In this document: piece after piece, positions 1 through 64,000 of the stretch | Layout: the number at the start of each line of letters is the position of its first letter | Numbering within the stretch: position 1 is the first letter of the stretch | Source: an uncultured delta proteobacterium | GTDB lineage: Bacteria > Myxococcota_A > Polyangia > Fen-1088 | Assembly: GCA_963737265.1 (NCBI GenBank) | Contig: CAVTRY010000007.1 | Location: 32,001 to 96,000, forward strand | Reading direction: 5' to 3' | Length of the DNA stretch: 64,000 bases | The notes under the pieces: generated by a model | Seen by the model: only the letters and a program-made list of their open reading frames with translations | Databases searched by the model: none | What the model was told of the DNA's origin: nothing | Program-made: the position numbers and the translations under genes

Positions 1-155
1 CCGTCGTGGTTCTTTCCCAACATCCGCGTATCGACAAGGCCGGCTACGTCGCCCGCAAGCTCATCGCGGCCGAGCCGCTTCTCGAGCACGGGCTCGCGCT
101 CGCACTCACCCTGGTGGACGCCATCGCGCTGGGATCGGCGTTGGCGAAGGACTAG
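1..155 (+). CDS. 3' end of an unidentified CDS (partial)
   Basis: Open frame from base 3 (VVLSQHPRIDKAGYVARKLIAAEPLLEHGLALALTLVDAIALGSALAKD*) with GC-rich third positions, ending TAG at 153-155. Confidence 0.5.
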   Translation, partial: VVVLSQHPRIDKAGYVARKLIAAEPLLEHGLALALTLVDAIALGSALAKD

Positions 156-251
156 AGCACCGAACGGAGTCGAGTATTATCGCTCCTCGCGCCTTGGGCC
201 GCTCGCAACTTCTTGATTTCGCTCGGTCCGTCAGCCCGTTCGGTGCTCTAG
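152..251. mobile_element. MITE-like element with 16-bp perfect terminal inverted repeats, bounded by CTAG
   Basis: CTAGAGCACCGAACGG at 152-167 is the exact reverse complement of CCGTTCGGTGCTCTAG at 236-251; non-coding interior; lies between convergent stop codons. Confidence 0.55.
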
Positions 252-258
252 AACTAGG

Positions 259-762
259 CTAGCTGGCTAGCTGGCAGTAGCCCACGCCTGTGAACGGCAG
301 CAAAGGTTGACAGATTCCGCCAAGCACACAGGTTGTTGGATCGAGAAGGTCACAAAGGGTGAGGCAAAGCGCGACCGTCGAAGAGACACCGACGCAGGTC
401 AGCCCCTGCTCGCAGTCGTTGGGAAAAACGCACCGCCCTTCGGAGCTGACTGCACCCGCCGGTTGGCAACGGGCAACCCCGCTGATGGGATAACACGCGT
501 AGCCTGGACAGGCGCCGCAATTCTGTTTGAGAAGGTCGCAAGGAGGAGGGCAGGCGAGCGCTTGATCGGAGATCGAACCCGCAGCGGCCTCCCGCACGTC
601 CGCTAGGACGGCCACAGCTCCGTCGGGGACAACGATGCCAGACGGTTGCCCGCCTGGGATGGGGTTGCCGGAGTAAGGCAAGACCGGGCCGGACTGATCC
701 TGAGCGACGCAACTCGCGAGAGCGAGCGCGACCAGCGGGAGCAGGATGCGTCCACGATGCAT
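259..762 (-). CDS. Cys-rich putative lipoprotein
   Basis: MHRGRILLPLVALALASC lipobox-like signal; C-terminal Cys-rich repeats (CDLLKQNC..CYP..C..C..C) typical of myxobacterial secreted proteins; start re-assigned to ATG at 762. Confidence 0.7.
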   Translation of the reverse strand: MHRGRILLPLVALALASCVAQDQSGPVLPYSGNPIPGGQPSGIVVPDGAVAVLADVREAAAGSISDQALACPPPCDLLKQNCGACPGYACYPISGVARCQPAGAVSSEGRCVFPNDCEQGLTCVGVSSTVALCLTLCDLLDPTTCVLGGICQPLLPFTGVGYCQLAS

Positions 763-889
763 GGTTGGGTCCGGAACGGCCCGAACGAACGGTGCCTCTT
801 TCGACTGCAAGTATACATGGCACCGGCGCGAAATGCAGTGGGGACCCAACGTGCTTGCGCTAGGCCCGCTTCAGGATGAAGCTTCCACC

Positions 890-1501
890 ATGCGATCCCC
901 TGTGCGCGTCAGAACCCTCCGCCTGGTTCCGGTCGGCGCTGCGATGCTAGCTGCCGCGGTTTCATTCGGCGGCTGCCGCAAGATTCTGGGCAGCAGCGAC
1001 CAGACGTCGATGGGCGACATCGAAACCAACCTTGAGCAGCTGATCAGCGTGACGGCGACGGGCCTCGACCTGCAAGTGAGCCCGCGCTTTCTGACCTTCG
1101 GGCCTTTGCCGAGCGCCGCACCTTGGGACGCGCCCGTGCCGAGAACGCGGAGCTTCGAAGTCCAAGGGCGCAGGGTCAGCTTTAAGACCGGCAGCGATGG
1201 TCTCATCCGCGAGCGCTACGAGGCGCGCGCCTGTCCCTTGCGCGAAATTTGGAGCTGCGTAGAGCTCTGGGCCACGGGAAAATTCGGCAAGAATGGCCAG
1301 CTGGCTTGCGTGGGACTGCGGCTCCAAAAGGGTGGCACCATCGAAAAACGAAATCTCGACATGCGCGTGGCTGACAACTGCCCGTTTCTGAGCAGCGGCC
1401 CTGGCCCAGCCCAACAGGTCGTGCGTGGGCTCGAAAAAGCACAGCTTGAACACACGCAGCGACAAGAGGCGGACAAGTATCTCGATCCCAAGGCCGAGTA
1501 G
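890..1501 (+). CDS. Hypothetical lipoprotein
   Basis: MRSPVRVRTLRLVPVGAAMLAAAVSFGGC: basic N-terminus, hydrophobic stretch, GGC lipobox-like. Confidence 0.6.
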   Translation: MRSPVRVRTLRLVPVGAAMLAAAVSFGGCRKILGSSDQTSMGDIETNLEQLISVTATGLDLQVSPRFLTFGPLPSAAPWDAPVPRTRSFEVQGRRVSFKTGSDGLIRERYEARACPLREIWSCVELWATGKFGKNGQLACVGLRLQKGGTIEKRNLDMRVADNCPFLSSGPGPAQQVVRGLEKAQLEHTQRQEADKYLDPKAE

Positions 1502-1528
1502 CGCGTTCAGGAATCTGATTCGCCAGAT

Positions 1529-3361
1529 TTGGCTTGGTTCCCTGACCCTTTTTGGGTGTACTGCTGGGGCAGAACCTTGGACGAGCTAGACACCTCCACC
1601 GCGACACACAGGGCCAGCGCGACCGATCCGGCGAACGTGCCCGTGGGCGAAGCTGTCGAGGAATTGCGCCGGATTTTCCGACGCGGTCAGGATCACTGGC
1701 CAAAATGCGAGGACAAGCTGGCCGAGTTGCGCGAAAGGTGGCGCGCGCAACCCGAGCTTTTCTCGCCCGACGCGGTGGCTGCCTTGCGCGAGATGGCGCT
1801 GGCGTTGCGCGGTCAAACCGGCCGCGATCGACATCTAACCAAGGCGCGCGGCGTGCTCCAGGATGTTTTCGGCTATCGTTCCTTCCGACCAGGCCAGGAA
1901 GACATCATCGCCACGGTGCTGTCGGGTCGCGACTGCGTCGGGGTCATGCCCACTGGGGCCGGCAAGTCGCTGACCTACCAGATCCCGGCTCGCATTCTCG
2001 GCGGCACGACGCTAGTCATTTCGCCGCTCATCGCCCTGATGAAGGATCAGGTCGACGCCGTCAACGAGGTCGGCCTGCGCGCGACCTTTCTCAATTCCAG
2101 TCTGCCGCCCGACGAAAAACGCGATCGAGTGGCGCGCGTTCTGCGCGGCGAGTATGAGCTTATCTACGCAGCCCCCGAGGGCATCGATGCCTCGCTGGGG
2201 CCGCTTTTCAACCGCATCAAGCCGAGGCTGGTGGCGGTCGACGAAGCCCACTGCATCAGCCAGTGGGGCCACGACTTTCGCCCCGCCTATCGCAATCTGC
2301 TGGGGGTGAAGTCACGTTTCGGCAACCCGCCCGTGCTGGCGCTGACCGCCACCGCGACCGCCGAAGTCACGCGTGACATCGTCGAACAGCTATCAATGCG
2401 CGATCCGGCCTCGTTTCGCGGCAGCTTCTTCCGTCCCAACCTGCATTTGCACGCCTATCGCAAGGGCGATAGCGGTCCCGGCGTGCGCGAGCGCATCCTC
2501 CGCCTGGCGCGTGCCCGGCCGGGACAAAGCGGAATCATCTACTGCCTGTCCCGCAAATCGACCGAACAGACCGCGGACTATCTGCGCGAACACGGCGTGG
2601 CGGCCCTCGCCTACCACGCCGGCATGGAGGCCGACAAACGCACGCGCGTGCAGGACGCTTTTCGCTGCGACAAAGCCGACGTCGTCGTCGCCACCGTGGC
2701 CTTTGGCATGGGCATCGACAAGTCCAACGTCCGCTACGTAATCCATCGCGACATGCCCCGTTCCATCGAAGGCTACTACCAGGAAATCGGCCGCGCCGGC
2801 CGCGACGGCGTGGCCAGCGATTGCGTGCTTTTCTATTCGTGGGCCGATGTCATGGGCTACGATCGGCTGTTCGAATCCAACGGCGAATTGCCGAGAGATT
2901 TGGTCGCGCGCCACCGCGACCGCGTGCGCGAGATGTTCCGCCTGGCGGAAGGAAGCACGTGCCGGCACCAGGCCCTGGCCGCCTATTTCGGCGAGGCCAT
3001 CGCGGCCTGCGGTTCGTCCTGCTGCACGTGCGCGGGCTGGGACGTGGTGGCGAGCAGCCAACCCGTCGCGCGCAAGAGCAGGAAAGGCCGGCCGGGAGCA
3101 GCGCCACTGCCGACAGCGCCCGCCACGGCTGATCCCGCGAGCGACGAAGAATCCATGTTCCTAGCGCTTAAGGCCCTGCGCCGTCGCATCGCGGACGCCG
3201 CCAAGATGCCCGCCTACATCGTATTCAGCGACGCCACCCTGCTCGCCATGGCCGAGCGAAAGCCGAAAACCAAGAATGAATTGCTCGGCATCTCGGGCGT
3301 CGGTCCCCGCAAGCTCGCGGCCTACGGTGAGGCGTTTTTGGCGGTGTTACGGGACGGATAG
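1529..3361 (+). CDS. recQ: ATP-dependent DNA helicase RecQ with C-terminal HRDC domain
   Basis: [18 protein letters not shown] (Walker A), [39 protein letters not shown], Zn-binding CR..C..CC, HRDC ([11 protein letters not shown]); exact start uncertain. Confidence 0.93.
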
Positions 3362-3564
3362 CGGGCGGACGACAAACTGCATCCCCTACATTCGGCAGCC
3401 TACCAACAGAAACGCCCCAGCGCCTGGACAGCGAGAGGATGGTTTCATCGATCGCCGCCCGCGCGGGCCCCTTGCCCCAGGTTTTTCCGCCAAAATCCTT
3501 GCCGGGGCTGGCAAGATCGACTTAATTAACGCCGGGTGAGCGACGGCCGCTCGGAAAGAGCAAC

Positions 3565-5469
3565 ATGATTGCACTGGGCGTAGTCTCGGTATTGGTCGCC
3601 ACGACGTTTCCCGTCGCGATCCTACTCGTGCTCAACGCACGCAAGGATCGACCCGTCTGGCAAATCGCGATGGACGTCCCCGCGGCGATCGCCATCGATT
3701 TGAGCTTGGTACTGGTGCTGTCGCGGCTGTTCGTGCTGGACATAGCGTCCTGGGTGGCGAAGGCCGTGTGGCTGGTGGTCGCGATCGGGGTACTCGTCTA
3801 CCGCAAACGCACCGGCCGCAATATGCCGGCGTGGCCGACCGAGCTCAGTCTCCAGCTACTGCTGCGCGCCCTGTTGCTGGGGGCAATCGGGCTCGGCATC
3901 AGCCTCACCATGTCCCGCTCGTGTGCGATCTGGGACCGGCAGTTCCACATTCCGCTGACCGCCTCGCTGCGCGGACAGGTCGCGCCGTTCGTGAACGTGT
4001 ACGAGCCCTGGAAGACGCTGTTTTATCACTACGGTGGCGACCTATACGGCGCGAACATGCAGGCGTACTCCTTCGGCATCCTGCACGCCTCGCACACGCT
4101 ATCTTTGATTCACGATTGCTGTTTCTTTTGGCTGGGCGTGTGCGTGGCGCTAGTCCTGCACGGCGCGGGTCAGAGAAGATCCTTCGTTGCTGCGGCGGTG
4201 TTCTTGGCCATGTTGCTCAGCGGGCCGGTGACCATGCTGGACGGCAACAAGGCTCGGCCCTCTCCGTACTCGCTGGTGAATTTCATTTGCTTGAGCTTCC
4301 GTCCGCACGTGCCGCTGGCCATCCTGCTCAACTTGCCCTTCATCGCCTTGCCCTTAGTACGTTTAAAGGAACTCAGGCGCGAAGTCTCGCTGTACGACCT
4401 GTTGCTGCCGCTAGGCGCCTGCACCGGCATCTCGATGATCACCGACGAATTCTCGGTCGGTGCGCTCGGCCTGTCGCTGGGCGTCTTGTGGCTGATCCAG
4501 CCGCGTGTGTTCGGGCGGACCAGGAAGCAGGGCATCCTGTTGTTCGTGGGCCTCGCGCTGAGCATGGTGCTGGCGACGGTCCTGTTCAAAGGCACGTTGG
4601 CCCCAGGGGCTCCTCATTACCCGATCGGTCTTGTCGCGCCGCGCCTGCCCGGCTATTACCAGCCCTCGGTTCCGCTCACCGAGGTACGCGGGCGGTTCCT
4701 ATTCTTCACGGATCTGCTGCCGATCTTGGGCGTGTTCGCGGGCGGCTTGCTGATGTTGATTCGCACGCGCGACACCCAGTTCGTCGGCACCTTCGTCGCT
4801 TACGCCGCGCTGACGCTCGTCTCCGTGTTGTTGTTCACCACCCTCGTCTACAACGGCACCGGCCTACAGAACCATCGTTTCATCACCGTGCCCATGTTAT
4901 TCGGGCCGATGATCGCAAGCGTTTGGCTCTTGCCGCGCGCGAAGAATTCCTCACCTCTGAGCGGGTTCCCGGGCATCCTGATGATGGTCGCGATCGGCCT
5001 GGGTGCAGCTACCAGCTTCGAGTGGCTGGCCGGCGGGGATGCCTACGGCGGTTGCATCGACTCGGGGTTGGGCGGGCAGAAGTTCTACGACACCGACTGT
5101 CGCGCGGAGGTGGGCAGTCACTTGGTGACCCAGCGCACGGCGACGATGTACGTCGAGCCATCCTTGGTTTATCGCTTCGCCGGCTGTCGTCCGACCTACG
5201 TCGCAGGTCCGGTCCAGAACATGGACGGGCACGACCTGAAGCAGGGCATCGCACGCATGGGCCTCGATGCCTTGCGTGAAATCGACGGCGATCCGCGGTT
5301 CTTGGCTGCTGACGCATCCGTTGCGGTGGTCTGCCCGACCACAGGCAGCACTGACCGTGCTTGCCGGTTCTTGAAGAAGGCCGGGACCTGCTCGCCCTCC
5401 GGCACCCGTAGCGAGATGTGCACGATGACAGCGCAGCAGCGGCACGCCGTCCTCGGAAGCGCCGACTAG
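3565..5469 (+). CDS. Polytopic membrane protein, possible GT-C-fold transferase, with Cys-rich C-terminal domain
   Basis: More than 12 hydrophobic segments; loop WDRQFH...YHYG after the early TM helices; located in a glycosylation locus. Confidence 0.65.
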   Translation: MIALGVVSVLVATTFPVAILLVLNARKDRPVWQIAMDVPAAIAIDLSLVLVLSRLFVLDIASWVAKAVWLVVAIGVLVYRKRTGRNMPAWPTELSLQLLLRALLLGAIGLGISLTMSRSCAIWDRQFHIPLTASLRGQVAPFVNVYEPWKTLFYHYGGDLYGANMQAYSFGILHASHTLSLIHDCCFFWLGVCVALVLHGAGQRRSFVAAAVFLAMLLSGPVTMLDGNKARPSPYSLVNFICLSFRPHVPLAILLNLPFIALPLVRLKELRREVSLYDLLLPLGACTGISMITDEFSVGALGLSLGVLWLIQPRVFGRTRKQGILLFVGLALSMVLATVLFKGTLAPGAPHYPIGLVAPRLPGYYQPSVPLTEVRGRFLFFTDLLPILGVFAGGLLMLIRTRDTQFVGTFVAYAALTLVSVLLFTTLVYNGTGLQNHRFITVPMLFGPMIASVWLLPRAKNSSPLSGFPGILMMVAIGLGAATSFEWLAGGDAYGGCIDSGLGGQKFYDTDCRAEVGSHLVTQRTATMYVEPSLVYRFAGCRPTYVAGPVQNMDGHDLKQGIARMGLDALREIDGDPRFLAADASVAVVCPTTGSTDRACRFLKKAGTCSPSGTRSEMCTMTAQQRHAVLGSAD

Positions 5470-5470
5470 C

Positions 5471-6298
5471 CTAGGCCTTCTTCGGTTGAGACAGGGAAAT
5501 CACGGTGTTCCAGCAGTACCGTCCCAGCGCTGGCACGAGCGAGAGGACGGTTTGATCGATCTTCTTCAGGTGCTTGAACCACGGCTCGATCTTGGCGGCA
5601 TCGGTATAGATCTTTTTCCAGTAACGCTCGCGGTTTGGATTCACGCGATCCCAAAGATAGAACTTCAGAAAGACCGAGAGCGAGGCTAGCCAAAACTCCC
5701 GATGGTTGATTCCGCCGAAACTGCGCCCGAATCGTTCGATTTGTTTGAACGAAATCGGTACCTCGTCAGGGGTGCGCACTTCCTTGGCGATTTTTCGGTA
5801 GACGTTAATGATAGGGTTATAGGGCAGCGGTTCAATGAAACATCCAATGCCGCTCGGCCGTAGAATGCGCGCAAGCTCCGGAATGGCCGTGTCATGTGGC
5901 ACGTGGTGAAGCACGCCGTTCCCATAGATGCGGTCGAACTCCCCATCGTCCGCTGGAACACGATTTCCTGCTACCAATCGAGTCTCGATGGTCACGCCGT
6001 GCCGCTCGGCCAGGCGTTGGGCCAGATTCAACATGCCCGGTGAAACATCCGTCGCGACGACCTGTGCGCCCTGCTTGGCTAAATACACGCCCGCTTCGGC
6101 TGCGCCACAACCATAGTCGAGGACCCGCAGACCACGAATGTCGCCAAATACCTGCAACACATACTGGTTTTCGAGACCCGTGATGGACGTGAAAGTCTCG
6201 TCGACCAGTATCTCGTCCACGTCCACACTGTGCGCCCACACGTCATGAAAGCCAGCTTCGCGCTGACGACGAAGATCCTCTGGGGTTTCGATAGTCAC
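5471..6298 (-). CDS. Class I SAM-dependent methyltransferase
   Basis: VLDYGCGAAE motif I, TDVS, FDRIYGNGVLHH, RILRPSG; GTG start at 6298 inferred (ORF open to 6340). Confidence 0.88.
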   Translation of the reverse strand: MTIETPEDLRRQREAGFHDVWAHSVDVDEILVDETFTSITGLENQYVLQVFGDIRGLRVLDYGCGAAEAGVYLAKQGAQVVATDVSPGMLNLAQRLAERHGVTIETRLVAGNRVPADDGEFDRIYGNGVLHHVPHDTAIPELARILRPSGIGCFIEPLPYNPIINVYRKIAKEVRTPDEVPISFKQIERFGRSFGGINHREFWLASLSVFLKFYLWDRVNPNRERYWKKIYTDAAKIEPWFKHLKKIDQTVLSLVPALGRYCWNTVISLSQPKKA

Positions 6299-6508
6299 GA
6301 AGACATGATTACGCGAGTCGCGGCAGGCATGCAATCGCACGCTTGGCGGCGCAGCGCGCCGCTGTGCGACTGGACGTGTTTTACAGCGCCAACGGGCCTA
6401 ACCAATCCGACGCAAACGAGCGCTCCGTCATGCGGACCGTGAGTACGACGACAAGCTTTCGGCAGTCCGTGCGCAAATACTCGCACATGCTCAGCTGCCT
6501 TTGTGCAT

Positions 6509-8512
6509 TCAGCGGCGTCTGAACAGTGCGGCATAGTCGTTCTCGAACTCGACCTGCCACTTGGGGTCTGCGTGTAGCTCTTCGATGTAGCGATCCGTGG
6601 GCTCGATCATCGGCGGCAGCTTGTCCAAGATGATGTAGTTGGCGCGCTGCTCGGGCCCGTTCGACTGACCGAGGTACGGGTAAACGTAGGCCACGTCGTG
6701 ATCGGAGAGCTGTGGGTTGAGCAGCCAACTGGTCGAGACGATGGCGTCCGCTGGAACGCGGTGGATCGCTTCCCAGATCCCGCGCTCGCGCTTGCCGAAG
6801 GGCGGGACCTGCGAAAGGCAGCCGAGGTTGCCGTGGTAGCGGTACTCGTTCTCGCGCACCGGGTGATTGCCGTATTCCAGCTTGTACGTCTTGGACGCGA
6901 TGTTGCCGTACAGGATGTTGCAAGCGAGCGCCGCGCTGCCGACGAACAACAAAATCGGCAGTTGCCGCTGGCGGCCCCAGGCTTTGCGCACGCTCTTGGA
7001 AAGCAGCAGGGAGCGAATGCCCATCATGCCCATCAAGATCGCGGGCGGCGTGATGGGGGCGCCGTAATTGATGCCGTTCGAGTAGAAGTCCGGGTTTCCG
7101 CTGGCCAGCAGCAGGGGCAACGCGGGCAGCAAGAACCAAGCGGCGCGCCAGCCGAACAGCGCGACGAGGCCCATCGGAATGAACGACAGCCAGGCGTATT
7201 CAGTGCGCACCGGCGAGAGCATGGAGTCGAAGACGCCGAAGGGGTTCAAGAGTAGCACGCGGACGAAGCCATCTGGTCCCGACGAGTCGAAGAACAGCGA
7301 GAAGTGCCGGCCCATGCGCGGCTCGCCGCCGAAGGCCGGCATGAGCACGGCAGTCATCAGCACGTAGATCGCGCCGGACGCGACGACCGTGACGAGCCCG
7401 GCACGAAAGCGCACGCGATCGAACTTACCGAACAACCAGAACAGGCCCACTGCCGCCGCATAGATGCCCGTTTCCTCGCGGCAGATCGCCACCAACAGGG
7501 CCATCGCGATGGCCCAACGGGGCCTCTTAGCCTCCATGAAGCCGACCGCTAAGAGCATCAGCGGAATGGCGCAGATGTTGGCGTGAATGTCGTGCAGGCA
7601 GTAGCTCTGAACCTGCGGATTGAGTGCATAGGCGAAGGCCGCGAGCACCGCCAAGCCGCGATGCAGGAACCAACGCCGCCCCGCCATGTAGGCGCCAAAT
7701 ACTCCGCTGCCCATCAGGGCGGCCTGCAGCCAAAGGACTGTGCGCGGGTCCTTCCACAGCGCGTAGAACGGCGCATACAAGTAGTAGATGCCCGGTGCGT
7801 GCAGGTTGAAATACGGCGCGGGCAAATGCTTGCCTGGGTAATACGATTCGGCACCGGTCGAGATGGTGGGGATGCCGTGACGTAGGATGCCAGCGACGGC
7901 ATTCAGCTCCCACGAGTAGTCGTATGGGTGCGCGTAGAAAGCCGACGCGCGGCGATGCGAGAGAAAGCCGATCACGGCCACGAACAAGACGAACGAGCCG
8001 GAGACGAGTGCCCAAGCGATCCGCTTCGACGGCTCGGGCAACGTGAGTTTCCGGTCGCGCGCGAAGCACGCGCCGACGTACGCTACCGCCGCGGAAAGCA
8101 TCAGCACCGACACACCGGCCAAGAACGCGTGTTCGTACTCGAACACCGGCAAGCACAGCACCGGTAGGCCCACCGAAGCGACGGCGAGCCAATAGCCGTA
8201 GGGCGCGTGTTTGTAGGTCTCTTTCCGGATCTGCCGCAGCACCAAGATGATGTGCAGCCCGGCACCGACGAGCGCGGCCAAGAGCAGCTTGGCCGCGAGC
8301 CTGCGCGGTTCGGCTTGGGCCGAGCGAACGCCGCCGTCTTCCGCGCGCAGCACCAAATCGTAAACGAGTGGCAAGTAGCGCAGCTGCCAAAACGTGGACA
8401 GCGCGAAGCTCCAGCCGAGCACGATCAGGAGCGCAGGCGCCCACAAGCGCGAGATGGTCTCAGGCCAGGACAGCGTCGCGGCCGTGGCTGCGCCAGGCGT
8501 CGCCAGAGCCAC
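6509..8512 (-). CDS. DUF2079-like polytopic membrane protein (putative GT-C glycosyltransferase)
   Basis: YD...H...APFYALW...LQA, DIH, CREE motifs shared with the two upstream paralogs. Confidence 0.75.
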   Translation of the reverse strand: MALATPGAATAATLSWPETISRLWAPALLIVLGWSFALSTFWQLRYLPLVYDLVLRAEDGGVRSAQAEPRRLAAKLLLAALVGAGLHIILVLRQIRKETYKHAPYGYWLAVASVGLPVLCLPVFEYEHAFLAGVSVLMLSAAVAYVGACFARDRKLTLPEPSKRIAWALVSGSFVLFVAVIGFLSHRRASAFYAHPYDYSWELNAVAGILRHGIPTISTGAESYYPGKHLPAPYFNLHAPGIYYLYAPFYALWKDPRTVLWLQAALMGSGVFGAYMAGRRWFLHRGLAVLAAFAYALNPQVQSYCLHDIHANICAIPLMLLAVGFMEAKRPRWAIAMALLVAICREETGIYAAAVGLFWLFGKFDRVRFRAGLVTVVASGAIYVLMTAVLMPAFGGEPRMGRHFSLFFDSSGPDGFVRVLLLNPFGVFDSMLSPVRTEYAWLSFIPMGLVALFGWRAAWFLLPALPLLLASGNPDFYSNGINYGAPITPPAILMGMMGIRSLLLSKSVRKAWGRQRQLPILLFVGSAALACNILYGNIASKTYKLEYGNHPVRENEYRYHGNLGCLSQVPPFGKRERGIWEAIHRVPADAIVSTSWLLNPQLSDHDVAYVYPYLGQSNGPEQRANYIILDKLPPMIEPTDRYIEELHADPKWQVEFENDYAALFRRR

Positions 8513-8554
8513 GCCTTCGGCAGTCTTCGGCTCTCCGCTAGGTTCGGTTCGAGC

Positions 8555-9358
8555 TCATTCGGACTCCGAGAACACGAACACGTTGGCTTCGTCGTCGACG
8601 GCCCATGCAGCGGTACCGGTGACGGCAACATCCTGAACCGGATGCAGCTTGGGGAATTGATCGGGCCGGAACTTTTTCGGTCGCGGCAGCCGTTCCCACG
8701 CGCCGCTCTGTTGCAGACGAAACACATCCCCCGAGGCATCGACCGCGAACAGCCGCTGGTCCAGGCCCGACATGCGAGTGATATTGCTGGGCGAGCCGGC
8801 TACTGGCTGGCACGCACTGTCCGTGCCTCGATAGAGCCGCTGTCCGTCGCTCACCCAGATCTGGTCTTGTTCGTATGCAATGCTCAGCGCGCGCAACTCG
8901 GCGCACGGGCCCGGCGCGGGCCCGCTCGGGAGCAAGCGCGAGATGCGACCGTCGGCAACGGCATACAAGTCGCGCCCATCGGCGTCGGTCGCCAGTGCGG
9001 TCACTGGCGCAGCGAGTGTCCATTCCGGATTACCGACCTGGCCATGGTTGCCCTTACCGACGTGCCCCTCTGAATCCGCGTAAGCGAGCCCTTGCCGCGA
9101 TCCGACGATCACGCGCGGTCGTAGTCGACCGTTCCACTCGTGCCAGACGCTACCGAACTCCGGATAATTGTAGACGAGCCCGTTGGTTCCGATGGCGAGC
9201 AGCCCCATCGGTCCACCGGCGAGCCGCGTGACCTGCGCGTGGCCATGCGTCTCAATCCAACGCGGGCCATTCGAGCGGATGCTGCATGCCACCAGACTCA
9301 GCGCACACAGGCCCAGCCCAACCTTTCCATGCCCTCGTTCGAATCCAGCCCAGCACAT
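8555..9358 (-). CDS. Putative lipoprotein with beta-propeller-like repeats
   Basis: LSLVAC lipobox; repeated LYAVADG / IWVSDG / LFAVDASG / AWAVDDE strands. Confidence 0.6.
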   Translation of the reverse strand: MCWAGFERGHGKVGLGLCALSLVACSIRSNGPRWIETHGHAQVTRLAGGPMGLLAIGTNGLVYNYPEFGSVWHEWNGRLRPRVIVGSRQGLAYADSEGHVGKGNHGQVGNPEWTLAAPVTALATDADGRDLYAVADGRISRLLPSGPAPGPCAELRALSIAYEQDQIWVSDGQRLYRGTDSACQPVAGSPSNITRMSGLDQRLFAVDASGDVFRLQQSGAWERLPRPKKFRPDQFPKLHPVQDVAVTGTAAWAVDDEANVFVFSESE

Positions 9359-9361
9359 ATT

Positions 9362-11389
9362 TCAATTGACGCCGTTCCAACGCGCGATCAACTTGGCGTT
9401 GAGCTCGTTGGAGTAACCTCGCTTGGCGAGGGCAAATGGGGGTTCGATGGCGACCACGCCGAAGTCATCATTTTGCAACAGGCGCGTGACGGTGGCGCGT
9501 TCGTCGACGATGAAATCGCCGGCCTCGCTGGGGAAGAATATGTATTGGGCGTCGAAAACGCCGAGAGTCATGTTGTAGGCGTCGGGACGGTTCGAAATAT
9601 AGGGAGTTGTGAATCCCGAGGCCGAAACCTTTGCTCGAGACGGTAGCTGGCGAACCAGTTTTTCGGCCGCCTTATGACGGGTCTTTGCCTGAGCGTCCAA
9701 CCCGAACACAAACTTGATGGGGCCGCCCCAGGAATTGTGCTGCTGAAATACCGCACCCCACTGGTAGCTCACCGGCAGCGTCAGGCAGAGCAAGGCGGCT
9801 AGGGCGGCCCACTGAGGCTTCAAGGTGGGACCGGACCGCCGAGGACCCGCTGCAGCGCGCGCGTTCAAACTCTCGATGCCGAGCGCCACGGCCGGAAAAA
9901 GGAAGGCAATCCAGTGGGCGCTGTACTGGAAATAGATGCTGACAAGCGGACCATACTGGGTCGAAAGAATGGTGAAGAAAAATCCCGGAATACACAGAAG
10001 CAGTCCAATCGGCCGCCGCAGCGGCAGGAAGGCGAGCGGCAACAGCATCTGCAGCATGTAGATGAGCTTGTTCGTCTCGGCCAAGGTGGACATGGTGAAC
10101 GCGGGATTGCCCAGCACCGTGAGCACGACGCTGCCAAAGCCCTTGCCGCCTGGCGGAATAAGGTCCTTGTAGATATCGGTAAAGCTTTCCCCGCCGCCAA
10201 CGTAGGGCATGGCGACGAATTTGAGGGTGAAACAACAGAGCGTGCCCACCACGGCAAGGAGCAGTCCAGCCTTAGGACGCCGCCCGGACAGCAGGAAGTA
10301 GGCGCCGAGAACAGCGACCCAGGTGGTGACGTCCTCGCGCACCGCCAGGGTCAGGAGCACGAACAGCGCTGCCCAGCCATCTCGGCGCGATTCGAGGAAG
10401 TACCAGGCCCACCACAGCATAAACGGCCCGAGGGGCAGAAAGTGGAATTCGAAAAGGTTCTCACCGTGAAGCGCGGGGTAGAGAAGATAGGACAGGGCGA
10501 GGATGCAGGCGGGCCAGGGGTCGATGTGCTTGCACGCCAGCTTGTAAAGGGGAATGGCCGCCGATCCAAGAAGCACGGCCTGGATGAGGAGGAGCGTCCC
10601 GGCGTTTGGGCGAAGGGCGTAGAAGGGTAAAATCGCATAACCGATGAACTCGGTGTGATTGCCAAAGTGGGATCGCCCCGGCCCAACCCACGGCGGTGCC
10701 TTGAAGAACGACCCGCCGTGCATCATGTTGCACACCAGGCTGTCGTAGATGCCGAGGTCGTAGCCGGATCGCAGGGAATAGTAGTAGCAATAGCTGTAGT
10801 AGCCGAAGTAGCAGACGTACGCGACGACGGCTGCCACGACCAGTGCAAAGGGCAGCGCGGGCAGCAGACGCGGGAGGCGGTGGTCGATGCCGGCACGGAG
10901 AGGCCGCAGACGGATGGCCAGCCGCTCTTCCCAGGCGAACGGCCCCGCGCGCATGGCGGACGTCACGGCGGTCCACGCGGCCACTCCGAACAGCGCGACC
11001 AGCGCGAGAAAAGGCAGGTCGTGTCCCCGCCATGCTTCCCAATGGAAAAGCAGGGCAAGAAATCCAACCAAGTAGGTGGGCGCCAATCTCCGGCTGGCGT
11101 GGGAAAGGCGACCCGGCACGCCTTCGTCAGCGTAGTTCGTCGCCAGGTACGCTGCGCCCACCACAACAGCCACGACTGCGCACCCGAGCATGCAGGCGAG
11201 GAGGATGTGCCGCGCGTGGCTTGGCAGTTGATTGCCTTCGAAGTAGCGAACGATCCACCCTGGCGACCCGGGCGTGACCGCGACACCCAGGGCGAAACCA
11301 AGCGAAACACCACCGGCGCCGAGCAGCCCAAGGGATCTCGCCGCCGATGCCAATACCGATGAGGATTCGTTGTGGCTGTTGTTCTTCAC
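9362..11389 (-). CDS. DUF2079-like polytopic membrane protein (putative GT-C glycosyltransferase)
   Basis: YDLGIYD, HFGNH, LLLIQA, FEFH, VRED, FQYSAH motifs; GTG start at 11389 just after the upstream stop. Confidence 0.8.
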   Translation of the reverse strand: MKNNSHNESSSVLASAARSLGLLGAGGVSLGFALGVAVTPGSPGWIVRYFEGNQLPSHARHILLACMLGCAVVAVVVGAAYLATNYADEGVPGRLSHASRRLAPTYLVGFLALLFHWEAWRGHDLPFLALVALFGVAAWTAVTSAMRAGPFAWEERLAIRLRPLRAGIDHRLPRLLPALPFALVVAAVVAYVCYFGYYSYCYYYSLRSGYDLGIYDSLVCNMMHGGSFFKAPPWVGPGRSHFGNHTEFIGYAILPFYALRPNAGTLLLIQAVLLGSAAIPLYKLACKHIDPWPACILALSYLLYPALHGENLFEFHFLPLGPFMLWWAWYFLESRRDGWAALFVLLTLAVREDVTTWVAVLGAYFLLSGRRPKAGLLLAVVGTLCCFTLKFVAMPYVGGGESFTDIYKDLIPPGGKGFGSVVLTVLGNPAFTMSTLAETNKLIYMLQMLLPLAFLPLRRPIGLLLCIPGFFFTILSTQYGPLVSIYFQYSAHWIAFLFPAVALGIESLNARAAAGPRRSGPTLKPQWAALAALLCLTLPVSYQWGAVFQQHNSWGGPIKFVFGLDAQAKTRHKAAEKLVRQLPSRAKVSASGFTTPYISNRPDAYNMTLGVFDAQYIFFPSEAGDFIVDERATVTRLLQNDDFGVVAIEPPFALAKRGYSNELNAKLIARWNGVN

Positions 11390-11391
11390 GG

Positions 11392-13470
11392 CTAGCGCCC
11401 CACGCGCGCAAGAGCGCCCCAGTTCAGATCCGTCGGATAGCCCCTCTTTGCCAGAATGAACTGTCCCCGTTCCGAAACCACGCCGAAGGTTCCCGGCGAG
11501 AGAACTTCGAGAACCTTGGCGCGCTCGTCGCCCCCGACGGGAACGCTGAAAAGCAGATAGTCGGCGTCCGCTATGCCCATGCGCAATGTGTACGAATAGG
11601 CACGGTTCGAGATCTGCGGCACGATGTTCTCCGACGACACGATCTTTGCTTTGGGCGGAACCAACGCGATCAGCGGATGCAGCTTCTGCCGCCGCTCCCA
11701 GTCCTCGGCATCGGTGCCGAAGTGGTAGGTTCCAAAACCGCCGCGCACGGCATGGTGTTGAATCAGCGCTCCCAGCTGGAAGCTGCTGACCAGCATGGCC
11801 AGCGCAATGGCCATCACCCAGGCACGCCTCCACGCCGTCCCCTCGCGCCCGCCGCGGGCCGCCTCCCGGCCGAGCCACGCGAGATTGACGATGACGCCAA
11901 TGAACAGATAGGCGGTCCAGTGCGCGGTGTACTGAAACGAGATTTGATAGAGCGGCCGGTAGCCGGTGGAAAGCAGCGTGAAGAGAAAGCCGGGAACACA
12001 GAAAAGCAGTCCGATGGCTCGACGGAGGGGAAAGAACGCCAAGGGCACGAAAATCTCGAGCAAATAGATAAGCTTGTCCCGCTCCAGCACGAGGCCGGAC
12101 GTGAAAGCGGGATTGCCAATCACGGTCTGAAGCACCCCGCCAAAGCCATGTCCTCCTTCCGGCACAAGCCCGGAATATTGATAGAGGAATGCTTCATGTC
12201 CGCCGGCCTGGATGGGCATGACGATCATTTTCATGACCAAGAAATAGACTGCGCCCGCTGCCCCAAGCAGCAGGCCGGCGCGCGGTCTGCGTCGGGTGAG
12301 CACGAGAAAGAGTCCAAAGATCACCAGTCCAAGCGAGATGTCCTCGCGCACCGAGAGGGTCAGGACGGCAAAGATGACCGCCCAAACATTCTTGCGGGCG
12401 AGGACGAAGTAGAGCGTGAACCAGAGAAAGAATGGAGCAAGCGGCGGATAGTGAAAATCGTAGAGATTCGATCCGTGCACCGGCGGGTAAAAAAGATACA
12501 AAATCGCAATCAAACACGAAAGCCAGGCGCCGAGGTACTGGCGCGCGACCAAATAGAGCGGGAGGGCGGCACCACCGATGAGGACGGCCTGTAGCACTAG
12601 AATTGTTTCCGCCCTCTGGTGGAGAGCGTAGATGGGCGCGATCAAATAACCCAAATAGGCGGCGTGCAGGCCAACCACGTTTCCGGTCGGACCTCCGAAG
12701 GGTGTCGACTTGAAGAGTGCGCCAGTGTGCAGCGCATGCCAAATGACGTTTTCCTCAAGACCCAGATCGAGGCTGGACGAAAGCACGTTCCAGTGGTGGA
12801 CCACGGTGTAGTACGAAAAAAAGGCCGCGTAGCCCGCGGCCGCCAGGCAGACCAGGGTGAAAGGGAGGAAGGTCGTGCTCGACCGACACAACTCCCGGGC
12901 GTCCTTGCAGGTCTGGTCGAGAAAGCCAGGCCTGCCAAACACAGGCTCCGTGGAGAACGCGACCCGCAGCAGGCGCTGGAAGCCGAACACCAGCAGCAAC
13001 GCAAGCAGGAGAAAAATCACCTCGCGCCCTCCCTGCCAAGACCGCCACTGAAACATGACGGGAACAAACGCGGCCAGGACCAGCGGCGAAAGGCGGAGAG
13101 AGAGGCGTTCGACAGACGCCGCACCGAGGAGATGGCGTCGGGCAAGCAGCGCGAGGGAAAGGAGGAGAACGATTCCTGTCCCCGCGAGGGCAGAGACGAC
13201 CGCGCTCAACCCGCGCGCGCGCGAGGGTCCATTCGAAGCGATGAAATCCGAGAGATGCTCTCCGATGCCAAGCTCCCAAAGGCAAAGTCCCAGCGAAAAT
13301 CCAACCAAGGCCAGCGCGCCGACCCCCGCACACGCGGCGGAAAGCCGCGGTCGTGCGGCTCCGCCAGGATCGGCAGCGCCGGCCTCCGCACGCTCGTCCC
13401 CCACCAAGGCGAACTCGAAAGGCGAGGCAATGGCAGGGGTTCCGCCCTCCTCGTCACCCGCCGCTATCAC
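11392..13470 (-). CDS. DUF2079-like polytopic membrane protein (putative GT-C glycosyltransferase)
   Basis: LDLG, GLH, LVLQA, YDFH, VRED, FQYTAH motifs; start overlaps the GT2 stop (GTGA). Confidence 0.8.
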   Translation of the reverse strand: MIAAGDEEGGTPAIASPFEFALVGDERAEAGAADPGGAARPRLSAACAGVGALALVGFSLGLCLWELGIGEHLSDFIASNGPSRARGLSAVVSALAGTGIVLLLSLALLARRHLLGAASVERLSLRLSPLVLAAFVPVMFQWRSWQGGREVIFLLLALLLVFGFQRLLRVAFSTEPVFGRPGFLDQTCKDARELCRSSTTFLPFTLVCLAAAGYAAFFSYYTVVHHWNVLSSSLDLGLEENVIWHALHTGALFKSTPFGGPTGNVVGLHAAYLGYLIAPIYALHQRAETILVLQAVLIGGAALPLYLVARQYLGAWLSCLIAILYLFYPPVHGSNLYDFHYPPLAPFFLWFTLYFVLARKNVWAVIFAVLTLSVREDISLGLVIFGLFLVLTRRRPRAGLLLGAAGAVYFLVMKMIVMPIQAGGHEAFLYQYSGLVPEGGHGFGGVLQTVIGNPAFTSGLVLERDKLIYLLEIFVPLAFFPLRRAIGLLFCVPGFLFTLLSTGYRPLYQISFQYTAHWTAYLFIGVIVNLAWLGREAARGGREGTAWRRAWVMAIALAMLVSSFQLGALIQHHAVRGGFGTYHFGTDAEDWERRQKLHPLIALVPPKAKIVSSENIVPQISNRAYSYTLRMGIADADYLLFSVPVGGDERAKVLEVLSPGTFGVVSERGQFILAKRGYPTDLNWGALARVGR

Positions 13471-14510
13471 GGCGCCTTCCCCCCGCGTGCCTGACCAGTC
13501 ATGGTCGACGGGCCGGAAGGCGGCATGGCCTGTCCCCGCGCCTCGGCGCTAGGCTCGACCTCGCCCCTCGCCGCGAAATTCACTTCCTTCGCCACGGCGT
13601 AAAGTGGCCGGCGCTGCACTTCCTCGTAAATGCGTCCGACGTAGGCGCCCAAAATCCCGATGACCAACAATTGCACCGAGGAGCCCAGCGCGACGAGGAT
13701 CATGATCGTGGTCCAGCCGGGCACGGCGCCCGCGGCGTGCAACTTGACCCAGAACGCCCACGCGCCGAGGCCCATCGCCAACAAGCCAGCAAGCGCCCCG
13801 AGCCACGTGGCTGCCCGCAGTGGCAAGGTCGAAAACGAGGCGATGCCGTCAAAGGCAAAGCCCATCATCTTGCTCAGCGGGTATTTGGTGACGCCAGCGA
13901 AGCGCTCGTGGCGCTCGTAGTGAACCGAGGACTGTCTAAAGCCGACCCATCCCACCAAACCGCGAATGAAACGGTGCCCTTCGCGCAAGGAGCGCAAGGT
14001 TAGGACGACCTGCCGACTCATCAGGCGAAAGTCGCCCGCGTCGAGTGTCACGTCGAAGCCCAGCATGGCGCGGAACACGCGATAGAAAATCGTGGCGCTG
14101 ATGCGCTTGAACCACGTCTCGCCCAGGCGACGTTTGCGAACGGCGTAGACGACATCGTAGCCCTCGCGCCAGCGGCCGATCATGTCGCGCACCACTTCGG
14201 GCGGATCCTGAAGATCCGCGTCCATCACCACGACCGATTCGCCCTCGGCCCGATCCATTCCGGCGGTGATCGCGATCTGGTGGCCGAAGTTGCGCGAGAA
14301 CGAGATCAGCTTGTAGCGTTGCTCTCGCTCGACCAGCTCTTGTAACAACCTGGCCGATGCGTCTCGCGAACCATCGTCGACGAAGATGACCTCCCAGGTT
14401 TCGCCGAGATGGTCCAGGAAAACCCGCAAGCGACGATCGAGCTCGGGAATCGTCTCTTCCTCGTTGAATACGGGAATGACGATCGACAGGGTGGGGCGCG
14501 CTTCTGTCAT
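13467..14510 (-). CDS. GT2 polyprenyl-phosphate glycosyltransferase (GtrB/ArnC-like)
   Basis: SIVIPVFNEE, VDDGSRD, FSRNFGHQ, MDADLQDPP, GDFRLMSR and two C-terminal TM helices. Confidence 0.92.
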   Translation of the reverse strand: MTEARPTLSIVIPVFNEEETIPELDRRLRVFLDHLGETWEVIFVDDGSRDASARLLQELVEREQRYKLISFSRNFGHQIAITAGMDRAEGESVVVMDADLQDPPEVVRDMIGRWREGYDVVYAVRKRRLGETWFKRISATIFYRVFRAMLGFDVTLDAGDFRLMSRQVVLTLRSLREGHRFIRGLVGWVGFRQSSVHYERHERFAGVTKYPLSKMMGFAFDGIASFSTLPLRAATWLGALAGLLAMGLGAWAFWVKLHAAGAVPGWTTIMILVALGSSVQLLVIGILGAYVGRIYEEVQRRPLYAVAKEVNFAARGEVEPSAEARGQAMPPSGPSTMTGQARGGKAP

Positions 14511-14605
14511 GCGGGGTGTGTTTATACCGCGAACACCGCGTTGAATGGGTCAAAGACCGTTCGGAATTCTACACCCCACTGCCCCAAATAGAACCGGCGC
14601 AGTTG

Positions 14606-14635
14606 TGTCAGGGCAACCCGCGGGTCGCCCCGACA
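14606..14635 (-). other. Strong stem-loop between rpsI and the GT2 operon
   Basis: Minus strand TGTCGGGGCGACC-CGCG-GGTTGCCCTGACA: 13-bp stem with two G-U pairs. Confidence 0.45.
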
Positions 14636-14683
14636 ATTCTCTCACGACGGCACCCGCCGCAGCCCGTCCCCGATGGACGGTAG

Positions 14684-14702
14684 AAAAAACGGCCAACCGT
14701 TT
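14684..14702 (-). terminator. Possible intrinsic terminator after rpsI
   Basis: Minus strand AAACGG-TTGG-CCGTTTTTT directly after the TAG; stem is short. Confidence 0.4.
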
Positions 14703-15101
14703 CTATCGCTTGGAGAACTGGAAGCGGGCGCGAGCGCCTCGCTGACCGTACTTCTTGCGCTCTTTGGCCCGCGCGTCGCGGGTCAGGTAGCCGGCCTTCT
14801 TGAGCGGAGGCCGCAGCTCGATGTTGAACTTGCACAAGGCGCGCGAGATTCCGTGCCTCAAGGCATCGGCCTGGCCCGAAAGACCGCCGCCCTTCACGCT
14901 GGCAAAAATGTCGAACGTGCCGGAGGTTTCGGTCAGCTCGAGCGCCTGGCGGAACACCATGCGTGAGGTTTCGCGACCGAAGTAGCCTTCCAAAGTCCGC
15001 TCGTTGATCTGGATCTTGCCGTTGCCGGGCTGAAGCCAGACGCGCGCCACCGCGTGCTTGCGGCGGCCAGTGGCGTAGAAACTTTTTTGCGTATCGATCA
15101 T
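14703..15101 (-). CDS. rpsI: 30S ribosomal protein S9
   Basis: [34 protein letters not shown]-terminus. Confidence 0.98.
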
Positions 15102-15117
15102 GCGGGGACTCCGAAAC

Positions 15118-15570
15118 TTACGACAGGGCCAGCGGTTTGGGTTGCTGGGCGGCGTGCGGGTGCTCGGTGCCCGCGTAAACCTTCAGCTTCTTGTAAATGC
15201 GGCGACCAAGCGGCCCCTTGGGCAGCATGCCCCAGACGGCGCGCTTGACGAGCTCGGTCGGATGACGCTCGACGAGCTGCTTGGCCGAGTATTCGGACAG
15301 ACCGCCCGGAAACAACGAGTGATGGCGATAGACCTTGTCGTCCCACTTCTTGCCGGTCAGGCGAACCTTCTCGGCATTGATGACGACGACGAAATCGCCG
15401 GCATCGGCGTGCGGGGTGAACATCGCTTTGTTCTTGCCACGCAGGACCGAAGCGATCTTGGTGGCCGCACGGCCAAGGGTCTTGCCCCCGACGTCGGCGA
15501 GGTACCAGGAGTGCTCGGAGAGCACCTTGGCGGAAATGGTCTTATGTTGGCGCAACGCTACTGAGGACAC
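15118..15570 (-). CDS. rplM: 50S ribosomal protein L13
   Basis: [44 protein letters not shown]. Confidence 0.98.
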
Positions 15571-15727
15571 GGGTCGCTCCTAATACTTCACGAGATGATG
15601 AATGTCAACCCCACCTGGCAAGTTGCCCCACTTGCCGAAAGTTCTACAGCAGAAATGGGCGACGCGACAAGTCGAGCTGCGTGAACCGAGGAAGATACTA
15701 CGAACCGCGCATATGCTCCAGAACGGA

Positions 15728-16459
15728 TTAACAAATCTCGATCTCGAGCTCGGCGAGTTGGCGCCGGATCTGCGCAGCCCAGCCGCGGTTCGCGAGCGGG
15801 CTGGCCGGACTCGGATGAAGGATGGAGCCAATCGCAACGTCGACTCGGTTTAGGGCACACCGCGCGCGCAGGGTCGCGAAAGCACCCACTCCGACGACGT
15901 GGCGCGGGCGGAGGATAGCGACGGTCTGGCATAGGGCTTCGTCGCACGCGGCGAAAAGAGCGCCCTGTGCGCGCGCCGGAAGCTTGTCCGGCGTCAAGTT
16001 GCGCGCCGAGGAATCCATGAATGCCAGAGGGCAGTAGTTGGAGACGAAAAAACGCGAAAAGAACCCAGCGGCCGTGGCAAAGTCGTCGCGCGCCCAGCCC
16101 CAAAGGCGCGTGCCGCTCACTTCGCCGCGCGGACACGCCATGCCCTGCACCGGGCGCTTGGGATGCTCAAGTGACGGCTTGCCCACTTGGCCGCCGAGAC
16201 CCAGGAAATCCCTGACCATGGTCACGTCGCCAAAAGGGATCCCTGTCTGCGCCATACCGAATGGCCCCGGATTCATTCCCAGCAGCAGCACTTCCTTCGG
16301 ACCTTGGCCGTAGCCGAGAAGATACGCCTCGTGCAATCCGCGCGCGTAGTCGAGCGGATTGTAGACATACGCGACCGGAGGGTCGAAGCGGAGCCTGCCG
16401 ACCTGGTCAGACAAGGTGCGACTGACGGAGACGAGCGAGCTCTTCCTAGACCGGTTCAT
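15728..16459 (-). CDS. SMUG1-type (family 3) uracil-DNA glycosylase
   Basis: YVYNPLDYA, GMNPGPFGMAQTGIPFG, EVSG.RLWG, NYCPL, HPSPASP. Confidence 0.92.
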   Translation of the reverse strand: MNRSRKSSLVSVSRTLSDQVGRLRFDPPVAYVYNPLDYARGLHEAYLLGYGQGPKEVLLLGMNPGPFGMAQTGIPFGDVTMVRDFLGLGGQVGKPSLEHPKRPVQGMACPRGEVSGTRLWGWARDDFATAAGFFSRFFVSNYCPLAFMDSSARNLTPDKLPARAQGALFAACDEALCQTVAILRPRHVVGVGAFATLRARCALNRVDVAIGSILHPSPASPLANRGWAAQIRRQLAELEIEIC

Positions 16460-16586
16460 GCAAGCCCCTCTTTCCGCGACTCGCCAGCCAATCAAACACG
16501 AGACGTGTCAACGACCGGCATTCTTGGGGCATCCCCTTCTCCCCTCTTCCATCGGCCGACGTCGTGTGGTTAATATCCTGTTCGAC

Positions 16587-16937
16587 ATGACGCATTCCAC
16601 TCTTCGAGATCGTCTGGTTTGCCTTGGGGTCATCGCGACGCTCTTCTTTGGAGTCGTGGCGCCGGCCTGGGCACAGGAAGAAACCGAATCGGACTACAAG
16701 GATCCGAGCATCGTCACGGATGACAGCACATCCACGCCCGATGGTGTGAAAGATCTGAACAAGAAGCCCGACAAGAAACCGATCGACGATCCCGTCTACG
16801 CCAAGTGGTGGTTCTGGACCGCCGCGATTGTCGTGGCCGGCGCCTTGGTCACGGCTGCCGTCCTTCCCCTGCAAAAGAAGGCAGCGACGTGCACTGCGTC
16901 CGGCTATCCTCTTGGTTGTGTCGGAGACGGGAGGTAG
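16587..16937 (+). CDS. Small exported/membrane hypothetical protein
   Basis: Signal peptide ending AWA-Q; C-terminal PVYAKWWFW + TM helix motif common in myxobacterial proteins. Confidence 0.7.
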   Translation: MTHSTLRDRLVCLGVIATLFFGVVAPAWAQEETESDYKDPSIVTDDSTSTPDGVKDLNKKPDKKPIDDPVYAKWWFWTAAIVVAGALVTAAVLPLQKKAATCTASGYPLGCVGDGR

Positions 16938-16939
16938 TC

Positions 16940-17401
16940 ATGCGTCTTTCGACACGATTCTCGCGAACCCTTTTTGCCGTGGGAATGCTGGCGGGCGCAG
17001 CCGTTGGAGTTGGCGGCTGTAGCCAAGACTACGCACTCTTCAATGTCCACATTCAATTCAAGACGGCCAGCCAAGCGCAAGCTCCCGCGCTTCCTCAGAC
17101 GGAGCTCGAAGCCATCGCGAACTGCGAGTTGTCGATCGCGGACGAAACAGGCAATGACGTCTTGAAGGGATTCCCGCTATCAGGGAATACCGTCAACGGT
17201 AGCGGTTGCGGCGCATCGGGGGCCACGCACAGCGACATCGGCCATTTCAGCTACAGCACTTCACGCACGGCTGGAACGCTGACGTTCACGGTCGTTGCCC
17301 AAGATATCAACCAGACCCAAACCCTAGCGACTGGAACCGCCACGGGCCAGGTCAAGGCGTATCCGCCCGAAGTTCCGGTCGAAATCTACGCCGCGCCATA
17401 G
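16940..17401 (+). CDS. Hypothetical lipoprotein
   Basis: GGGAGG RBS; signal ending VGGC; starts 2 nt after the previous stop. Confidence 0.7.
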   Translation: MRLSTRFSRTLFAVGMLAGAAVGVGGCSQDYALFNVHIQFKTASQAQAPALPQTELEAIANCELSIADETGNDVLKGFPLSGNTVNGSGCGASGATHSDIGHFSYSTSRTAGTLTFTVVAQDINQTQTLATGTATGQVKAYPPEVPVEIYAAP

Positions 17402-17580
17402 ACTCCCGCCCGCCCTTGTCTGCCGTTTGGCGCGGATGTCCCCATCGATGGGCGCGACTGGAGCGCGTCGATCGTCACAGCGTCGCATGTCATGGATTGC
17501 AGTGTTATCCTGAATCGTTCGGGCTGCGCGCAGACCGAACGAATCAGGATCAGCATGGCTCCATTCACGAAAGGTTCTCC

Positions 17581-18522
17581 ATGACGGCAGTTGGAGGCAA
17601 GGGCAAGATTTCCGAGACCATTCTCGAGGAGCTTTGGTTCGGCGAGGACGATGTCCTCGCCACCACCGCCCAGGCCGCCGCGAGCTTCGCCGCCATCATG
17701 GCCGACCTCGAAGGACTGCGGCCGTTCTCGCAGGTGGCGCGCCACGTGCTCGAGTACGTCGCCAACCCGAATTTCGACGTCGGCCGCTTGCAGGAGATCA
17801 TGGAGCAAGACCCGGCGCTGGCGACCAAGATTCTTCGCCTGGCCAACTCGGCGGCCTTCCGCCCGCGCGAGCCCTGCGGATCGATCAAGCAAGCCATCAT
17901 GGTGCTGGGCTCGCGCACGCTGAGCGAGGTCGCGACCTCGCTGTCGATGATGGCGACCTTTTCGGACTTGCGCGGGATCGGCCGCACCGTTCGGGATCAC
18001 TGCGCGTCGACGGCCGCTCTCGTGCGCACCCTGGCGCTTCAGCAGGCCAACGCCGGCGCTGGCAGCTACATCGTGGGCCTCTTGCACGATTTCGGAAAGC
18101 TACTGCTCATCCAGGCCGAGCCGGCGACCTACCTCAGAATCCACGGCAACGAGATGGCCGACTTCGACACGATCCATCTGCGCGAGCGCGAGGTGCTCGG
18201 CTATGACCACGCGGTTTTGGGTGGGCACATCCTGCGAAAGTGGGGACTGCCAGAACCGATTCCCAAGGTCGTCGCCTGGCATCATCAGCCGACGCGCGCG
18301 TTCGCGGCGGGCGGAGAGATCGCGCTTCACGTGGCGTTGGTCCGCATGGCGGAAAACATCGATCGCGTGTTGCGCCTGGACTCGCTGCCCACGCCGCAAG
18401 AAACCGAGCACATCGTGGCGACCCCCGAATGCGAATACCTCGGATTTAGAGCGCGCGATCTCGCCGGAATTTGGGACGAGCTGCGCGCCGTGAAGCAGGA
18501 GGCGCTGCTCATCTTTAGATAG
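17581..18522 (+). CDS. HDOD domain signal transduction protein
   Basis: DPALATKILRLANSAAF, SIKQAIMVLG, GLLHDFGKL, DHAVLG...WGLP, AWHH. Confidence 0.9.
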   Translation: MTAVGGKGKISETILEELWFGEDDVLATTAQAAASFAAIMADLEGLRPFSQVARHVLEYVANPNFDVGRLQEIMEQDPALATKILRLANSAAFRPREPCGSIKQAIMVLGSRTLSEVATSLSMMATFSDLRGIGRTVRDHCASTAALVRTLALQQANAGAGSYIVGLLHDFGKLLLIQAEPATYLRIHGNEMADFDTIHLREREVLGYDHAVLGGHILRKWGLPEPIPKVVAWHHQPTRAFAAGGEIALHVALVRMAENIDRVLRLDSLPTPQETEHIVATPECEYLGFRARDLAGIWDELRAVKQEALLIFR

Positions 18523-18544
18523 ATAGGGCTTGCGATAACCCTTG

Positions 18545-20614
18545 CTAGATTTCCGCTTCGGCGAGGGAGAATTTGTTGTTCTTCTCGTAGAGGACCTTGA
18601 AGGTCGGGCGCGTCTCCTGCGGCAGAAGCTGTTGCAGATGACTCTGTCGGCCGCGTTCGAACAGAATGAAGATGCGCCGGCCGCGATGGTTGGCGATCCA
18701 TTCCTTCATCTGGTCGTCGGCGCCGTCCTGGTCGAACACGGTTCGGTCTTCCTTGGGCCCTTCGTAGATCTCGTTCTTCGTGTAAAAGGTCTCGCCCCGC
18801 CAGTACATGTTGTAGGCAAACAGCCGCTCGTCCGGCGATCGGCGCTGGCGGTAATACTCGGCGATGGTTTCCTTCTGCGACCAGAACGGCGCCACGTCGC
18901 GCATGTACACGTCGAGCAGGAAGTAGGTCATCACGACCGACATCACGCACAGCCCGATAACCCCCGGACGCAAAAGCTTCTTCCAACCAAGCGCGAGCGT
19001 GGCGAGCGCAATCAGAACCGCCATTACCACAAGCGGCGTGCGGAAATCGAGCTCGCTCGGCCATGGCCGGCCGGTCGGGCTGTGCACGTAGTCGTAGCTG
19101 AACAGCCACAGGAACCTCTGCGCGGCGTTGCGTGCGCCAACCAGATCGGCAACGATCACGCCGAGCAGGGGAACACCGATCAGGGCCGACAGCCACGCAC
19201 GACGGACGTCCCGGCGCACGAGGATGTCGTCCAAAAAACAGCCGATTACGATGGCCAGTCCCGGGATGGCGGGCAAAACGTAGTGATGGAACTTGGTCAT
19301 GGACAGCGACACGAGGGCGTAGCCGGCGACGAACCAGATCCCGCCCAGCCAATACACCGCCTGCTTGCGCGCATCGTCCGTCTTACGCATCACCATCGTG
19401 GCCAGGGCGGCCGGCGCCAGCGCCACCCAGGGCAGAAGGCCGTAGCCCAGCTCGCGCAGGAAGTATTCGAAGCTGCCGCGGTCGCCGTGCCTTCCGAGCA
19501 TCATGCGCCGCCAGTGATTGTCGCCGAACAGCTCGTTCCAGAACGCCCAGCCATGGCGCGCAATCATGGCGTGATGCCAAGGCGCCGCAACGACGATCAT
19601 GACCAACGCCGACACAAGCACCGCAGGCAAGAGCTGCGCGCGGCGAAGGCGCTTCCAGTTCCAAGTGAAGAGCAAATACGCCAAGAAGATAATGATGGGC
19701 AGGCCCGCGCCCGCCAGGCCCTTGGCCAGCACCGCTACCCCGCACAACATCGCCGCAATGTAGAGATAAAGCGGCGCTCGGTAGCGCGCACGCGCGCACA
19801 GCCACAGGAACAGCAGCGAGCCCAAGTAGTACGGGATCATAATGACCGCGCCGTACATGAGGATTTCGTGGTCGCCGAAGGGAATCTTCACCTTGAGCTG
19901 GACGGAATCGATGATGAGCTGAGGCACGACCAGAAAGAGGAACACAGCGAGAGTGGTGAAAAACGCGGGGTGGTGCGGGTAGCTCCAAAATCCCCTCCCG
20001 CGGCGGGGCAGCACTTCGTCCTTGTCGTCAAGCAGCGCGATCGCGCCCAATGCCAGGGCCATGGTCATGGGTCCGACGAAGGCCATGTCGGTCATGGCCT
20101 GCCTTGCGATGAGCGAAAACATCGGACTCGTGGCCATGACCAGCGCGGACAGGAAACCGGCGCGCCGGGAAACGAAACGCGCCACGACCAGGTAGACGCC
20201 CCACATGGCGAGCACGCCGAGCAGGCAGAACGGCACACGCACCGCCCATTCGGTGCGCGACAGCAGCGCCATCTCGCCCGGATCGTTGCCGGGAAGGCCG
20301 ATGCGCGCGATGTGCATGCCGATGCTCATGATCCAGAACGTCAGCACTGGTTTGGACCAGAACACGTCGGCGTCACGCGGCGATCCCGGCCACCACAAAC
20401 TGATGAAATCGCCCCGCTTGGTCATCTGACGCGCGACTTCGGAGTAGTGCGTCTCCCACGGATCCCACAGGCCATAGGTGCCGGCGAATGGGATGTAAAG
20501 CAGCAGACCGACCGCGATGACCAGCAGGGTCATCTGGCGTTCACTGAGGCGGTCGAAAAAGCTCCCCACGCCGGCGGGCGCGGGGGCACAAGGTGGGCTT
20601 TCGGGGTTTGTCAC
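18545..20614 (-). CDS. ArnT/PMT_2-like (GT83/GT39) membrane glycosyltransferase
   Basis: LWDPWETHYSEVARQM, SKPVL, EWAVRVP, AMTDM, LAKG, TKFHHYVLPAIP; start uncertain (GTG 20614). Confidence 0.85.
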   Translation of the reverse strand: MTNPESPPCAPAPAGVGSFFDRLSERQMTLLVIAVGLLLYIPFAGTYGLWDPWETHYSEVARQMTKRGDFISLWWPGSPRDADVFWSKPVLTFWIMSIGMHIARIGLPGNDPGEMALLSRTEWAVRVPFCLLGVLAMWGVYLVVARFVSRRAGFLSALVMATSPMFSLIARQAMTDMAFVGPMTMALALGAIALLDDKDEVLPRRGRGFWSYPHHPAFFTTLAVFLFLVVPQLIIDSVQLKVKIPFGDHEILMYGAVIMIPYYLGSLLFLWLCARARYRAPLYLYIAAMLCGVAVLAKGLAGAGLPIIIFLAYLLFTWNWKRLRRAQLLPAVLVSALVMIVVAAPWHHAMIARHGWAFWNELFGDNHWRRMMLGRHGDRGSFEYFLRELGYGLLPWVALAPAALATMVMRKTDDARKQAVYWLGGIWFVAGYALVSLSMTKFHHYVLPAIPGLAIVIGCFLDDILVRRDVRRAWLSALIGVPLLGVIVADLVGARNAAQRFLWLFSYDYVHSPTGRPWPSELDFRTPLVVMAVLIALATLALGWKKLLRPGVIGLCVMSVVMTYFLLDVYMRDVAPFWSQKETIAEYYRQRRSPDERLFAYNMYWRGETFYTKNEIYEGPKEDRTVFDQDGADDQMKEWIANHRGRRIFILFERGRQSHLQQLLPQETRPTFKVLYEKNNKFSLAEAEI

Positions 20615-20858
20615 GGGGTCGTCCTCGTCAAGACAGGCGACTACGTCTATCACAGGAATGCAATTCCGGCGGCACCGCGGCTGTCCCATCCTTGCCCGCC
20701 ACAGCCCAAGGCGCGGTACCGCCATCCCCTTCCCTTGGCCCGCAGAACGAAAAACCCCCTCTTTCGCAATGCCAATAGATCCGGTCCACGCTTCTCTGCT
20801 CACGCTTCTCTGCTCACGTGTGCGGATGGTCCTAAAGCGCGTATGCTGCGACAGGGTT

Positions 20859-22007
20859 ATGGTTAGACCGGTCGCTGTCGTGCTGAAGAAGGATCTCAGT
20901 CGCACCCTGCGACAGGGCCATCCTTGGGTTTTCCGCGAAGCCATCGCCGGCTCACCGTCCATCCCACCGGGGGATCTCGTTGCGGTTGCCGACAAACATG
21001 GGCGCGAAGTCGCGTTCGGATACTGGGACGCCACCGGCCCAATCGCCGTGCGTGTACTTGACCTTCGTCCCGTCGACGACCCGACGGCGCTCATTCAACG
21101 CCGCCTGTACACCGCCCTCGCCATGCGGCGCGCCCGGCTCGACCTAGGTTCGACCAACGCCTTTCGCTGGGTGCACGGCGAATCCGATCGGCTCCCCGGC
21201 ATTCACGTCGATCTCTACGCCGACGTCGTTGCCGTTCGCTTCGATGGCGACGGCAGCCGCTCCTTCTTTCGCGACCTTCCGGCGATCCTGCCGAGCTGCG
21301 CGGACGGACTTTCCGTGCAACGCGTGATCGACCGCGATACCCGCAAGCACGACAGCCAAGAGGTGGAAATCGTCGAGAACGGCGTGCGCTTCATCGTCGA
21401 TGTCGGCAGAGGACAGAAAGGCGGCCTATTTCTCGATCAGCGAGAAAACCGGCAAGCCGTCTCGCTACGTGCGCGAGGAAAATCACTGCTCAACCTCTTC
21501 GGCTACACCGGTGGCTTTTCCATCTACGCCGCCAGAGCAGGCGCCCGCCGTACCGACACCGTGGACATCGCGCGCCCGGCTATCGCAGCGGCGCGCCGCA
21601 ACTTCGAATACAACCGACTCAATCTCGACCAGGCTGGATTTCACGCCATGGACGCCTTCGCCTTCCTCGACAAAGCGGTCTCGAACGGCCACACCTGGGA
21701 CATCGTGGTCTCCGACCCGCCAAGCTTTGCCCCTTCCAAAGACAGCGTTCCCGCAGCCCGTCGTTCGTACCTCCTCCTCCACCGCCTGGCCGCTCAGGTC
21801 GTGGCCAAGGGCGGTATTCTGTGCGCGGCATCCTGTTCAAGCCACCTGACCCGGCGGGAATTCCTCATCAGCGTCGAATCGGGTGTCCACCAGGCCGGTC
21901 GCCGGTTCGTACTTGAATCGTATACCGGCGCCGGCCTGGACCACCCCAGTTTGCCTGTGTTCCCCGAGGGCGATTACCTGAAATTCGCTCTCGGTAAAGT
22001 GCAGTAG
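20859..22007 (+). CDS. rlmI: RlmI/RlmK-family rRNA methyltransferase (PUA + SAM domain)
   Basis: GHPWVF, GESDRLPG, GQKGGLFLDQREN, LNLFGYTGGF, DPPSFA, ASCS, DHP...PEGDYLK. Confidence 0.85.
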   Translation: MVRPVAVVLKKDLSRTLRQGHPWVFREAIAGSPSIPPGDLVAVADKHGREVAFGYWDATGPIAVRVLDLRPVDDPTALIQRRLYTALAMRRARLDLGSTNAFRWVHGESDRLPGIHVDLYADVVAVRFDGDGSRSFFRDLPAILPSCADGLSVQRVIDRDTRKHDSQEVEIVENGVRFIVDVGRGQKGGLFLDQRENRQAVSLRARGKSLLNLFGYTGGFSIYAARAGARRTDTVDIARPAIAAARRNFEYNRLNLDQAGFHAMDAFAFLDKAVSNGHTWDIVVSDPPSFAPSKDSVPAARRSYLLLHRLAAQVVAKGGILCAASCSSHLTRREFLISVESGVHQAGRRFVLESYTGAGLDHPSLPVFPEGDYLKFALGKVQ

Positions 22008-22073
22008 CGCGACCGCTACCGCACGCGCTCTCTGTTCCGTTGCCTTGCACCTTTCCCAGCCGGTCTCCCGTGC

Positions 22074-22259
22074 CTAACGCAGGACCGTGGCGAGACGGGA
22101 AACCAAGCTGCTTGCGAGATGAACCACGATGCCGACGCCGACGACGAACCCAAGCTGTCGACCCGCCTCGCCCACCGAATCAGCCCACAGATCCACCTTC
22201 GCCTCGCTACCCACCATCGTGGTCGGTAAAACTTGAAGAACTGTCTCTGGCGTTCGCAT
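22074..22259 (-). CDS. Small hydrophobic protein (61 aa)
   Basis: Perfect Shine-Dalgarno AAAGGAGGT 8 nt upstream of the ATG; one C-terminal hydrophobic helix. Confidence 0.5.
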   Translation of the reverse strand: MRTPETVLQVLPTTMVGSEAKVDLWADSVGEAGRQLGFVVGVGIVVHLASSLVSRLATVLR

Positions 22260-22460
22260 CTCGTTTAACCTCCTTTCTTACTTAGGCACACTCACACTGT
22301 GACCTAGGGTGGGTTTCGAGTCCTCGATCAGTTTTGTTAATTTATGAAGGCTGGGTCCGATCGATTTAGAAACAAGATCTATTCCGTCCTATTTAGCTGT
22401 GGGAAAACAGGAACTTCCGCCTTCCCCTCGTTCCGACGATGCGGTGTACAATCGCCAATC

Positions 22461-22904
22461 ATGAGCGAAACAGGCGCAAGCTTCGGCGGCAAACCGCAAC
22501 GCAAATTCGAAGGTGCTGGCGGCACGCCAGGCGGGGTGGGCGAATTTTTCATCGGCGTTTTGCTGGCGGCCGTCGGTTGCTACCTGCTGTTCACGCACGT
22601 GCAGGTCCATTCGTCGTACTGGAACTTCATGGACTTTGGTGGCGCCGGCCACAGCTTCGGAATCAGCCTGCTGCCGTTGCTTTTCGGCGTCGGCATTCTG
22701 TTCGTAAACGGCCGCTCGGTGCTGGGATGGCTGCTGGCCGTGGGCGGCCTGCTCTTCATCCTGGCCGGCATCCTCGTCAACCTGGATATCTACTTCCAGC
22801 GTACGTCGCTGATGAACACGCTGATCATGCTGGGCACGATCGCAGCCGGCTTCGGCCTCATCGTCAAGGGCCTGCGCCCGCACAAGGTGAAAAGCGACAA
22901 CTAG
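22461..22904 (+). CDS. Four-TM membrane hypothetical protein
   Basis: GAGGTPGGVGEFFIG start followed by four hydrophobic helices; strong codon bias. Confidence 0.8.
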   Translation: MSETGASFGGKPQRKFEGAGGTPGGVGEFFIGVLLAAVGCYLLFTHVQVHSSYWNFMDFGGAGHSFGISLLPLLFGVGILFVNGRSVLGWLLAVGGLLFILAGILVNLDIYFQRTSLMNTLIMLGTIAAGFGLIVKGLRPHKVKSDN

Positions 22905-22946
22905 GCTTGCACTCGGCTGCGTCGAGTGGGTATCACGGGTGTAGTC

Positions 22947-24783
22947 GTGTCCACCGTTCGAGCTTCTGGCGCCCGCCAAGGATTTGGAAGCCGGTATTGC
23001 CGCCATCAATTGCGGCGCCGACGCTGTCTATGCCGGTGCCCCGCGCTTCGGCGCGCGCGAGGCGGCGGGGAACTCGCTGGCAGATATTGAGGTTTTGGCG
23101 GCCCACGCGCATCGCTACTGGGCCAAGGTCTATGCCGCGGTCAATACCATCCTACACGACGACGAAATCGAGGCGGCCGTCCACCTGTGCCACGATCTGC
23201 ATCGTGCGGGCGTGGATGGACTCATCATCCAGGACGCGGGCCTGCTCGAATGCGATTTGCCGCCCCTGCCGCTGATCGCCAGCACGCAGATGCACAACCA
23301 CATTCCGGAGCGTGTGGCCTTCCTCGAAAGCGTCGGCTTTGCGCGCGCGATCCTGGCGCGCGAGCTCGATCTCGACCAGATCCGTGCGATCCGCGCCGCC
23401 ACATCCATCGAGCTGGAGGTCTTCATTCACGGCGCCCTGTGCGTTTGCATGAGCGGCCAGTGTACCCTTAGCTACGCCATGGGCGGACGCAGCGGCAACC
23501 GCGGCCAATGCGCGCAACCTTGCCGCCGCGCCTATTCCTTGGTCGACGCCAACGGCACGAGCGTGGTCGCCGATCGCCACCTACTTTCGCTGCGCGATTT
23601 GAACCTGACACCTCACCTCGGCGCCCTACTCGACGCCGGCGTGACCTCGTTCAAAATCGAAGGGCGCCTCAAGAACAAGTCCTACGTCATGAATGTCGTC
23701 GGCCACTATCGCCAAGCCCTGGATCGCGTGCTTGCCGACCGAGGCGACCGCAAGGCCTCGTCGGGGACCACAACCCTCGACTTCGTTCCCAACCCCGACA
23801 AGACTTTCAATCGCGGCTACACCACCTATTTCCTGACCGGCCGAGGCGCCGACGTGGCCTCGCCCGATTCGCCCAAGCACGTGGGCGAACCGCTTGGTCA
23901 CGTCGTCGCCGTGGGCAGCGATTGGTTCACCTTGGATGCGCCTTTGCCACTGCGAAGGGGCGACGGCATCACCTTCTTCGGCATCGACCATCAGCTTGCG
24001 GGAACGCGGGTCAACCAGGCCGAGGGCCCAACCATATTCCCGCAAGCGCTCGACGGTCTCGTGCGTGGCGCACGCGTATTTCGCAACCACGATCATGCGT
24101 TCGCAGCGCTCATCGCCAAGAGCCGTCCCACGCGCAAGATCGCCGTCGACCTCAGGCTTGGCGAAACATCCGACGGAATTGTTCTCGAAGCCATCGACGA
24201 GGATGGTGTGCGAGCAAGCGCTGCGTTGGCTTGCGACCGGATCGCGGCCGACAAGCCGGCACAAGCGCAGACGGTCGTGGCACAGCAGTTGGCCAAGCTG
24301 GGCGACACCGAGTTCGTCGCCAGGCACATCGACATCGCGTGGACCACGCCGCTTCACCTGCCGGTGAGCCAGATCAATTCGCAGCGTCGCGCGTTGGCCG
24401 AGAATCTGGCCGCCGCCCGTGCGCAAGCGCGCCCCGTGCAATCCTCGTCCATCACGCCTTGTGGGCTGCCCTTTCCCGAGGACAGGCTCTCCTACCTCGG
24501 CAACGTCCTCAACCAAAAGGCCGCCGCGTTCTATCGCCGCCACCACGTGACCGACATCGAACCGGCCGCGGAAAGCGGCCTCGCTCTCGCGGGCCGCACC
24601 GTGATGACCACGCGCTACTGCCTCAAATACGAGCTTGGATGCTGTCCGCGCGACCATCGTTCGCCAAACACAGCCGCACCGCCCGAACCTTGGTTTCTCG
24701 TCGACGACGAACGTCGCCGGCTGGGCTTGCGCTTTCTCTGTGCCGAGAAAAGCTGCGTGATGAAGATCGTCTACCTCGGCTAA
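22947..24783 (+). CDS. Peptidase U32-family protein with C-terminal DUF3656-like region (RlhA-like rRNA hydroxylation protein)
   Basis: ELLAPA, GADAVY, ASTQ, LARE, HGALC..SGQC, NRGQCAQPCR, KIEGR; GTG at 22947 joins the frame if one T at 22957-22958 is removed. Confidence 0.88.
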
Positions 24784-24866
24784 CTCCAAATCAGGAATGC
24801 GGTACGCGCCACCCGCCTAGTGTGCACGAACGAAGCGCACCTTGCCTACTCCTCCGGATTTTCCTG

Positions 24867-26027
24867 TCACAGCACCGAGGCCACGCCCAGCACCATTCCC
24901 GTGCCGCTCGCCACCGGCGTGAGGGTCGGCATGAGACGTTCGGCGAACCCCGGATCGCGATGTCTTCTTGGCACATCGGCTTCCATGTCCCGCGTGAGCA
25001 ACCAAGCCGTGGTGAGCCCGGCGGCCATGCCCAGGCTGGTCGACGTCAACGCCCCCCGGCCGCTGGCGTTTCGATCCTGGATCGCCAAGTAGAGCCCGCC
25101 CGAAAGCAGGCCACCGCTCAGCCCTCCGAGATCGACGAAACGAACGCGCGCGATCGAAGGCGAAACCTCCGCCCCGACCAACGCGCCGGCCACGGCGCCG
25201 GCGTTGAGAGCGATAGCCGAGGACAGGAGTGCCGTGTCGGCGTGATTACTTGCGCCGCCGGCAAGCGTACCGGCGACCAGCCCGCTCCACATGGCCGCCG
25301 ACGCCATCAACGACGCCCGGCCCGGTGTGGTGCCGTAAGCGGCACCGACGCTACCACCGGCGATCGCGCCCAGGGTTCCCAAGCCCCAGATCAAGGTCGC
25401 CACGTTCTGACCACTCCATTCGGAGGAATTCGGCACGCTGGCTTGACGCCACAGAATCCAGGTAATGCCCTCCTCGAATCCAACGTACATTCCCGACACG
25501 ATCGACTGGGCTACGCCGTAGCCGACATGGGCGTTGTTGTCCAGCGCCGCCACGATGCCGGCCGACGCTCCGGCCAACGCCAGCGGCGGAAGGATGATGC
25601 CGCCGGCAGACTTTGCGTTGGTGCGCGTGTCCAGCACGACCCCGGCGTACAATCCGTACAGGACCGCGTTGGTATAGAGGATGGCAAGCTCGTCGGTGGT
25701 CCGCCGATCTTCGAGCAGCTTGGGCGGGTTAAGCGCCATCCTTTCCGGTGTGGTGAGAAGAAATCCGCCCGCCACCCAGGTCCGACACGCGCCCAGCATC
25801 TCGCTGGCGACGATTCGACGCTCTCGGTCCGGCGCGGACGACACAAGGCTTTCGAACTTCGACGCTGCGGCTTGAAAATGCCCTGCCAACATCTCGGCAC
25901 GCGCCTCGACATAGCCTGCGGACCACTGATCATCCGTCACGGACCCACCCGCGTCCGGGGCGGCCAAAGCCGGCAAGCCGACGGCGGAAACGCCCAAAAT
26001 CAAGACCAGTGCGTACGCCGATTTCAT
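24867..26027 (-). CDS. Gly/Ala-rich exported membrane hypothetical protein
   Basis: Signal peptide (ALA-A), short TPR-like helices, then many Gly-rich hydrophobic segments. Confidence 0.75.
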   Translation of the reverse strand: MKSAYALVLILGVSAVGLPALAAPDAGGSVTDDQWSAGYVEARAEMLAGHFQAAASKFESLVSSAPDRERRIVASEMLGACRTWVAGGFLLTTPERMALNPPKLLEDRRTTDELAILYTNAVLYGLYAGVVLDTRTNAKSAGGIILPPLALAGASAGIVAALDNNAHVGYGVAQSIVSGMYVGFEEGITWILWRQASVPNSSEWSGQNVATLIWGLGTLGAIAGGSVGAAYGTTPGRASLMASAAMWSGLVAGTLAGGASNHADTALLSSAIALNAGAVAGALVGAEVSPSIARVRFVDLGGLSGGLLSGGLYLAIQDRNASGRGALTSTSLGMAAGLTTAWLLTRDMEADVPRRHRDPGFAERLMPTLTPVASGTGMVLGVASVL

Positions 26028-26042
26028 GGTGGCTGGCATCTG

Positions 26043-26058
26043 AGCAAAGCGGCTGCCA
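26043..26058 (-). promoter_or_regulatory. Possible sigma-54 (-24/-12) promoter
   Basis: Minus strand TGGCAGCCGCTTTGCT vs consensus TGGCACGNNNNTTGCW, correct spacing, 15 nt upstream of the ATG at 26027. Confidence 0.3.
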
Positions 26059-26172
26059 AGTCCGAAAGTCTAGCGAAGGCGCGCTCATTGGCGGCAAAGT
26101 GGGCGCCAACCAGTCAGACTTTCACCACCATGCGACGCGGTAACGCGCCCGTGGTGACCGGGGATCTGACCG

Positions 26173-27393
26173 CTACTCCGAAGCGAGCTGCACGCAGACC
26201 GCGACCGCTTCCATCGCCTTACGCACCTGATCGAGCGGAGGGCGAGTGGGCGAGATGCGAATGTTGCGGTCGTTGGGATCTTTGCCAAACGGATAGGTCG
26301 CCCCGGCCGGCGTCAGCGCCACGCCCGCTTCCTTGGCCAGCTGAACGACCGCGCTGGCCACCGGCTTTTCGGTGTCGAGGCTGACGAAGTAGCCACCCTT
26401 GGGCCGCGTCCAACGCGCCAGCCCCGTGCCGCCGAGCTCGCGCGACAGAACTTCCTCGACCGCCGCGAACTTGGGCGCAAGCAGCCTGGCGTGGGCCTTC
26501 ATCACGCCGCCGATGCCGCCGGGATAGCGGCCAAGAAACAGAACGTGCCGGTACTGCTCGACCTTGTTGGGCGTGATCATCTGCGTGCCCATCAGCTCGC
26601 CGATCCAAGCGACGGTTTCCTTGCTGCCGGCGAGGAAGCTGACCCCGGCGCCGGCGAAGGTGATCTTGGAGGTGGAGCCGAACAGCACCACGCGCGTGGG
26701 GTTCCCCGCCTTTTTCGCCGCGCCGAGAAGATCGGGATGGGCCGGCGGCGTGTCGTCGAGGTGGTGAACGGCATAGGCATCGTCGGCGAAGATGGTGAAG
26801 TCCGACGCCGCCGTCTTCATCGCGCCCAGGCGATCGGCAACGGCCTGCGACGTTGTGTCGCCAGTCGGGTTGCTGTAGGTGGGCACGTAGAGCAAGCCCT
26901 TGACGGTTGGGTCGGAGCCAGCCAGGCGCTCGATGGCTGCGATGTCGGGTCCGTCCGCGGTCATGCCCACCGGAAGCATGGTGATGCCGAGCCGTTCCAG
27001 CATGAGGAAGTGACGGTCGTAGCCGGGCACGGTGACGATGAATTTCACCTCGCCACGGCCCCACGCCGCCGGGCTGCCCGGCACCCCCTTGAGCATGGCC
27101 CACATGAGCACGTTGCCAAGCAGCGCCAGGCTGGCATTATTGCCCACGATGACTTCGTCCGGCTGCACGCCAAGCACCGGCGCGAACAGCTCGCGCGCTT
27201 CCTTGAGGCCCGCGATGCCACCAGGATAATTGCGCAAGGCAACGCCGCTTGGCGTGACGAGCGACTCTTCGTCCACGATGGTCAGCATGGGATTCGAGAC
27301 GTCGAAGTTGTCATCCCCGGGCTGCCCGCGCGTGAGATCCAGCTTGAGACCCAAGGCTCGCAGGGCATCGTAGCGGTCGCGTGTTTTGCTCAT
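26173..27393 (-). CDS. PLP-dependent aminotransferase class I/II (aspartate aminotransferase, Rv3722c/AspAT Ic-like)
   Basis: LDLTRG.P, VPGYDRHF, VPTYSNPTG, DDAYAVH, STSKITFAG (PLP Lys), PKGGYF, NIRISPT. Confidence 0.9.
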   Translation of the reverse strand: MSKTRDRYDALRALGLKLDLTRGQPGDDNFDVSNPMLTIVDEESLVTPSGVALRNYPGGIAGLKEARELFAPVLGVQPDEVIVGNNASLALLGNVLMWAMLKGVPGSPAAWGRGEVKFIVTVPGYDRHFLMLERLGITMLPVGMTADGPDIAAIERLAGSDPTVKGLLYVPTYSNPTGDTTSQAVADRLGAMKTAASDFTIFADDAYAVHHLDDTPPAHPDLLGAAKKAGNPTRVVLFGSTSKITFAGAGVSFLAGSKETVAWIGELMGTQMITPNKVEQYRHVLFLGRYPGGIGGVMKAHARLLAPKFAAVEEVLSRELGGTGLARWTRPKGGYFVSLDTEKPVASAVVQLAKEAGVALTPAGATYPFGKDPNDRNIRISPTRPPLDQVRKAMEAVAVCVQLASE

Positions 27394-27652
27394 GGTCTGG
27401 TTGAAATGCCCCATCGCGGACAAAAAATCCAGCCTGAACCGACGGCGACGACTGGTTTCCTTCCATCGTGTACGTTGCTATTTCCCGGCTACTTTCTCGC
27501 TATTTCCTTTCAACCACGACCAGGACCTCCTCGGCGTGGAGGCTATCCTCCGGGCGCCAGGGTCGCACCGAGCCATCGGTGAAACTGTGACCGGCCACGA
27601 TGCGCACGTTCGCTGCGACGCCAAGGTGAGCGCGGCCGCTGGCGGCCGTGGT

Positions 27653-30600
27653 TTACTGCGCAACGTGGCCGTAGCAGGTCTTCAGCTTGGCGTAGTCGTA
27701 GAAGTGACTGCCGGGCGCGTGGCGTGCACCATCGCAAGCCGCGGTGAAGTCCGTCTCCTGCTCGTTGAGCATCATCTTGACGATGAGCCCGCCGGTGCCA
27801 TCGCCGTACACGTCCCACTGAACGTTCGAGGCCATGGGAGCAACGATCTCGTCACGCCACGGACTCGGGGTCGGCGCAACTAGGCTGCCGTTCCACGGGC
27901 TGTTCGCGGCGTAGGTGTAGGTTTCGGCCATCGGCATTTGAACGAAAAGGCTCTTGAGGCCGAGGATGGAGGTGAACGGAACCAATATCTCGGCGTGGGT
28001 GAAGCGCAGCTTGGCGCCCGTGGTGAGCGTGCCCCTGGCGATGGCGTCGATCTCGTTGAAGAAGTCGTTCAAGAGCCCCTGCGCCATGCCGTAGGTGGCG
28101 TTGCCGCTTTCCGTGGCACCCGGCCCCATCTGGTAGAAGTCGGTGGCGTCGCCCAGGTAGGCAAGCACCGTCGCCTGAGCAGCGGGGATATACTTCGTGA
28201 AGTCTACGCCGCCCAGCTCGGCCGGCATGGCGGGCGCGATGATATAGACGCCGTACAGATTGTTGGCCGCGTCCAGGGCGCTGGCGATGGTCGTGCCCGC
28301 GCTCCCGGTCGTGGTGTAGCTTGTTCCGTCGGCGCCGGTGTACGGCCCGAAGGTGCCGGTGTCGGCGAAGGTGTAGCCGAGCGTGCCAAGCTTATTGATG
28401 AAGTCCTGGGTGAACAGGCCCCGCAATACAATTACGGCGGCGGTGTTGACGTCGGGAATTGCGTTGATGGCGTTGACCTTCGCGGTCTGGGTCGAGTCGC
28501 TAGCCTTGAAGCTCTGATAGGCGAGGCTCGCCTGGTAGGTCGCGTAGTATGGGTCGCTGGTGCTCGACACCTGATCCTGGGCCGCGCTCAGTTTGTGGAA
28601 GTAGAGCAGGAAGCGGTTGGTTCCGGGCAACTGCGCCTTGGGCTTGGTGCCATAACCCGAAACGGCGGCCGGGTAGGTGATGAGCGGTGCGAGCGCGGGA
28701 TTCGCCGCGGCCAAGGCGTTCGCGAAGAAGCCGGAGCTGTCGTAGGCGCGATTTACGCCCGAGGTCTGCACCACGAGCTTGCGTCCGCTCGCCGCCACCT
28801 GCGTGAAGTAGCTGGACAAGCGCTGCGCAAGACGGGCCGCGAGCTGCTGGTGCTCCGCGGCGCCGAGTTGCGAGAGATTACCGTACCCAGGCGCGGTGAT
28901 GCCCGGGACGCCCGCGCCGAGGATGGTGTTGGCCTTGATGAAGGCGAGCAGGTCAGGACCGAGCTGCTGGCCGAGCAGCGTGAGCGCGCCGTCCGCCTGA
29001 GCCTTGAGCCACATGTTGTAGACTGCGATGTCGGAGCCCTCGCTGGACATGCCCCGAGCACCGTGGCGAGCCACGAGCTCGGTGTAGATCGGGTTGAAAC
29101 CCGCCGGCGCGGGCTCGTAGCTCGAAGCGCTCTGCTGCTGTTGGTAGAGCGTTTCGGTGGTGAGGTTGGCAAGCGTGGGGCACGTGAGCGTGACCTGCAC
29201 CGAGGAAGCCTTGGCGAGGCTGGTGGCGCTGTCGGTGACCGTGACCGTGAGCGAAAGCGGGATGGTGCCGTTACCGAGAACCGCACAGTAGGCGGGATTG
29301 TAGATTACGTCCGATTGGTCGCTGCCGATCTTCGACGCGAAACGGCCGACCGAGGAACCATTCATGCCGTCGTTCCAGGCATAGCTCCAGGTGGAAGCGC
29401 TCGCTCCATCGCTCGGAACGACCAGCAGCTCTGGCTGCTGGCCGGGCGTGATCACCGTGGGCGAGGCCTGAACGGTGAACGCGGGGGCCGAAGATGCACT
29501 AAAGTCGAGCTGGACACTGGCGCCCGCCGCATCCGTCACGATCACCGAAACCACGTAACCGCCGGCGGGAACCGCCGGAGCCGTCCATACGACTTGCGAG
29601 GAACCCGTGCCGTCGACCTGATTCGAAAACGCGCCACTCGCCGACACCCACTGGAAAGTAAGGGCGCTGCCTTGCGGATCTGTCGCCGTGACCGAGAAAT
29701 TCACCATGCCGCCCGCCCCCACCACAGGGGTGGACTGAACACTGCTGGTGATGGACGGAGACTGGACGGCTACGGGCTTGCCGACCGGCAAGGTCGTCTG
29801 GCCAGTGGTCGAGCCACCTCTACCGTCGTTGACCGCCACGACGAAATCGCAGCTGAGGTCGGTCGCGCCGACTGGGAGCCTGACGTTGGTGACAGCGGCG
29901 GCCGGGGCGGCGAAGACCGCGCTTGCGCAGGTGCTGGTCCACGCGTACGAAAGGGGGTCGCCGTCGGCGTCGCTCGCCGTGACGGTGAGGGAAGTTGGCG
30001 CGCCCAGCACGATGTAGCCTGGGGCCGCGATCAGATCCGAAACGACCGGCCAGTTGTTGAAGGTCAGGTTGACATCGGCCTGACCACGGCCATTGCTGGC
30101 CGACACATGCACGACGATGGACGCCGAGGTCGACGCTCCATGGTTATCCGTCACCGTGAGCATGAGCGTCTGGTCGCCCTCGGAGGCTGGCGCGGTCCAC
30201 GTCGTGGTGGCGGCGGTGGAGGGCGAGAAGCCGTCGGTCGCCGGGCTGACGGACCAGGCGAAGGCGATGGTGTCGCCAGCGTTGGGATCGTGGGCCGTCG
30301 CCTTGGCAGTGATGGTGGCGCCAGGAACGACGGCTGTGGACGACGCGACCAGGGAATCGATCACGGGCACAGCATTCTTGAAGGGAACCGAGGCCGTGGT
30401 CTGCTGGGCGGTGATGACGACGCTGGTGACTGTGTCCTTGATGATGGCGACGCCAGCGACCGAGCCCGCGTAGTCGGGGTTGGCGGAGTGGTCGAGGGCG
30501 CTGACGGTGAATACGTAGTTGCTGCCCACAGGCAGCGACCCGATGAGAGCGCCCCAGGTGCCGTTGCTTCCGCGCGCGGAAAGCTGAACGGATAGCGGCG

Positions 30601-30793
30601 CCGGCAAGGCAGGTCCGCTCACGGTGGCGACGACCCTGCTGATGTCGAGCGCGCCGAGCGCGTGCACGGCCAGATCCGCGCTGCCCGTGCCACCGGCTGA
30701 CCCGCCAGTGCATGCCGAAACGGTCAGCAGTGCTGCAAGCGCCGGCAGCGAGAACAGGACGGGTGTTCTTGCACTTTGAATGTTGCGCGACAT
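27653..30793 (-). CDS. Lipoprotein with tandem Ig-like/PKD domains and C-terminal histidine acid phosphatase (phytase-like)
   Basis: LTVSAC lipobox; repeats A.D.DGD.L.Y.W...WTAP...VTD..G; catalytic ELVARHGAR and RFTHAE motifs. Confidence 0.85.
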   Translation of the reverse strand: MSRNIQSARTPVLFSLPALAALLTVSACTGGSAGGTGSADLAVHALGALDISRVVATVSGPALPAPLSVQLSARGSNGTWGALIGSLPVGSNYVFTVSALDHSANPDYAGSVAGVAIIKDTVTSVVITAQQTTASVPFKNAVPVIDSLVASSTAVVPGATITAKATAHDPNAGDTIAFAWSVSPATDGFSPSTAATTTWTAPASEGDQTLMLTVTDNHGASTSASIVVHVSASNGRGQADVNLTFNNWPVVSDLIAAPGYIVLGAPTSLTVTASDADGDPLSYAWTSTCASAVFAAPAAAVTNVRLPVGATDLSCDFVVAVNDGRGGSTTGQTTLPVGKPVAVQSPSITSSVQSTPVVGAGGMVNFSVTATDPQGSALTFQWVSASGAFSNQVDGTGSSQVVWTAPAVPAGGYVVSVIVTDAAGASVQLDFSASSAPAFTVQASPTVITPGQQPELLVVPSDGASASTWSYAWNDGMNGSSVGRFASKIGSDQSDVIYNPAYCAVLGNGTIPLSLTVTVTDSATSLAKASSVQVTLTCPTLANLTTETLYQQQQSASSYEPAPAGFNPIYTELVARHGARGMSSEGSDIAVYNMWLKAQADGALTLLGQQLGPDLLAFIKANTILGAGVPGITAPGYGNLSQLGAAEHQQLAARLAQRLSSYFTQVAASGRKLVVQTSGVNRAYDSSGFFANALAAANPALAPLITYPAAVSGYGTKPKAQLPGTNRFLLYFHKLSAAQDQVSSTSDPYYATYQASLAYQSFKASDSTQTAKVNAINAIPDVNTAAVIVLRGLFTQDFINKLGTLGYTFADTGTFGPYTGADGTSYTTTGSAGTTIASALDAANNLYGVYIIAPAMPAELGGVDFTKYIPAAQATVLAYLGDATDFYQMGPGATESGNATYGMAQGLLNDFFNEIDAIARGTLTTGAKLRFTHAEILVPFTSILGLKSLFVQMPMAETYTYAANSPWNGSLVAPTPSPWRDEIVAPMASNVQWDVYGDGTGGLIVKMMLNEQETDFTAACDGARHAPGSHFYDYAKLKTCYGHVAQ

Positions 30794-31026
30794 CGTGAGC
30801 CTCCGTTGGTCCGAGAATTTCTGCGCGCAATTTAGGCTCGGACGCCTGGGAGGAACGTCACGCTTGTGCAACACCTTGGCGCGCGCTTGCGATCGGCGGA
30901 ATCGGCAGGCGGGAAGTGCCGTTCGGAAGCCGGGCCTTGGCTTGAAGGCAAACATCAGCTAGTTCATTTGCACGGTGATCTCGGCGCCGCCCTTGATCAG
31001 GGTGTGGCAGCTTTGAACGGAATAAA

Positions 31027-31500
31027 TCAAGTTGGTAACAACAGCTGGTACAGCGAAGAGTCATAAGGCGTCGCCCAGAGGTCAAAATCCACGCAGCTCG
31101 CAGTACGACCTGAAAGACCTGTTACAGTCTTTCCGGTCTTGGCGAATGCCCCACTTTTTCGGAGATCCGGCGCGTCAGCTTTGATGACGTGCTTGGTAGG
31201 GCAAGCCTGAACGCAGCACGCGCAAGCAGTGCAGCCATCCGCCTTGACCACGTACGCCTGCCTGTTGCCGTGGATCCTACCCCTGATCCGGGCGAAAAGC
31301 GGAAGGAGACGCTTGTCTTCGGCAGTCAAAGGGCGGATCTCAAGGACCGAGTTGGGACACGCCGGAACGCAGGGGGACTTGGCATTGCCACAAGCGGAAT
31401 GGAAGCCGCCCTCGCACCTGGTGCGGTCGATCGTCGGAAAAAAAAGCCCCGGCTTCTGCTCTTTTCTGCTCCCACTTGCGTGGTTTGGCTCCGGTATCAT
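31027..31500 (-). CDS. 4Fe-4S dicluster ferredoxin-like protein
   Basis: IDRTRCEG...C...CVPACP and CTACACCVQACP; start abuts GH15 stop; C-terminus may be altered by a 1-nt indel near 31181. Confidence 0.75.
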   Translation of the reverse strand: MIPEPNHASGSRKEQKPGLFFPTIDRTRCEGGFHSACGNAKSPCVPACPNSVLEIRPLTAEDKRLLPLFARIRGRIHGNRQAYVVKADGCTACACCVQACPTKHVIKADAPDLRKSGAFAKTGKTVTGLSGRTASCVDFDLWATPYDSSLYQLLLPT

Positions 31501-31520
31501 GGATCGACTCCCTTCAAGAA

Positions 31521-33287
31521 CTAGATCACGTCCGGCCAGGCCGGCGCGGCGGCGAAAGCGGCGTGGATAAGGCCGACGTGCGAGTACGCTTGCGGAAAAT
31601 TCCCCCACAGCGTTTTCGTCGTGGTGTCGTAGTCCTCGGAGAGAAGCCCGAGCGGCGACAAACTGCCGCGCACGTTCTCTAGCACCTCGCGCGCCTCGGT
31701 GAGGCGGCCGGTCGCGGCTAGGGCTTCGACCAGCCAGAACGTGCACAGGATGAAGGCGACTTGCGGTTTGCCGAAGCCGTCGTCGTTGCGATAGCGGTAG
31801 AGCCAACCATCGTGCCCCAGACCCTTGATAATGGCATCCACCGTGCCGCGAATTCGCGCATCGTTGGCCGGCAGAAAGCGCAAGGTCGCAATCTGAAGTA
31901 GCGAAGCGTCAAGCTCGCTACCGGCCCAGGTGCTGGCAAAGCTACCAAGCGTGGGGTTCCAGGCTTGGGCTACGATCTGATCGCGAATGCGGTCGGCGGT
32001 GGCGCGCAGCTCGGCTGCGCGGCCGGGCAGAAATCGCGTCGACACGCGCGCCATGCGATCCGCGGCGGCCCAGCACATCAGGCTGGAAAAGGTCTGCGGC
32101 TTCCATTCGGTGCGGTATTCCCAAATGCCCGCATCGGGCACGCCGACCACGCTCACCGCCTTGCGCGCCAGGCGCTCCAGCAACTGCAACACGGCGGGTG
32201 AACGCTCGGCCGCGAAGCGCTCGTCGAGGAAGATGGGCGTCAGAGCCAGCACCATTTCGCCGAACACATCGTTCTGCACGTGGCGAGCGGCACCGTTGCC
32301 GACGCGTACGGGACCGTCACCGCCAAAGCCAGGCCAGTCGGCGAGGATGCGTTCGTCCAAGTCCGAGCGGCCGTCGATGCGATAGAGCGGAGCAAGATCC
32401 AAATCCGGGTGCGCGCCCGCCACGTTGAGCAGAAAGCGCACGAAGTCTTCGCGCTCGTCGAATTGCCCGAGCAAGCGAAATGCGCCGAGCACGTAGGCGG
32501 CGTCGCGCAGCCAGCAGTAGCGATAGTCCCAGGTGCGCCCACTTCCCGGCGCCTCGGGAATCGAGGTTGTCATGGCGGCCACGATGGCGCCAGTGTCCTC
32601 GAAGCAATGCAGCTTCAGCGCCAGCGCCGAGCGAATCACTTCGCCCTGGAAGATGGGCGGAATATCGCAATGCTTGACCCAGCGCTGCCAGTAGCGTCGC
32701 GTTTGCACGAGGAAGCTCTCGGCCAGCGGCGCCAGCGCTTCTTCCACGGGAGCGCCGTAGCTGAGCACGAGGTGGCGTCTCTCCGTCAGGCTGAAGGCAC
32801 GCCCGTCGAGATACGACAGAGGCACGTCGGTGGTCAGGCGCACCTGGCTCGAAAAGCCCTCGTAGCGCACGTGATTGGACCCGAACAATTGCGCGGGCTG
32901 CCCCTTGGAAAATCCCAGGCGCGGCTCGCACAGCACGCGCACCCGCGGCGTGCCCTCGATGGGTTCGATGATGCGATAGAGTTGCGTGGGGTGGAAGACC
33001 CGGTCGTACTGCAGAAAACGCGGGGCGAAATCCGTCACGCGAAAGGCGCCGGTGGCGCTGCGAAACGTGGTCACCAGGATGTTGGTGTTATCCTCGTACG
33101 CCATCGTGCCCGGCTTGCCGTCCTCGCCACCGACGACGAACCGCCCGCCGGCCTCATGGTCGAGCAAGGTGGAAAACATCGGATCGGAATCGAAGCGCGG
33201 CAGGCAGCACCACACGATCGTGCCCGAATCCTCGACCAATGCCGAATACTGACAATTGCCGATCAGTGCCAAGCGTTCGAGCCGCAT
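31521..33287 (-). CDS. Glycoside hydrolase family 15 (trehalase-like)
   Basis: WCCLPRFDS, AAMTTSIPE, WDYRYCWLRD, GIWEYR, LDASLL, GLLSED, GNFPQAYSH. Confidence 0.92.
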   Translation of the reverse strand: MRLERLALIGNCQYSALVEDSGTIVWCCLPRFDSDPMFSTLLDHEAGGRFVVGGEDGKPGTMAYEDNTNILVTTFRSATGAFRVTDFAPRFLQYDRVFHPTQLYRIIEPIEGTPRVRVLCEPRLGFSKGQPAQLFGSNHVRYEGFSSQVRLTTDVPLSYLDGRAFSLTERRHLVLSYGAPVEEALAPLAESFLVQTRRYWQRWVKHCDIPPIFQGEVIRSALALKLHCFEDTGAIVAAMTTSIPEAPGSGRTWDYRYCWLRDAAYVLGAFRLLGQFDEREDFVRFLLNVAGAHPDLDLAPLYRIDGRSDLDERILADWPGFGGDGPVRVGNGAARHVQNDVFGEMVLALTPIFLDERFAAERSPAVLQLLERLARKAVSVVGVPDAGIWEYRTEWKPQTFSSLMCWAAADRMARVSTRFLPGRAAELRATADRIRDQIVAQAWNPTLGSFASTWAGSELDASLLQIATLRFLPANDARIRGTVDAIIKGLGHDGWLYRYRNDDGFGKPQVAFILCTFWLVEALAATGRLTEAREVLENVRGSLSPLGLLSEDYDTTTKTLWGNFPQAYSHVGLIHAAFAAAPAWPDVI

Positions 33288-33420
33288 GTCCTTGAACGTA
33301 GCAGAAAGCCCGCGTAGCATCAGTGTCAGTCGCTAACGCGTGTGCTCTTCCGCCTACCAGGGCCCAGCATACATCGCCGGTCACCTGCCCGCTCACCTCA
33401 CCCATTGCGTGGAGGCTACG

Positions 33421-35682
33421 ATGAAACGAGTAGCGCGCTTCCTGATTGTACTCCTAGCCTCGGTGGCCCTGCTGGCCTGGGCCGCGGCCACAGTGGTCGA
33501 ACGCACCACGCGCGAGTGGTTCGAAAAGGACATCATTCTGCGCGCCAAGCTGGTGGAAAGCGGCGCGCACCAGGATCTCTTGTCCCATTGGTCGTCCAAC
33601 ACCGGCGATGCGCTGGGCGGGATCCTCGCCAACATCGCCCGCGACGAAAGGATCATGGCGGCCGCGGCGTGCAACGACCGGATGGTGCTGCTGGCGCACA
33701 CCGCGCTGCTGCCCGCGCAGCTCAGTTGCGCCGCCATCGCCAAACGGATGAACGAGGCACGTGCGCGAACGGCATTCTCCAGCGAGCCGCTATCGGTTTG
33801 GGGAACGGCATGGGAGCTTCCCGGTGGGGAGGTTCACGTCAGCGCGGTGCCGCTGGTTCACAACGAAGAGGAAGTTGGTTTCTTGGTGCTCGTGCACGAC
33901 TTGTCCTTCGTCGAACGGCGCGAGGCCACGACCCGCAGCTTCCTGCTGTTCGTGTTCGGAACCCTGGCCTTGGTCGCGTCGGTGGTCACCATCGTAGCCG
34001 CGCGCCTATCGTGGCACGGATTCCGCAAAGAATTGCTCCGCTTCATCCAGGGTGGATCGCACCGCAAGGAATTTCTTCCCATCATTCGCGACGTGCGCGA
34101 GCTCGTCGAACGCATCGCCGCCGAGCGCGAGCTCGAGGGACAGAACAGCGCGTGGAGCGCCCAGCGCCTGAAGCAGACCCTGGTTCGCCATTTTCCGGGC
34201 GAGAAGGTCATCGTGCTCGCCAATCGCGAGCCCTATATTCACGAGCGCAACAAGGATGGCGTCGTCGAGATCCGGCATCCGGCGAGCGGCCTCGTCACCG
34301 CCGTCGAGCCGGTACTGCGCGCGTGCTCGGGGGTTTGGGTCGCCCATGGCAGCGGCTCGGCCGATCGGGAACCCGTCGATCGCAAGGATCGCGTGCTCGT
34401 GCCACCCGACGAGAAGTCCTATTCTCTGCGCCGGGTGTGGCTGTCCGCGGATGAGGAGCGCGGCTATTACTACGGCCTCGCCAATGAGGGTCTGTGGCCG
34501 CTGTGCCACTTGGCCCACAACCGCCCGATTTTCCGCGGCGAGGACTGGGCGGCTTACGCGGCAGTCAATCGGCGATTTGCCGAGGCGGTGTGCAAGGAAG
34601 CCGATTCCGACGACCCCGTCGTGCTGGTGCAGGATTACCATTTTGCCCTGGCCCCGCGCCTCATCCGCGAACGCCTGCCGCGTGCGACCATCATCACCTT
34701 CTGGCACATTCCCTGGCCCAACGCCGAACGCCTCGGCATCTGCCCCTGGCGCGCCGAGATTTTGGCGGGCCTGCTCGGCAGCAGCATCCTCGGCTTCCAG
34801 ACTCAGCTCTACTGCAACAACTTCCTCGACTCCGCCGATCGTTATCTCGAAGCGCGCATCGATCGCGAACAGAGCGCCGTGATTCAGCACGGCAACTCCA
34901 CCTCGGTCAAACCCTATCCCATCTCGATTGCGTGGCCGAACGAATGGGTGGCGGCGGCCCCGCCGGTCGAGGAATGCCGCCGCTCCGTGTTCGCCGATCT
35001 GGGACTGCGCAAGGACGCCATCCTGGGCGTGGGGGTGGACCGACTCGACTACACCAAGGGCATCGAAGAACGCCTGCTCACCGTGGAGCGCCTGCTCGAA
35101 CGCTTCCCGGCCTATATCGGCCGCTTCACCTTCGTACAGTTGGCGGCGCCCAGCCGCAGCCTGATCGAACCATACCGACAGCTCGACGAGGCCGTTGAAA
35201 AAACCGCGGCGCGCATCAACGAGCGTTTTGGCCGCGAAGGCTACCGGCCCATTTGCCTGCGCCGCGCACACCACGAACCACCCACGGTTTTCCGCTACTA
35301 TCGCGCTGCCGATCTTTGTTACGTCAGCAGCCTGCACGACGGCATGAATCTGGTGGCCAAGGAATTCGCGGCAGCCCGCGACGACGAGCGCGGCGTGCTG
35401 GTCCTTAGTCAGTTCACCGGCGCCGCACGCGAGTTGACCGAGGCCTTGGTGGTGAACCCCTACGATTTAGAAGAAGCCAGCTCCGCCCTTGCGATGGCCA
35501 TCGCTATGTCGCCCGAGGAGCAGCGCGACCGCATGCACGCCATGCGCGCCTATCTATCTGAGTTCAACGTATTCCGTTGGGCCGGACGAATGCTGGTGGA
35601 TGCCGCGCGCCTGCGCAAGAAGGAAAGCGTGCTCGGTCGCGTGGGCGGGGATCTCGTCAAGCTGGCAGGCCTGTCTCGGTGA
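33421..35682 (+). CDS. otsA: Trehalose-6-phosphate synthase with N-terminal TM-periplasmic-TM extension
   Basis: ANREP, ASGLV, NEGLWPLCH, VQDYH, FWHIPWP, GVDRLDYTKGI, DGMNLVAKE; GGAGG RBS before the ATG at 33421. Confidence 0.92.
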   Translation: MKRVARFLIVLLASVALLAWAAATVVERTTREWFEKDIILRAKLVESGAHQDLLSHWSSNTGDALGGILANIARDERIMAAAACNDRMVLLAHTALLPAQLSCAAIAKRMNEARARTAFSSEPLSVWGTAWELPGGEVHVSAVPLVHNEEEVGFLVLVHDLSFVERREATTRSFLLFVFGTLALVASVVTIVAARLSWHGFRKELLRFIQGGSHRKEFLPIIRDVRELVERIAAERELEGQNSAWSAQRLKQTLVRHFPGEKVIVLANREPYIHERNKDGVVEIRHPASGLVTAVEPVLRACSGVWVAHGSGSADREPVDRKDRVLVPPDEKSYSLRRVWLSADEERGYYYGLANEGLWPLCHLAHNRPIFRGEDWAAYAAVNRRFAEAVCKEADSDDPVVLVQDYHFALAPRLIRERLPRATIITFWHIPWPNAERLGICPWRAEILAGLLGSSILGFQTQLYCNNFLDSADRYLEARIDREQSAVIQHGNSTSVKPYPISIAWPNEWVAAAPPVEECRRSVFADLGLRKDAILGVGVDRLDYTKGIEERLLTVERLLERFPAYIGRFTFVQLAAPSRSLIEPYRQLDEAVEKTAARINERFGREGYRPICLRRAHHEPPTVFRYYRAADLCYVSSLHDGMNLVAKEFAAARDDERGVLVLSQFTGAARELTEALVVNPYDLEEASSALAMAIAMSPEEQRDRMHAMRAYLSEFNVFRWAGRMLVDAARLRKKESVLGRVGGDLVKLAGLSR

Positions 35683-36422
35683 AGAACATCCTGGCCGACG
35701 AGCACCTGCCGGCCCTGCGGCACTTCGCCCGCGAGCGCGTCCTGCTCGCCTTCGATTTCGATGGCACCCTTGCGCCCATCGTGCGCGATCCGAATACCGC
35801 CGCCATGCGGGCCAGGACCCGTGCGCTGCTCGCGCGGGTTGCCGAGCTTTATCCTTGCGTGGTGATTTCCGGGCGCGCGCGCGCAGACGTCGCCAAGAGA
35901 GTGGTAGGCATATCGTTGCGAGCCGTGATCGGCAATCATGGCATGGAGCCTTCCCGCAATCTGCGGGGCGCGCAGTGGCTGGCCACGCTGTGGCAGACGC
36001 AGCTCGCATCCACGTTGCCAAAAATCTCCGGCGTCGTCGTCGAAGACAAAGGGCCGAGCTTGGCCATCCATTATCGACTGGCCCGCTCGCGCGCCGCGGT
36101 CCGCCGCCACATCCTGATCGCCGCCGCCGCCCTGCACGACGCCCGTATCGTCGAAGGCAAGATGGTAGTCAACATCGTACCCGCCGATGCCCCCGACAAA
36201 GGGACCGCCTTGGTCCGTTTGTGCAAGCGCCTAGGCTGCGCGTCCGCCGTCTATATCGGCGACGACGAAAACGACGAAGACGTCTTCGCCTTGGCCAGCG
36301 AAGGCCGCCTCCTCGGTATCCGCGTCGGGCGCTCGCGGCGATCGCAGGCCGCCTATTTTCTACCCGGTCAGACCGACATCGATGCGCTTTTGGCCGAGTT
36401 GGTTGCCCGCCGGGCGGATTAA
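35679..36422 (+). CDS. otsB: Trehalose-6-phosphate phosphatase (HAD)
   Basis: FDFDGTLAPI, ISGR, GNHG, EDKG...IHYR, DKG, YIGDDENDED; GTGA overlap with the otsA stop. Confidence 0.92.
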   Translation: MKNILADEHLPALRHFARERVLLAFDFDGTLAPIVRDPNTAAMRARTRALLARVAELYPCVVISGRARADVAKRVVGISLRAVIGNHGMEPSRNLRGAQWLATLWQTQLASTLPKISGVVVEDKGPSLAIHYRLARSRAAVRRHILIAAAALHDARIVEGKMVVNIVPADAPDKGTALVRLCKRLGCASAVYIGDDENDEDVFALASEGRLLGIRVGRSRRSQAAYFLPGQTDIDALLAELVARRAD

Positions 36423-36532
36423 GTCCTTCAAGCGCTGAACTACTACCTCCGAGATTCTTCGCGTGGCGCTTTCGACCGGACAACCTGCAGCCTGCAGCGT
36501 GTGGGTTGCGGGCGAAACCTCGCGCTACGGCA

Positions 36533-37666
36533 CTAGAAAAACGTGTAGACCAGCGTCGCCTCGGTGAGGGTGTCGGCGTGGTCGGCGTACTGGTAGGCGC
36601 CGTATTGGGGCGGATAGGTCGTCCCGGCGGGCAGCGGACGCGGCGCGGGGTTCTCTGTGTATTTGAATGTGAAGCCGAGCCCCAAGCTGAGGCTCTTGTA
36701 CAGGTTGGTGCTGATTCCGATCTTCGCGTTCACGCGCGTGTCCTTGAACGGATCGACGCCATCGCTGCCATCGCTGGCGTTTCTGGCCTTGGCTTCCTTG
36801 TTGAGGTTGAACAAGCCCTCCACACCCGCGGTCATTCCGGTCTGCTGGGTCAGCGTCAGGGTTTCACCCACGAAGGCACGCGCCGAGTGGACGGCGATGC
36901 TGGGATCCGAAGTCTCGAATACAAGGTAGGAGAAGTCGTAGCCAAGCTCCGCGACCACCAGGTGCATCTTGTCTTTGAACAGCTGCCGACTATAGCCCGC
37001 TTGGCCACCGCCGAAGAACATCTTGCCGGCGACCTTGTCCCCGGCTGCCTGAGCGCTGACGTAGAGAGAGTTGTTTTCCGTGAGAAATCGATCGTAGCGA
37101 CCCTTGGTCATCCAGTTGTTGGTGCTGACCACGGTTTCCCGCCGGTAATCGGTGACAATCTGGCCGGTCGAATCTGGGATGGCAACCAAATTACTCGACT
37201 TGCCGTAGGCGTAAACGCCTTCCAGGGTCAGCTTATTCTTGCCCTCCTTGCGCGAGGCATTCACGCCAAAGGTGGCGTTGGTTGTCTGCGAGTTGCCGGA
37301 GCTGAGCAGAAAGCCACCCTTGCTCTGCGCCTTCCACTCAACCGCATTGGCCGCTGCCGCGGCGGCTTTCTCGGCGTCTAGGCGCGCGGCCTCAGCTTTG
37401 GCGGCCTCGGCCTTCGTGGCTTCCGCTTTGGCGGCCTCGGCTTTCGCCGCTTCGGCCTTGGCGGCAGCGCCGGAGTCCACCTCGGCCTTGGGCGACTCGG
37501 TCGATTCGGGCACAGCTTCGGCTTGGGCAAATGCTCGGCTGCTCACCAGCAGAAGCAGGGCCACAAGCACGCTGGTCGAGCTTGGGCAACGTCGCCTCGC
37601 CGTGGAAACGGTTTGCAGGCATTCGGGATTGTGTTCGCGTTCTTTTCTGATTTCTTCCGTGGGCAT
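36533..37666 (-). CDS. DUF481/YdiY-like outer-membrane beta-barrel protein
   Basis: Signal ending AFA-Q, SSGNSQT, GRYDRFLT, GYSRQL, amphipathic strands, terminal LVYTFF; start uncertain. Confidence 0.75.
   Translation of the reverse strand: MPTEEIRKEREHNPECLQTVSTARRRCPSSTSVLVALLLLVSSRAFAQAEAVPESTESPKAEVDSGAAAKAEAAKAEAAKAEATKAEAAKAEAARLDAEKAAAAAANAVEWKAQSKGGFLLSSGNSQTTNATFGVNASRKEGKNKLTLEGVYAYGKSSNLVAIPDSTGQIVTDYRRETVVSTNNWMTKGRYDRFLTENNSLYVSAQAAGDKVAGKMFFGGGQAGYSRQLFKDKMHLVVAELGYDFSYLVFETSDPSIAVHSARAFVGETLTLTQQTGMTAGVEGLFNLNKEAKARNASDGSDGVDPFKDTRVNAKIGISTNLYKSLSLGLGFTFKYTENPAPRPLPAGTTYPPQYGAYQYADHADTLTEATLVYTFF
37385..37465 (-). repeat. 15-nt coding tandem repeat (AKAEA)x5
   Basis: AAKAEAAKAEAAKAEATKAEAAKAEAA in the N-terminal linker of the barrel protein. 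Confidence 0.7.
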
Positions 37667-37686
37667 GACTTTGTTCGAAGCTCCTA

Positions 37687-38433
37687 TCAATCGATTTGTG
37701 ACGACGGGGCTGTTGCGGCTGTGGCCACCGTCAAGACGCAGGCTCCCTCTTGCCGCCAGACGATTCGAACGGATTGCTCGAAGGGTTGTCGAAACGTGTG
37801 GAGCGGCGTTTTGATGTACGACTCCGCGGAAAGTTTCACATCCATGGGCAACCAACCCACCGGACAGCCAAAAAACATCTTACCGACCAGGTTTACCACA
37901 ATGGAGCGCGTGTCCACCCGCAAACCCAGGCCCAGCAGCTTGAGGACGGCCTCCTTGGCGCTCCACAGGCGGGCGACAACCAGATCGCGCTCCGCTCCCG
38001 CCTGGTCCGCCATCTCCGCCTCGTCGTCGGCGAAAAACTGCCTGACCAGCGCAAGATCGCGCGACTCGATGGTTTCCACGTCCGCCCCGATGTGAACACT
38101 TGGATCCATCGACGAAGCCGCCATCCCGATGTCGCTGCGATGGGAAATCGAAATGGGATACGGCCATCCGCCCTGCCCTTCGATGAGAACGAAGGGCGCA
38201 CCCGACGGCTGGTTGAGCACGCTAATTGTGTCGTCGCGCAAGGCTGGGTCACGCGCCACTTCGCGCACGAGCTGTTTGGCCGCCGCCCGGCCGAGCAGCC
38301 ATTTCCGTCGCCGCGGCAAGAATGCCAGCCCGGCGAGATTCGCCTCCTCGCGCGGACTCAGCAATCCGGGCCACGCCTGGCCCTGCTCCAGCGACGGGTG
38401 CTCGTGGGCATGAACCAGGACATAGCGAAACAT
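37687..38433 (-). CDS. Sfp-type 4'-phosphopantetheinyl transferase
   Basis: WLLGRAAAK, GAP, SISH, IGADVE, WSAKEAVLK; ATG overlaps the synthase TGA (TGATG). Confidence 0.9.
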   Translation of the reverse strand: MFRYVLVHAHEHPSLEQGQAWPGLLSPREEANLAGLAFLPRRRKWLLGRAAAKQLVREVARDPALRDDTISVLNQPSGAPFVLIEGQGGWPYPISISHRSDIGMAASSMDPSVHIGADVETIESRDLALVRQFFADDEAEMADQAGAERDLVVARLWSAKEAVLKLLGLGLRVDTRSIVVNLVGKMFFGCPVGWLPMDVKLSAESYIKTPLHTFRQPFEQSVRIVWRQEGACVLTVATAATAPSSQID

Positions 38434-41400
38434 CAGCTGGCCACGTTGCGGAACGGGCGCGCTTCTTCCTCGGGCAGGGTGTTCGGCATGCGCGAGGTGC
38501 GGTAGCCCTCAAGCTCGACGTGGACCCTGCCTTCGCCGTCGCGCACGCGGGCGCTGAACGAAAGTCCGCCCGTGCTCGGATGGGCGGTCACCTCGGCGAC
38601 CAGCGGGCCACCGTTCATCGACGGGTCGCGCACGGTCACGCGATCGACCGCCGCGGGCAAGGCAAGCTGGCCGCTGTGGCCGATTTCCCAGACCCCGGCG
38701 GTCTGGAAGCACAGCTCAATGAGACGCGGCCCCACGACGCTGCCGTGGCTCGGGTTGGTCGTGTCGATCGGCAGATTAGCCGTCATGCAGCCAATCACCT
38801 GATTGGGCCCGGCGCTTTCCACGCGGTCGAGCACCCGGTAGGCCGGGCCGTGGAAGAACACGCGATAGATGTCGTCGCGGCCGATCTCGGGATCGGTGCG
38901 ATGGAAGGCCTGCACGCGTTGATCGTCGAGGGCCGATGGCGCAAGCACGACCACGCCCGAGAAATGAAGTTTCTCTTCGGGCTCGCGGCCGACGATGGTT
39001 TGCACCGACGACAGCGTGGTGAAGACGCGTACGCGGCCGTCGGCCGACAATACCGGCCGGGCGCGCACGATGGCGGCGCGCGGTTCGTGGCGGTAGTACT
39101 TCATGGGCGCGAGGAAGCGCAGATTTTCCAAACCCACGACGTGGTGGCTGGGAACCAGCAGCCACCCGGCTTCCGCGAATGTCTCGATTCCCATCACACC
39201 TGGAAGCACGGGAATCCCGTCGATGGCGTGATCGTAGAGGAAGGGCTCGGCCTTGGGATCGAGCTTCATCTCGGCGCTAAGGCCGTCGTGCAGATGAAAG
39301 CTAACCTGGGTAAAGGGCAAGGGCAGCGACCGGTCTTGTGCGCGTGCTTGCAAGCTGCCCTCGATGTCGAGGCCGCCATCCTTGTCCACGGGATCAAGCA
39401 AGATTCCGAGACGGCGGCCGACCACCGCCTCGCCCGAGTAGCCGGCGAGAAGAGCGTTGCGAATGACCGGCAAGCCCTCGGCTGGGTCGAGCATGTCGAT
39501 TCCGGCGCGCTTCATGATCTCGGGGATGCTTCCGCGCGTGGCCATGCCGATGCCGCCCCACGCGGTCCAGTCGAGGGCGATGCCTTGCGAGCCGGGACGC
39601 GCGGCGGCCCACCACGAGACCGTCTTGCACATGAAGTCGTTGCCAGCGCTGTAGTCGGCTTGGCCGGCGTTACCGAAGCGGCCCGCCACCGACGAGAAGA
39701 CGACAATGGCCTTCACGTCCACGTCGCGCGTGGACGCCATCAGGTTGAACAAACCGTCGGCCTTGACGCGAAAGACCAGATCGAATTCCTCGACCGGCTT
39801 GCGATCGAGCGAGCGACTGCGTTCGAGCCCGGCCGCGTGCAGGATCACGTCAACCTTGCCGCTTTGTTCGCGGATGTTTTCCACCACGGCACGGACGGCG
39901 CTTCCGTCCAGGACGTCGACCTGACGATAGAAAGCGCGGCCGCCCGCCTCTTCGACCGAGCGCAGGGCTTCGAGGATGCCCGCCTGCCGTTCGAGGTCGA
40001 AGAGTTTCTCCTCGACCTGCGCTGGCGTGGCGCGGCCCTTCTCGGCCTTCATCGTCTCATACACCTCGCGCTTGGCACCTTCGCGATCCTTGACCACCTT
40101 TTCCAGCAGGGGCCGTTCGCTCTCGGGCGGCATCTGCCGCGCGTTCGAGCAAATAGAAGGTCCCACGCGAAGCGGCCGCTAGATCACGCACGATGGCCAC
40201 GGTGATGGCGCCCGCTCCGCCGGTGACGGCGAACACCGAGTCGGCATCCAGCTTGAACGGCGCCTTGGCGTCGCTGGGAATGGCCGACAGAAGCTCGACG
40301 GCCACGCTCACGCGCAGGCTGCCCTGATAGCCGATTTCGACCGCGCCGGGATCGCGCTCGGTCTCGTCGAGCAACGCGCGCGCCACGACCTCGCTCGGCA
40401 TGTCTACCGGAAAGTCCACCGCCTTGACCATGGCCTCTGGCCGTTCGCGCTTGGCAGCTTTGACGAAACCAACGACGGCGCCGCCCAGTGGATTGCTCGC
40501 ACCGCCCGGCGCGTAGCCATGATGGCCGCCCATGCGGGTCGCGGCGATGAGGAAGGTGCCCGGATTGGCGAACGTGTCGTACAGGCCGCGCACCGCCCCG
40601 TGCAACAGCAGCACGCGATCGTGGTAGAGCTTGCGGAACTCGACCAGATCGATCTCGGCCAGCGATGGGCACGGATCGAGCGAGGCCAGAAAGTACATAC
40701 CAGCGATCGGGCCTGTGGCCGCCCACTCGCGCAGGGCGTGCTCGATCTCGGCGCGTTCGGGCCGCGCATCGATGCGCAGGACCTGGGCGCCCCGTCGTTC
40801 GAGCTCTTCGCACAGCAGCTTTCCCGCACCTTCATAGTCGGCAACCACGACGACGCGACTGCCCTTGTCCAGGCGCACCGGCGTGGCCTTGCACGCCGCC
40901 AGCGGCGGGCGCAGGACCAAGGTCGGCCGGCGAAGCACGCCGCTTTCGAAGGAATTGGCGGGCGAAACGGCCGGCGCCGCAATCGGCGCGGGCGCCGGTG
41001 CAGCCGCGGGCGTGGCTGCGACCGACGGCGCCGCGGCGGCTCCGGCGACATTCTTCTTCACGAACTCGATCACGTGGCGAAGCGTCGGGTAGTCGCGCAG
41101 CTTCAACTCCTCCTGGCGAGGGATATTGAATTCCTCGCGCACCATCGCGAACACCTCGGCTTGCTTGACCGTATCGACGCCGAGATCGGCCTCCAAATCC
41201 AGGTCCAGCTCCAGCATGTCGCTGGGATAGCCGGTCTTCTCGGCCACCATGCCCAGCACCTTTTCGACGATGGCGTCGCCCACCGTCGCTGTGGTCGTGG
41301 CCGTGGCTGTGGTCGTGGCCGTGGCCGTGGCCGTGGCCGGCCCCGTCGCAGTCGCGAGCCCCAGGCTCTGCTCGACATAGCCAATCACGTGGCGAAGCGT

Positions 41401-44400
41401 CGGATAATCGCGCAGCTTCAGGTTCTCCTGGCGCGGGATCTTGAACTCCTCGCGCACCATCGCGAACACCTCGGCCTGTTTGACCGTGTCCACGCCGAGA
41501 TCGGCTTCCAGATCGAGGTCCAGCTCCAGCATGTCACGCGGATAGCCGGTCTTTTCCGCCACCATGCCCAGCACCTTTTCGACGATGGTGTTGTCAGACG
41601 GCGTGGCGGCGACCGCGGCTGGCGTCGCCGCGGAACTAGCGGCAGGCACCGCCGCCACCACCGCTGGGGTCGGCGAAGTCACCCCGGCGCGAACAACGCC
41701 GCTCTCCTCGACATAGCGAACCACGTGGCGAAGAGTCGGGTAGTCGCGCAGCTTCAGGTTGTCCTGGCGAGGAATGGTGAACGTTTCGCGCACCATCGCG
41801 AACACCTCGGCTTGCTTGACGGTGTCGACGCCCAGGTCGGCTTCTAGATCCAGGTCAAGCTCAAGCATGTCGCGCGGGTATCCGGTCTTTTCCGCGACGA
41901 TGCCTAGCACCTTATCGAGAACATCAGCGCCGGTTGAAAGCACCGCCGCGACGGCAATCGGCGCCGTCGCGATGGGCGCCACCGCAGCAGCGGGCAAGGC
42001 CGGAACCGGCGCACCAGCCAGATCCGGCCGGCCACTTTGTACATAACCAACCACGTGACGCAGCGTCGGGTAGTCGCGCAACTTGAGGTTGTCCTGGCGA
42101 GGAATAGCAAACTCCTCGCGCACCATCGCGAATACCTCGGCCTGCTTGACGGTGTCGATGCCGAGATCCGCTTCGAGGTCGAGGTCCGGATCCAGCATGT
42201 CGCGGGGATACCCGGTCTTCTCGGCCACGATGCCGAGCACTTTGTCGAGGACGCTGCCACCCGCGAGAACAATCGGCGCTGCCGCCGTCAGTGTCGGCGC
42301 GGGCGCCGGAAGGGTCGCGGGCGCCGTTGCGGCCAAAGGCACAGTCTTCGCCACCGGTGTCACGGTGGTAGCCACATCCGCAATCGTCGCGCTTGGCCCC
42401 GTGCCAGGCAGCCATTGCGACTGCGCCGGTTCGCGCGCGGGCTGTCCGGCGTCCTTGATGCGTAGGGTTCTCTTGTGCACTTCCAGGCCGGGCGCGGCGT
42501 AGCCGGACACATCGGCCAACCAACGGTCGTAGGTTGCCTGATCGGCGATACGCTGTTCAACGCCCGGCACGCGCCGAAGCAGCGACATGGCGATCTGCGA
42601 TCCGAAGCCGGCGGCCAGGCGCAGGGCGAACTTCACCGGGTAGTGACCGCCGCGCGACAGATTGAGCGTGCCCAGCTCCGGATCGGGCTCGCGGAAATTG
42701 GGCACAGGCGGCACGATCTGCTTTTCCAGGATCTTGACCGCCACGGCGTCCTCGACGCCGACCCCCATGGGATGACCGGTGAAGCCCTTGGTGTTGGCCA
42801 CGACCAAATCATCGGCCGCGGCGCCGAAGGTCTTACGCAAAGCGAACACCTCGGCCGCCGCGCTGCCGCCGCGCGCGGGCGTGTAGGTTTCGTGCGAGAT
42901 GAAGGCCAGCTCCTTGGCCATGGCTTGGCGATGGAGACCGTGCCGACGCTCAACCGTCGACACGAGCTTCTCCATCACGCCTTCGATGTGCGAGACGTCG
43001 AGGCGCGTGCCGTGAAAGGCGCTGTTGGCGAATTCCGTGCCCAGCACCTCGACCACGCCGCGCATGCCGCGTTCGCGCACGGCATCCTCAGACTCGATGA
43101 CCAGCGCGCAAGCACCCATGCCCATCAACATGCCGTGGCGGCGGCGATCGAACGGCAGAGCGGCGCGCTCGACCACGTTCTCGGTCGTGGCGGCGCCCGT
43201 GGCCAAGAAACCCGCGCCCATCCATTCCAGCAGATTGTCCGAGGTCAAATCGTCCGCGCCAATCACGATCACGCGACGGCAACGTCCCATACGGATCCAG
43301 TCTTCGGCCATCCCCACCGCAACCGTGGTCGACGCGCAAGCCGAGTTGACCTGGGTGTTGGGGCCGCGAATACCGAGCATCTCGGCGAACTGGGCATGAC
43401 CCATGGACAGAACGCGGAACATGAAGCCGCGGTCGAATTGAAAGTCGCTCTTCGTTTCGCGGGCTTCGTAGAAGCGGCGGATTTCGCTCACCAGGTTGTC
43501 GTAGCCGGGAAAGGCCGAGGCGAAGATCACCCCGGTTTCGTCCGCCATGGCGAGCGGCAGGCGCCAGCGATCCGGCAAGTAGCTGCCGGTGGTAGTCCGC
43601 CGATAGTGGCGAACGAGCGGGATGCCGGCGTCGCGCAGAGCCTCGATGCCGGCGCCGATAGCGAGCGCGGTGGTGGTATCGAAGACGTCGCTACGCTCTC
43701 TCGACACGCCGAATTCCTCGACCAAATTGAAGGCGCCCTTGCGGCCCGCCAAGCGAATGACCTCGTCGACCGACTGGATAGGTTCCAGGCTGGGCTCGCC
43801 GACTTCGCGCTTGTGCAGACGGACGATGTTCTTGCCCAGCATGCGCTCACGCAACACCGGCGGTACGGGCTCGATGAAGGACTCGCCGGCCAAAATGCGA
43901 TCCACATTGCTGTCGTCGAAGACGCGGCGGCTTTCCCCCGGCAGGCCCAATCCCGCGCCCGAAATCACGATGGAGCCTCCTGTCCGCGAAGGCTCGGGCG
44001 CTGGTGCTCGACCTCCGCTTCCTTGGTAGAGCGACAAACCCTCGTCGAGAAAACGCGCGAACAAACGTCCCAGGCCCTCGTAGTCCGTCGGGCCGGCGGC
44101 GGCGGATGGTAAGCCGGAAGATGAACCCGAAGATGAACCAATCCGATTCGTGCTCATGGCGATGGAAGCTCCATTCGATTGCGTGGGATTGTCGCTCGGG
44201 GCCGCGTTGCGCGCAGCCGGAGCGGCGGTTTGGATCTCTCGAATCCGGGCCAGCAGTTCTGGCCTGGGAATGCCCGCGGCGTACAGGCAGCACATGGCAT
44301 CGTGGAACGAGCGCACGCCGCCCCGCTTGGGGTGATTGGTGGATAGACAAAGGACGTCGTGCTTGTCCTCAAGCACGTTCTCGGCGAGCGCTTGCAGCGC

Positions 44401-47077
44401 GCGCTTGGGGCCGACTTCGACGAAGATGCGCGCGCCCTCGCGGTAGCAGGTTTCGATGCCCTTGACGAACTGGACCGACGACGCCATCTGGTCCGCCAGG
44501 CGGCGACGGATAAGCTCCATGTCGTTTGTCGGATAGAGCTGTCCGTCGATGTTGCCAACCAGCGGGATGCTGGGCGGATTGAGCTGCATCTCGCAGATGG
44601 TTCGGTAGAGGGCATCCGCGGCGGGCGCAACCACCTTGCTGTGGAAGGCGTGCGACACGGGAATGATCTGCGCGGTCATGCCGCGATTGTTGAAGTAGTC
44701 GACCGCGCGATCCACGGCGTCGCTGGCACCGGCAATCACCGTCTGTTTCTTGCTGTTCATGTTGGCCGGCGTAAGATAGCCGCCGATCTCGGGCAAGCGC
44801 CGCACGATCTCGTCCGTGGGACCCAGCACCGAGGCCATCTTGCCCTTGTCGCCGATGGACACCGAAGCCATGGCGCGAGCACGCGCGCTTACCGCCACCA
44901 GCGCCTCGGAGAAATTGATCATGCGGGCGCAGACGGCGGCCGCCCATTCGCCCAGGCTGTGCCCCATCACCATATCGGGGACGACGCCATGCTTCGCCAG
45001 CAAGCGCATGATGGCGATGTCGGTCGCCACCATGGCGGGCTGGCAGATGGTCGTGTCCTTGAGCGCCTCTTCGGCATCTTCCATGGCTGCCGCGTCGTTC
45101 GCGTCCCGATAGACGTAGCTGGTCAGCGGGCGGCCAAGAACGGGAGCCATCGTCCGATCGGCTTCCGCGAAGGTTTCGCGTACGATGGGATCGGGAACAT
45201 CGGCCAGCATGTTGACGTACTGGGATCCCTGGCCGGGAAAGAGAAAGGCAACCTTGCCCGCCGGGCCCTGGCGAAAATGAATGCCCTTGGTTTGCAGGAT
45301 CCGCCATTTTCTGGCGTCGTTCTTGTCGAGGGCGTTCGAGCGCGCTCTCGCACTTCTTCGCCAGCTCTTCCGCCTTCTCAAAAGCGATGACCAAGCGAGT
45401 GTGGGCGCCCAGAAAATCCGCGCCGGGCGGCGTGCCGTCGGGAACCTTGCCGGCCTGGGCATCGGCCAGCGCTTGGACGAGGCGCGCACGTACCGAGCCA
45501 GCATCAGCGCCACCCACGGCAAGCATGTGGCCGAGAAGCGATGGCCGGTTGTCGGTTCCTCCGGAAACGGCGACCGAGCCTGGAGCCAAGGAGGAACCGC
45601 TGTCATAGGAGGCCGGAACCTGCGCCACTGGCTGCCGTTTGCCGATCATGCCGGGCACGTACTCCTCGACCACGACGTGAAAATTCGTACCACCAAAGCC
45701 GAAAGCCGAGACGCCGCAGCGCCGGGGCGCGAACGACGGTCGCTCCCACGGCCGCGCCTTGGTATTCACTTCGAACGGGATCTTGTCGAAGGGAATGGCC
45801 GGGCTGCGCACGTCGCAGTTGATGGACGGCGGCAGGATCTTGTGGTGGCAGGCAAGCACCGCTTTGAGCAGGCCCGCGGCGCCCGCGGCGCTCTTGAGGT
45901 GGCCGATCTGCGACTTGACCGAACCCAACGCGATTTTGTGCTTGATGGGCGTGCCTTCCGCCAACACGCTGGCGGCGCTCTCCATTTCGGACAGGTCGCC
46001 CACCTGGGTCGACGTCCCGTGGCCTTCGAGCAAGGTCATGGTCGCCGGATCGAGGCCGGCACGACGCCACGCCCGTTGGATGGCCAGGCGCTGTCCAATG
46101 GGATTAGGGGCCGTGATGCCCTTACCGCGACCGTCGCTCGCCCCGCCCACGCCGCGAATCACGGCGTAAATCTTGTCGCCGGCTTTTTCCGCGTCCTCCA
46201 GGCGCTTGCACACGAAGAAGGCACCGCCCTCGCCCATGACGAAGCCATTGGCGCCGGCGGCGTAGGGACGCGAGCCATCCGGCGACAAGGCGCCGATCTT
46301 GGAGAATTTGATGAAGGTGGTGGCACCCATGTTGCGGTCCATGCCGCCCGTCAGCGCCACTTCGAAGTGGTGATCGGCCAGGCTGTCCATGGCCGCCTGC
46401 ACGCCCGCCAAGGCCGACGCGCAGGCCGCGTCGGTGGTGAAATTGGGACCGCGCAGGTTGTAAACCGCGGCCACGCGACCGGCGACGATGTTGGTGAGCT
46501 CGCCCGGCATGGTGTCTTCGTTGGTATCCGGCCACCGTCGGTTGATCTCGGCGGAAAAGTCGGCCACCAGGGCAGCGCGTGCCGACTCGGGCAAGACCTT
46601 GAACGCGGCAGTCGCGCCGATGGCGTGCAGGTATTCGGGAAGCGCCAGACGATGCACGGTCTCATAGTGGCGCTCGCCACCCATGGCGTTGCCCACGATG
46701 ACCGCGGTCGATTCGGTGTCGAGTGGGCGGTCGGGATGGCCGGTGTCGCGCAGGGCTTCGCCTGCACACAGCAGTGCCCACTTTTGCCCTTCGTCCATGG
46801 CCATCGCCACGCGCGGTGGGATCTTAAACTTGGTCGAGTCGAACGAAACGCCGCTGACCCAGCCGCCGATTTTCGAATAGGTCTTGCCCGGCGCCTTGGG
46901 ATCGGGATCGTAGTAATCGGCGGCGCTCCAGCGCGCGGGGCTCACCTCGGTGATCGAATTCCTGCCTTCAAGCACGTTGCGCCAGAAACTCGGCGCATCG
47001 GATGAACCGGGCAAAATCGCGCCCACGCCCACAACTGCAATGGCGCGTTCGGCCGGATCCCGTGTCGAACTACTCAT
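38433..47077 (-). CDS. PfaA-like iterative type I PKS/FAS, KS-AT-KS-(ACP)4-KR-DH, about 2880 aa, interrupted by two +1 indels (about 45335 and 40144)
   Basis: KS1 DAACAS/HGTST/KSQIGH; AT PGQGSQ/GHSLG/HAFH; KS2 NSACAS/SHETYT/KGFTGH; 4 ACPs (EKTGYP..DLEADLG[IV]DT); KR VTGGAG/GQADYSAGN; DH DHAIDGIPVLPG; the three ORFs are each offset by exactly +1 nt. Confidence 0.9.
41060..42255 (-). repeat. Four tandem ACP-domain repeats separated by Ala/Pro/Thr-rich linkers
   Basis: Near-identical ~70-aa units at about 42040-42255, 41710-41925, 41370-41590 and 41060-41275; (ACGGCC)n-like linker at about 41285-41345. Confidence 0.9.
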
Positions 47078-47175
47078 CGATCAACTTCCTCCAACTTCGA
47101 TCCTGGTGACAGAACAAGGCAGTCGCAGCCCGGTTCCATACCTCGGTTTACTTCCTTGGCTAGCACGTGAGACTG

Positions 47176-48840
47176 TCACTGCGGCAACGCCGCATCTTGC
47201 TCGACGATGGCCTTGGCAACTATCTCAAGGTCGGCCATGAGCCCCTTGGCCGAGGCGTGAATGGCGCTCGACTGCAAGGCGCGCTCGAATTCCGCCATCG
47301 CCGCGTCGTCGACGGCATCCATGCCGCGAACCAGACGAACGCCACCGGCCAGGACATCGAGCGCGGTGTCGCGCGCGCAGATCCGCGACATGACCTTCAC
47401 CACGCTGGGGGCGAAAAATGGTGCGTACTTTTCCGGCGCACGACCGGCGGCGTAGCGAGCAAAATTGGCCGCGATTTCGGCGCGCGACATGAGCTCGCCA
47501 AGTTGGAAAAGCACGTGCTGATTGCGAGTGAGCCGGCCGACGCGGCAACGTTCGGTGATTTCGAGCACGGCCCTGACGGCCAGGGCGGCGACGTCGGCGC
47601 CGACCTGACTATCTTCGCGGTGCAAGGCTTCGAGCGATTCGGCCATCTTACGATAGAAGCCGCCGCGCTCTTGCAGGTGGATGCGCCATCGGTCGCGCGA
47701 CACCGTCCACTGCATGATTTCGCTCGTTCCCTCGTAAATGGTGGTGATGCGCACGTCGCGACGGATCTGCTCCACCGCGTATTCCTTGGTGTAGCCGTAG
47801 CCACCCATGGCCTGCACTGCTGCGTCCGCGGCGGCGTTGCCCTCCTCGGTGGCGAACAGCTTCACGATGGCGCCCTCGGTTTGCAGCTCGGGTTCGCCCG
47901 CGTCCAGGCGATGTGCGACTTCCTCGATGTAGGCGCGCGCGGCTTCCAGCTTGACCACGTGAGGAACGATGAGCTTGTTCATGTAGCCCTGCTTTTCAGC
48001 CAGGGGCGATCCCGCCTGCACGCGCTCGCGCGCGTAGCGGATGGCCTTGAGCATGGCCGCCACGCCGCCGCCCAAGCCAAAAGCCGCGACCATCAGGCGC
48101 GTAAATCCAAATACCGACTGCGCGTGGATAAGTCCCTTGCCCTCGACGCCGCCAAGAAGGTTTTCCTTGGGAACGAAGACGTCCTCGAAGACGACCGGCG
48201 AGGTGTTCGACGAACGAATGCCGTGCTTGTTTTCATGTTTGCCTGGAATCAGTCCCGGCGTGCCCTTTTCGACCAGGAAGAACGTTGGTCCTTCGGTAGT
48301 CGCGGCCAAGACCGAATAGAGCTGGGCGTAGCCGCCGTTCGAGATGAACTGCTTGGTGCCGCTTATCTTGTAGCCTTTGAGCTCGCCGTTCTCGATCACG
48401 CGCTCGGCCTTGGTGCGGATGGCCGACAGCTCGCTGCCAGCGAGCGGCTCGGTCACGGCGTAGGCGACAATCAACCCCTCGTCGCCTATGCGCCGAAGCC
48501 AGTGCTTGCGCTGTTCCTCGGTAGAACCCACGACGATGGGATCGGTTCCGAGAAAGATGGCCAAGAAGGCCGTCGCGACACCGAGATCCAAGCGTGCCAT
48601 TTCCTCGGACACGCGGTACACGTCGTAGGCCGAACCGCCGAGCCCGCCGAGATCCTCGGGAATGAAGAGCAAATGTAGGCCAATCTCCGGCCCGAGCAGA
48701 TCCTGGATGAGACCGAGCGGGAACTCATCCTTCTCGTCGAGCTCGAGGCGAACCTTGGCCGGCAGCTTCTGCTTGCCAAACGACCCGAGGGTGTCGAGAA
48801 GCATGTTGAGCGATTCTTTGTCGAGTCCTGCGTTCTTCAT
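47176..48840 (-). CDS. Acyl-CoA dehydrogenase family protein with C-terminal extension
   Basis: AYAVTEPLAGS, GTKQFISNG, KHGIRSSNT, QAMGGYGY, IYEGT (catalytic Glu position). Confidence 0.92.
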   Translation of the reverse strand: MKNAGLDKESLNMLLDTLGSFGKQKLPAKVRLELDEKDEFPLGLIQDLLGPEIGLHLLFIPEDLGGLGGSAYDVYRVSEEMARLDLGVATAFLAIFLGTDPIVVGSTEEQRKHWLRRIGDEGLIVAYAVTEPLAGSELSAIRTKAERVIENGELKGYKISGTKQFISNGGYAQLYSVLAATTEGPTFFLVEKGTPGLIPGKHENKHGIRSSNTSPVVFEDVFVPKENLLGGVEGKGLIHAQSVFGFTRLMVAAFGLGGGVAAMLKAIRYARERVQAGSPLAEKQGYMNKLIVPHVVKLEAARAYIEEVAHRLDAGEPELQTEGAIVKLFATEEGNAAADAAVQAMGGYGYTKEYAVEQIRRDVRITTIYEGTSEIMQWTVSRDRWRIHLQERGGFYRKMAESLEALHREDSQVGADVAALAVRAVLEITERCRVGRLTRNQHVLFQLGELMSRAEIAANFARYAAGRAPEKYAPFFAPSVVKVMSRICARDTALDVLAGGVRLVRGMDAVDDAAMAEFERALQSSAIHASAKGLMADLEIVAKAIVEQDAALPQ

Positions 48841-49111
48841 TTCGTGTCTTGTCTCCTGCACGGATCTTCGTCGAAAGGCAATCCCCGCCTGCGCGGCGGA
48901 CGATGCTGGCACAAGCTGGCCTAGAATCAAAACAGGGATCGACGGCGCAATCCGTCGACCCCTGCTTCGCGATACAACTACCTGTAATTATTAGTCACGA
49001 TCTGACGCGTCCGGATTGCAGACTTTGCCCTGGTCTAACCCGGATCCGTGCTGCGCGGGAAACTCCGCGAAATCGAAACACCACGCAGCCCCGTCGACTC
49101 GGCCTGGGCCG

Positions 49112-49537
49112 CTATTTCCAGCGGCTGTCCCCGCCTTCCTTTTCCTTTTCCTTTTCCTTCTTGGCCTTCTCCGCGGCTTTCTCCTTTTCGCGCTGAGCCT
49201 GGGCCTTTTTTGCCTCGGCCTGGGCCTTTTTATCCTTCTCTTTGATCTTTTTGAGCGCCAGCTCCGCCGCCTTTTCCTCGTCGTGTCGACGTTTGGCTGC
49301 GCACTCGGGCGGCTCGCAGTCGTTCTCGCACGCGCACTTGAGCTTCGCCTTGCTCACCCTGTTGCAGTGGCACTTGTCGTCCTTGTCGCGGTAGCAACCG
49401 CACGCATTGATCTCCGTGGCAGCGGGTGGAGGCTCGGCTTCGACCTGGGAATCGCCCTTCTTTGCTTTCGCCTGGGAAAGAGGAGCGAAGAATGTCACCA
49501 GGCCAAGCACCATCATTGTGGAAAGCAGCAGCCGCAT
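49112..49537 (-). CDS. Secreted Cys-cluster protein with Lys/Glu-rich tail
   Basis: AAGGAG RBS, signal peptide, CGC..CHC..CAC..C..C cluster, then KE-rich helix. Confidence 0.7.
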   Translation of the reverse strand: MRLLLSTMMVLGLVTFFAPLSQAKAKKGDSQVEAEPPPAATEINACGCYRDKDDKCHCNRVSKAKLKCACENDCEPPECAAKRRHDEEKAAELALKKIKEKDKKAQAEAKKAQAQREKEKAAEKAKKEKEKEKEGGDSRWK

Positions 49538-49660
49538 GGCGTTCTCCTTTGCAGGCCAATTACCACGGGTCTGGCGCCCGGTGCAATGGGCAGCGACGCC
49601 CTTTTGCATCTTGCGCCAACGAGCGGCCGGCATCATGATCCGCGTTTTGGGGAATCATCC

Positions 49661-49855
49661 ATGGGCCAAAGTCTGATGTCGCGCGACAAATCCGAAGCAA
49701 AGAAGAAAGGGCTCTTCGCTGTCTCGGCCTGGGCGGGCGCCGGTGCGCTGGTTCTCTACCACGCCCCATTCCTAGGGCTGCTGGCCGGCGGCGCGGCGGC
49801 GTACTTGACCTACCGCTGGTTCATGTTCCGCGCCAGGCGGGGAATGCGTTTCTAG
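49661..49855 (+). CDS. Small membrane protein
   Basis: MGQSLMSRDKSEAKKKG + two short hydrophobic helices + WFMFRARRGMRF; GC3-biased codons. Confidence 0.65.
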   Translation: MGQSLMSRDKSEAKKKGLFAVSAWAGAGALVLYHAPFLGLLAGGAAAYLTYRWFMFRARRGMRF

Positions 49856-49910
49856 ACTAATCGCGTCTCGCGTGGCGCGAGGACCTCCGCCACGCGATGT
49901 CATATCTGCG

Positions 49911-50546
49911 TCATGGCTGCATGAACAGCGGGGGCCCCGTTGGCGCCTGCTCTTCGCCGGACGGGCTACCCGATTGCGTGGTCCTCGCCACGCGGTGGAA
50001 CGTGACGGGAAAATCGACTTGCACGCCCTTGCCCTCGAAGGTCGGGAATCGGATGTTCTGAACGACGTGGCGGATGCAGCGCTCGGCGTCACCTGAAGCG
50101 CCATTCAAACGCACCAGGCTGGGCTTGCCGCTTGGATCCGCCTCGAAGGAGATGGCCACCATCGGATCTTCAGACGACGGCGAGAAGCAAGCAGCGACCG
50201 ACGAGACAGCACCCTGCAGTGCCCGGTTCAGCACATCTCGGGTAAGCCCGTGGGGATCGCCGTTTAAGGTGCCGACCGGACCGCTCTGCGGCCCGGCCAC
50301 CGGCTGCACAGCGGCCGACGCGGGATCGTCGGCGATTACCACGGGCGCGATGGGCGTTCCACCTGAGGTTCTGAGCTCGATAGGCTTGGCTGTAGATGTC
50401 GGCTCTGACGCGACGGCGGTATTGCCCCTCGGTAGCGGCGGAGGTCGATTGGAACTACCGCTGCACGCGACAACGCCTGCAAGCGCAACAAACACCAGCC
50501 TGGCGCCGTGCGCGGCCGAACCGCTATGTGACACGTGGCTGGACAT
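49911..50546 (-). CDS. Lipoprotein with TonB-C/AgmX-like C-terminal domain
   Basis: VVAC lipobox, Pro-rich linker, VAACF...ERCI..VV.NIRFP.F...VDFPVTF pattern. Confidence 0.65.
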   Translation of the reverse strand: MSSHVSHSGSAAHGARLVFVALAGVVACSGSSNRPPPLPRGNTAVASEPTSTAKPIELRTSGGTPIAPVVIADDPASAAVQPVAGPQSGPVGTLNGDPHGLTRDVLNRALQGAVSSVAACFSPSSEDPMVAISFEADPSGKPSLVRLNGASGDAERCIRHVVQNIRFPTFEGKGVQVDFPVTFHRVARTTQSGSPSGEEQAPTGPPLFMQP

Positions 50547-50596
50547 CCCCGGTGGTTTCCTCGACAGATCCGCAGTGTATCTTGATGTCGGCTGCT

Positions 50597-52377
50597 GGGT
50601 GGGTTGCACGGGCCCGGGTTCTGGTGGCGGCTGAAGGGCCCGTTTTCCGAGCGCGCTACGGGACGTTGATTCGAGGGCGAGTTGGTGGGTGGCGCGCTCG
50701 GAAAACGGGCCCTGGCGTGGTTCCCAAAATGGAAGGAATTTGCGTAGGAAGGAGATTCATGGCGATGCCTTCAGCTATCCAAGAAGGAGGCACCGCCATG
50801 AGACGACCCAATGTCGCAGGATTGACTTTGCAGGCTCTGGAACCGCTCGTCCAGAAATTGAACGAGCTCGAACAACAAGCGCTGCGCGGCGATGGCATGT
50901 CCGTGGCGACGCTGGGGGCTGCGCTGGCGACGACGTTGTCGACTGTGGGCCGAAGAGCCATGGAACTGGTCATCCAACAGGCCGCGCGGGCTCATGGACC
51001 TGGACAAGTCTGCACCTGTGGAAAGCAAGCCAAATCCAGAGGATTTGAGAGAACGACGTTCGTGGCGAGATTCGGTCGGGTGGAAGCCGATCGTCGACGC
51101 AACGAGTGTGTTTGCGGCCGCAGCTGGTTTGCCTTTGACGAGGCTTGGGGCCTTCCTGCGGGCGAATACGCCGACGATGTGCGCGAGGCGACCGAAAGGC
51201 TGGCCTGCCGGATGGGCAGCTTCGACGAGGCCGTCGAGGAACTCCGTTACCTGTGGGCCGTGGCTCCCGACGGGAGCACCGCCAAGCGATGGGTGACCGA
51301 AGATGGAACGCGTGCCGCCCAGGCCGCCCAGGCCGATGCCGAAGCCCATTGGAGCAAGTACGACCAACAGGTGCACGCCCAGGCTCGCGGTGACCTGTGT
51401 GCGCCCAAGCGTACAGAGGGCTTCGGCGTGATCGAGGTTGACGGTGTTCACGTCCTGACCTGGAAACCAGGACAAGAGCCACGGCGCAAAGCGACCGACG
51501 AGGCGAAGGCGCCGTCTGCGGTCCCGAACGCCACACAGTCGGCAGCGGTCAGCGAGACCGGCGAACGTGCCCTTCGCCATCAGGCGCCGAGTACCCTGTC
51601 CGAGGTCGCTGGCTCGCCCATGGGGCCCACCGGGCGCTCACCACGGGTCGCCGGCCGCGAGGTGTGCATGGGACTGACCTACCTCGGGGAACACGCCTGC
51701 GAGGAGAGCCCCGGCCGAGGCGTCTTGCTGGACCGGCGCTACGTCGCAACACTCAACGACCGAGACGGCTTTTGGCACAAGCTGCACGCCGCCGCCACGA
51801 CCCAGGGCGTGCTGTCTCGCCAGAAGGTAGTCCGTGTCTCCGACGGTGGCGCTTACTTCATCGAGCACAGCGACGAGATCTTCTGCGACCAGCCGTTGCT
51901 TGGCATCCTCGACTGCCAGCACGCCAAGCAGCATGTCTGGGAGGCAGGTCACAAGGTCGTGCCGGACAAGAAAGCAGTGCCATCTTGGGTCTTGCCACGT
52001 ACCGAGGCCATCATGGACGGCAAGGTCGACCAGGTGCTCTCGGGCCTCGCCCAAGAGCGGCAGCGTTCCACCGGCAGCCAAGCGGTCAAAGCCCTCGACG
52101 ACTTGACCGGCTACCTGAGCCGCCACAAGCACATGATGGACTACCCCGCATACCACGCTGCCGGCTATCCGCTGGCCAGTGCCGCCATCGAAAGCACCAA
52201 CAAGCGCCTCGTCGGCCGGCGCTGCAAGCAAGGCGGCATGCTCTGGAGCGAGGTCGGCCTTGAAGCCATGGTCGCGCTCAGGGTTGCCTTCTACAACCCG
52301 GGGGCCTGGCTCGCCCTCTGGCCTCACACCCAAGCCCAGCCGCCCAGTCATGAAACCCGGACCCGTGCAACCCACCC
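50597..52377 (+). mobile_element. Insertion sequence (ISKra4/ISLre2-like), 1781 bp, 24-bp IRs, 17-bp direct repeats
   Basis: IRL GGGTGGGTTGCACGGGCCCGGGTT (50597-50620) vs IRR 52354-52377 (23/24 match); DR TCTTGATGTCGGCTGCT at 50580-50596 and 52378-52394. Confidence 0.9.
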
Positions 52378-52399
52378 TCTTGATGTCGGCTGCTTGTGA
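50798..52399 (+). CDS. DDE transposase (ISKra4/UPF0236-like)
   Basis: AAGGAGG RBS; CTCG..CVCG Zn motif; [35 protein letters not shown]. Confidence 0.88.
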
Positions 52400-52549
52400 A
52401 ATTGCTCTATCGCGAGGTACCCTTGCTGCTTCCCCAATATGTCTTTTCGGACAAGGTCACGACACCCATCGTGAAGGCCAAGTTCGGCGACTCCAGCGGC
52501 GTGCCCGGCGCTGCCTGGCTGTGGCCGCTCAAGAGGTAGGGCACCGGCT

Positions 52550-52798
52550 CTAGCGCCGGCGCATCTCGACGACGGTCGAGATGACCAGAAACAGGCCGAG
52601 CAAGATCCACACGACGCCCATGCGCAGATGGCGGCGCTGCTCGGGCCCACGAGCTTCTGCCCCAGCACCGTCCTCCTTGGCATCGTCCACCAGGCGAGGC
52701 GCGCGGGGCGCGGCCAAATACTTGGCGCGCAGGATTCCAAAAAGAATCAAGGTCGCGCCGACGGCATAGGGAATGGCGGGAGGAATGTTGATCTGCAT
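52550..52798 (-). CDS. Small two-TM membrane protein
   Basis: Two hydrophobic helices; follows the RNase Y-like gene on the same strand. Confidence 0.65.
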   Translation of the reverse strand: MQINIPPAIPYAVGATLILFGILRAKYLAAPRAPRLVDDAKEDGAGAEARGPEQRRHLRMGVVWILLGLFLVISTVVEMRRR

Positions 52799-52822
52799 TT
52801 TGGACGGTGGGTTTCCGGAGAG

Positions 52823-54388
52823 TTAGCTGGCGAGCTCCACGGCTTTGAATTCGCGGATTACGGTAATCTTGATCTGTCCGGGAAAGGTCATCTCGCGCGA
52901 AATGAGCGCCGCGATGTCGGTGGCGAGCCTGGCCGCGCCCACGTCGTTGATACGATCCTCCTCCACGTAGACCCGGACCTCGCGCCCGCCTTGGACGGCA
53001 AACGCCTCGCCCACGCCGCGGAAGCTGCGCGCGATTCGTTCGATCTCGGCTAACTTGGCCATGTGGTTGTCCTCGGTCTGGCGGCGCGCACCCGGGCGGC
53101 CACCCGACATGGCGTCGGCGGCGGCGACCAGGTGCGCGTAGGCACTGCCAAACGGCTCCTCGGTGTGGTGGGCACCGATGGCGTTCGCGACCACCTCGCG
53201 TTCGCCGAGCCGGCGCGCGTAATCCGCACCGATGAGGGCGTGCGATCCGTCGAGCTCGTGGGTGAGCGCCTTACCGATGTCGTGCAGAAGTGCCGCCCGC
53301 CGGGCCACCTTGACGTCGAGGCCAAGCTCGTCCGCCATCATCCCGCACAGAAAACCCGCTTCGACGGCGTGCTGCCATTGATTCTGCGCATAGCTGGTTC
53401 TGAAATTGAGCCGGCCCACCAGATTCACGATCTCGGGATGCGCGCGTTCGACGTGGAGCAAGGCGAAACCACGCCGGCCAAATTCGACGATCTCGCGATC
53501 GACCTCGGCGCTAACCTCGCGTGCGACCCGGGTGAAAACATCGCCGCGTAGCCCAGGCCGCCGAAGCATCCGACCGATGCAACGGCGGGCCACCTCGCGC
53601 CCCACGCCGTCGAGGCCTTCGATACGAATGGCATCGCCTTCTTCCGTGAAAACCAGGTGAACCCCGACCCCGGCGATCCCTTCGACGAGCTTGAGGTCGT
53701 CCTCGGTGATGGTCGGACGCTGAGCGCGGGACTCTTGCAGCGAGATGATCGACTGCGGCCTTTCGGAATAGAAATGGTCGGTCAAGCGGCCAACGGAGAT
53801 CCCCATCAGCCGTTTCGCAGCCCTGGCGACTTCGGTCGCCGACGCACCCTCGCTGGCGTTGCGCACGAGCTGCGCCGCCCCGACCCGGCCCTCGTCGATT
53901 TCCGCATCGGCCAGGGCTCGAATCGTCTGCTGCGCCGAGCTATTTGCTGCTTGTTCGAGTGCCTTCCTCCTCTGCCCGAGCAGCGAAGACAGCTCCGCAT
54001 CCAGCGCCTTCTTCTCTCGCTCGCGCTCCGCAAGAGGCGTCTCACGCTCCGTCAGATCGTTGCGCAGCTCATCGAGAGCGCGCGCTTCCTCGTTGGCTAG
54101 CACAGCTCGGCCCACCAGAGCGGCCTCACGTTCGGCAAGCTCGACTTGACGAGCACGCAGCTCTCCGTCGACCTGGGCGCGCAAAACCAGGGCATCCTCG
54201 CGCGCGGTCACTTCCGCTTGCATGCGCAGAGTTTGCCGCTCGCGCTCGGCGGCGGCGAGAATTCTGGCAATCTCCTGCGCGCGGGCGTGGCTAATCTGGC
54301 GCCCCCGAGCGCGCGCCTTGATGGCGAACCACAGGCCGGCGCAAGCGCCCGCCACTGCCGCCAGTATGACCGCCAGAGCAGCGGGCAT
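52823..54388 (-). CDS. rny: Ribonuclease Y-like HD phosphohydrolase (degenerate KH domain)
   Basis: N-terminal TM + coiled coil, RTSYAQN..H, LLHDIGKA, HALIG, AHH, AADAMSGGRPGAR, QGGREVRV, FPGQIKITVIRE. Confidence 0.85.
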   Translation of the reverse strand: MPAALAVILAAVAGACAGLWFAIKARARGRQISHARAQEIARILAAAERERQTLRMQAEVTAREDALVLRAQVDGELRARQVELAEREAALVGRAVLANEEARALDELRNDLTERETPLAEREREKKALDAELSSLLGQRRKALEQAANSSAQQTIRALADAEIDEGRVGAAQLVRNASEGASATEVARAAKRLMGISVGRLTDHFYSERPQSIISLQESRAQRPTITEDDLKLVEGIAGVGVHLVFTEEGDAIRIEGLDGVGREVARRCIGRMLRRPGLRGDVFTRVAREVSAEVDREIVEFGRRGFALLHVERAHPEIVNLVGRLNFRTSYAQNQWQHAVEAGFLCGMMADELGLDVKVARRAALLHDIGKALTHELDGSHALIGADYARRLGEREVVANAIGAHHTEEPFGSAYAHLVAAADAMSGGRPGARRQTEDNHMAKLAEIERIARSFRGVGEAFAVQGGREVRVYVEEDRINDVGAARLATDIAALISREMTFPGQIKITVIREFKAVELAS

Positions 54389-54394
54389 GGTGCC

Positions 54395-57300
54395 TTACCC
54401 GATGGCCAACCCGAGGTGGCTGCGCAACTCGAAGTACTCTTCCGAGACACTCCACTGCAAGAGATCTCGGATCTTGTCCTTGGGATCGGCGCTGCCCACG
54501 GCAATCGGCTCGGCCAAAATCTGCTGCGCGGCGACCTCGATGTCGTTGCAAAGCAAGAACCCGGCGCGCGTCGACGTGTAGTCGACCGCAATCGCCCACT
54601 TGTGAAGATCCACGTCCGCCTTGCTTTCCAAGAAGCGACGCACGACCTCGGTGAGCTGTTCCAGGTGTTGCGGCGGCAAGAATCGCCGTAGCAGATCCAC
54701 GCGCTCGGCCACGGGCTGCTCCATCTCTCCCTTGACTGGCACCTTGGGTTGAACCAACTTGAGCGCCGCCAAGAAGAAGGCCTTGAGCTCGGAGACCTGC
54801 GGGACGATGCGCGGCCAGCGCATCACGTGATCCGAACGCAAAAGCGTCAGACGCTTGCCGAGCGCATAGGCCAGATCCTTCTCCTGCTTGCCCTGCAAGA
54901 GCGCGGCGCCCACGATCAGCGCCGGGCAAAGCTGTTGCCTGTCGCGCGCGCTGACGAATTCGATTTCGCCGGCCCAATCCTGGCGCAAGTACAGCTCGGG
55001 GCTGCTGACGCCCAAGATTTGGCTGGCGTAGACAAACACGCGGCTGAACATCAATTGGTCGGTGGCCAGATCGCGGCGATCCTTGCGCCGGATGCCGTAG
55101 TCCTTGTGTTCCTGGGCGCGGATGGCGATGACCGTCTGACTGATGTTGGCGAGCACCAGCGAAACGTAGCGATCCTCGTCGCGGTGGAAAATCTGTTTCT
55201 GCCAGTTTTCCTCGGTCAGGCGAGCCTTGACCCGCGCCAGGCCCTTGCCGCGGTACTGCTCGAAGAAGCGCAGCTCCTCGGCGTCGGCCTGCTTGAGATA
55301 GGCCAGCGTCGCGGCCACGCACCACACCTGGTCGTATTTGCCCGACTCGGCGTAAAGACGCCGCAGCGTCTTGAGCGACGGAACCATCTCCTTCGGATCC
55401 TTGGCGCGCGCGATGAGGAATCGGTATTCACGAATCGCCTTGTCGTAGCATTCCGGTCCCTGCACTTGGTACAGCTCGGCCAGGATTTGATGGCGCGAGG
55501 TATTCTCGCCTTCCAGTCGGACGCAAACCTCGAAGGCCTCGGCGGCCTCGCGGTACTGCTTGAGGCGCGAGCGATAGATCTCGCCGAGTCCGTGCCAAAG
55601 CGCGAGCTGCGTCGCCTTCTTCTCGGGCGTGACTTCTTGGCCGAGTCGTTTGATCATTTTGCGGTAGTTGCGCTGCTGGTTGGTCCAGTCCTTCTTGGCC
55701 GTCATGATCTTGTCGATGCGCTCGAACGGCTTGAGGTCGTCCGGACTCTCGTCGAGCGCCTGGTTGAACATCTCGACCGCCTCGTCGGGAGAGTGCAATT
55801 CGGTGTTGGTGATGATGCCGGCGGTTTCGAGGTACTTGGCCTTGGATTTTCCGGTTTCGAGATTGGCGAGCCGCATGAGGATCTCGACTGCCTTCTTCCA
55901 TTGCTTGGTTTCGTGCAGAAGGTCGAGCACGTCGACGAGCAGGTTGCGCGCATCGGGTTTGACCTCGATGGCTTCGAGATAGACCGCGATGGCCTTTTGG
56001 GAATTGGCCAGCTTGTCCTTGTAGATGGAGATAATCTCCTCGTGGAAGCGCAGCTTCTCTTCCACGCTCGCAAGGTGGGACAAAAGCGCACGCTTCTGCC
56101 TAATCACAGCCTCCCAATCGCCGGCCTCGGCGTACACCGCCGCCAGGGCTTCCAGCGTGGGCCGATGACCCGGTTGGATTTCGAGCGCTTTTTCGAACAT
56201 GTTGATGGCCTTCGCGCGCTCGCCCACCTTCATCTTGATGTTGCCGATGCGGTGGAATATCTCGACGATTTGATCGTCGCTCTGCGACTCGCGATGCTGA
56301 ACCATCACGGTCTGGTACAGTTTGAAAGCATCGTCCCACTGCTGGCGGCGGTAGAGCAGATCGGCCCGGTCAACCAGCGTCGGCAAATGGGTCGGATCCA
56401 GCTCGTAAGCGTGGCGGTAACACTTGAGCGCCTTCTCCTGATCGCCCAGCCTGTCAGCCGCTTTGGCCAGCCGGTAGTAAAGGACGTGAAGCTCTTTGTT
56501 GGCGCGCCGGTCGGTCTTGCGCGCCAGCATCTCGAGCACCGGAATGAGCGGGACCCACTCTTCGCGGCGGTAGTAGATCTCGGCCAGCGGCGAGGCGGCT
56601 TCGACGTGCTCGGGATCGAATTCGAGGGTCCGGGCGAAGAGATCCTTGGCCTTCTGCTCGTCGCCGAGCTCGGTCTGGTACAGCTTGCCCGCCTCAAAAA
56701 GCAGTCGAGTCTTTTCGAGGAGGTTCTGCGTGTGGGCCTCGGCCCGCACCATCATCTGAGCCGCCTTGAGCGAGTCGCCTCGGCGTTTGTAGAGGTTGAC
56801 CAGCGACAACATGCTCGGCACGTGGGTGGCGTCGATGCTGAGCGCATCGGACAGCCGTTCCTCGGCCGATTCCGGCATCTGCATGTGCTCGTCGAAGATC
56901 TTGCCCAGCCGGAAGCTCAAGTCGACCTTCTCCTTGGCTTCCACCACATGCACCAACCGCTCCATGATCTCGACCGCGCGATCCCATTGCTCGGTCTGCT
57001 CGTAGATGCGCGAGAGGCCCTTGAGCGCCTCCGTGTGATCGGGATCGAAGGTGAGGATGTCGTTGTATGCCTCGGCGGCGCGATCGGGATCGCGCAGCTC
57101 CTCTTCGAAGAGCTGACCCAAGGCCAGGTAAACCGCCGTGCGCTCCTGCACTTCGGTCTCGACTAGGATGTGGCGACGGTAGATGTCCACCAAGGCATCC
57201 CAATTGCGATCCCCGCGGTACAAGCGTTCAATGTCGCGATAGACGCGCAGTTGATGCTCATCGACTTCCAGCACGTGCTGCAAGCACTCGATGGCCCGAT

Positions 57301-60300
57301 CGGACTTGCCCGGCTGCTGCTCCCACACCTGCGCCATGCGTAAGTACAGGCTCACGCGCTCAGTGTCGGCGGGGGTCACTTCGAGTTGGTGCTCGAGGAC
57401 CTCGAGGTAGGCGTCAGTACGGCCGGCTTTGAGATAGAGCTGTTCGAGTGCCTTGAGCGCCGGCAGATTCTGCGGGTCGACGGTTAGCACCTCGCGGTAC
57501 GCATCCACCGCGCGCTCGTTGTCGCCGAGCCTCGTCTCCCACAGCTCGCCGACCTGCAGGCGCAACTTCACCGCCAGCTCGGTGTCGCTGACGACCTGGG
57601 ACTTCTTGCCCAAAACCTCGGCCAGGCGATCCCACGCCTGCGAGCGGCGATGCAAGCGCTCGAGCGCGTCGATGGCGCGCAGGCAGCGTTCATCGCTGCG
57701 CAAGGCTTGCTCGTACGCCGCCGTGGCCTGCCCAACATCGGCGAGTTGAACTTCAAACGCATCCGCCAAGGCCAGCAGGACGGCAACCTTACGCTCGGGA
57801 TCTTGCTCGATCTCGGCGTGCTTGGACAGGACGCCGACCAGCTCTTTCCACTGACCAAGCTTGCGGAAAAAATCGGCCAGCGCCGCCATGGCCCCGACGT
57901 GTTCCGAATCCAGGGTCTGCGCCTTCTTGGCCGCCGCGATGGCGTATTCGGTGTGATCCAAGGCCGAGTCGTACCAGCGGGCGATCTTGACCCACAGGTC
58001 GGCGGCCTGCTTGGGATCGTCCATTCCCTGCGCAACCTGGGTGTACTCGGTGAGCAGGTCGTTCCACTTGCTGGTCACCGTGGCCAGGCGCTCCAGCTCC
58101 TTGGCGACGTAGTCGTTCGAGTAGTCCTCGCGGAAGGCGGCCTGCAAGGTCACGAAGGCCGAGTCGCGATCGTCCATCTGCTCTTCGTAGACGGTGGCGA
58201 TGTCGCAAAGCAGGTGGATGCGTTCCGCCGGACCGTCGACATAGTCGATGCGCGCCAGCAGCAGCTCCACCAACCGCGGCCACACCTTGCGCTGGCGATA
58301 GAGCTCCTCCAGGGCTGTCGACGCTGGGGCGTTGGATGGATCGAGCTCGAGCACGCGCTCGTACGCCTCGGCCGCAGCGGCACCGTCGCCGATCTTGTCG
58401 GCCCAGACGGACGCGGTCTGCATGAGCACGTCGACCTTCTCGGCCGGCGAGGCGAGCGCCGCCACCCGGCGCTCCAGAACCTCCACGCACTCTTCCCAAC
58501 GTCCCTCTTGCGTGAACAGCGTCTCGAGAGCGGCCAGGGCGCGGAAATCCGTCGCATCGAGCTGCAGGACCTGGCGCCAAGCCTCCACGGCCGCGTCGAT
58601 GCGCATGAGGGTCGTCCCCTCGAGCTCGCCCAACTGCGCGTAGAGCTCCTTGATCTCGGCGTCCCCGAGTGCACGCGCGCCCACCGAGATCGTCCGGCGC
58701 AGCGTATCGGACAGCTCTTCCCAAGCGCCCGCGCTGCGATAGTTGTCCGCAATGGCCCGCAAAGCTTCCACGTCGCCGGGATCGATCTCGACGACCTTCT
58801 GCCAGCACTCGAGCGCATTGCGCTCGCGCCCTAGCTTCTCGCCCCACACCCGGCCCAAGCGCTTGTACACGGGAATGCGCGCTTCGGGCTCTTCCGTCGC
58901 GCGGATCTGACTGTCGAGAACCTCGGTGAGCTCGCGCCACTCGTCGGCTTGTTCGTGCAGGTCGGCCAGCGCCGAGAGCGCCACCGGATCCGCTCCGCGC
59001 AAATCGAGCACGCGCCGCCAGAGCTCGACTGCGTGTTCGCGTTGCCCGAGCACGTCCGAGGTGATCTTGGCCATGCGCGCGTAGCAATCGGACAAGGCTT
59101 GGTCGCCCGGCGCGATGTCGAGCATCTTTTCGTAGACGCCGTAGAGATCCTCCCAGCGCTCGGCGCGGAAATACAGACGCTCGAGCGCCTCAAGCGCCTC
59201 GGGCGAGCGCGATTCTTGTTCGAGCACGGCAAGGTAGCTCGCCACCGCGGCATCGGGATCGTCGATGACGTCGGCCAGCACCCGGCCAAGGCGCAGATGC
59301 ATTGCGACCAGTTGGCTGCCGTCTTCGCTGGTGGCGATACGCCGGCGAAGCACGTTGGCGAGCTTTTCGAAGTCGCCTTGCTTGTCGTAGACCCGATCCA
59401 AGAAAGCCAGGGCGGCGACGTCCTGGCCATCGAAACTCAATATCTGCCCGAGAATCTCCTCGGCCCGCGACAAGTCGCCAAGCTCGGTTTCGAAAACGGT
59501 GGCCAGACGCATGAGCACGTCCTTGCGCACTTCCGCATCGCTCGCCTTTCCAGCCGCCTCGGCCATGGTCGAGACGTACGTCTCCCACTGGTGGGTCGCA
59601 CGGGCCAGGCGCAACACCTCGTCGAGGGCCTGCTCGGAGGAGGGCGCTTCCACAACGGCGCGCGCCCACCAATCGAGGGCCGAGATCTGATCCACCAGTT
59701 TGCTTTCGGCGATGTCGGCCAGGCGGCGCAGGATGCGCTGGCGCTCCTCGGGTTGGGTCTCGGAAACCAGCTCCACCTGGTAGACACGCACGAGCTTTTC
59801 CCACTCTTCGCCGACGCGATAGAGCGGCTCGAGAACTTGGGCGATCTCGTGCTGCATGGAACCGCTCGCCATCAACCGTTCGAGGTTGGCGCGCGTGTCC
59901 TCGTGCTGCGGCGAAATCGTGAGAATTTCCTGATAGGCCTCGACGGCCTTCGGCAGATCGCCAAGCGCGACCTCGAGAATCTGCGCGAGGCGGTAGCTGA
60001 GCGAGACGATTTGCTCCTCGGTGTCGGCGAGGCGAATCTCGCGGCGAACGATGTCCGCCAACTCCTGCCAGCGCTCGGCCACGGTGTAGAGGCGGTCGAG
60101 GGCGACCAACCCGTCCTTGCGATCGGGCTCGGCCTCGGCCACGCGTTTGAAGGTCGCGATGGCCTTGTCGACCTCGCGCGTTTCTTCCTCGTACACGCGC
60201 GCTAGGCGCATGAGCATTTCGACCTGGAGGCGGCTATCGAGCACGCGATCGATCTCGGCTTCGATGGCGGCGGCCAGCTCGGGCCACCGACCGCTGGCCT

Positions 60301-63300
60301 CGGCCATGCGATCGAGGTGCGCGATGACCTCGGGATCGGCTGGATCCACGCGCATGGCGCGGCAGTAGGCGTCGAACGAGGCATCGAAGTTCGACAGCCG
60401 TCGTTCATAGATGCCCGCCACGATGCCAAGCAGTTCCACACGCCGGACCGGATCCTGCGTGTTGGTGATCATGACCTCGTAGGTGACGGCAACGCGATCC
60501 CAGTCGCCGGCCGATTCGTAGATCGGTTGCAGCACCTCCGCGGCGGCGATGGGCTCTTCCCCTCGCTGCATCATGCCTTCGATGGCACCCAGGGTGGGCG
60601 CGTGGGTCGGATCCATTTCCAAAACCCGCTTGTAGGCTTCGGTGGCGCGGGGCGGATCGTTGAGCTTCTCCCGCCACAGCTCGCCGATGCGGAAACGCAA
60701 GGAAACGACCTCCGCGGCGGAGCCGGACAGCTCGGTCTGGCGTTCGAGAACCGAAAGCAGGTCGTACCAGCGTTCGGTCTGCAAATACAGGCGATCGAGC
60801 GCCTGCATCGCTTCGACGTCGTCGGGATCGATGTCGAGCACGGACGAATAGGTTTCGATGGCGCGCGCCGGATCCTGGAGCTCGCGATCGTAGACCTGCC
60901 CCAGCACGAACAGGCGTGCCTTCTTCTGCGCCGGATCGGTAGCCAGCTCGGCCTGCTTGGCATAGATGTCCTTGAGGTCGTTCCACCGCTCAAGACGAAT
61001 AAAGAGACGCTCAAGATTGTCGAGAACCTCGCCGTCGCTCTCGTCGAGCGCCAGGGCGTGGCGATAGGCCTCGATGGCCTTTTCGGGATTGTCCAGCACC
61101 TCTTCCCAAAGCTTCGCGGCCCGCAAGCCGAGCTCTCGCTTTTCGGGAACGGCGTCCGTCATGTCGACCTTACGCTGAAGCAGGCCGACCAAGTTGGCGT
61201 AGTCGGCCACCCGCGTGTAGATGCGTTCGAGCGCATCGGCGGCGGCCACATCCTGCGGCGAGGCCGCGATGGCCCGTTGGTAGGCGTCGGCGGCGATCTC
61301 GGCACTGCCGAGCTCGTTTTCGGCCAAGCCCGCGATCACGTGGTAGACGGAGTTCTTGGTTTCGTCGGATTCGATGGTTTGCACCGCGGCTCGATAGCGC
61401 GCAACCAGGTCGTCGACGCAGCCGAGCGCTTTGGCCAGTCGCTCGCAGCGCGCCTGCGTCTCGCTGTCGAGCGAATCCTCGGCGAGGGCGCGGCCGAGAG
61501 TTTCATAGGCGCCTGCCGGCTCGTCGAGGCCATCCTCGCGCGCGGTCGCGATCTCGTGCAAAAGCTCAATCTTCCGCCGCAAGTCGGGCGTGTGACGTGC
61601 CTGGATCTCGAGCACCCTCACCAGGTTGCGAAAGTCGCTGCGTCCACGATACACCGGGTCGAGAAGCTCGGACAAGGCTAGCTCGTGCTCGGGAAGCGCC
61701 AGCAGATTCTTCGAGCGCGGCAATGGTTTCCTGGTGTGCAGGCTCGAATTCGAGCAGGCGGCGATAGGTCTCGATCGCCGACGAAAGATCGCCGAGCTGT
61801 CGCTCGCGCAGTTGACCCAGGCGCCAGAGCAGAGCCACTTGGTCTTCGGCCTGCGTGGCCAGCTCGAGCTGGCGCTGCAGATTGTCCGCCAGGTCAAGCG
61901 GCAGACCTTTTTGAGCGAACAGCCGGTCGAGTGCCCGCAACGCAACCGAGCTGTCGGGGTTGTCCCCCAAGACCTCTTTCCACGCCGCAATGGCTTCGTC
62001 TGGGTTGCCGATCGCCTCTTCCGAGATCGTCGCAATCCGCCCGTGAATCTCCTCGCGCTCTTCGGCCGCGTGCACGAGCTCGGCCTTCTTTTTCAGCGTC
62101 TCGACCAAATCCGGCCAGCGCTCGGTGCGCGTGTAGAGCCGCTCCAGCGCTTCGAGCGCCGAGGCATCCTCGGGCTCGATTTCCTGAGCCATGCGGAAAT
62201 ATTCCACAGCCTTGTCCGACTGGTTCAGCTTCTCGTCGTAGGCCACGGCGATGACGAGCAGCAGCTCACGCTCGAGCGCCAGGTCCAGCTTGAGATTGGC
62301 TTGGGCATCGCTGTAAATCGCCACCAGCGAATCCCACTTGCCCATCGTCTCGGCGAGCTCTTCGAGCGCCGTGCGCGCCTGGGTCGAAGCGGGATCTTCG
62401 GAAAACGCTGTGGCGTAGGCTTCGTAGGCTGCTTCGAGACGGCCAGCCTCGGCTTCTAGCGCTCCGATGCGCAAGAGCAGGGCAACCTTCGCGGCCGAAT
62501 TCTTCTCGCGCTTGAGCTTGATACGCTGGACTTCGATGAGCCGCTCGATCTCGTGCAGCGCTTCGTAGATCGGCTCCAACGCAGCCACGGCGGCCATCTG
62601 ATACTTCTTCGCACCGAGGTACGCTTCGAGGGCTGCGCGTGCGCCGGCGTGATTCGGATCGAGCGACAACGCTTCTTGGAAAGCCGCGACCGCCGGCCCT
62701 GGCGTGTCGAGGTGTTTCTGCAAGACTTCGCCGAGGGTGAACTTGAGGTCAGCGCACGCCGCTGCGTCGCTTGCCGACAGGGCAAGCTGGCGCTCGATGA
62801 TCTTGGCCAAATCTTGCCACTGCGCGGTCGCCTGGTAGAGACGGCCAAGGGCTCGCAGGGCTTGGAGATCGTCGGGATCGGTCTTGAGGATGTCGCGATA
62901 GAGAACGAGCGCCTTTCCAACGTCGTGAACCTGCTCTTCGTAGAGCAGGGCGAGCTGTAGGCGAACCTCGCGTTTTTCGGCATCGCTGCCGGCCATGCTC
63001 AGTTTCTTGTCGTAAATGGCCAACAACGCCTCGTGCTGCCCGGTCGCGATGTACAGCCGTTCGAGAGCGAACACCGCCTGCTCTTCGCTGGGAGCCTGCG
63101 CAAGCACCTGTTGGTTGCGTTCGATGGCGAGCGGGTAGTTGGCGAGCTCCTTCTCGTAAGCGTGTGCCAGAGTCGCGAGCAGCGGCAAGCTGTCGCGGCC
63201 CTGGGCGGCGTGCAGCGCGGCCTCGTACACCTGAACCAGGGACGCCCATTCGCCTGTTTCCGCCGCCAAGCGCTGGCCGAATTCCAGCGCCCACGGCTCC

Positions 63301-64000
63301 GTCGGACTTTCCGTCGTCGCCTGCAATGCCATGGCAAGGGCCGCGGGCTTTTCGCCTGCTTCGCTTTCCAGAATCTGCGTGATGCGGAGCATGCGCTCCT
63401 GGCGAAGCGTCGGCAGGGTCGTGTGGAGCAGCTGGACTTGCAGCGCGGACGCCAGTTTGTGCGCGTCCTTGGCCTTTTCGTAAATCGGAATGAGCGCCTC
63501 GGCCGCGACGAGGTTGCCCGCGTCGAGCGACAAGGTTTTCTCGAATGCCTTTTGCGCCTTGTCGAGCTTGGCCAGGCGGTCCTGGTAGAGCACCGCGATC
63601 TTATTCCACAGTCCGACGCGCGTGGGGCCGTCCTCGGTTTCAGCCTGTCTTTCCAGCACGCGCACGAATTCGTCCCACTTGCCCTGCAAGGAATAGAAGC
63701 CTTCGAGCGCGTCCCAATCCTTGTTTTGCAGGTAGAGCTTTCGCAAGGCGTCCTGTGCCCGGCGGTTGTCCGGCTCGGCTTCGAGCAGCGCCTTCCAAGC
63801 CGCGATGGCCTGATCCAGCTTCTGCAGCTTCTCGGTGTAGAGGATCGCGAGCTTGGACAGCGGTGTCCCGCGCTTGGCGGCGTCGTCGGTCAAGCTGACC
63901 TGTGTTTCGATCACGCCCGCAAGCTCGTCCCAGCGCTTCTCGCGCTCGTACAGCTTCTTCGAGCTCCGCCAGCGCCTCGACGTCGTCGGCACTGAGCTCG
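54395..64000 (-). CDS. Giant tetratricopeptide-repeat protein (AgmK/GltI-like), partial, >3200 aa, two +1 indels (about 61710 and 63958)
   Basis: Dozens of A..AY..L..DP...AL.AL.RLY....W..L repeats; C-terminal RAGFLLCND..DLLQWSVSEEYFELR; ORFs 61566-63992 and 54395-62035 offset by +1 nt. Confidence 0.88.

What the first reader, a model, noticed from the sequence alone, without database searches (positions are those of the whole stretch)
37687..48840. Three-gene lipid system: acyl-CoA dehydrogenase + double-KS iterative synthase + coupled PPTase
Seen: co-oriented ACAD, then a ~2880-aa KS-AT-KS-(ACP)4-KR-DH protein, then a PPTase. There is no enoyl reductase, thioesterase, chain-length factor or pfaBCD gene in the locus. 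Known: PfaA is KS-AT-(ACP)n-KR-DH and needs PfaBCD, and HAFH in the AT indicates malonyl-CoA. Inference: this is a stand-alone secondary-lipid synthase of unknown product. The ACAD may supply the missing enoyl reduction or desaturate a tethered chain.
Basis: partly seen in the sequence, partly recalled or inferred. Interest (0 to 1): 0.8.

Follow-up and report, generated by a model that had tools for sequence, protein, structure and literature searches.

The report
Two-ketosynthase "Type R" lipid synthase operon
This is a three-gene operon for a giant fatty-acid/polyketide-type enzyme of a kind catalogued in 2011 whose product is still unknown; it almost always travels with one particular flavin dehydrogenase, and all its carrier domains have threonine where carrier proteins normally have the cofactor-bearing serine.

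Summary
On the minus strand lie an acyl-CoA dehydrogenase (ACAD, 47176-48840), a ~2880-aa KS-AT-KS-ACP4-KR-DH synthase (38433-47077) and a translationally coupled PPTase (37687-38433). The 64-kb window has no ER, TE or pfaBCD gene.

The synthase reads in three frames because of two 1-nt insertions (45335, 40144). These look like assembly errors. Genus-mates carry intact 2849-2965-aa genes, and an otherwise identical public contig lacks the base at 40144.

The synthase plus PPTase is the "Type R secondary lipid synthase" of Shulse & Allen 2011, whose product is unknown. It is not a new architecture, and this scan met the family before on other DNA (e1-754595, e1-3903568, e1-3056880).

- The ACAD, a VLCAD-type fold, sits directly upstream in 72 of 74 related loci across several phyla.
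- KS2 keeps Cys-His-His and groups with FabF, not with PfaC chain-length factors.
- Acetyl-CoA carboxylase genes follow in 38 of 55 loci, and ETF/EtfD genes precede in 8 of 74.
- Every ACP has Thr at the phosphopantetheine-serine position (232 of 232, against Ser in 62 of 62 canonical PfaA ACPs).

Best reading: a self-contained iterative synthase whose missing enoyl reduction is supplied by the ETF-linked ACAD. This is inferred, not shown.

The parts
47176..48840 (-). Acyl-CoA dehydrogenase, VLCAD-type architecture: ACAD core plus a ~170-aa helical C-terminal domain. The catalytic-Glu motif IYEGTSEI lies at 47716-47739.
   Evidence: Pfam. PDB sequence search (MCAD-type chains, E 3e-61). AF2 model pLDDT 90.7. 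Best full-length fold matches are 2z1q, 3owa and human VLCAD, TMq 0.77-0.81. Motif coordinates.
45336..47077 (-). Synthase piece 1 (frame a): KS1 and the KS-AT linker. Cys at 46412-46432 (DAACASA), His motifs at 46007-46027 and 45890-45910.
   Evidence: KS1 is sister to PfaA KS in the tree (SH-aLRT 82).
45335..45335 (-). Frame break 1: one extra base relative to intact orthologues, inside GCTCGAACGC.
   Evidence: Contigs of related populations in runs X2 and X5 lack this base. Run X1 does not cover the site.
40145..45334 (-). Synthase piece 2 (frame b): malonyl-type AT (GHSLGE 44947-44964, HAFH 44641-44652), KS2 (about 42490-43989; Cys 43327-43347, His 42877-42897 and 42763-42783), four ACPs (about 41047-42264) and the N-terminal part of KR.
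41170..42153 (-). The four Thr codons at the canonical phosphopantetheine-Ser position of ACP1-4 (42151-42153 ACC, 41821-41823 ACC, 41485-41487 ACG, 41170-41172 ACG), in the motif LG(I/V)DTVKQAE.
40144..40144 (-). Frame break 2: one extra base, again inside GCTCGAACGC.
   Evidence: An X1 contig (39914-40310, no other differences) lacks this base, as do X2 and X5 contigs.
38433..40143 (-). Synthase piece 3 (frame c): C-terminal part of KR (YSAGN 39639-39653) and PKS-type DH (HAIDGIPVLP 39201-39230). The stop overlaps the PPTase start.
37687..38433 (-). Sfp-type 4'-phosphopantetheinyl transferase, 248 aa, translationally coupled (TGATG). Motifs SGAP, ISISH, GADVE and WSAKEA.
   Evidence: ISISH fits the P1b' form hShxH that PMC3098273 reports for Type R.
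49112..49654 (-). Small ORF of no known family directly upstream of the ACAD on the same strand. Conserved only in the closest clade. Membership in the operon is uncertain.
   Evidence: No Pfam hit. tblastn hits of 49-78% identity at the same relative position in 7 loci, L022, L023 and L030-L034.

Best explanation
Shown:
- The locus is a member of the widespread, uncharacterised 'Type R' secondary-lipid synthase family.
- One polypeptide carries KS1 (PfaA-like), a malonyl-specific AT, a second catalytically complete KS (FabF-like), four tandem ACPs, KR and DH. A dedicated Sfp-type PPTase is coupled to it.
- A family-specific VLCAD-type ACAD is an almost invariable upstream partner.
- The two frame breaks are most likely consensus errors, so the gene is probably intact in the organism.

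Inferred mechanism:
1. The PPTase loads 4'-phosphopantetheine onto the ACPs. Here that would have to be on threonine.
2. The AT loads malonyl units.
3. KS1 and KS2 share iterative elongation.
4. KR and DH take each beta-keto group to a trans-2-enoyl thioester.
5. The ACAD, reduced through ETF (and the quinone pool where EtfD is present), acts in trans as the missing enoyl reductase for all or some cycles. The product would be a long, largely saturated acyl chain.
6. Release, and the final lipid, are unknown.
For: Architecture and active-site motifs are complete.

Family identity: the layout matches the published Type R description. Relatives include a Roseiflexus locus (L042) with the same layout.

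ACAD as obligate partner:
- It is directly upstream and on the same strand in 72 of 74 loci with upstream sequence, in Myxococcota, Chloroflexota, Acidobacteriota, Actinomycetota and Gemmatimonadales.
- It is also adjacent in G010, G037, G027 and G039, and adjacent but divergently oriented in G040.
- Its identity to the window's ACAD (56-93%) tracks that of KS1 (53-86%).
- It has its own conserved C-terminal domain, including the motif RLTRNQH.

No other reductase travels with the synthase. A PfaD-family ER was found in 0 of the 5 class-mates that carry the synthase, and in 2 of 12 same-family genera that lack it.

Link to electron transfer: ETF alpha/beta genes lie directly upstream of the ACAD in 7 loci, 4 of them with an EtfD-like Fe-S oxidoreductase, and an eighth locus has EtfD alone. 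That is 8 of 74 loci.

High malonyl-CoA demand, typical of bulk lipid synthesis: dedicated acetyl-CoA carboxylase genes follow in 38 of the 55 loci that reach the 3' end.

Intact gene:
- 12 of 12 genus-mates have orthologues. Single open frames of 2849-2965 aa occur in G004, G008, G009 and G010.
- Both breaks are 1-nt insertions that public contigs lack.
Against: - No experiment or expression data exists for this locus.
- The direction of the ACAD reaction is not determined. An ACAD with ETF and EtfD is the textbook oxidative beta-oxidation module, and I know of no ACAD shown to be an enoyl-ACP reductase (from my own knowledge, not from a call).
- ETF genes are adjacent in only 8 of 74 loci, and not in this window.
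- This genome has an orphan PfaD-family ER, also present in 11 of 12 genus-mates. It also has FabF-like KS genes that point to type II FAS. Either could supply an ER in trans.
- In E. coli ACP, S36T cannot be phosphopantetheinylated (PMC3340395, passages). By textbook rules, Thr-ACPs would therefore be inactive.
- The break at 45335 could not be checked in a same-population contig, because X1 gives no cover there. The contig at 40144 has a depth of only 2.7.
Confidence: 0.45

Rival explanations
1. The synthase works without any enoyl reduction and makes a polyene or a partly reduced (hydroxy/enoyl) chain. The ACAD is an oxidative tailoring enzyme: an ETF-linked alpha,beta-desaturase acting on a saturated starter acyl unit or on the released acyl-CoA.
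For: - The ACAD has the ordinary catalytic Glu motif.
- Its nearest solved relatives include oxidative MCAD and VLCAD enzymes.
- Adjacent ETF and EtfD genes are the usual route from ACADs to the quinone pool.
- KS-AT-ACP-KR-DH synthases without an ER, such as the enediyne PKSE, are known to make polyenes (from my own knowledge).
Against: - With KR and DH but no ER, the growing chain never has a saturated alpha-beta bond for an ACAD to oxidise. Only a starter or an imported chain would qualify.
- Dedicated acetyl-CoA carboxylases in 38 of 55 loci suggest bulk lipid rather than a trace pigment.
- No loading domain or acyl-CoA ligase is conserved in the loci.
Confidence: 0.3
2. Enoyl reduction comes from an unlinked reductase, either the orphan PfaD-family ER of this genome or the FAS II enoyl reductase. 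The ACAD then has another role, for example editing, recycling or degrading the product.
For: - A PfaD-family ER scoring 620 bits (above its cut-off) lies about 150 kb away on the same contig.
- It is present in 11 of 12 genus-mates.
Against: - The PfaD-family gene was found in 0 of 5 more distant carriers of the synthase and in 2 of 12 same-family genera without it.
- Its neighbours are MFS, Obg and TPR genes.
- This reading does not explain the 72 of 74 ACAD synteny.
Confidence: 0.15
3. In this organism the synthase is a real pseudogene, broken by two frameshifts, and the operon is decaying.
For: - The assembly has two 1-nt insertions.
- Several genus-mates also show shortened open frames of 1643-2213 aa.
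Against: - An X1 contig otherwise identical to the window lacks the base at 40144. Relatives lack both bases.
- Both insertions sit in the same 10-mer, which fits a systematic consensus error better than two independent mutations.
- All catalytic motifs are intact and all three pieces keep high third-position GC.
Confidence: 0.07

Closest known systems
'Type R' secondary lipid synthase gene cluster (Shulse & Allen 2011, PLoS One 6:e20146, PMC3098273; Ca. Koribacter, Ca. Solibacter, Elusimicrobium, Roseiflexus)
   Same: - A single pfaA homologue with KS-MAT-second KS-like domain-ACP(3-6)-KR, followed by a PPTase.
- No pfaB/C/D.
- A PPTase with the P1b'-type motif.
- An ACC gene in some members.
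- Product unknown.
   Different: - The paper calls the second domain a CLF. Here it keeps Cys-His-His in 7 of 7 aligned sequences and groups with FabF rather than with PfaC CLF.
- The paper's main text never mentions a dehydrogenase (0 occurrences), whereas the ACAD is nearly universal.
- I did not find the Thr at the ACP attachment site discussed in the passages I read. Its figures and supplements were not seen.
Canonical PUFA synthase PfaABCD(E)
   Same: - KS1 is sister to PfaA KS.
- Tandem ACPs, KR and PKS-type DH follow the PfaA order.
- The TIGR02813 PfaA model matches all three pieces.
   Different: - No PfaB, no PfaC (KS-CLF-FabA-type DH2) and no adjacent PfaD.
- An extra FabF-like KS lies inside the PfaA-like protein.
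- ACPs carry Thr, not Ser: 232 of 232 here against Ser in 62 of 62 in canonical PfaA loci of the same phylum.
- The three pieces each score below the model's cut-off (402, 464 and 128 bits against 1010).
Enediyne-type iterative PKS (PKSE: KS-AT-ACP-KR-DH-PPTase)
   Same: - An iterative, Pfa-related KS-AT-ACP-KR-DH with no ER and its own PPTase.
- In G040 the PPTase is fused to the C-terminus, as it is in PKSE (PKSE layout from my own knowledge).
   Different: - A second KS, several ACPs, and an ACAD partner instead of the PKSE thioesterase and accessory genes.
- No enediyne cassette genes were seen in the window.
VLCAD-type acyl-CoA dehydrogenases (human VLCAD/ACAD9, Thermus 2z1q, Bacillus anthracis 3owa), and reductive ACAD-ETF pairs such as butyryl-CoA dehydrogenase/EtfAB
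   Same: - ACAD core with a YEGT Glu and a C-terminal helical domain. Full-length fold match TMq 0.77-0.81.
- ETF genes are adjacent in some relatives.
   Different: - Only 23-28% identity to those chains.
- Its own conserved C-terminal motif.
- Fixed partnership with a megasynthase.
- Substrate (CoA or ACP thioester) and reaction direction are unknown.

Membership tests
Type R secondary lipid synthase cluster (Shulse & Allen 2011) | One pfaA homologue with KS-MAT-second KS-like ('CLF') domain-ACP(3-6)-KR | tested here: met
   KS1, AT, KS2, 4 ACPs and KR (plus DH) by Pfam and NCBIfam. Definition read in PMC3098273.
Type R secondary lipid synthase cluster (Shulse & Allen 2011) | PPTase gene directly downstream, with P1a x(G/D)xP and P1b' hShxH motifs | tested here: met
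   The PPTase at 37687-38433 overlaps the synthase stop. SGAP and ISISH are present. Motif definitions.
Type R secondary lipid synthase cluster (Shulse & Allen 2011) | KS groups with the named Type R members (KS tree, their Figure 2) | tested here: inconclusive
   A Roseiflexus sp. locus (L042) has the same layout, with 64-65% identity in KS1 and KS2, and falls in the same KS1 and KS2 clades. The paper's own reference sequences and figure were not available.
Type R secondary lipid synthase cluster (Shulse & Allen 2011) | The second KS-like domain is a chain-length factor, meaning it lacks the active-site Cys (this definition of a CLF is from my own knowledge) | tested here: not met
   Cys218, His366 and His406 are invariant in 7 of 7 sequences. 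The KS2 clade lies with FabF, outside the PfaA-KS, PfaC-KS and PfaC-CLF clade (a long branch, so its placement is uncertain). This questions the label, not membership of the family.
Canonical PUFA synthase (PfaABCD) | PfaB, PfaC (KS-CLF-DH2) and PfaD encoded with PfaA | tested here: not met
   None in the 64-kb window. The only PfaD-family gene lies about 150 kb away among unrelated genes.
Canonical PUFA synthase (PfaABCD) | PfaA model TIGR02813 above its cut-off (1010.1 bits) | tested here: not met
   The pieces score 402.1, 463.9 and 128.4 bits. No match in the own genome is above the cut-off.
Carrier proteins of the PP-binding family | Conserved Ser in (D/H)S(L/I) as the phosphopantetheine attachment site | tested here: not met
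   Thr aligns with that Ser in solved ACPs. Thr occurs in 4 of 4 window ACPs and in 232 of 232 ACPs from 72 related loci. No ACP column has Ser at 30% or more.
VLCAD-type acyl-CoA dehydrogenase | ACAD N, M and C domains, a catalytic Glu, and an extra C-terminal helical domain | tested here: met
   Pfam. IYEGTSEI. Model pLDDT 90.7. Best full-length matches are 2z1q, 3owa and human VLCAD.
VLCAD-type acyl-CoA dehydrogenase | Oxidises long-chain acyl-CoA and passes electrons to ETF | not testable with these tools
   Only gene context is available: ETF and/or EtfD genes are adjacent in 8 of 74 related loci and in none here.

The most novel reading that the evidence does not exclude
The Type R system is a new kind of self-contained type I fatty-acid synthase with two unprecedented features. 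First, its carrier domains would carry 4'-phosphopantetheine on threonine, installed by the dedicated co-encoded PPTase. Second, its enoyl reductase would be an acyl-CoA-dehydrogenase-family flavoenzyme running in the reductive direction, fed by ETF and, via EtfD, the menaquinol pool.
Probability: 0.25. Interest if true: 0.85.

Novelty: new member of a known kind. Interest (0 to 1): 0.6.

Why it matters
Type R clusters have been listed since 2011 without a product. They occur in hundreds of species across several phyla, including Chloroflexota, Acidobacteriota, Actinomycetota and Myxococcota, many recovered from soil, peat and similar metagenomes.

- The ACAD is part of the machine and is the only candidate for the missing reductase.
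- The second KS is a real ketosynthase rather than a chain-length factor.
- The carrier domains use threonine where the textbook requires serine.

If the threonine is indeed pantetheinylated, that would be a new post-translational chemistry with a matching specialised PPTase. If the ACAD reduces enoyl-ACP, that would be a new class of enoyl reductase.

For this window alone, the result is more modest. It is a new, probably intact member of a known but uncharacterised family.

Tried and rejected
- **Promoter and terminator scan of 37300-49400.** It found 0 promoter-like sites (shuffles give a mean of 1.4) and 11 terminator-like sites (shuffles give 10.4). This is no signal.
- **Is the shared 9-mer CTCGAACGC a genome-wide frameshift hotspot?** No. 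12 of 359 sites were 'repaired' by deleting one base, against 33 of 1000 random sites and 7-19 for five control motifs.
- **Is the orphan PfaD-family ER the real partner?** Rejected as an obligate partner.
- **Is the downstream DUF481 outer-membrane gene (36533-37855) part of the system?** It has no homologue in any of the 83 related loci searched.
- **Other conserved neighbours.** Clustering of 788 ORFs from 80 loci gave only the synthase, ACAD, ACC subunits, PPTase, BCCP and ETF/EtfD. No thioesterase, acyltransferase or ligase recurred in 4 or more loci.
- **Literature.** No paper in the held library links pfaA, acyl-CoA dehydrogenase and Chloroflexi. None combines PUFA synthase, ACAD, gene cluster, ketosynthase and uncharacterized. 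'Type R' with 'secondary lipid' gives only the 2011 paper among relevant hits. pfaA with Solibacter adds nothing functional. The six hglE-KS with ACAD hits are genome surveys, judged from their titles and abstracts only. Three searches for threonine in place of the pantetheine serine found nothing relevant. The library lacks most subscription journals, so absence there is weak evidence.
- **Run X1 at the first break.** X1 gave no cover at 45335, so that break is unchecked in the near-identical population.
- **Jobs not run.** I did not run complex prediction for ACAD-ACP, PPTase-ACP or KS1-KS2, because such pairs were judged unlikely to be informative. The search for homologous proteins, the search of protein representatives and the protein atlas were not used.
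Full report
**What is there.** The window is G000:C7:32001-96000, from a 6.55-Mb, 25-contig genome. The region has about 65% GC. Three co-directional genes lie on the minus strand.

- The first is an acyl-CoA dehydrogenase (ACAD) at 47176-48840. Pfam finds its N, M and C domains, and about 170 further residues follow.
- After a 98-nt gap comes a megasynthase at 38433-47077. Its domains are KS1, a malonyl-type AT (GHSLGE, HAFH), a second KS, four PP-binding domains, KR, and a PKS-type DH with HxxxGxxxxP.
- Its stop overlaps the start of an Sfp-type PPTase at 37687-38433 (TGATG).
- Pfam scans of the other large ORFs of the window found no enoyl reductase, thioesterase, PfaB, PfaC or PfaD.
- The flanks hold RNase Y, a giant TPR protein, a DUF481 outer-membrane protein, trehalose-related enzymes and housekeeping genes.

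**The frame breaks.** The synthase is split over three frames.
- Against three intact orthologues, each break is one extra base, at 45335 and at 40144.
- Both lie in the same 10-mer, GCTCGAACGC, where the orthologues read Leu/Ile-Asp/Glu-Ala.
- All 12 genus-mates searched have an orthologue at 84-88% identity in KS2. Four of them (G004, G008, G009, G010) have single open frames of 2849-2965 aa.
- I laid Logan contigs of four public runs on the region. One X1 contig (39914-40310) is otherwise identical to the window but lacks the base at 40144. Its depth is only 2.7, so this is weak on its own.
- Contigs of related populations in X2 and X5 lack both extra bases. X1 does not cover 45335.
- The 9-mer is not a genome-wide frameshift hotspot: 12 of 359 sites against 33 of 1000 random sites.

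I read the breaks as consensus errors and the gene as probably intact. A real pseudogene remains possible, at about 7%.

**Is it known?** Yes, in outline. Shulse & Allen 2011 (PMC3098273; I read passages and section 8) define 'Type R'.
- It is one pfaA homologue with KS-MAT-CLF-ACP(3-6)-KR plus a downstream PPTase.
- It was found in Ca. Koribacter, Ca. Solibacter, Elusimicrobium and Roseiflexus.
- Its product is uncharacterised, and Koribacter has an ACC gene between the two genes.
- The window's PPTase has the P1a (SGAP) and P1b' (ISISH) forms reported for Type R.

My searches found no later paper on its function. The library omits most subscription journals, and I could not see the paper's figures or supplements.

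- The 80 best come from Myxococcota, Chloroflexota (Roseiflexus, Kouleothrix, Caldilineaceae, Anaerolineae), Acidobacteriota, Actinomycetota (including Paractinoplanes durhamensis and Mycobacterium spp.) and Gemmatimonadales.
- Near the window's organism the distribution is patchy. It is present in 12 of 12 genus-mates, in 0 of 12 other genera of the family (FabF-level hits only), and in 5 of 16 other genomes of the class.

tblastn with the window's proteins gave these results.
- Six of the 80 loci are cut off upstream. Of the other 74, 72 have the ACAD core and its C-terminal extension directly upstream on the same strand. The exceptions are L093 and L101.
- ACAD identity (56-93%) runs parallel to KS1 identity (53-86%).
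- Pfam confirms the ACAD next to the synthase in G010, G037, G027 and G039. In G040 it is adjacent but divergently oriented, and there the PPTase is fused to the synthase C-terminus.
- A PPTase is detectable in 45 of the 55 loci that reach the KR-DH end.

Clustering all ORFs of the 80 loci gave only two further recurrent modules.
- Acetyl-CoA carboxylase genes lie downstream in 38 of 55 loci, either as three subunits or as a single ~1850-1900-aa chain.
- ETF alpha/beta and/or an EtfD-like CCG/4Fe-4S oxidoreductase lie directly upstream of the ACAD in 8 of 74 loci.
- Neither module is in the window or its closest clade. That clade instead shares a small unknown ORF upstream of the ACAD (49112-49654; 7 loci).

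**The ACAD.**
- By sequence, its core is closest to medium-chain ACADs (E 3e-61), and it has the IYEGTSEI catalytic-Glu motif.
- An AF2 model built on 44 orthologues has pLDDT 90.7.
- Its best full-length fold matches are the two-domain ACADs: Thermus 2z1q, B. anthracis 3owa and human VLCAD, with TMq 0.77-0.81.
- The C-terminal domain carries a family-specific invariant motif, RLTRNQH.

**The two ketosynthases.**
- KS1 and KS2 both have Cys-His-His.
- In a quick maximum-likelihood tree of 30 KS-type sequences, KS1 is sister to PfaA KS (SH-aLRT 82), inside a clade that also holds PfaC KS and PfaC CLF (99).
- KS2 forms its own clade (100) on a long branch, together with the genome's FabF-type enzymes (99). 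The program warns of possible long-branch attraction.
- NCBIfam (fabF, 4.7e-37) and the PDB search (best hits are FabF-type enzymes) agree with that placement.
- The KS1 and KS2 subtrees share the same groupings, so the two domains appear to have evolved together.
- The published label 'CLF' is therefore doubtful. KS2 looks like a working ketosynthase.

**The carrier domains.** All four ACPs read LG(I/V)DTVKQAE.
- HMMER alignments to solved carrier proteins put this Thr on the pantetheinylated Ser of DLGADSL-type motifs.
- One regular expression, open at that position, finds Thr in 232 of 232 ACPs from 72 of the 80 related loci, and in all ACPs of seven further relatives.
- A comparable regular expression (Ser or Thr allowed at that position) finds Ser in 62 of 62 ACPs from 28 of 30 canonical PfaA loci of the same phylum.
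- Among 199 distinct ACP domains, no column has Ser at 30% or more, or Cys at 10% or more.
- In E. coli ACP, S36T 'cannot be post-translationally modified by 4'-PP' (PMC3340395, passages).
- I found no report of a Thr attachment site.

The simplest reading is that the ever-present dedicated PPTase modifies threonine. This is inference only.

**How it most likely works.**
- Shown: the domain set, the intact motifs, and the conserved ACAD, PPTase, ACC and ETF context.
- Inferred: iterative malonyl extension with KR and DH gives trans-2-enoyl thioesters. Because no ER domain or ER gene travels with the synthase, the ACAD is the only conserved candidate to reduce them, using electrons from ETF.
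- The PfaD-family ER elsewhere in this genome sits among unrelated genes. It was found in 0 of 5 more distant carriers and in 2 of 12 non-carrier genera.
- Against this reading: ACAD with ETF and EtfD is the classical oxidative module, and no ACAD is known to me as an enoyl-ACP reductase.
- The main rival (about 30%) is a polyene or partly reduced product, with the ACAD as a desaturase of a starter or of the released chain.
- Chain release and the final lipid cannot be deduced, because no thioesterase or acyltransferase is conserved nearby.

**Verdict.** The locus is a new, probably intact member of the known but uncharacterised Type R family, which this scan has met before on other DNA (e1-754595, e1-3903568, e1-3056880). 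What makes it worth following up are the near-obligate ACAD partner, the catalytically complete FabF-like KS2 and, above all, the universal Thr-for-Ser change in the ACPs.

Noticed in passing
window 45335 and 40144: Both single-base insertions that break the synthase lie in the identical 10-mer GCTCGAACGC. Orthologues there read CTCGA(C/T)GC or ATCGA(A/G)GCC. This looks like a context-specific consensus error, although the motif is not enriched for frame breaks genome-wide (12 of 359 sites against 33 of 1000 random sites).
   Followed up: partly
window 54395-62092 and 61566-63998 (minus strand): There is a 2566-aa TPR-repeat ORF, and an 811-aa TPR ORF that runs off the window. They overlap by about 500 nt in different frames. 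This may be another frame error in one giant TPR gene.
   Followed up: no
G000:C7:229410-230738 (outside the window; L009 and L029): An orphan PfaD-family enoyl reductase scores 620 bits, above its cut-off. It is flanked by MFS, Obg, TPR and BadF/DUF2229 genes and is not next to any PKS. It is present in 11 of 12 genus-mates.
   Followed up: yes
window 49112-49654 (minus strand): A small ORF of no known family lies directly upstream of the ACAD. It is conserved at the same position in 7 closely related loci only. An overlapping plus-strand ORF (49016-49855) also gives hits and may be its antisense shadow.
   Followed up: partly
related loci, e.g. L099:14882-20425, L026:593-6295, L063:16338-20141: Many Type R loci carry their own acetyl-CoA carboxylase. 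In the Chloroflexota loci checked it has three subunits. In Actinomycetota, Acidobacteriota and some Myxococcota it is a single eukaryote-like chain of about 1850-1900 aa (BC-BCCP-central-CT).
   Followed up: partly
L101 (contig labelled Heimdallarchaeota MAG), 5517-13295: This is a divergent copy of the synthase, with KS1 at 45% identity, Thr-type ACPs, a PPTase, and no ACAD within 5.5 kb upstream. The contig is labelled archaeal. That could reflect transfer or mis-binning.
   Followed up: no
G000:C16:370209-372278 (outside the window): A second KS-AT megasynthase gene, with a 1662-aa open frame, lies elsewhere in the genome.
   Followed up: no
window 6509-14549 (minus strand) and 31521-35682: The first region has two DUF2079 membrane proteins with a family-2 glycosyltransferase. 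The second has a GH15/trehalase-like gene back to back with a GT20 (OtsA-like) gene that has a ~290-aa N-terminal extension.
   Followed up: no
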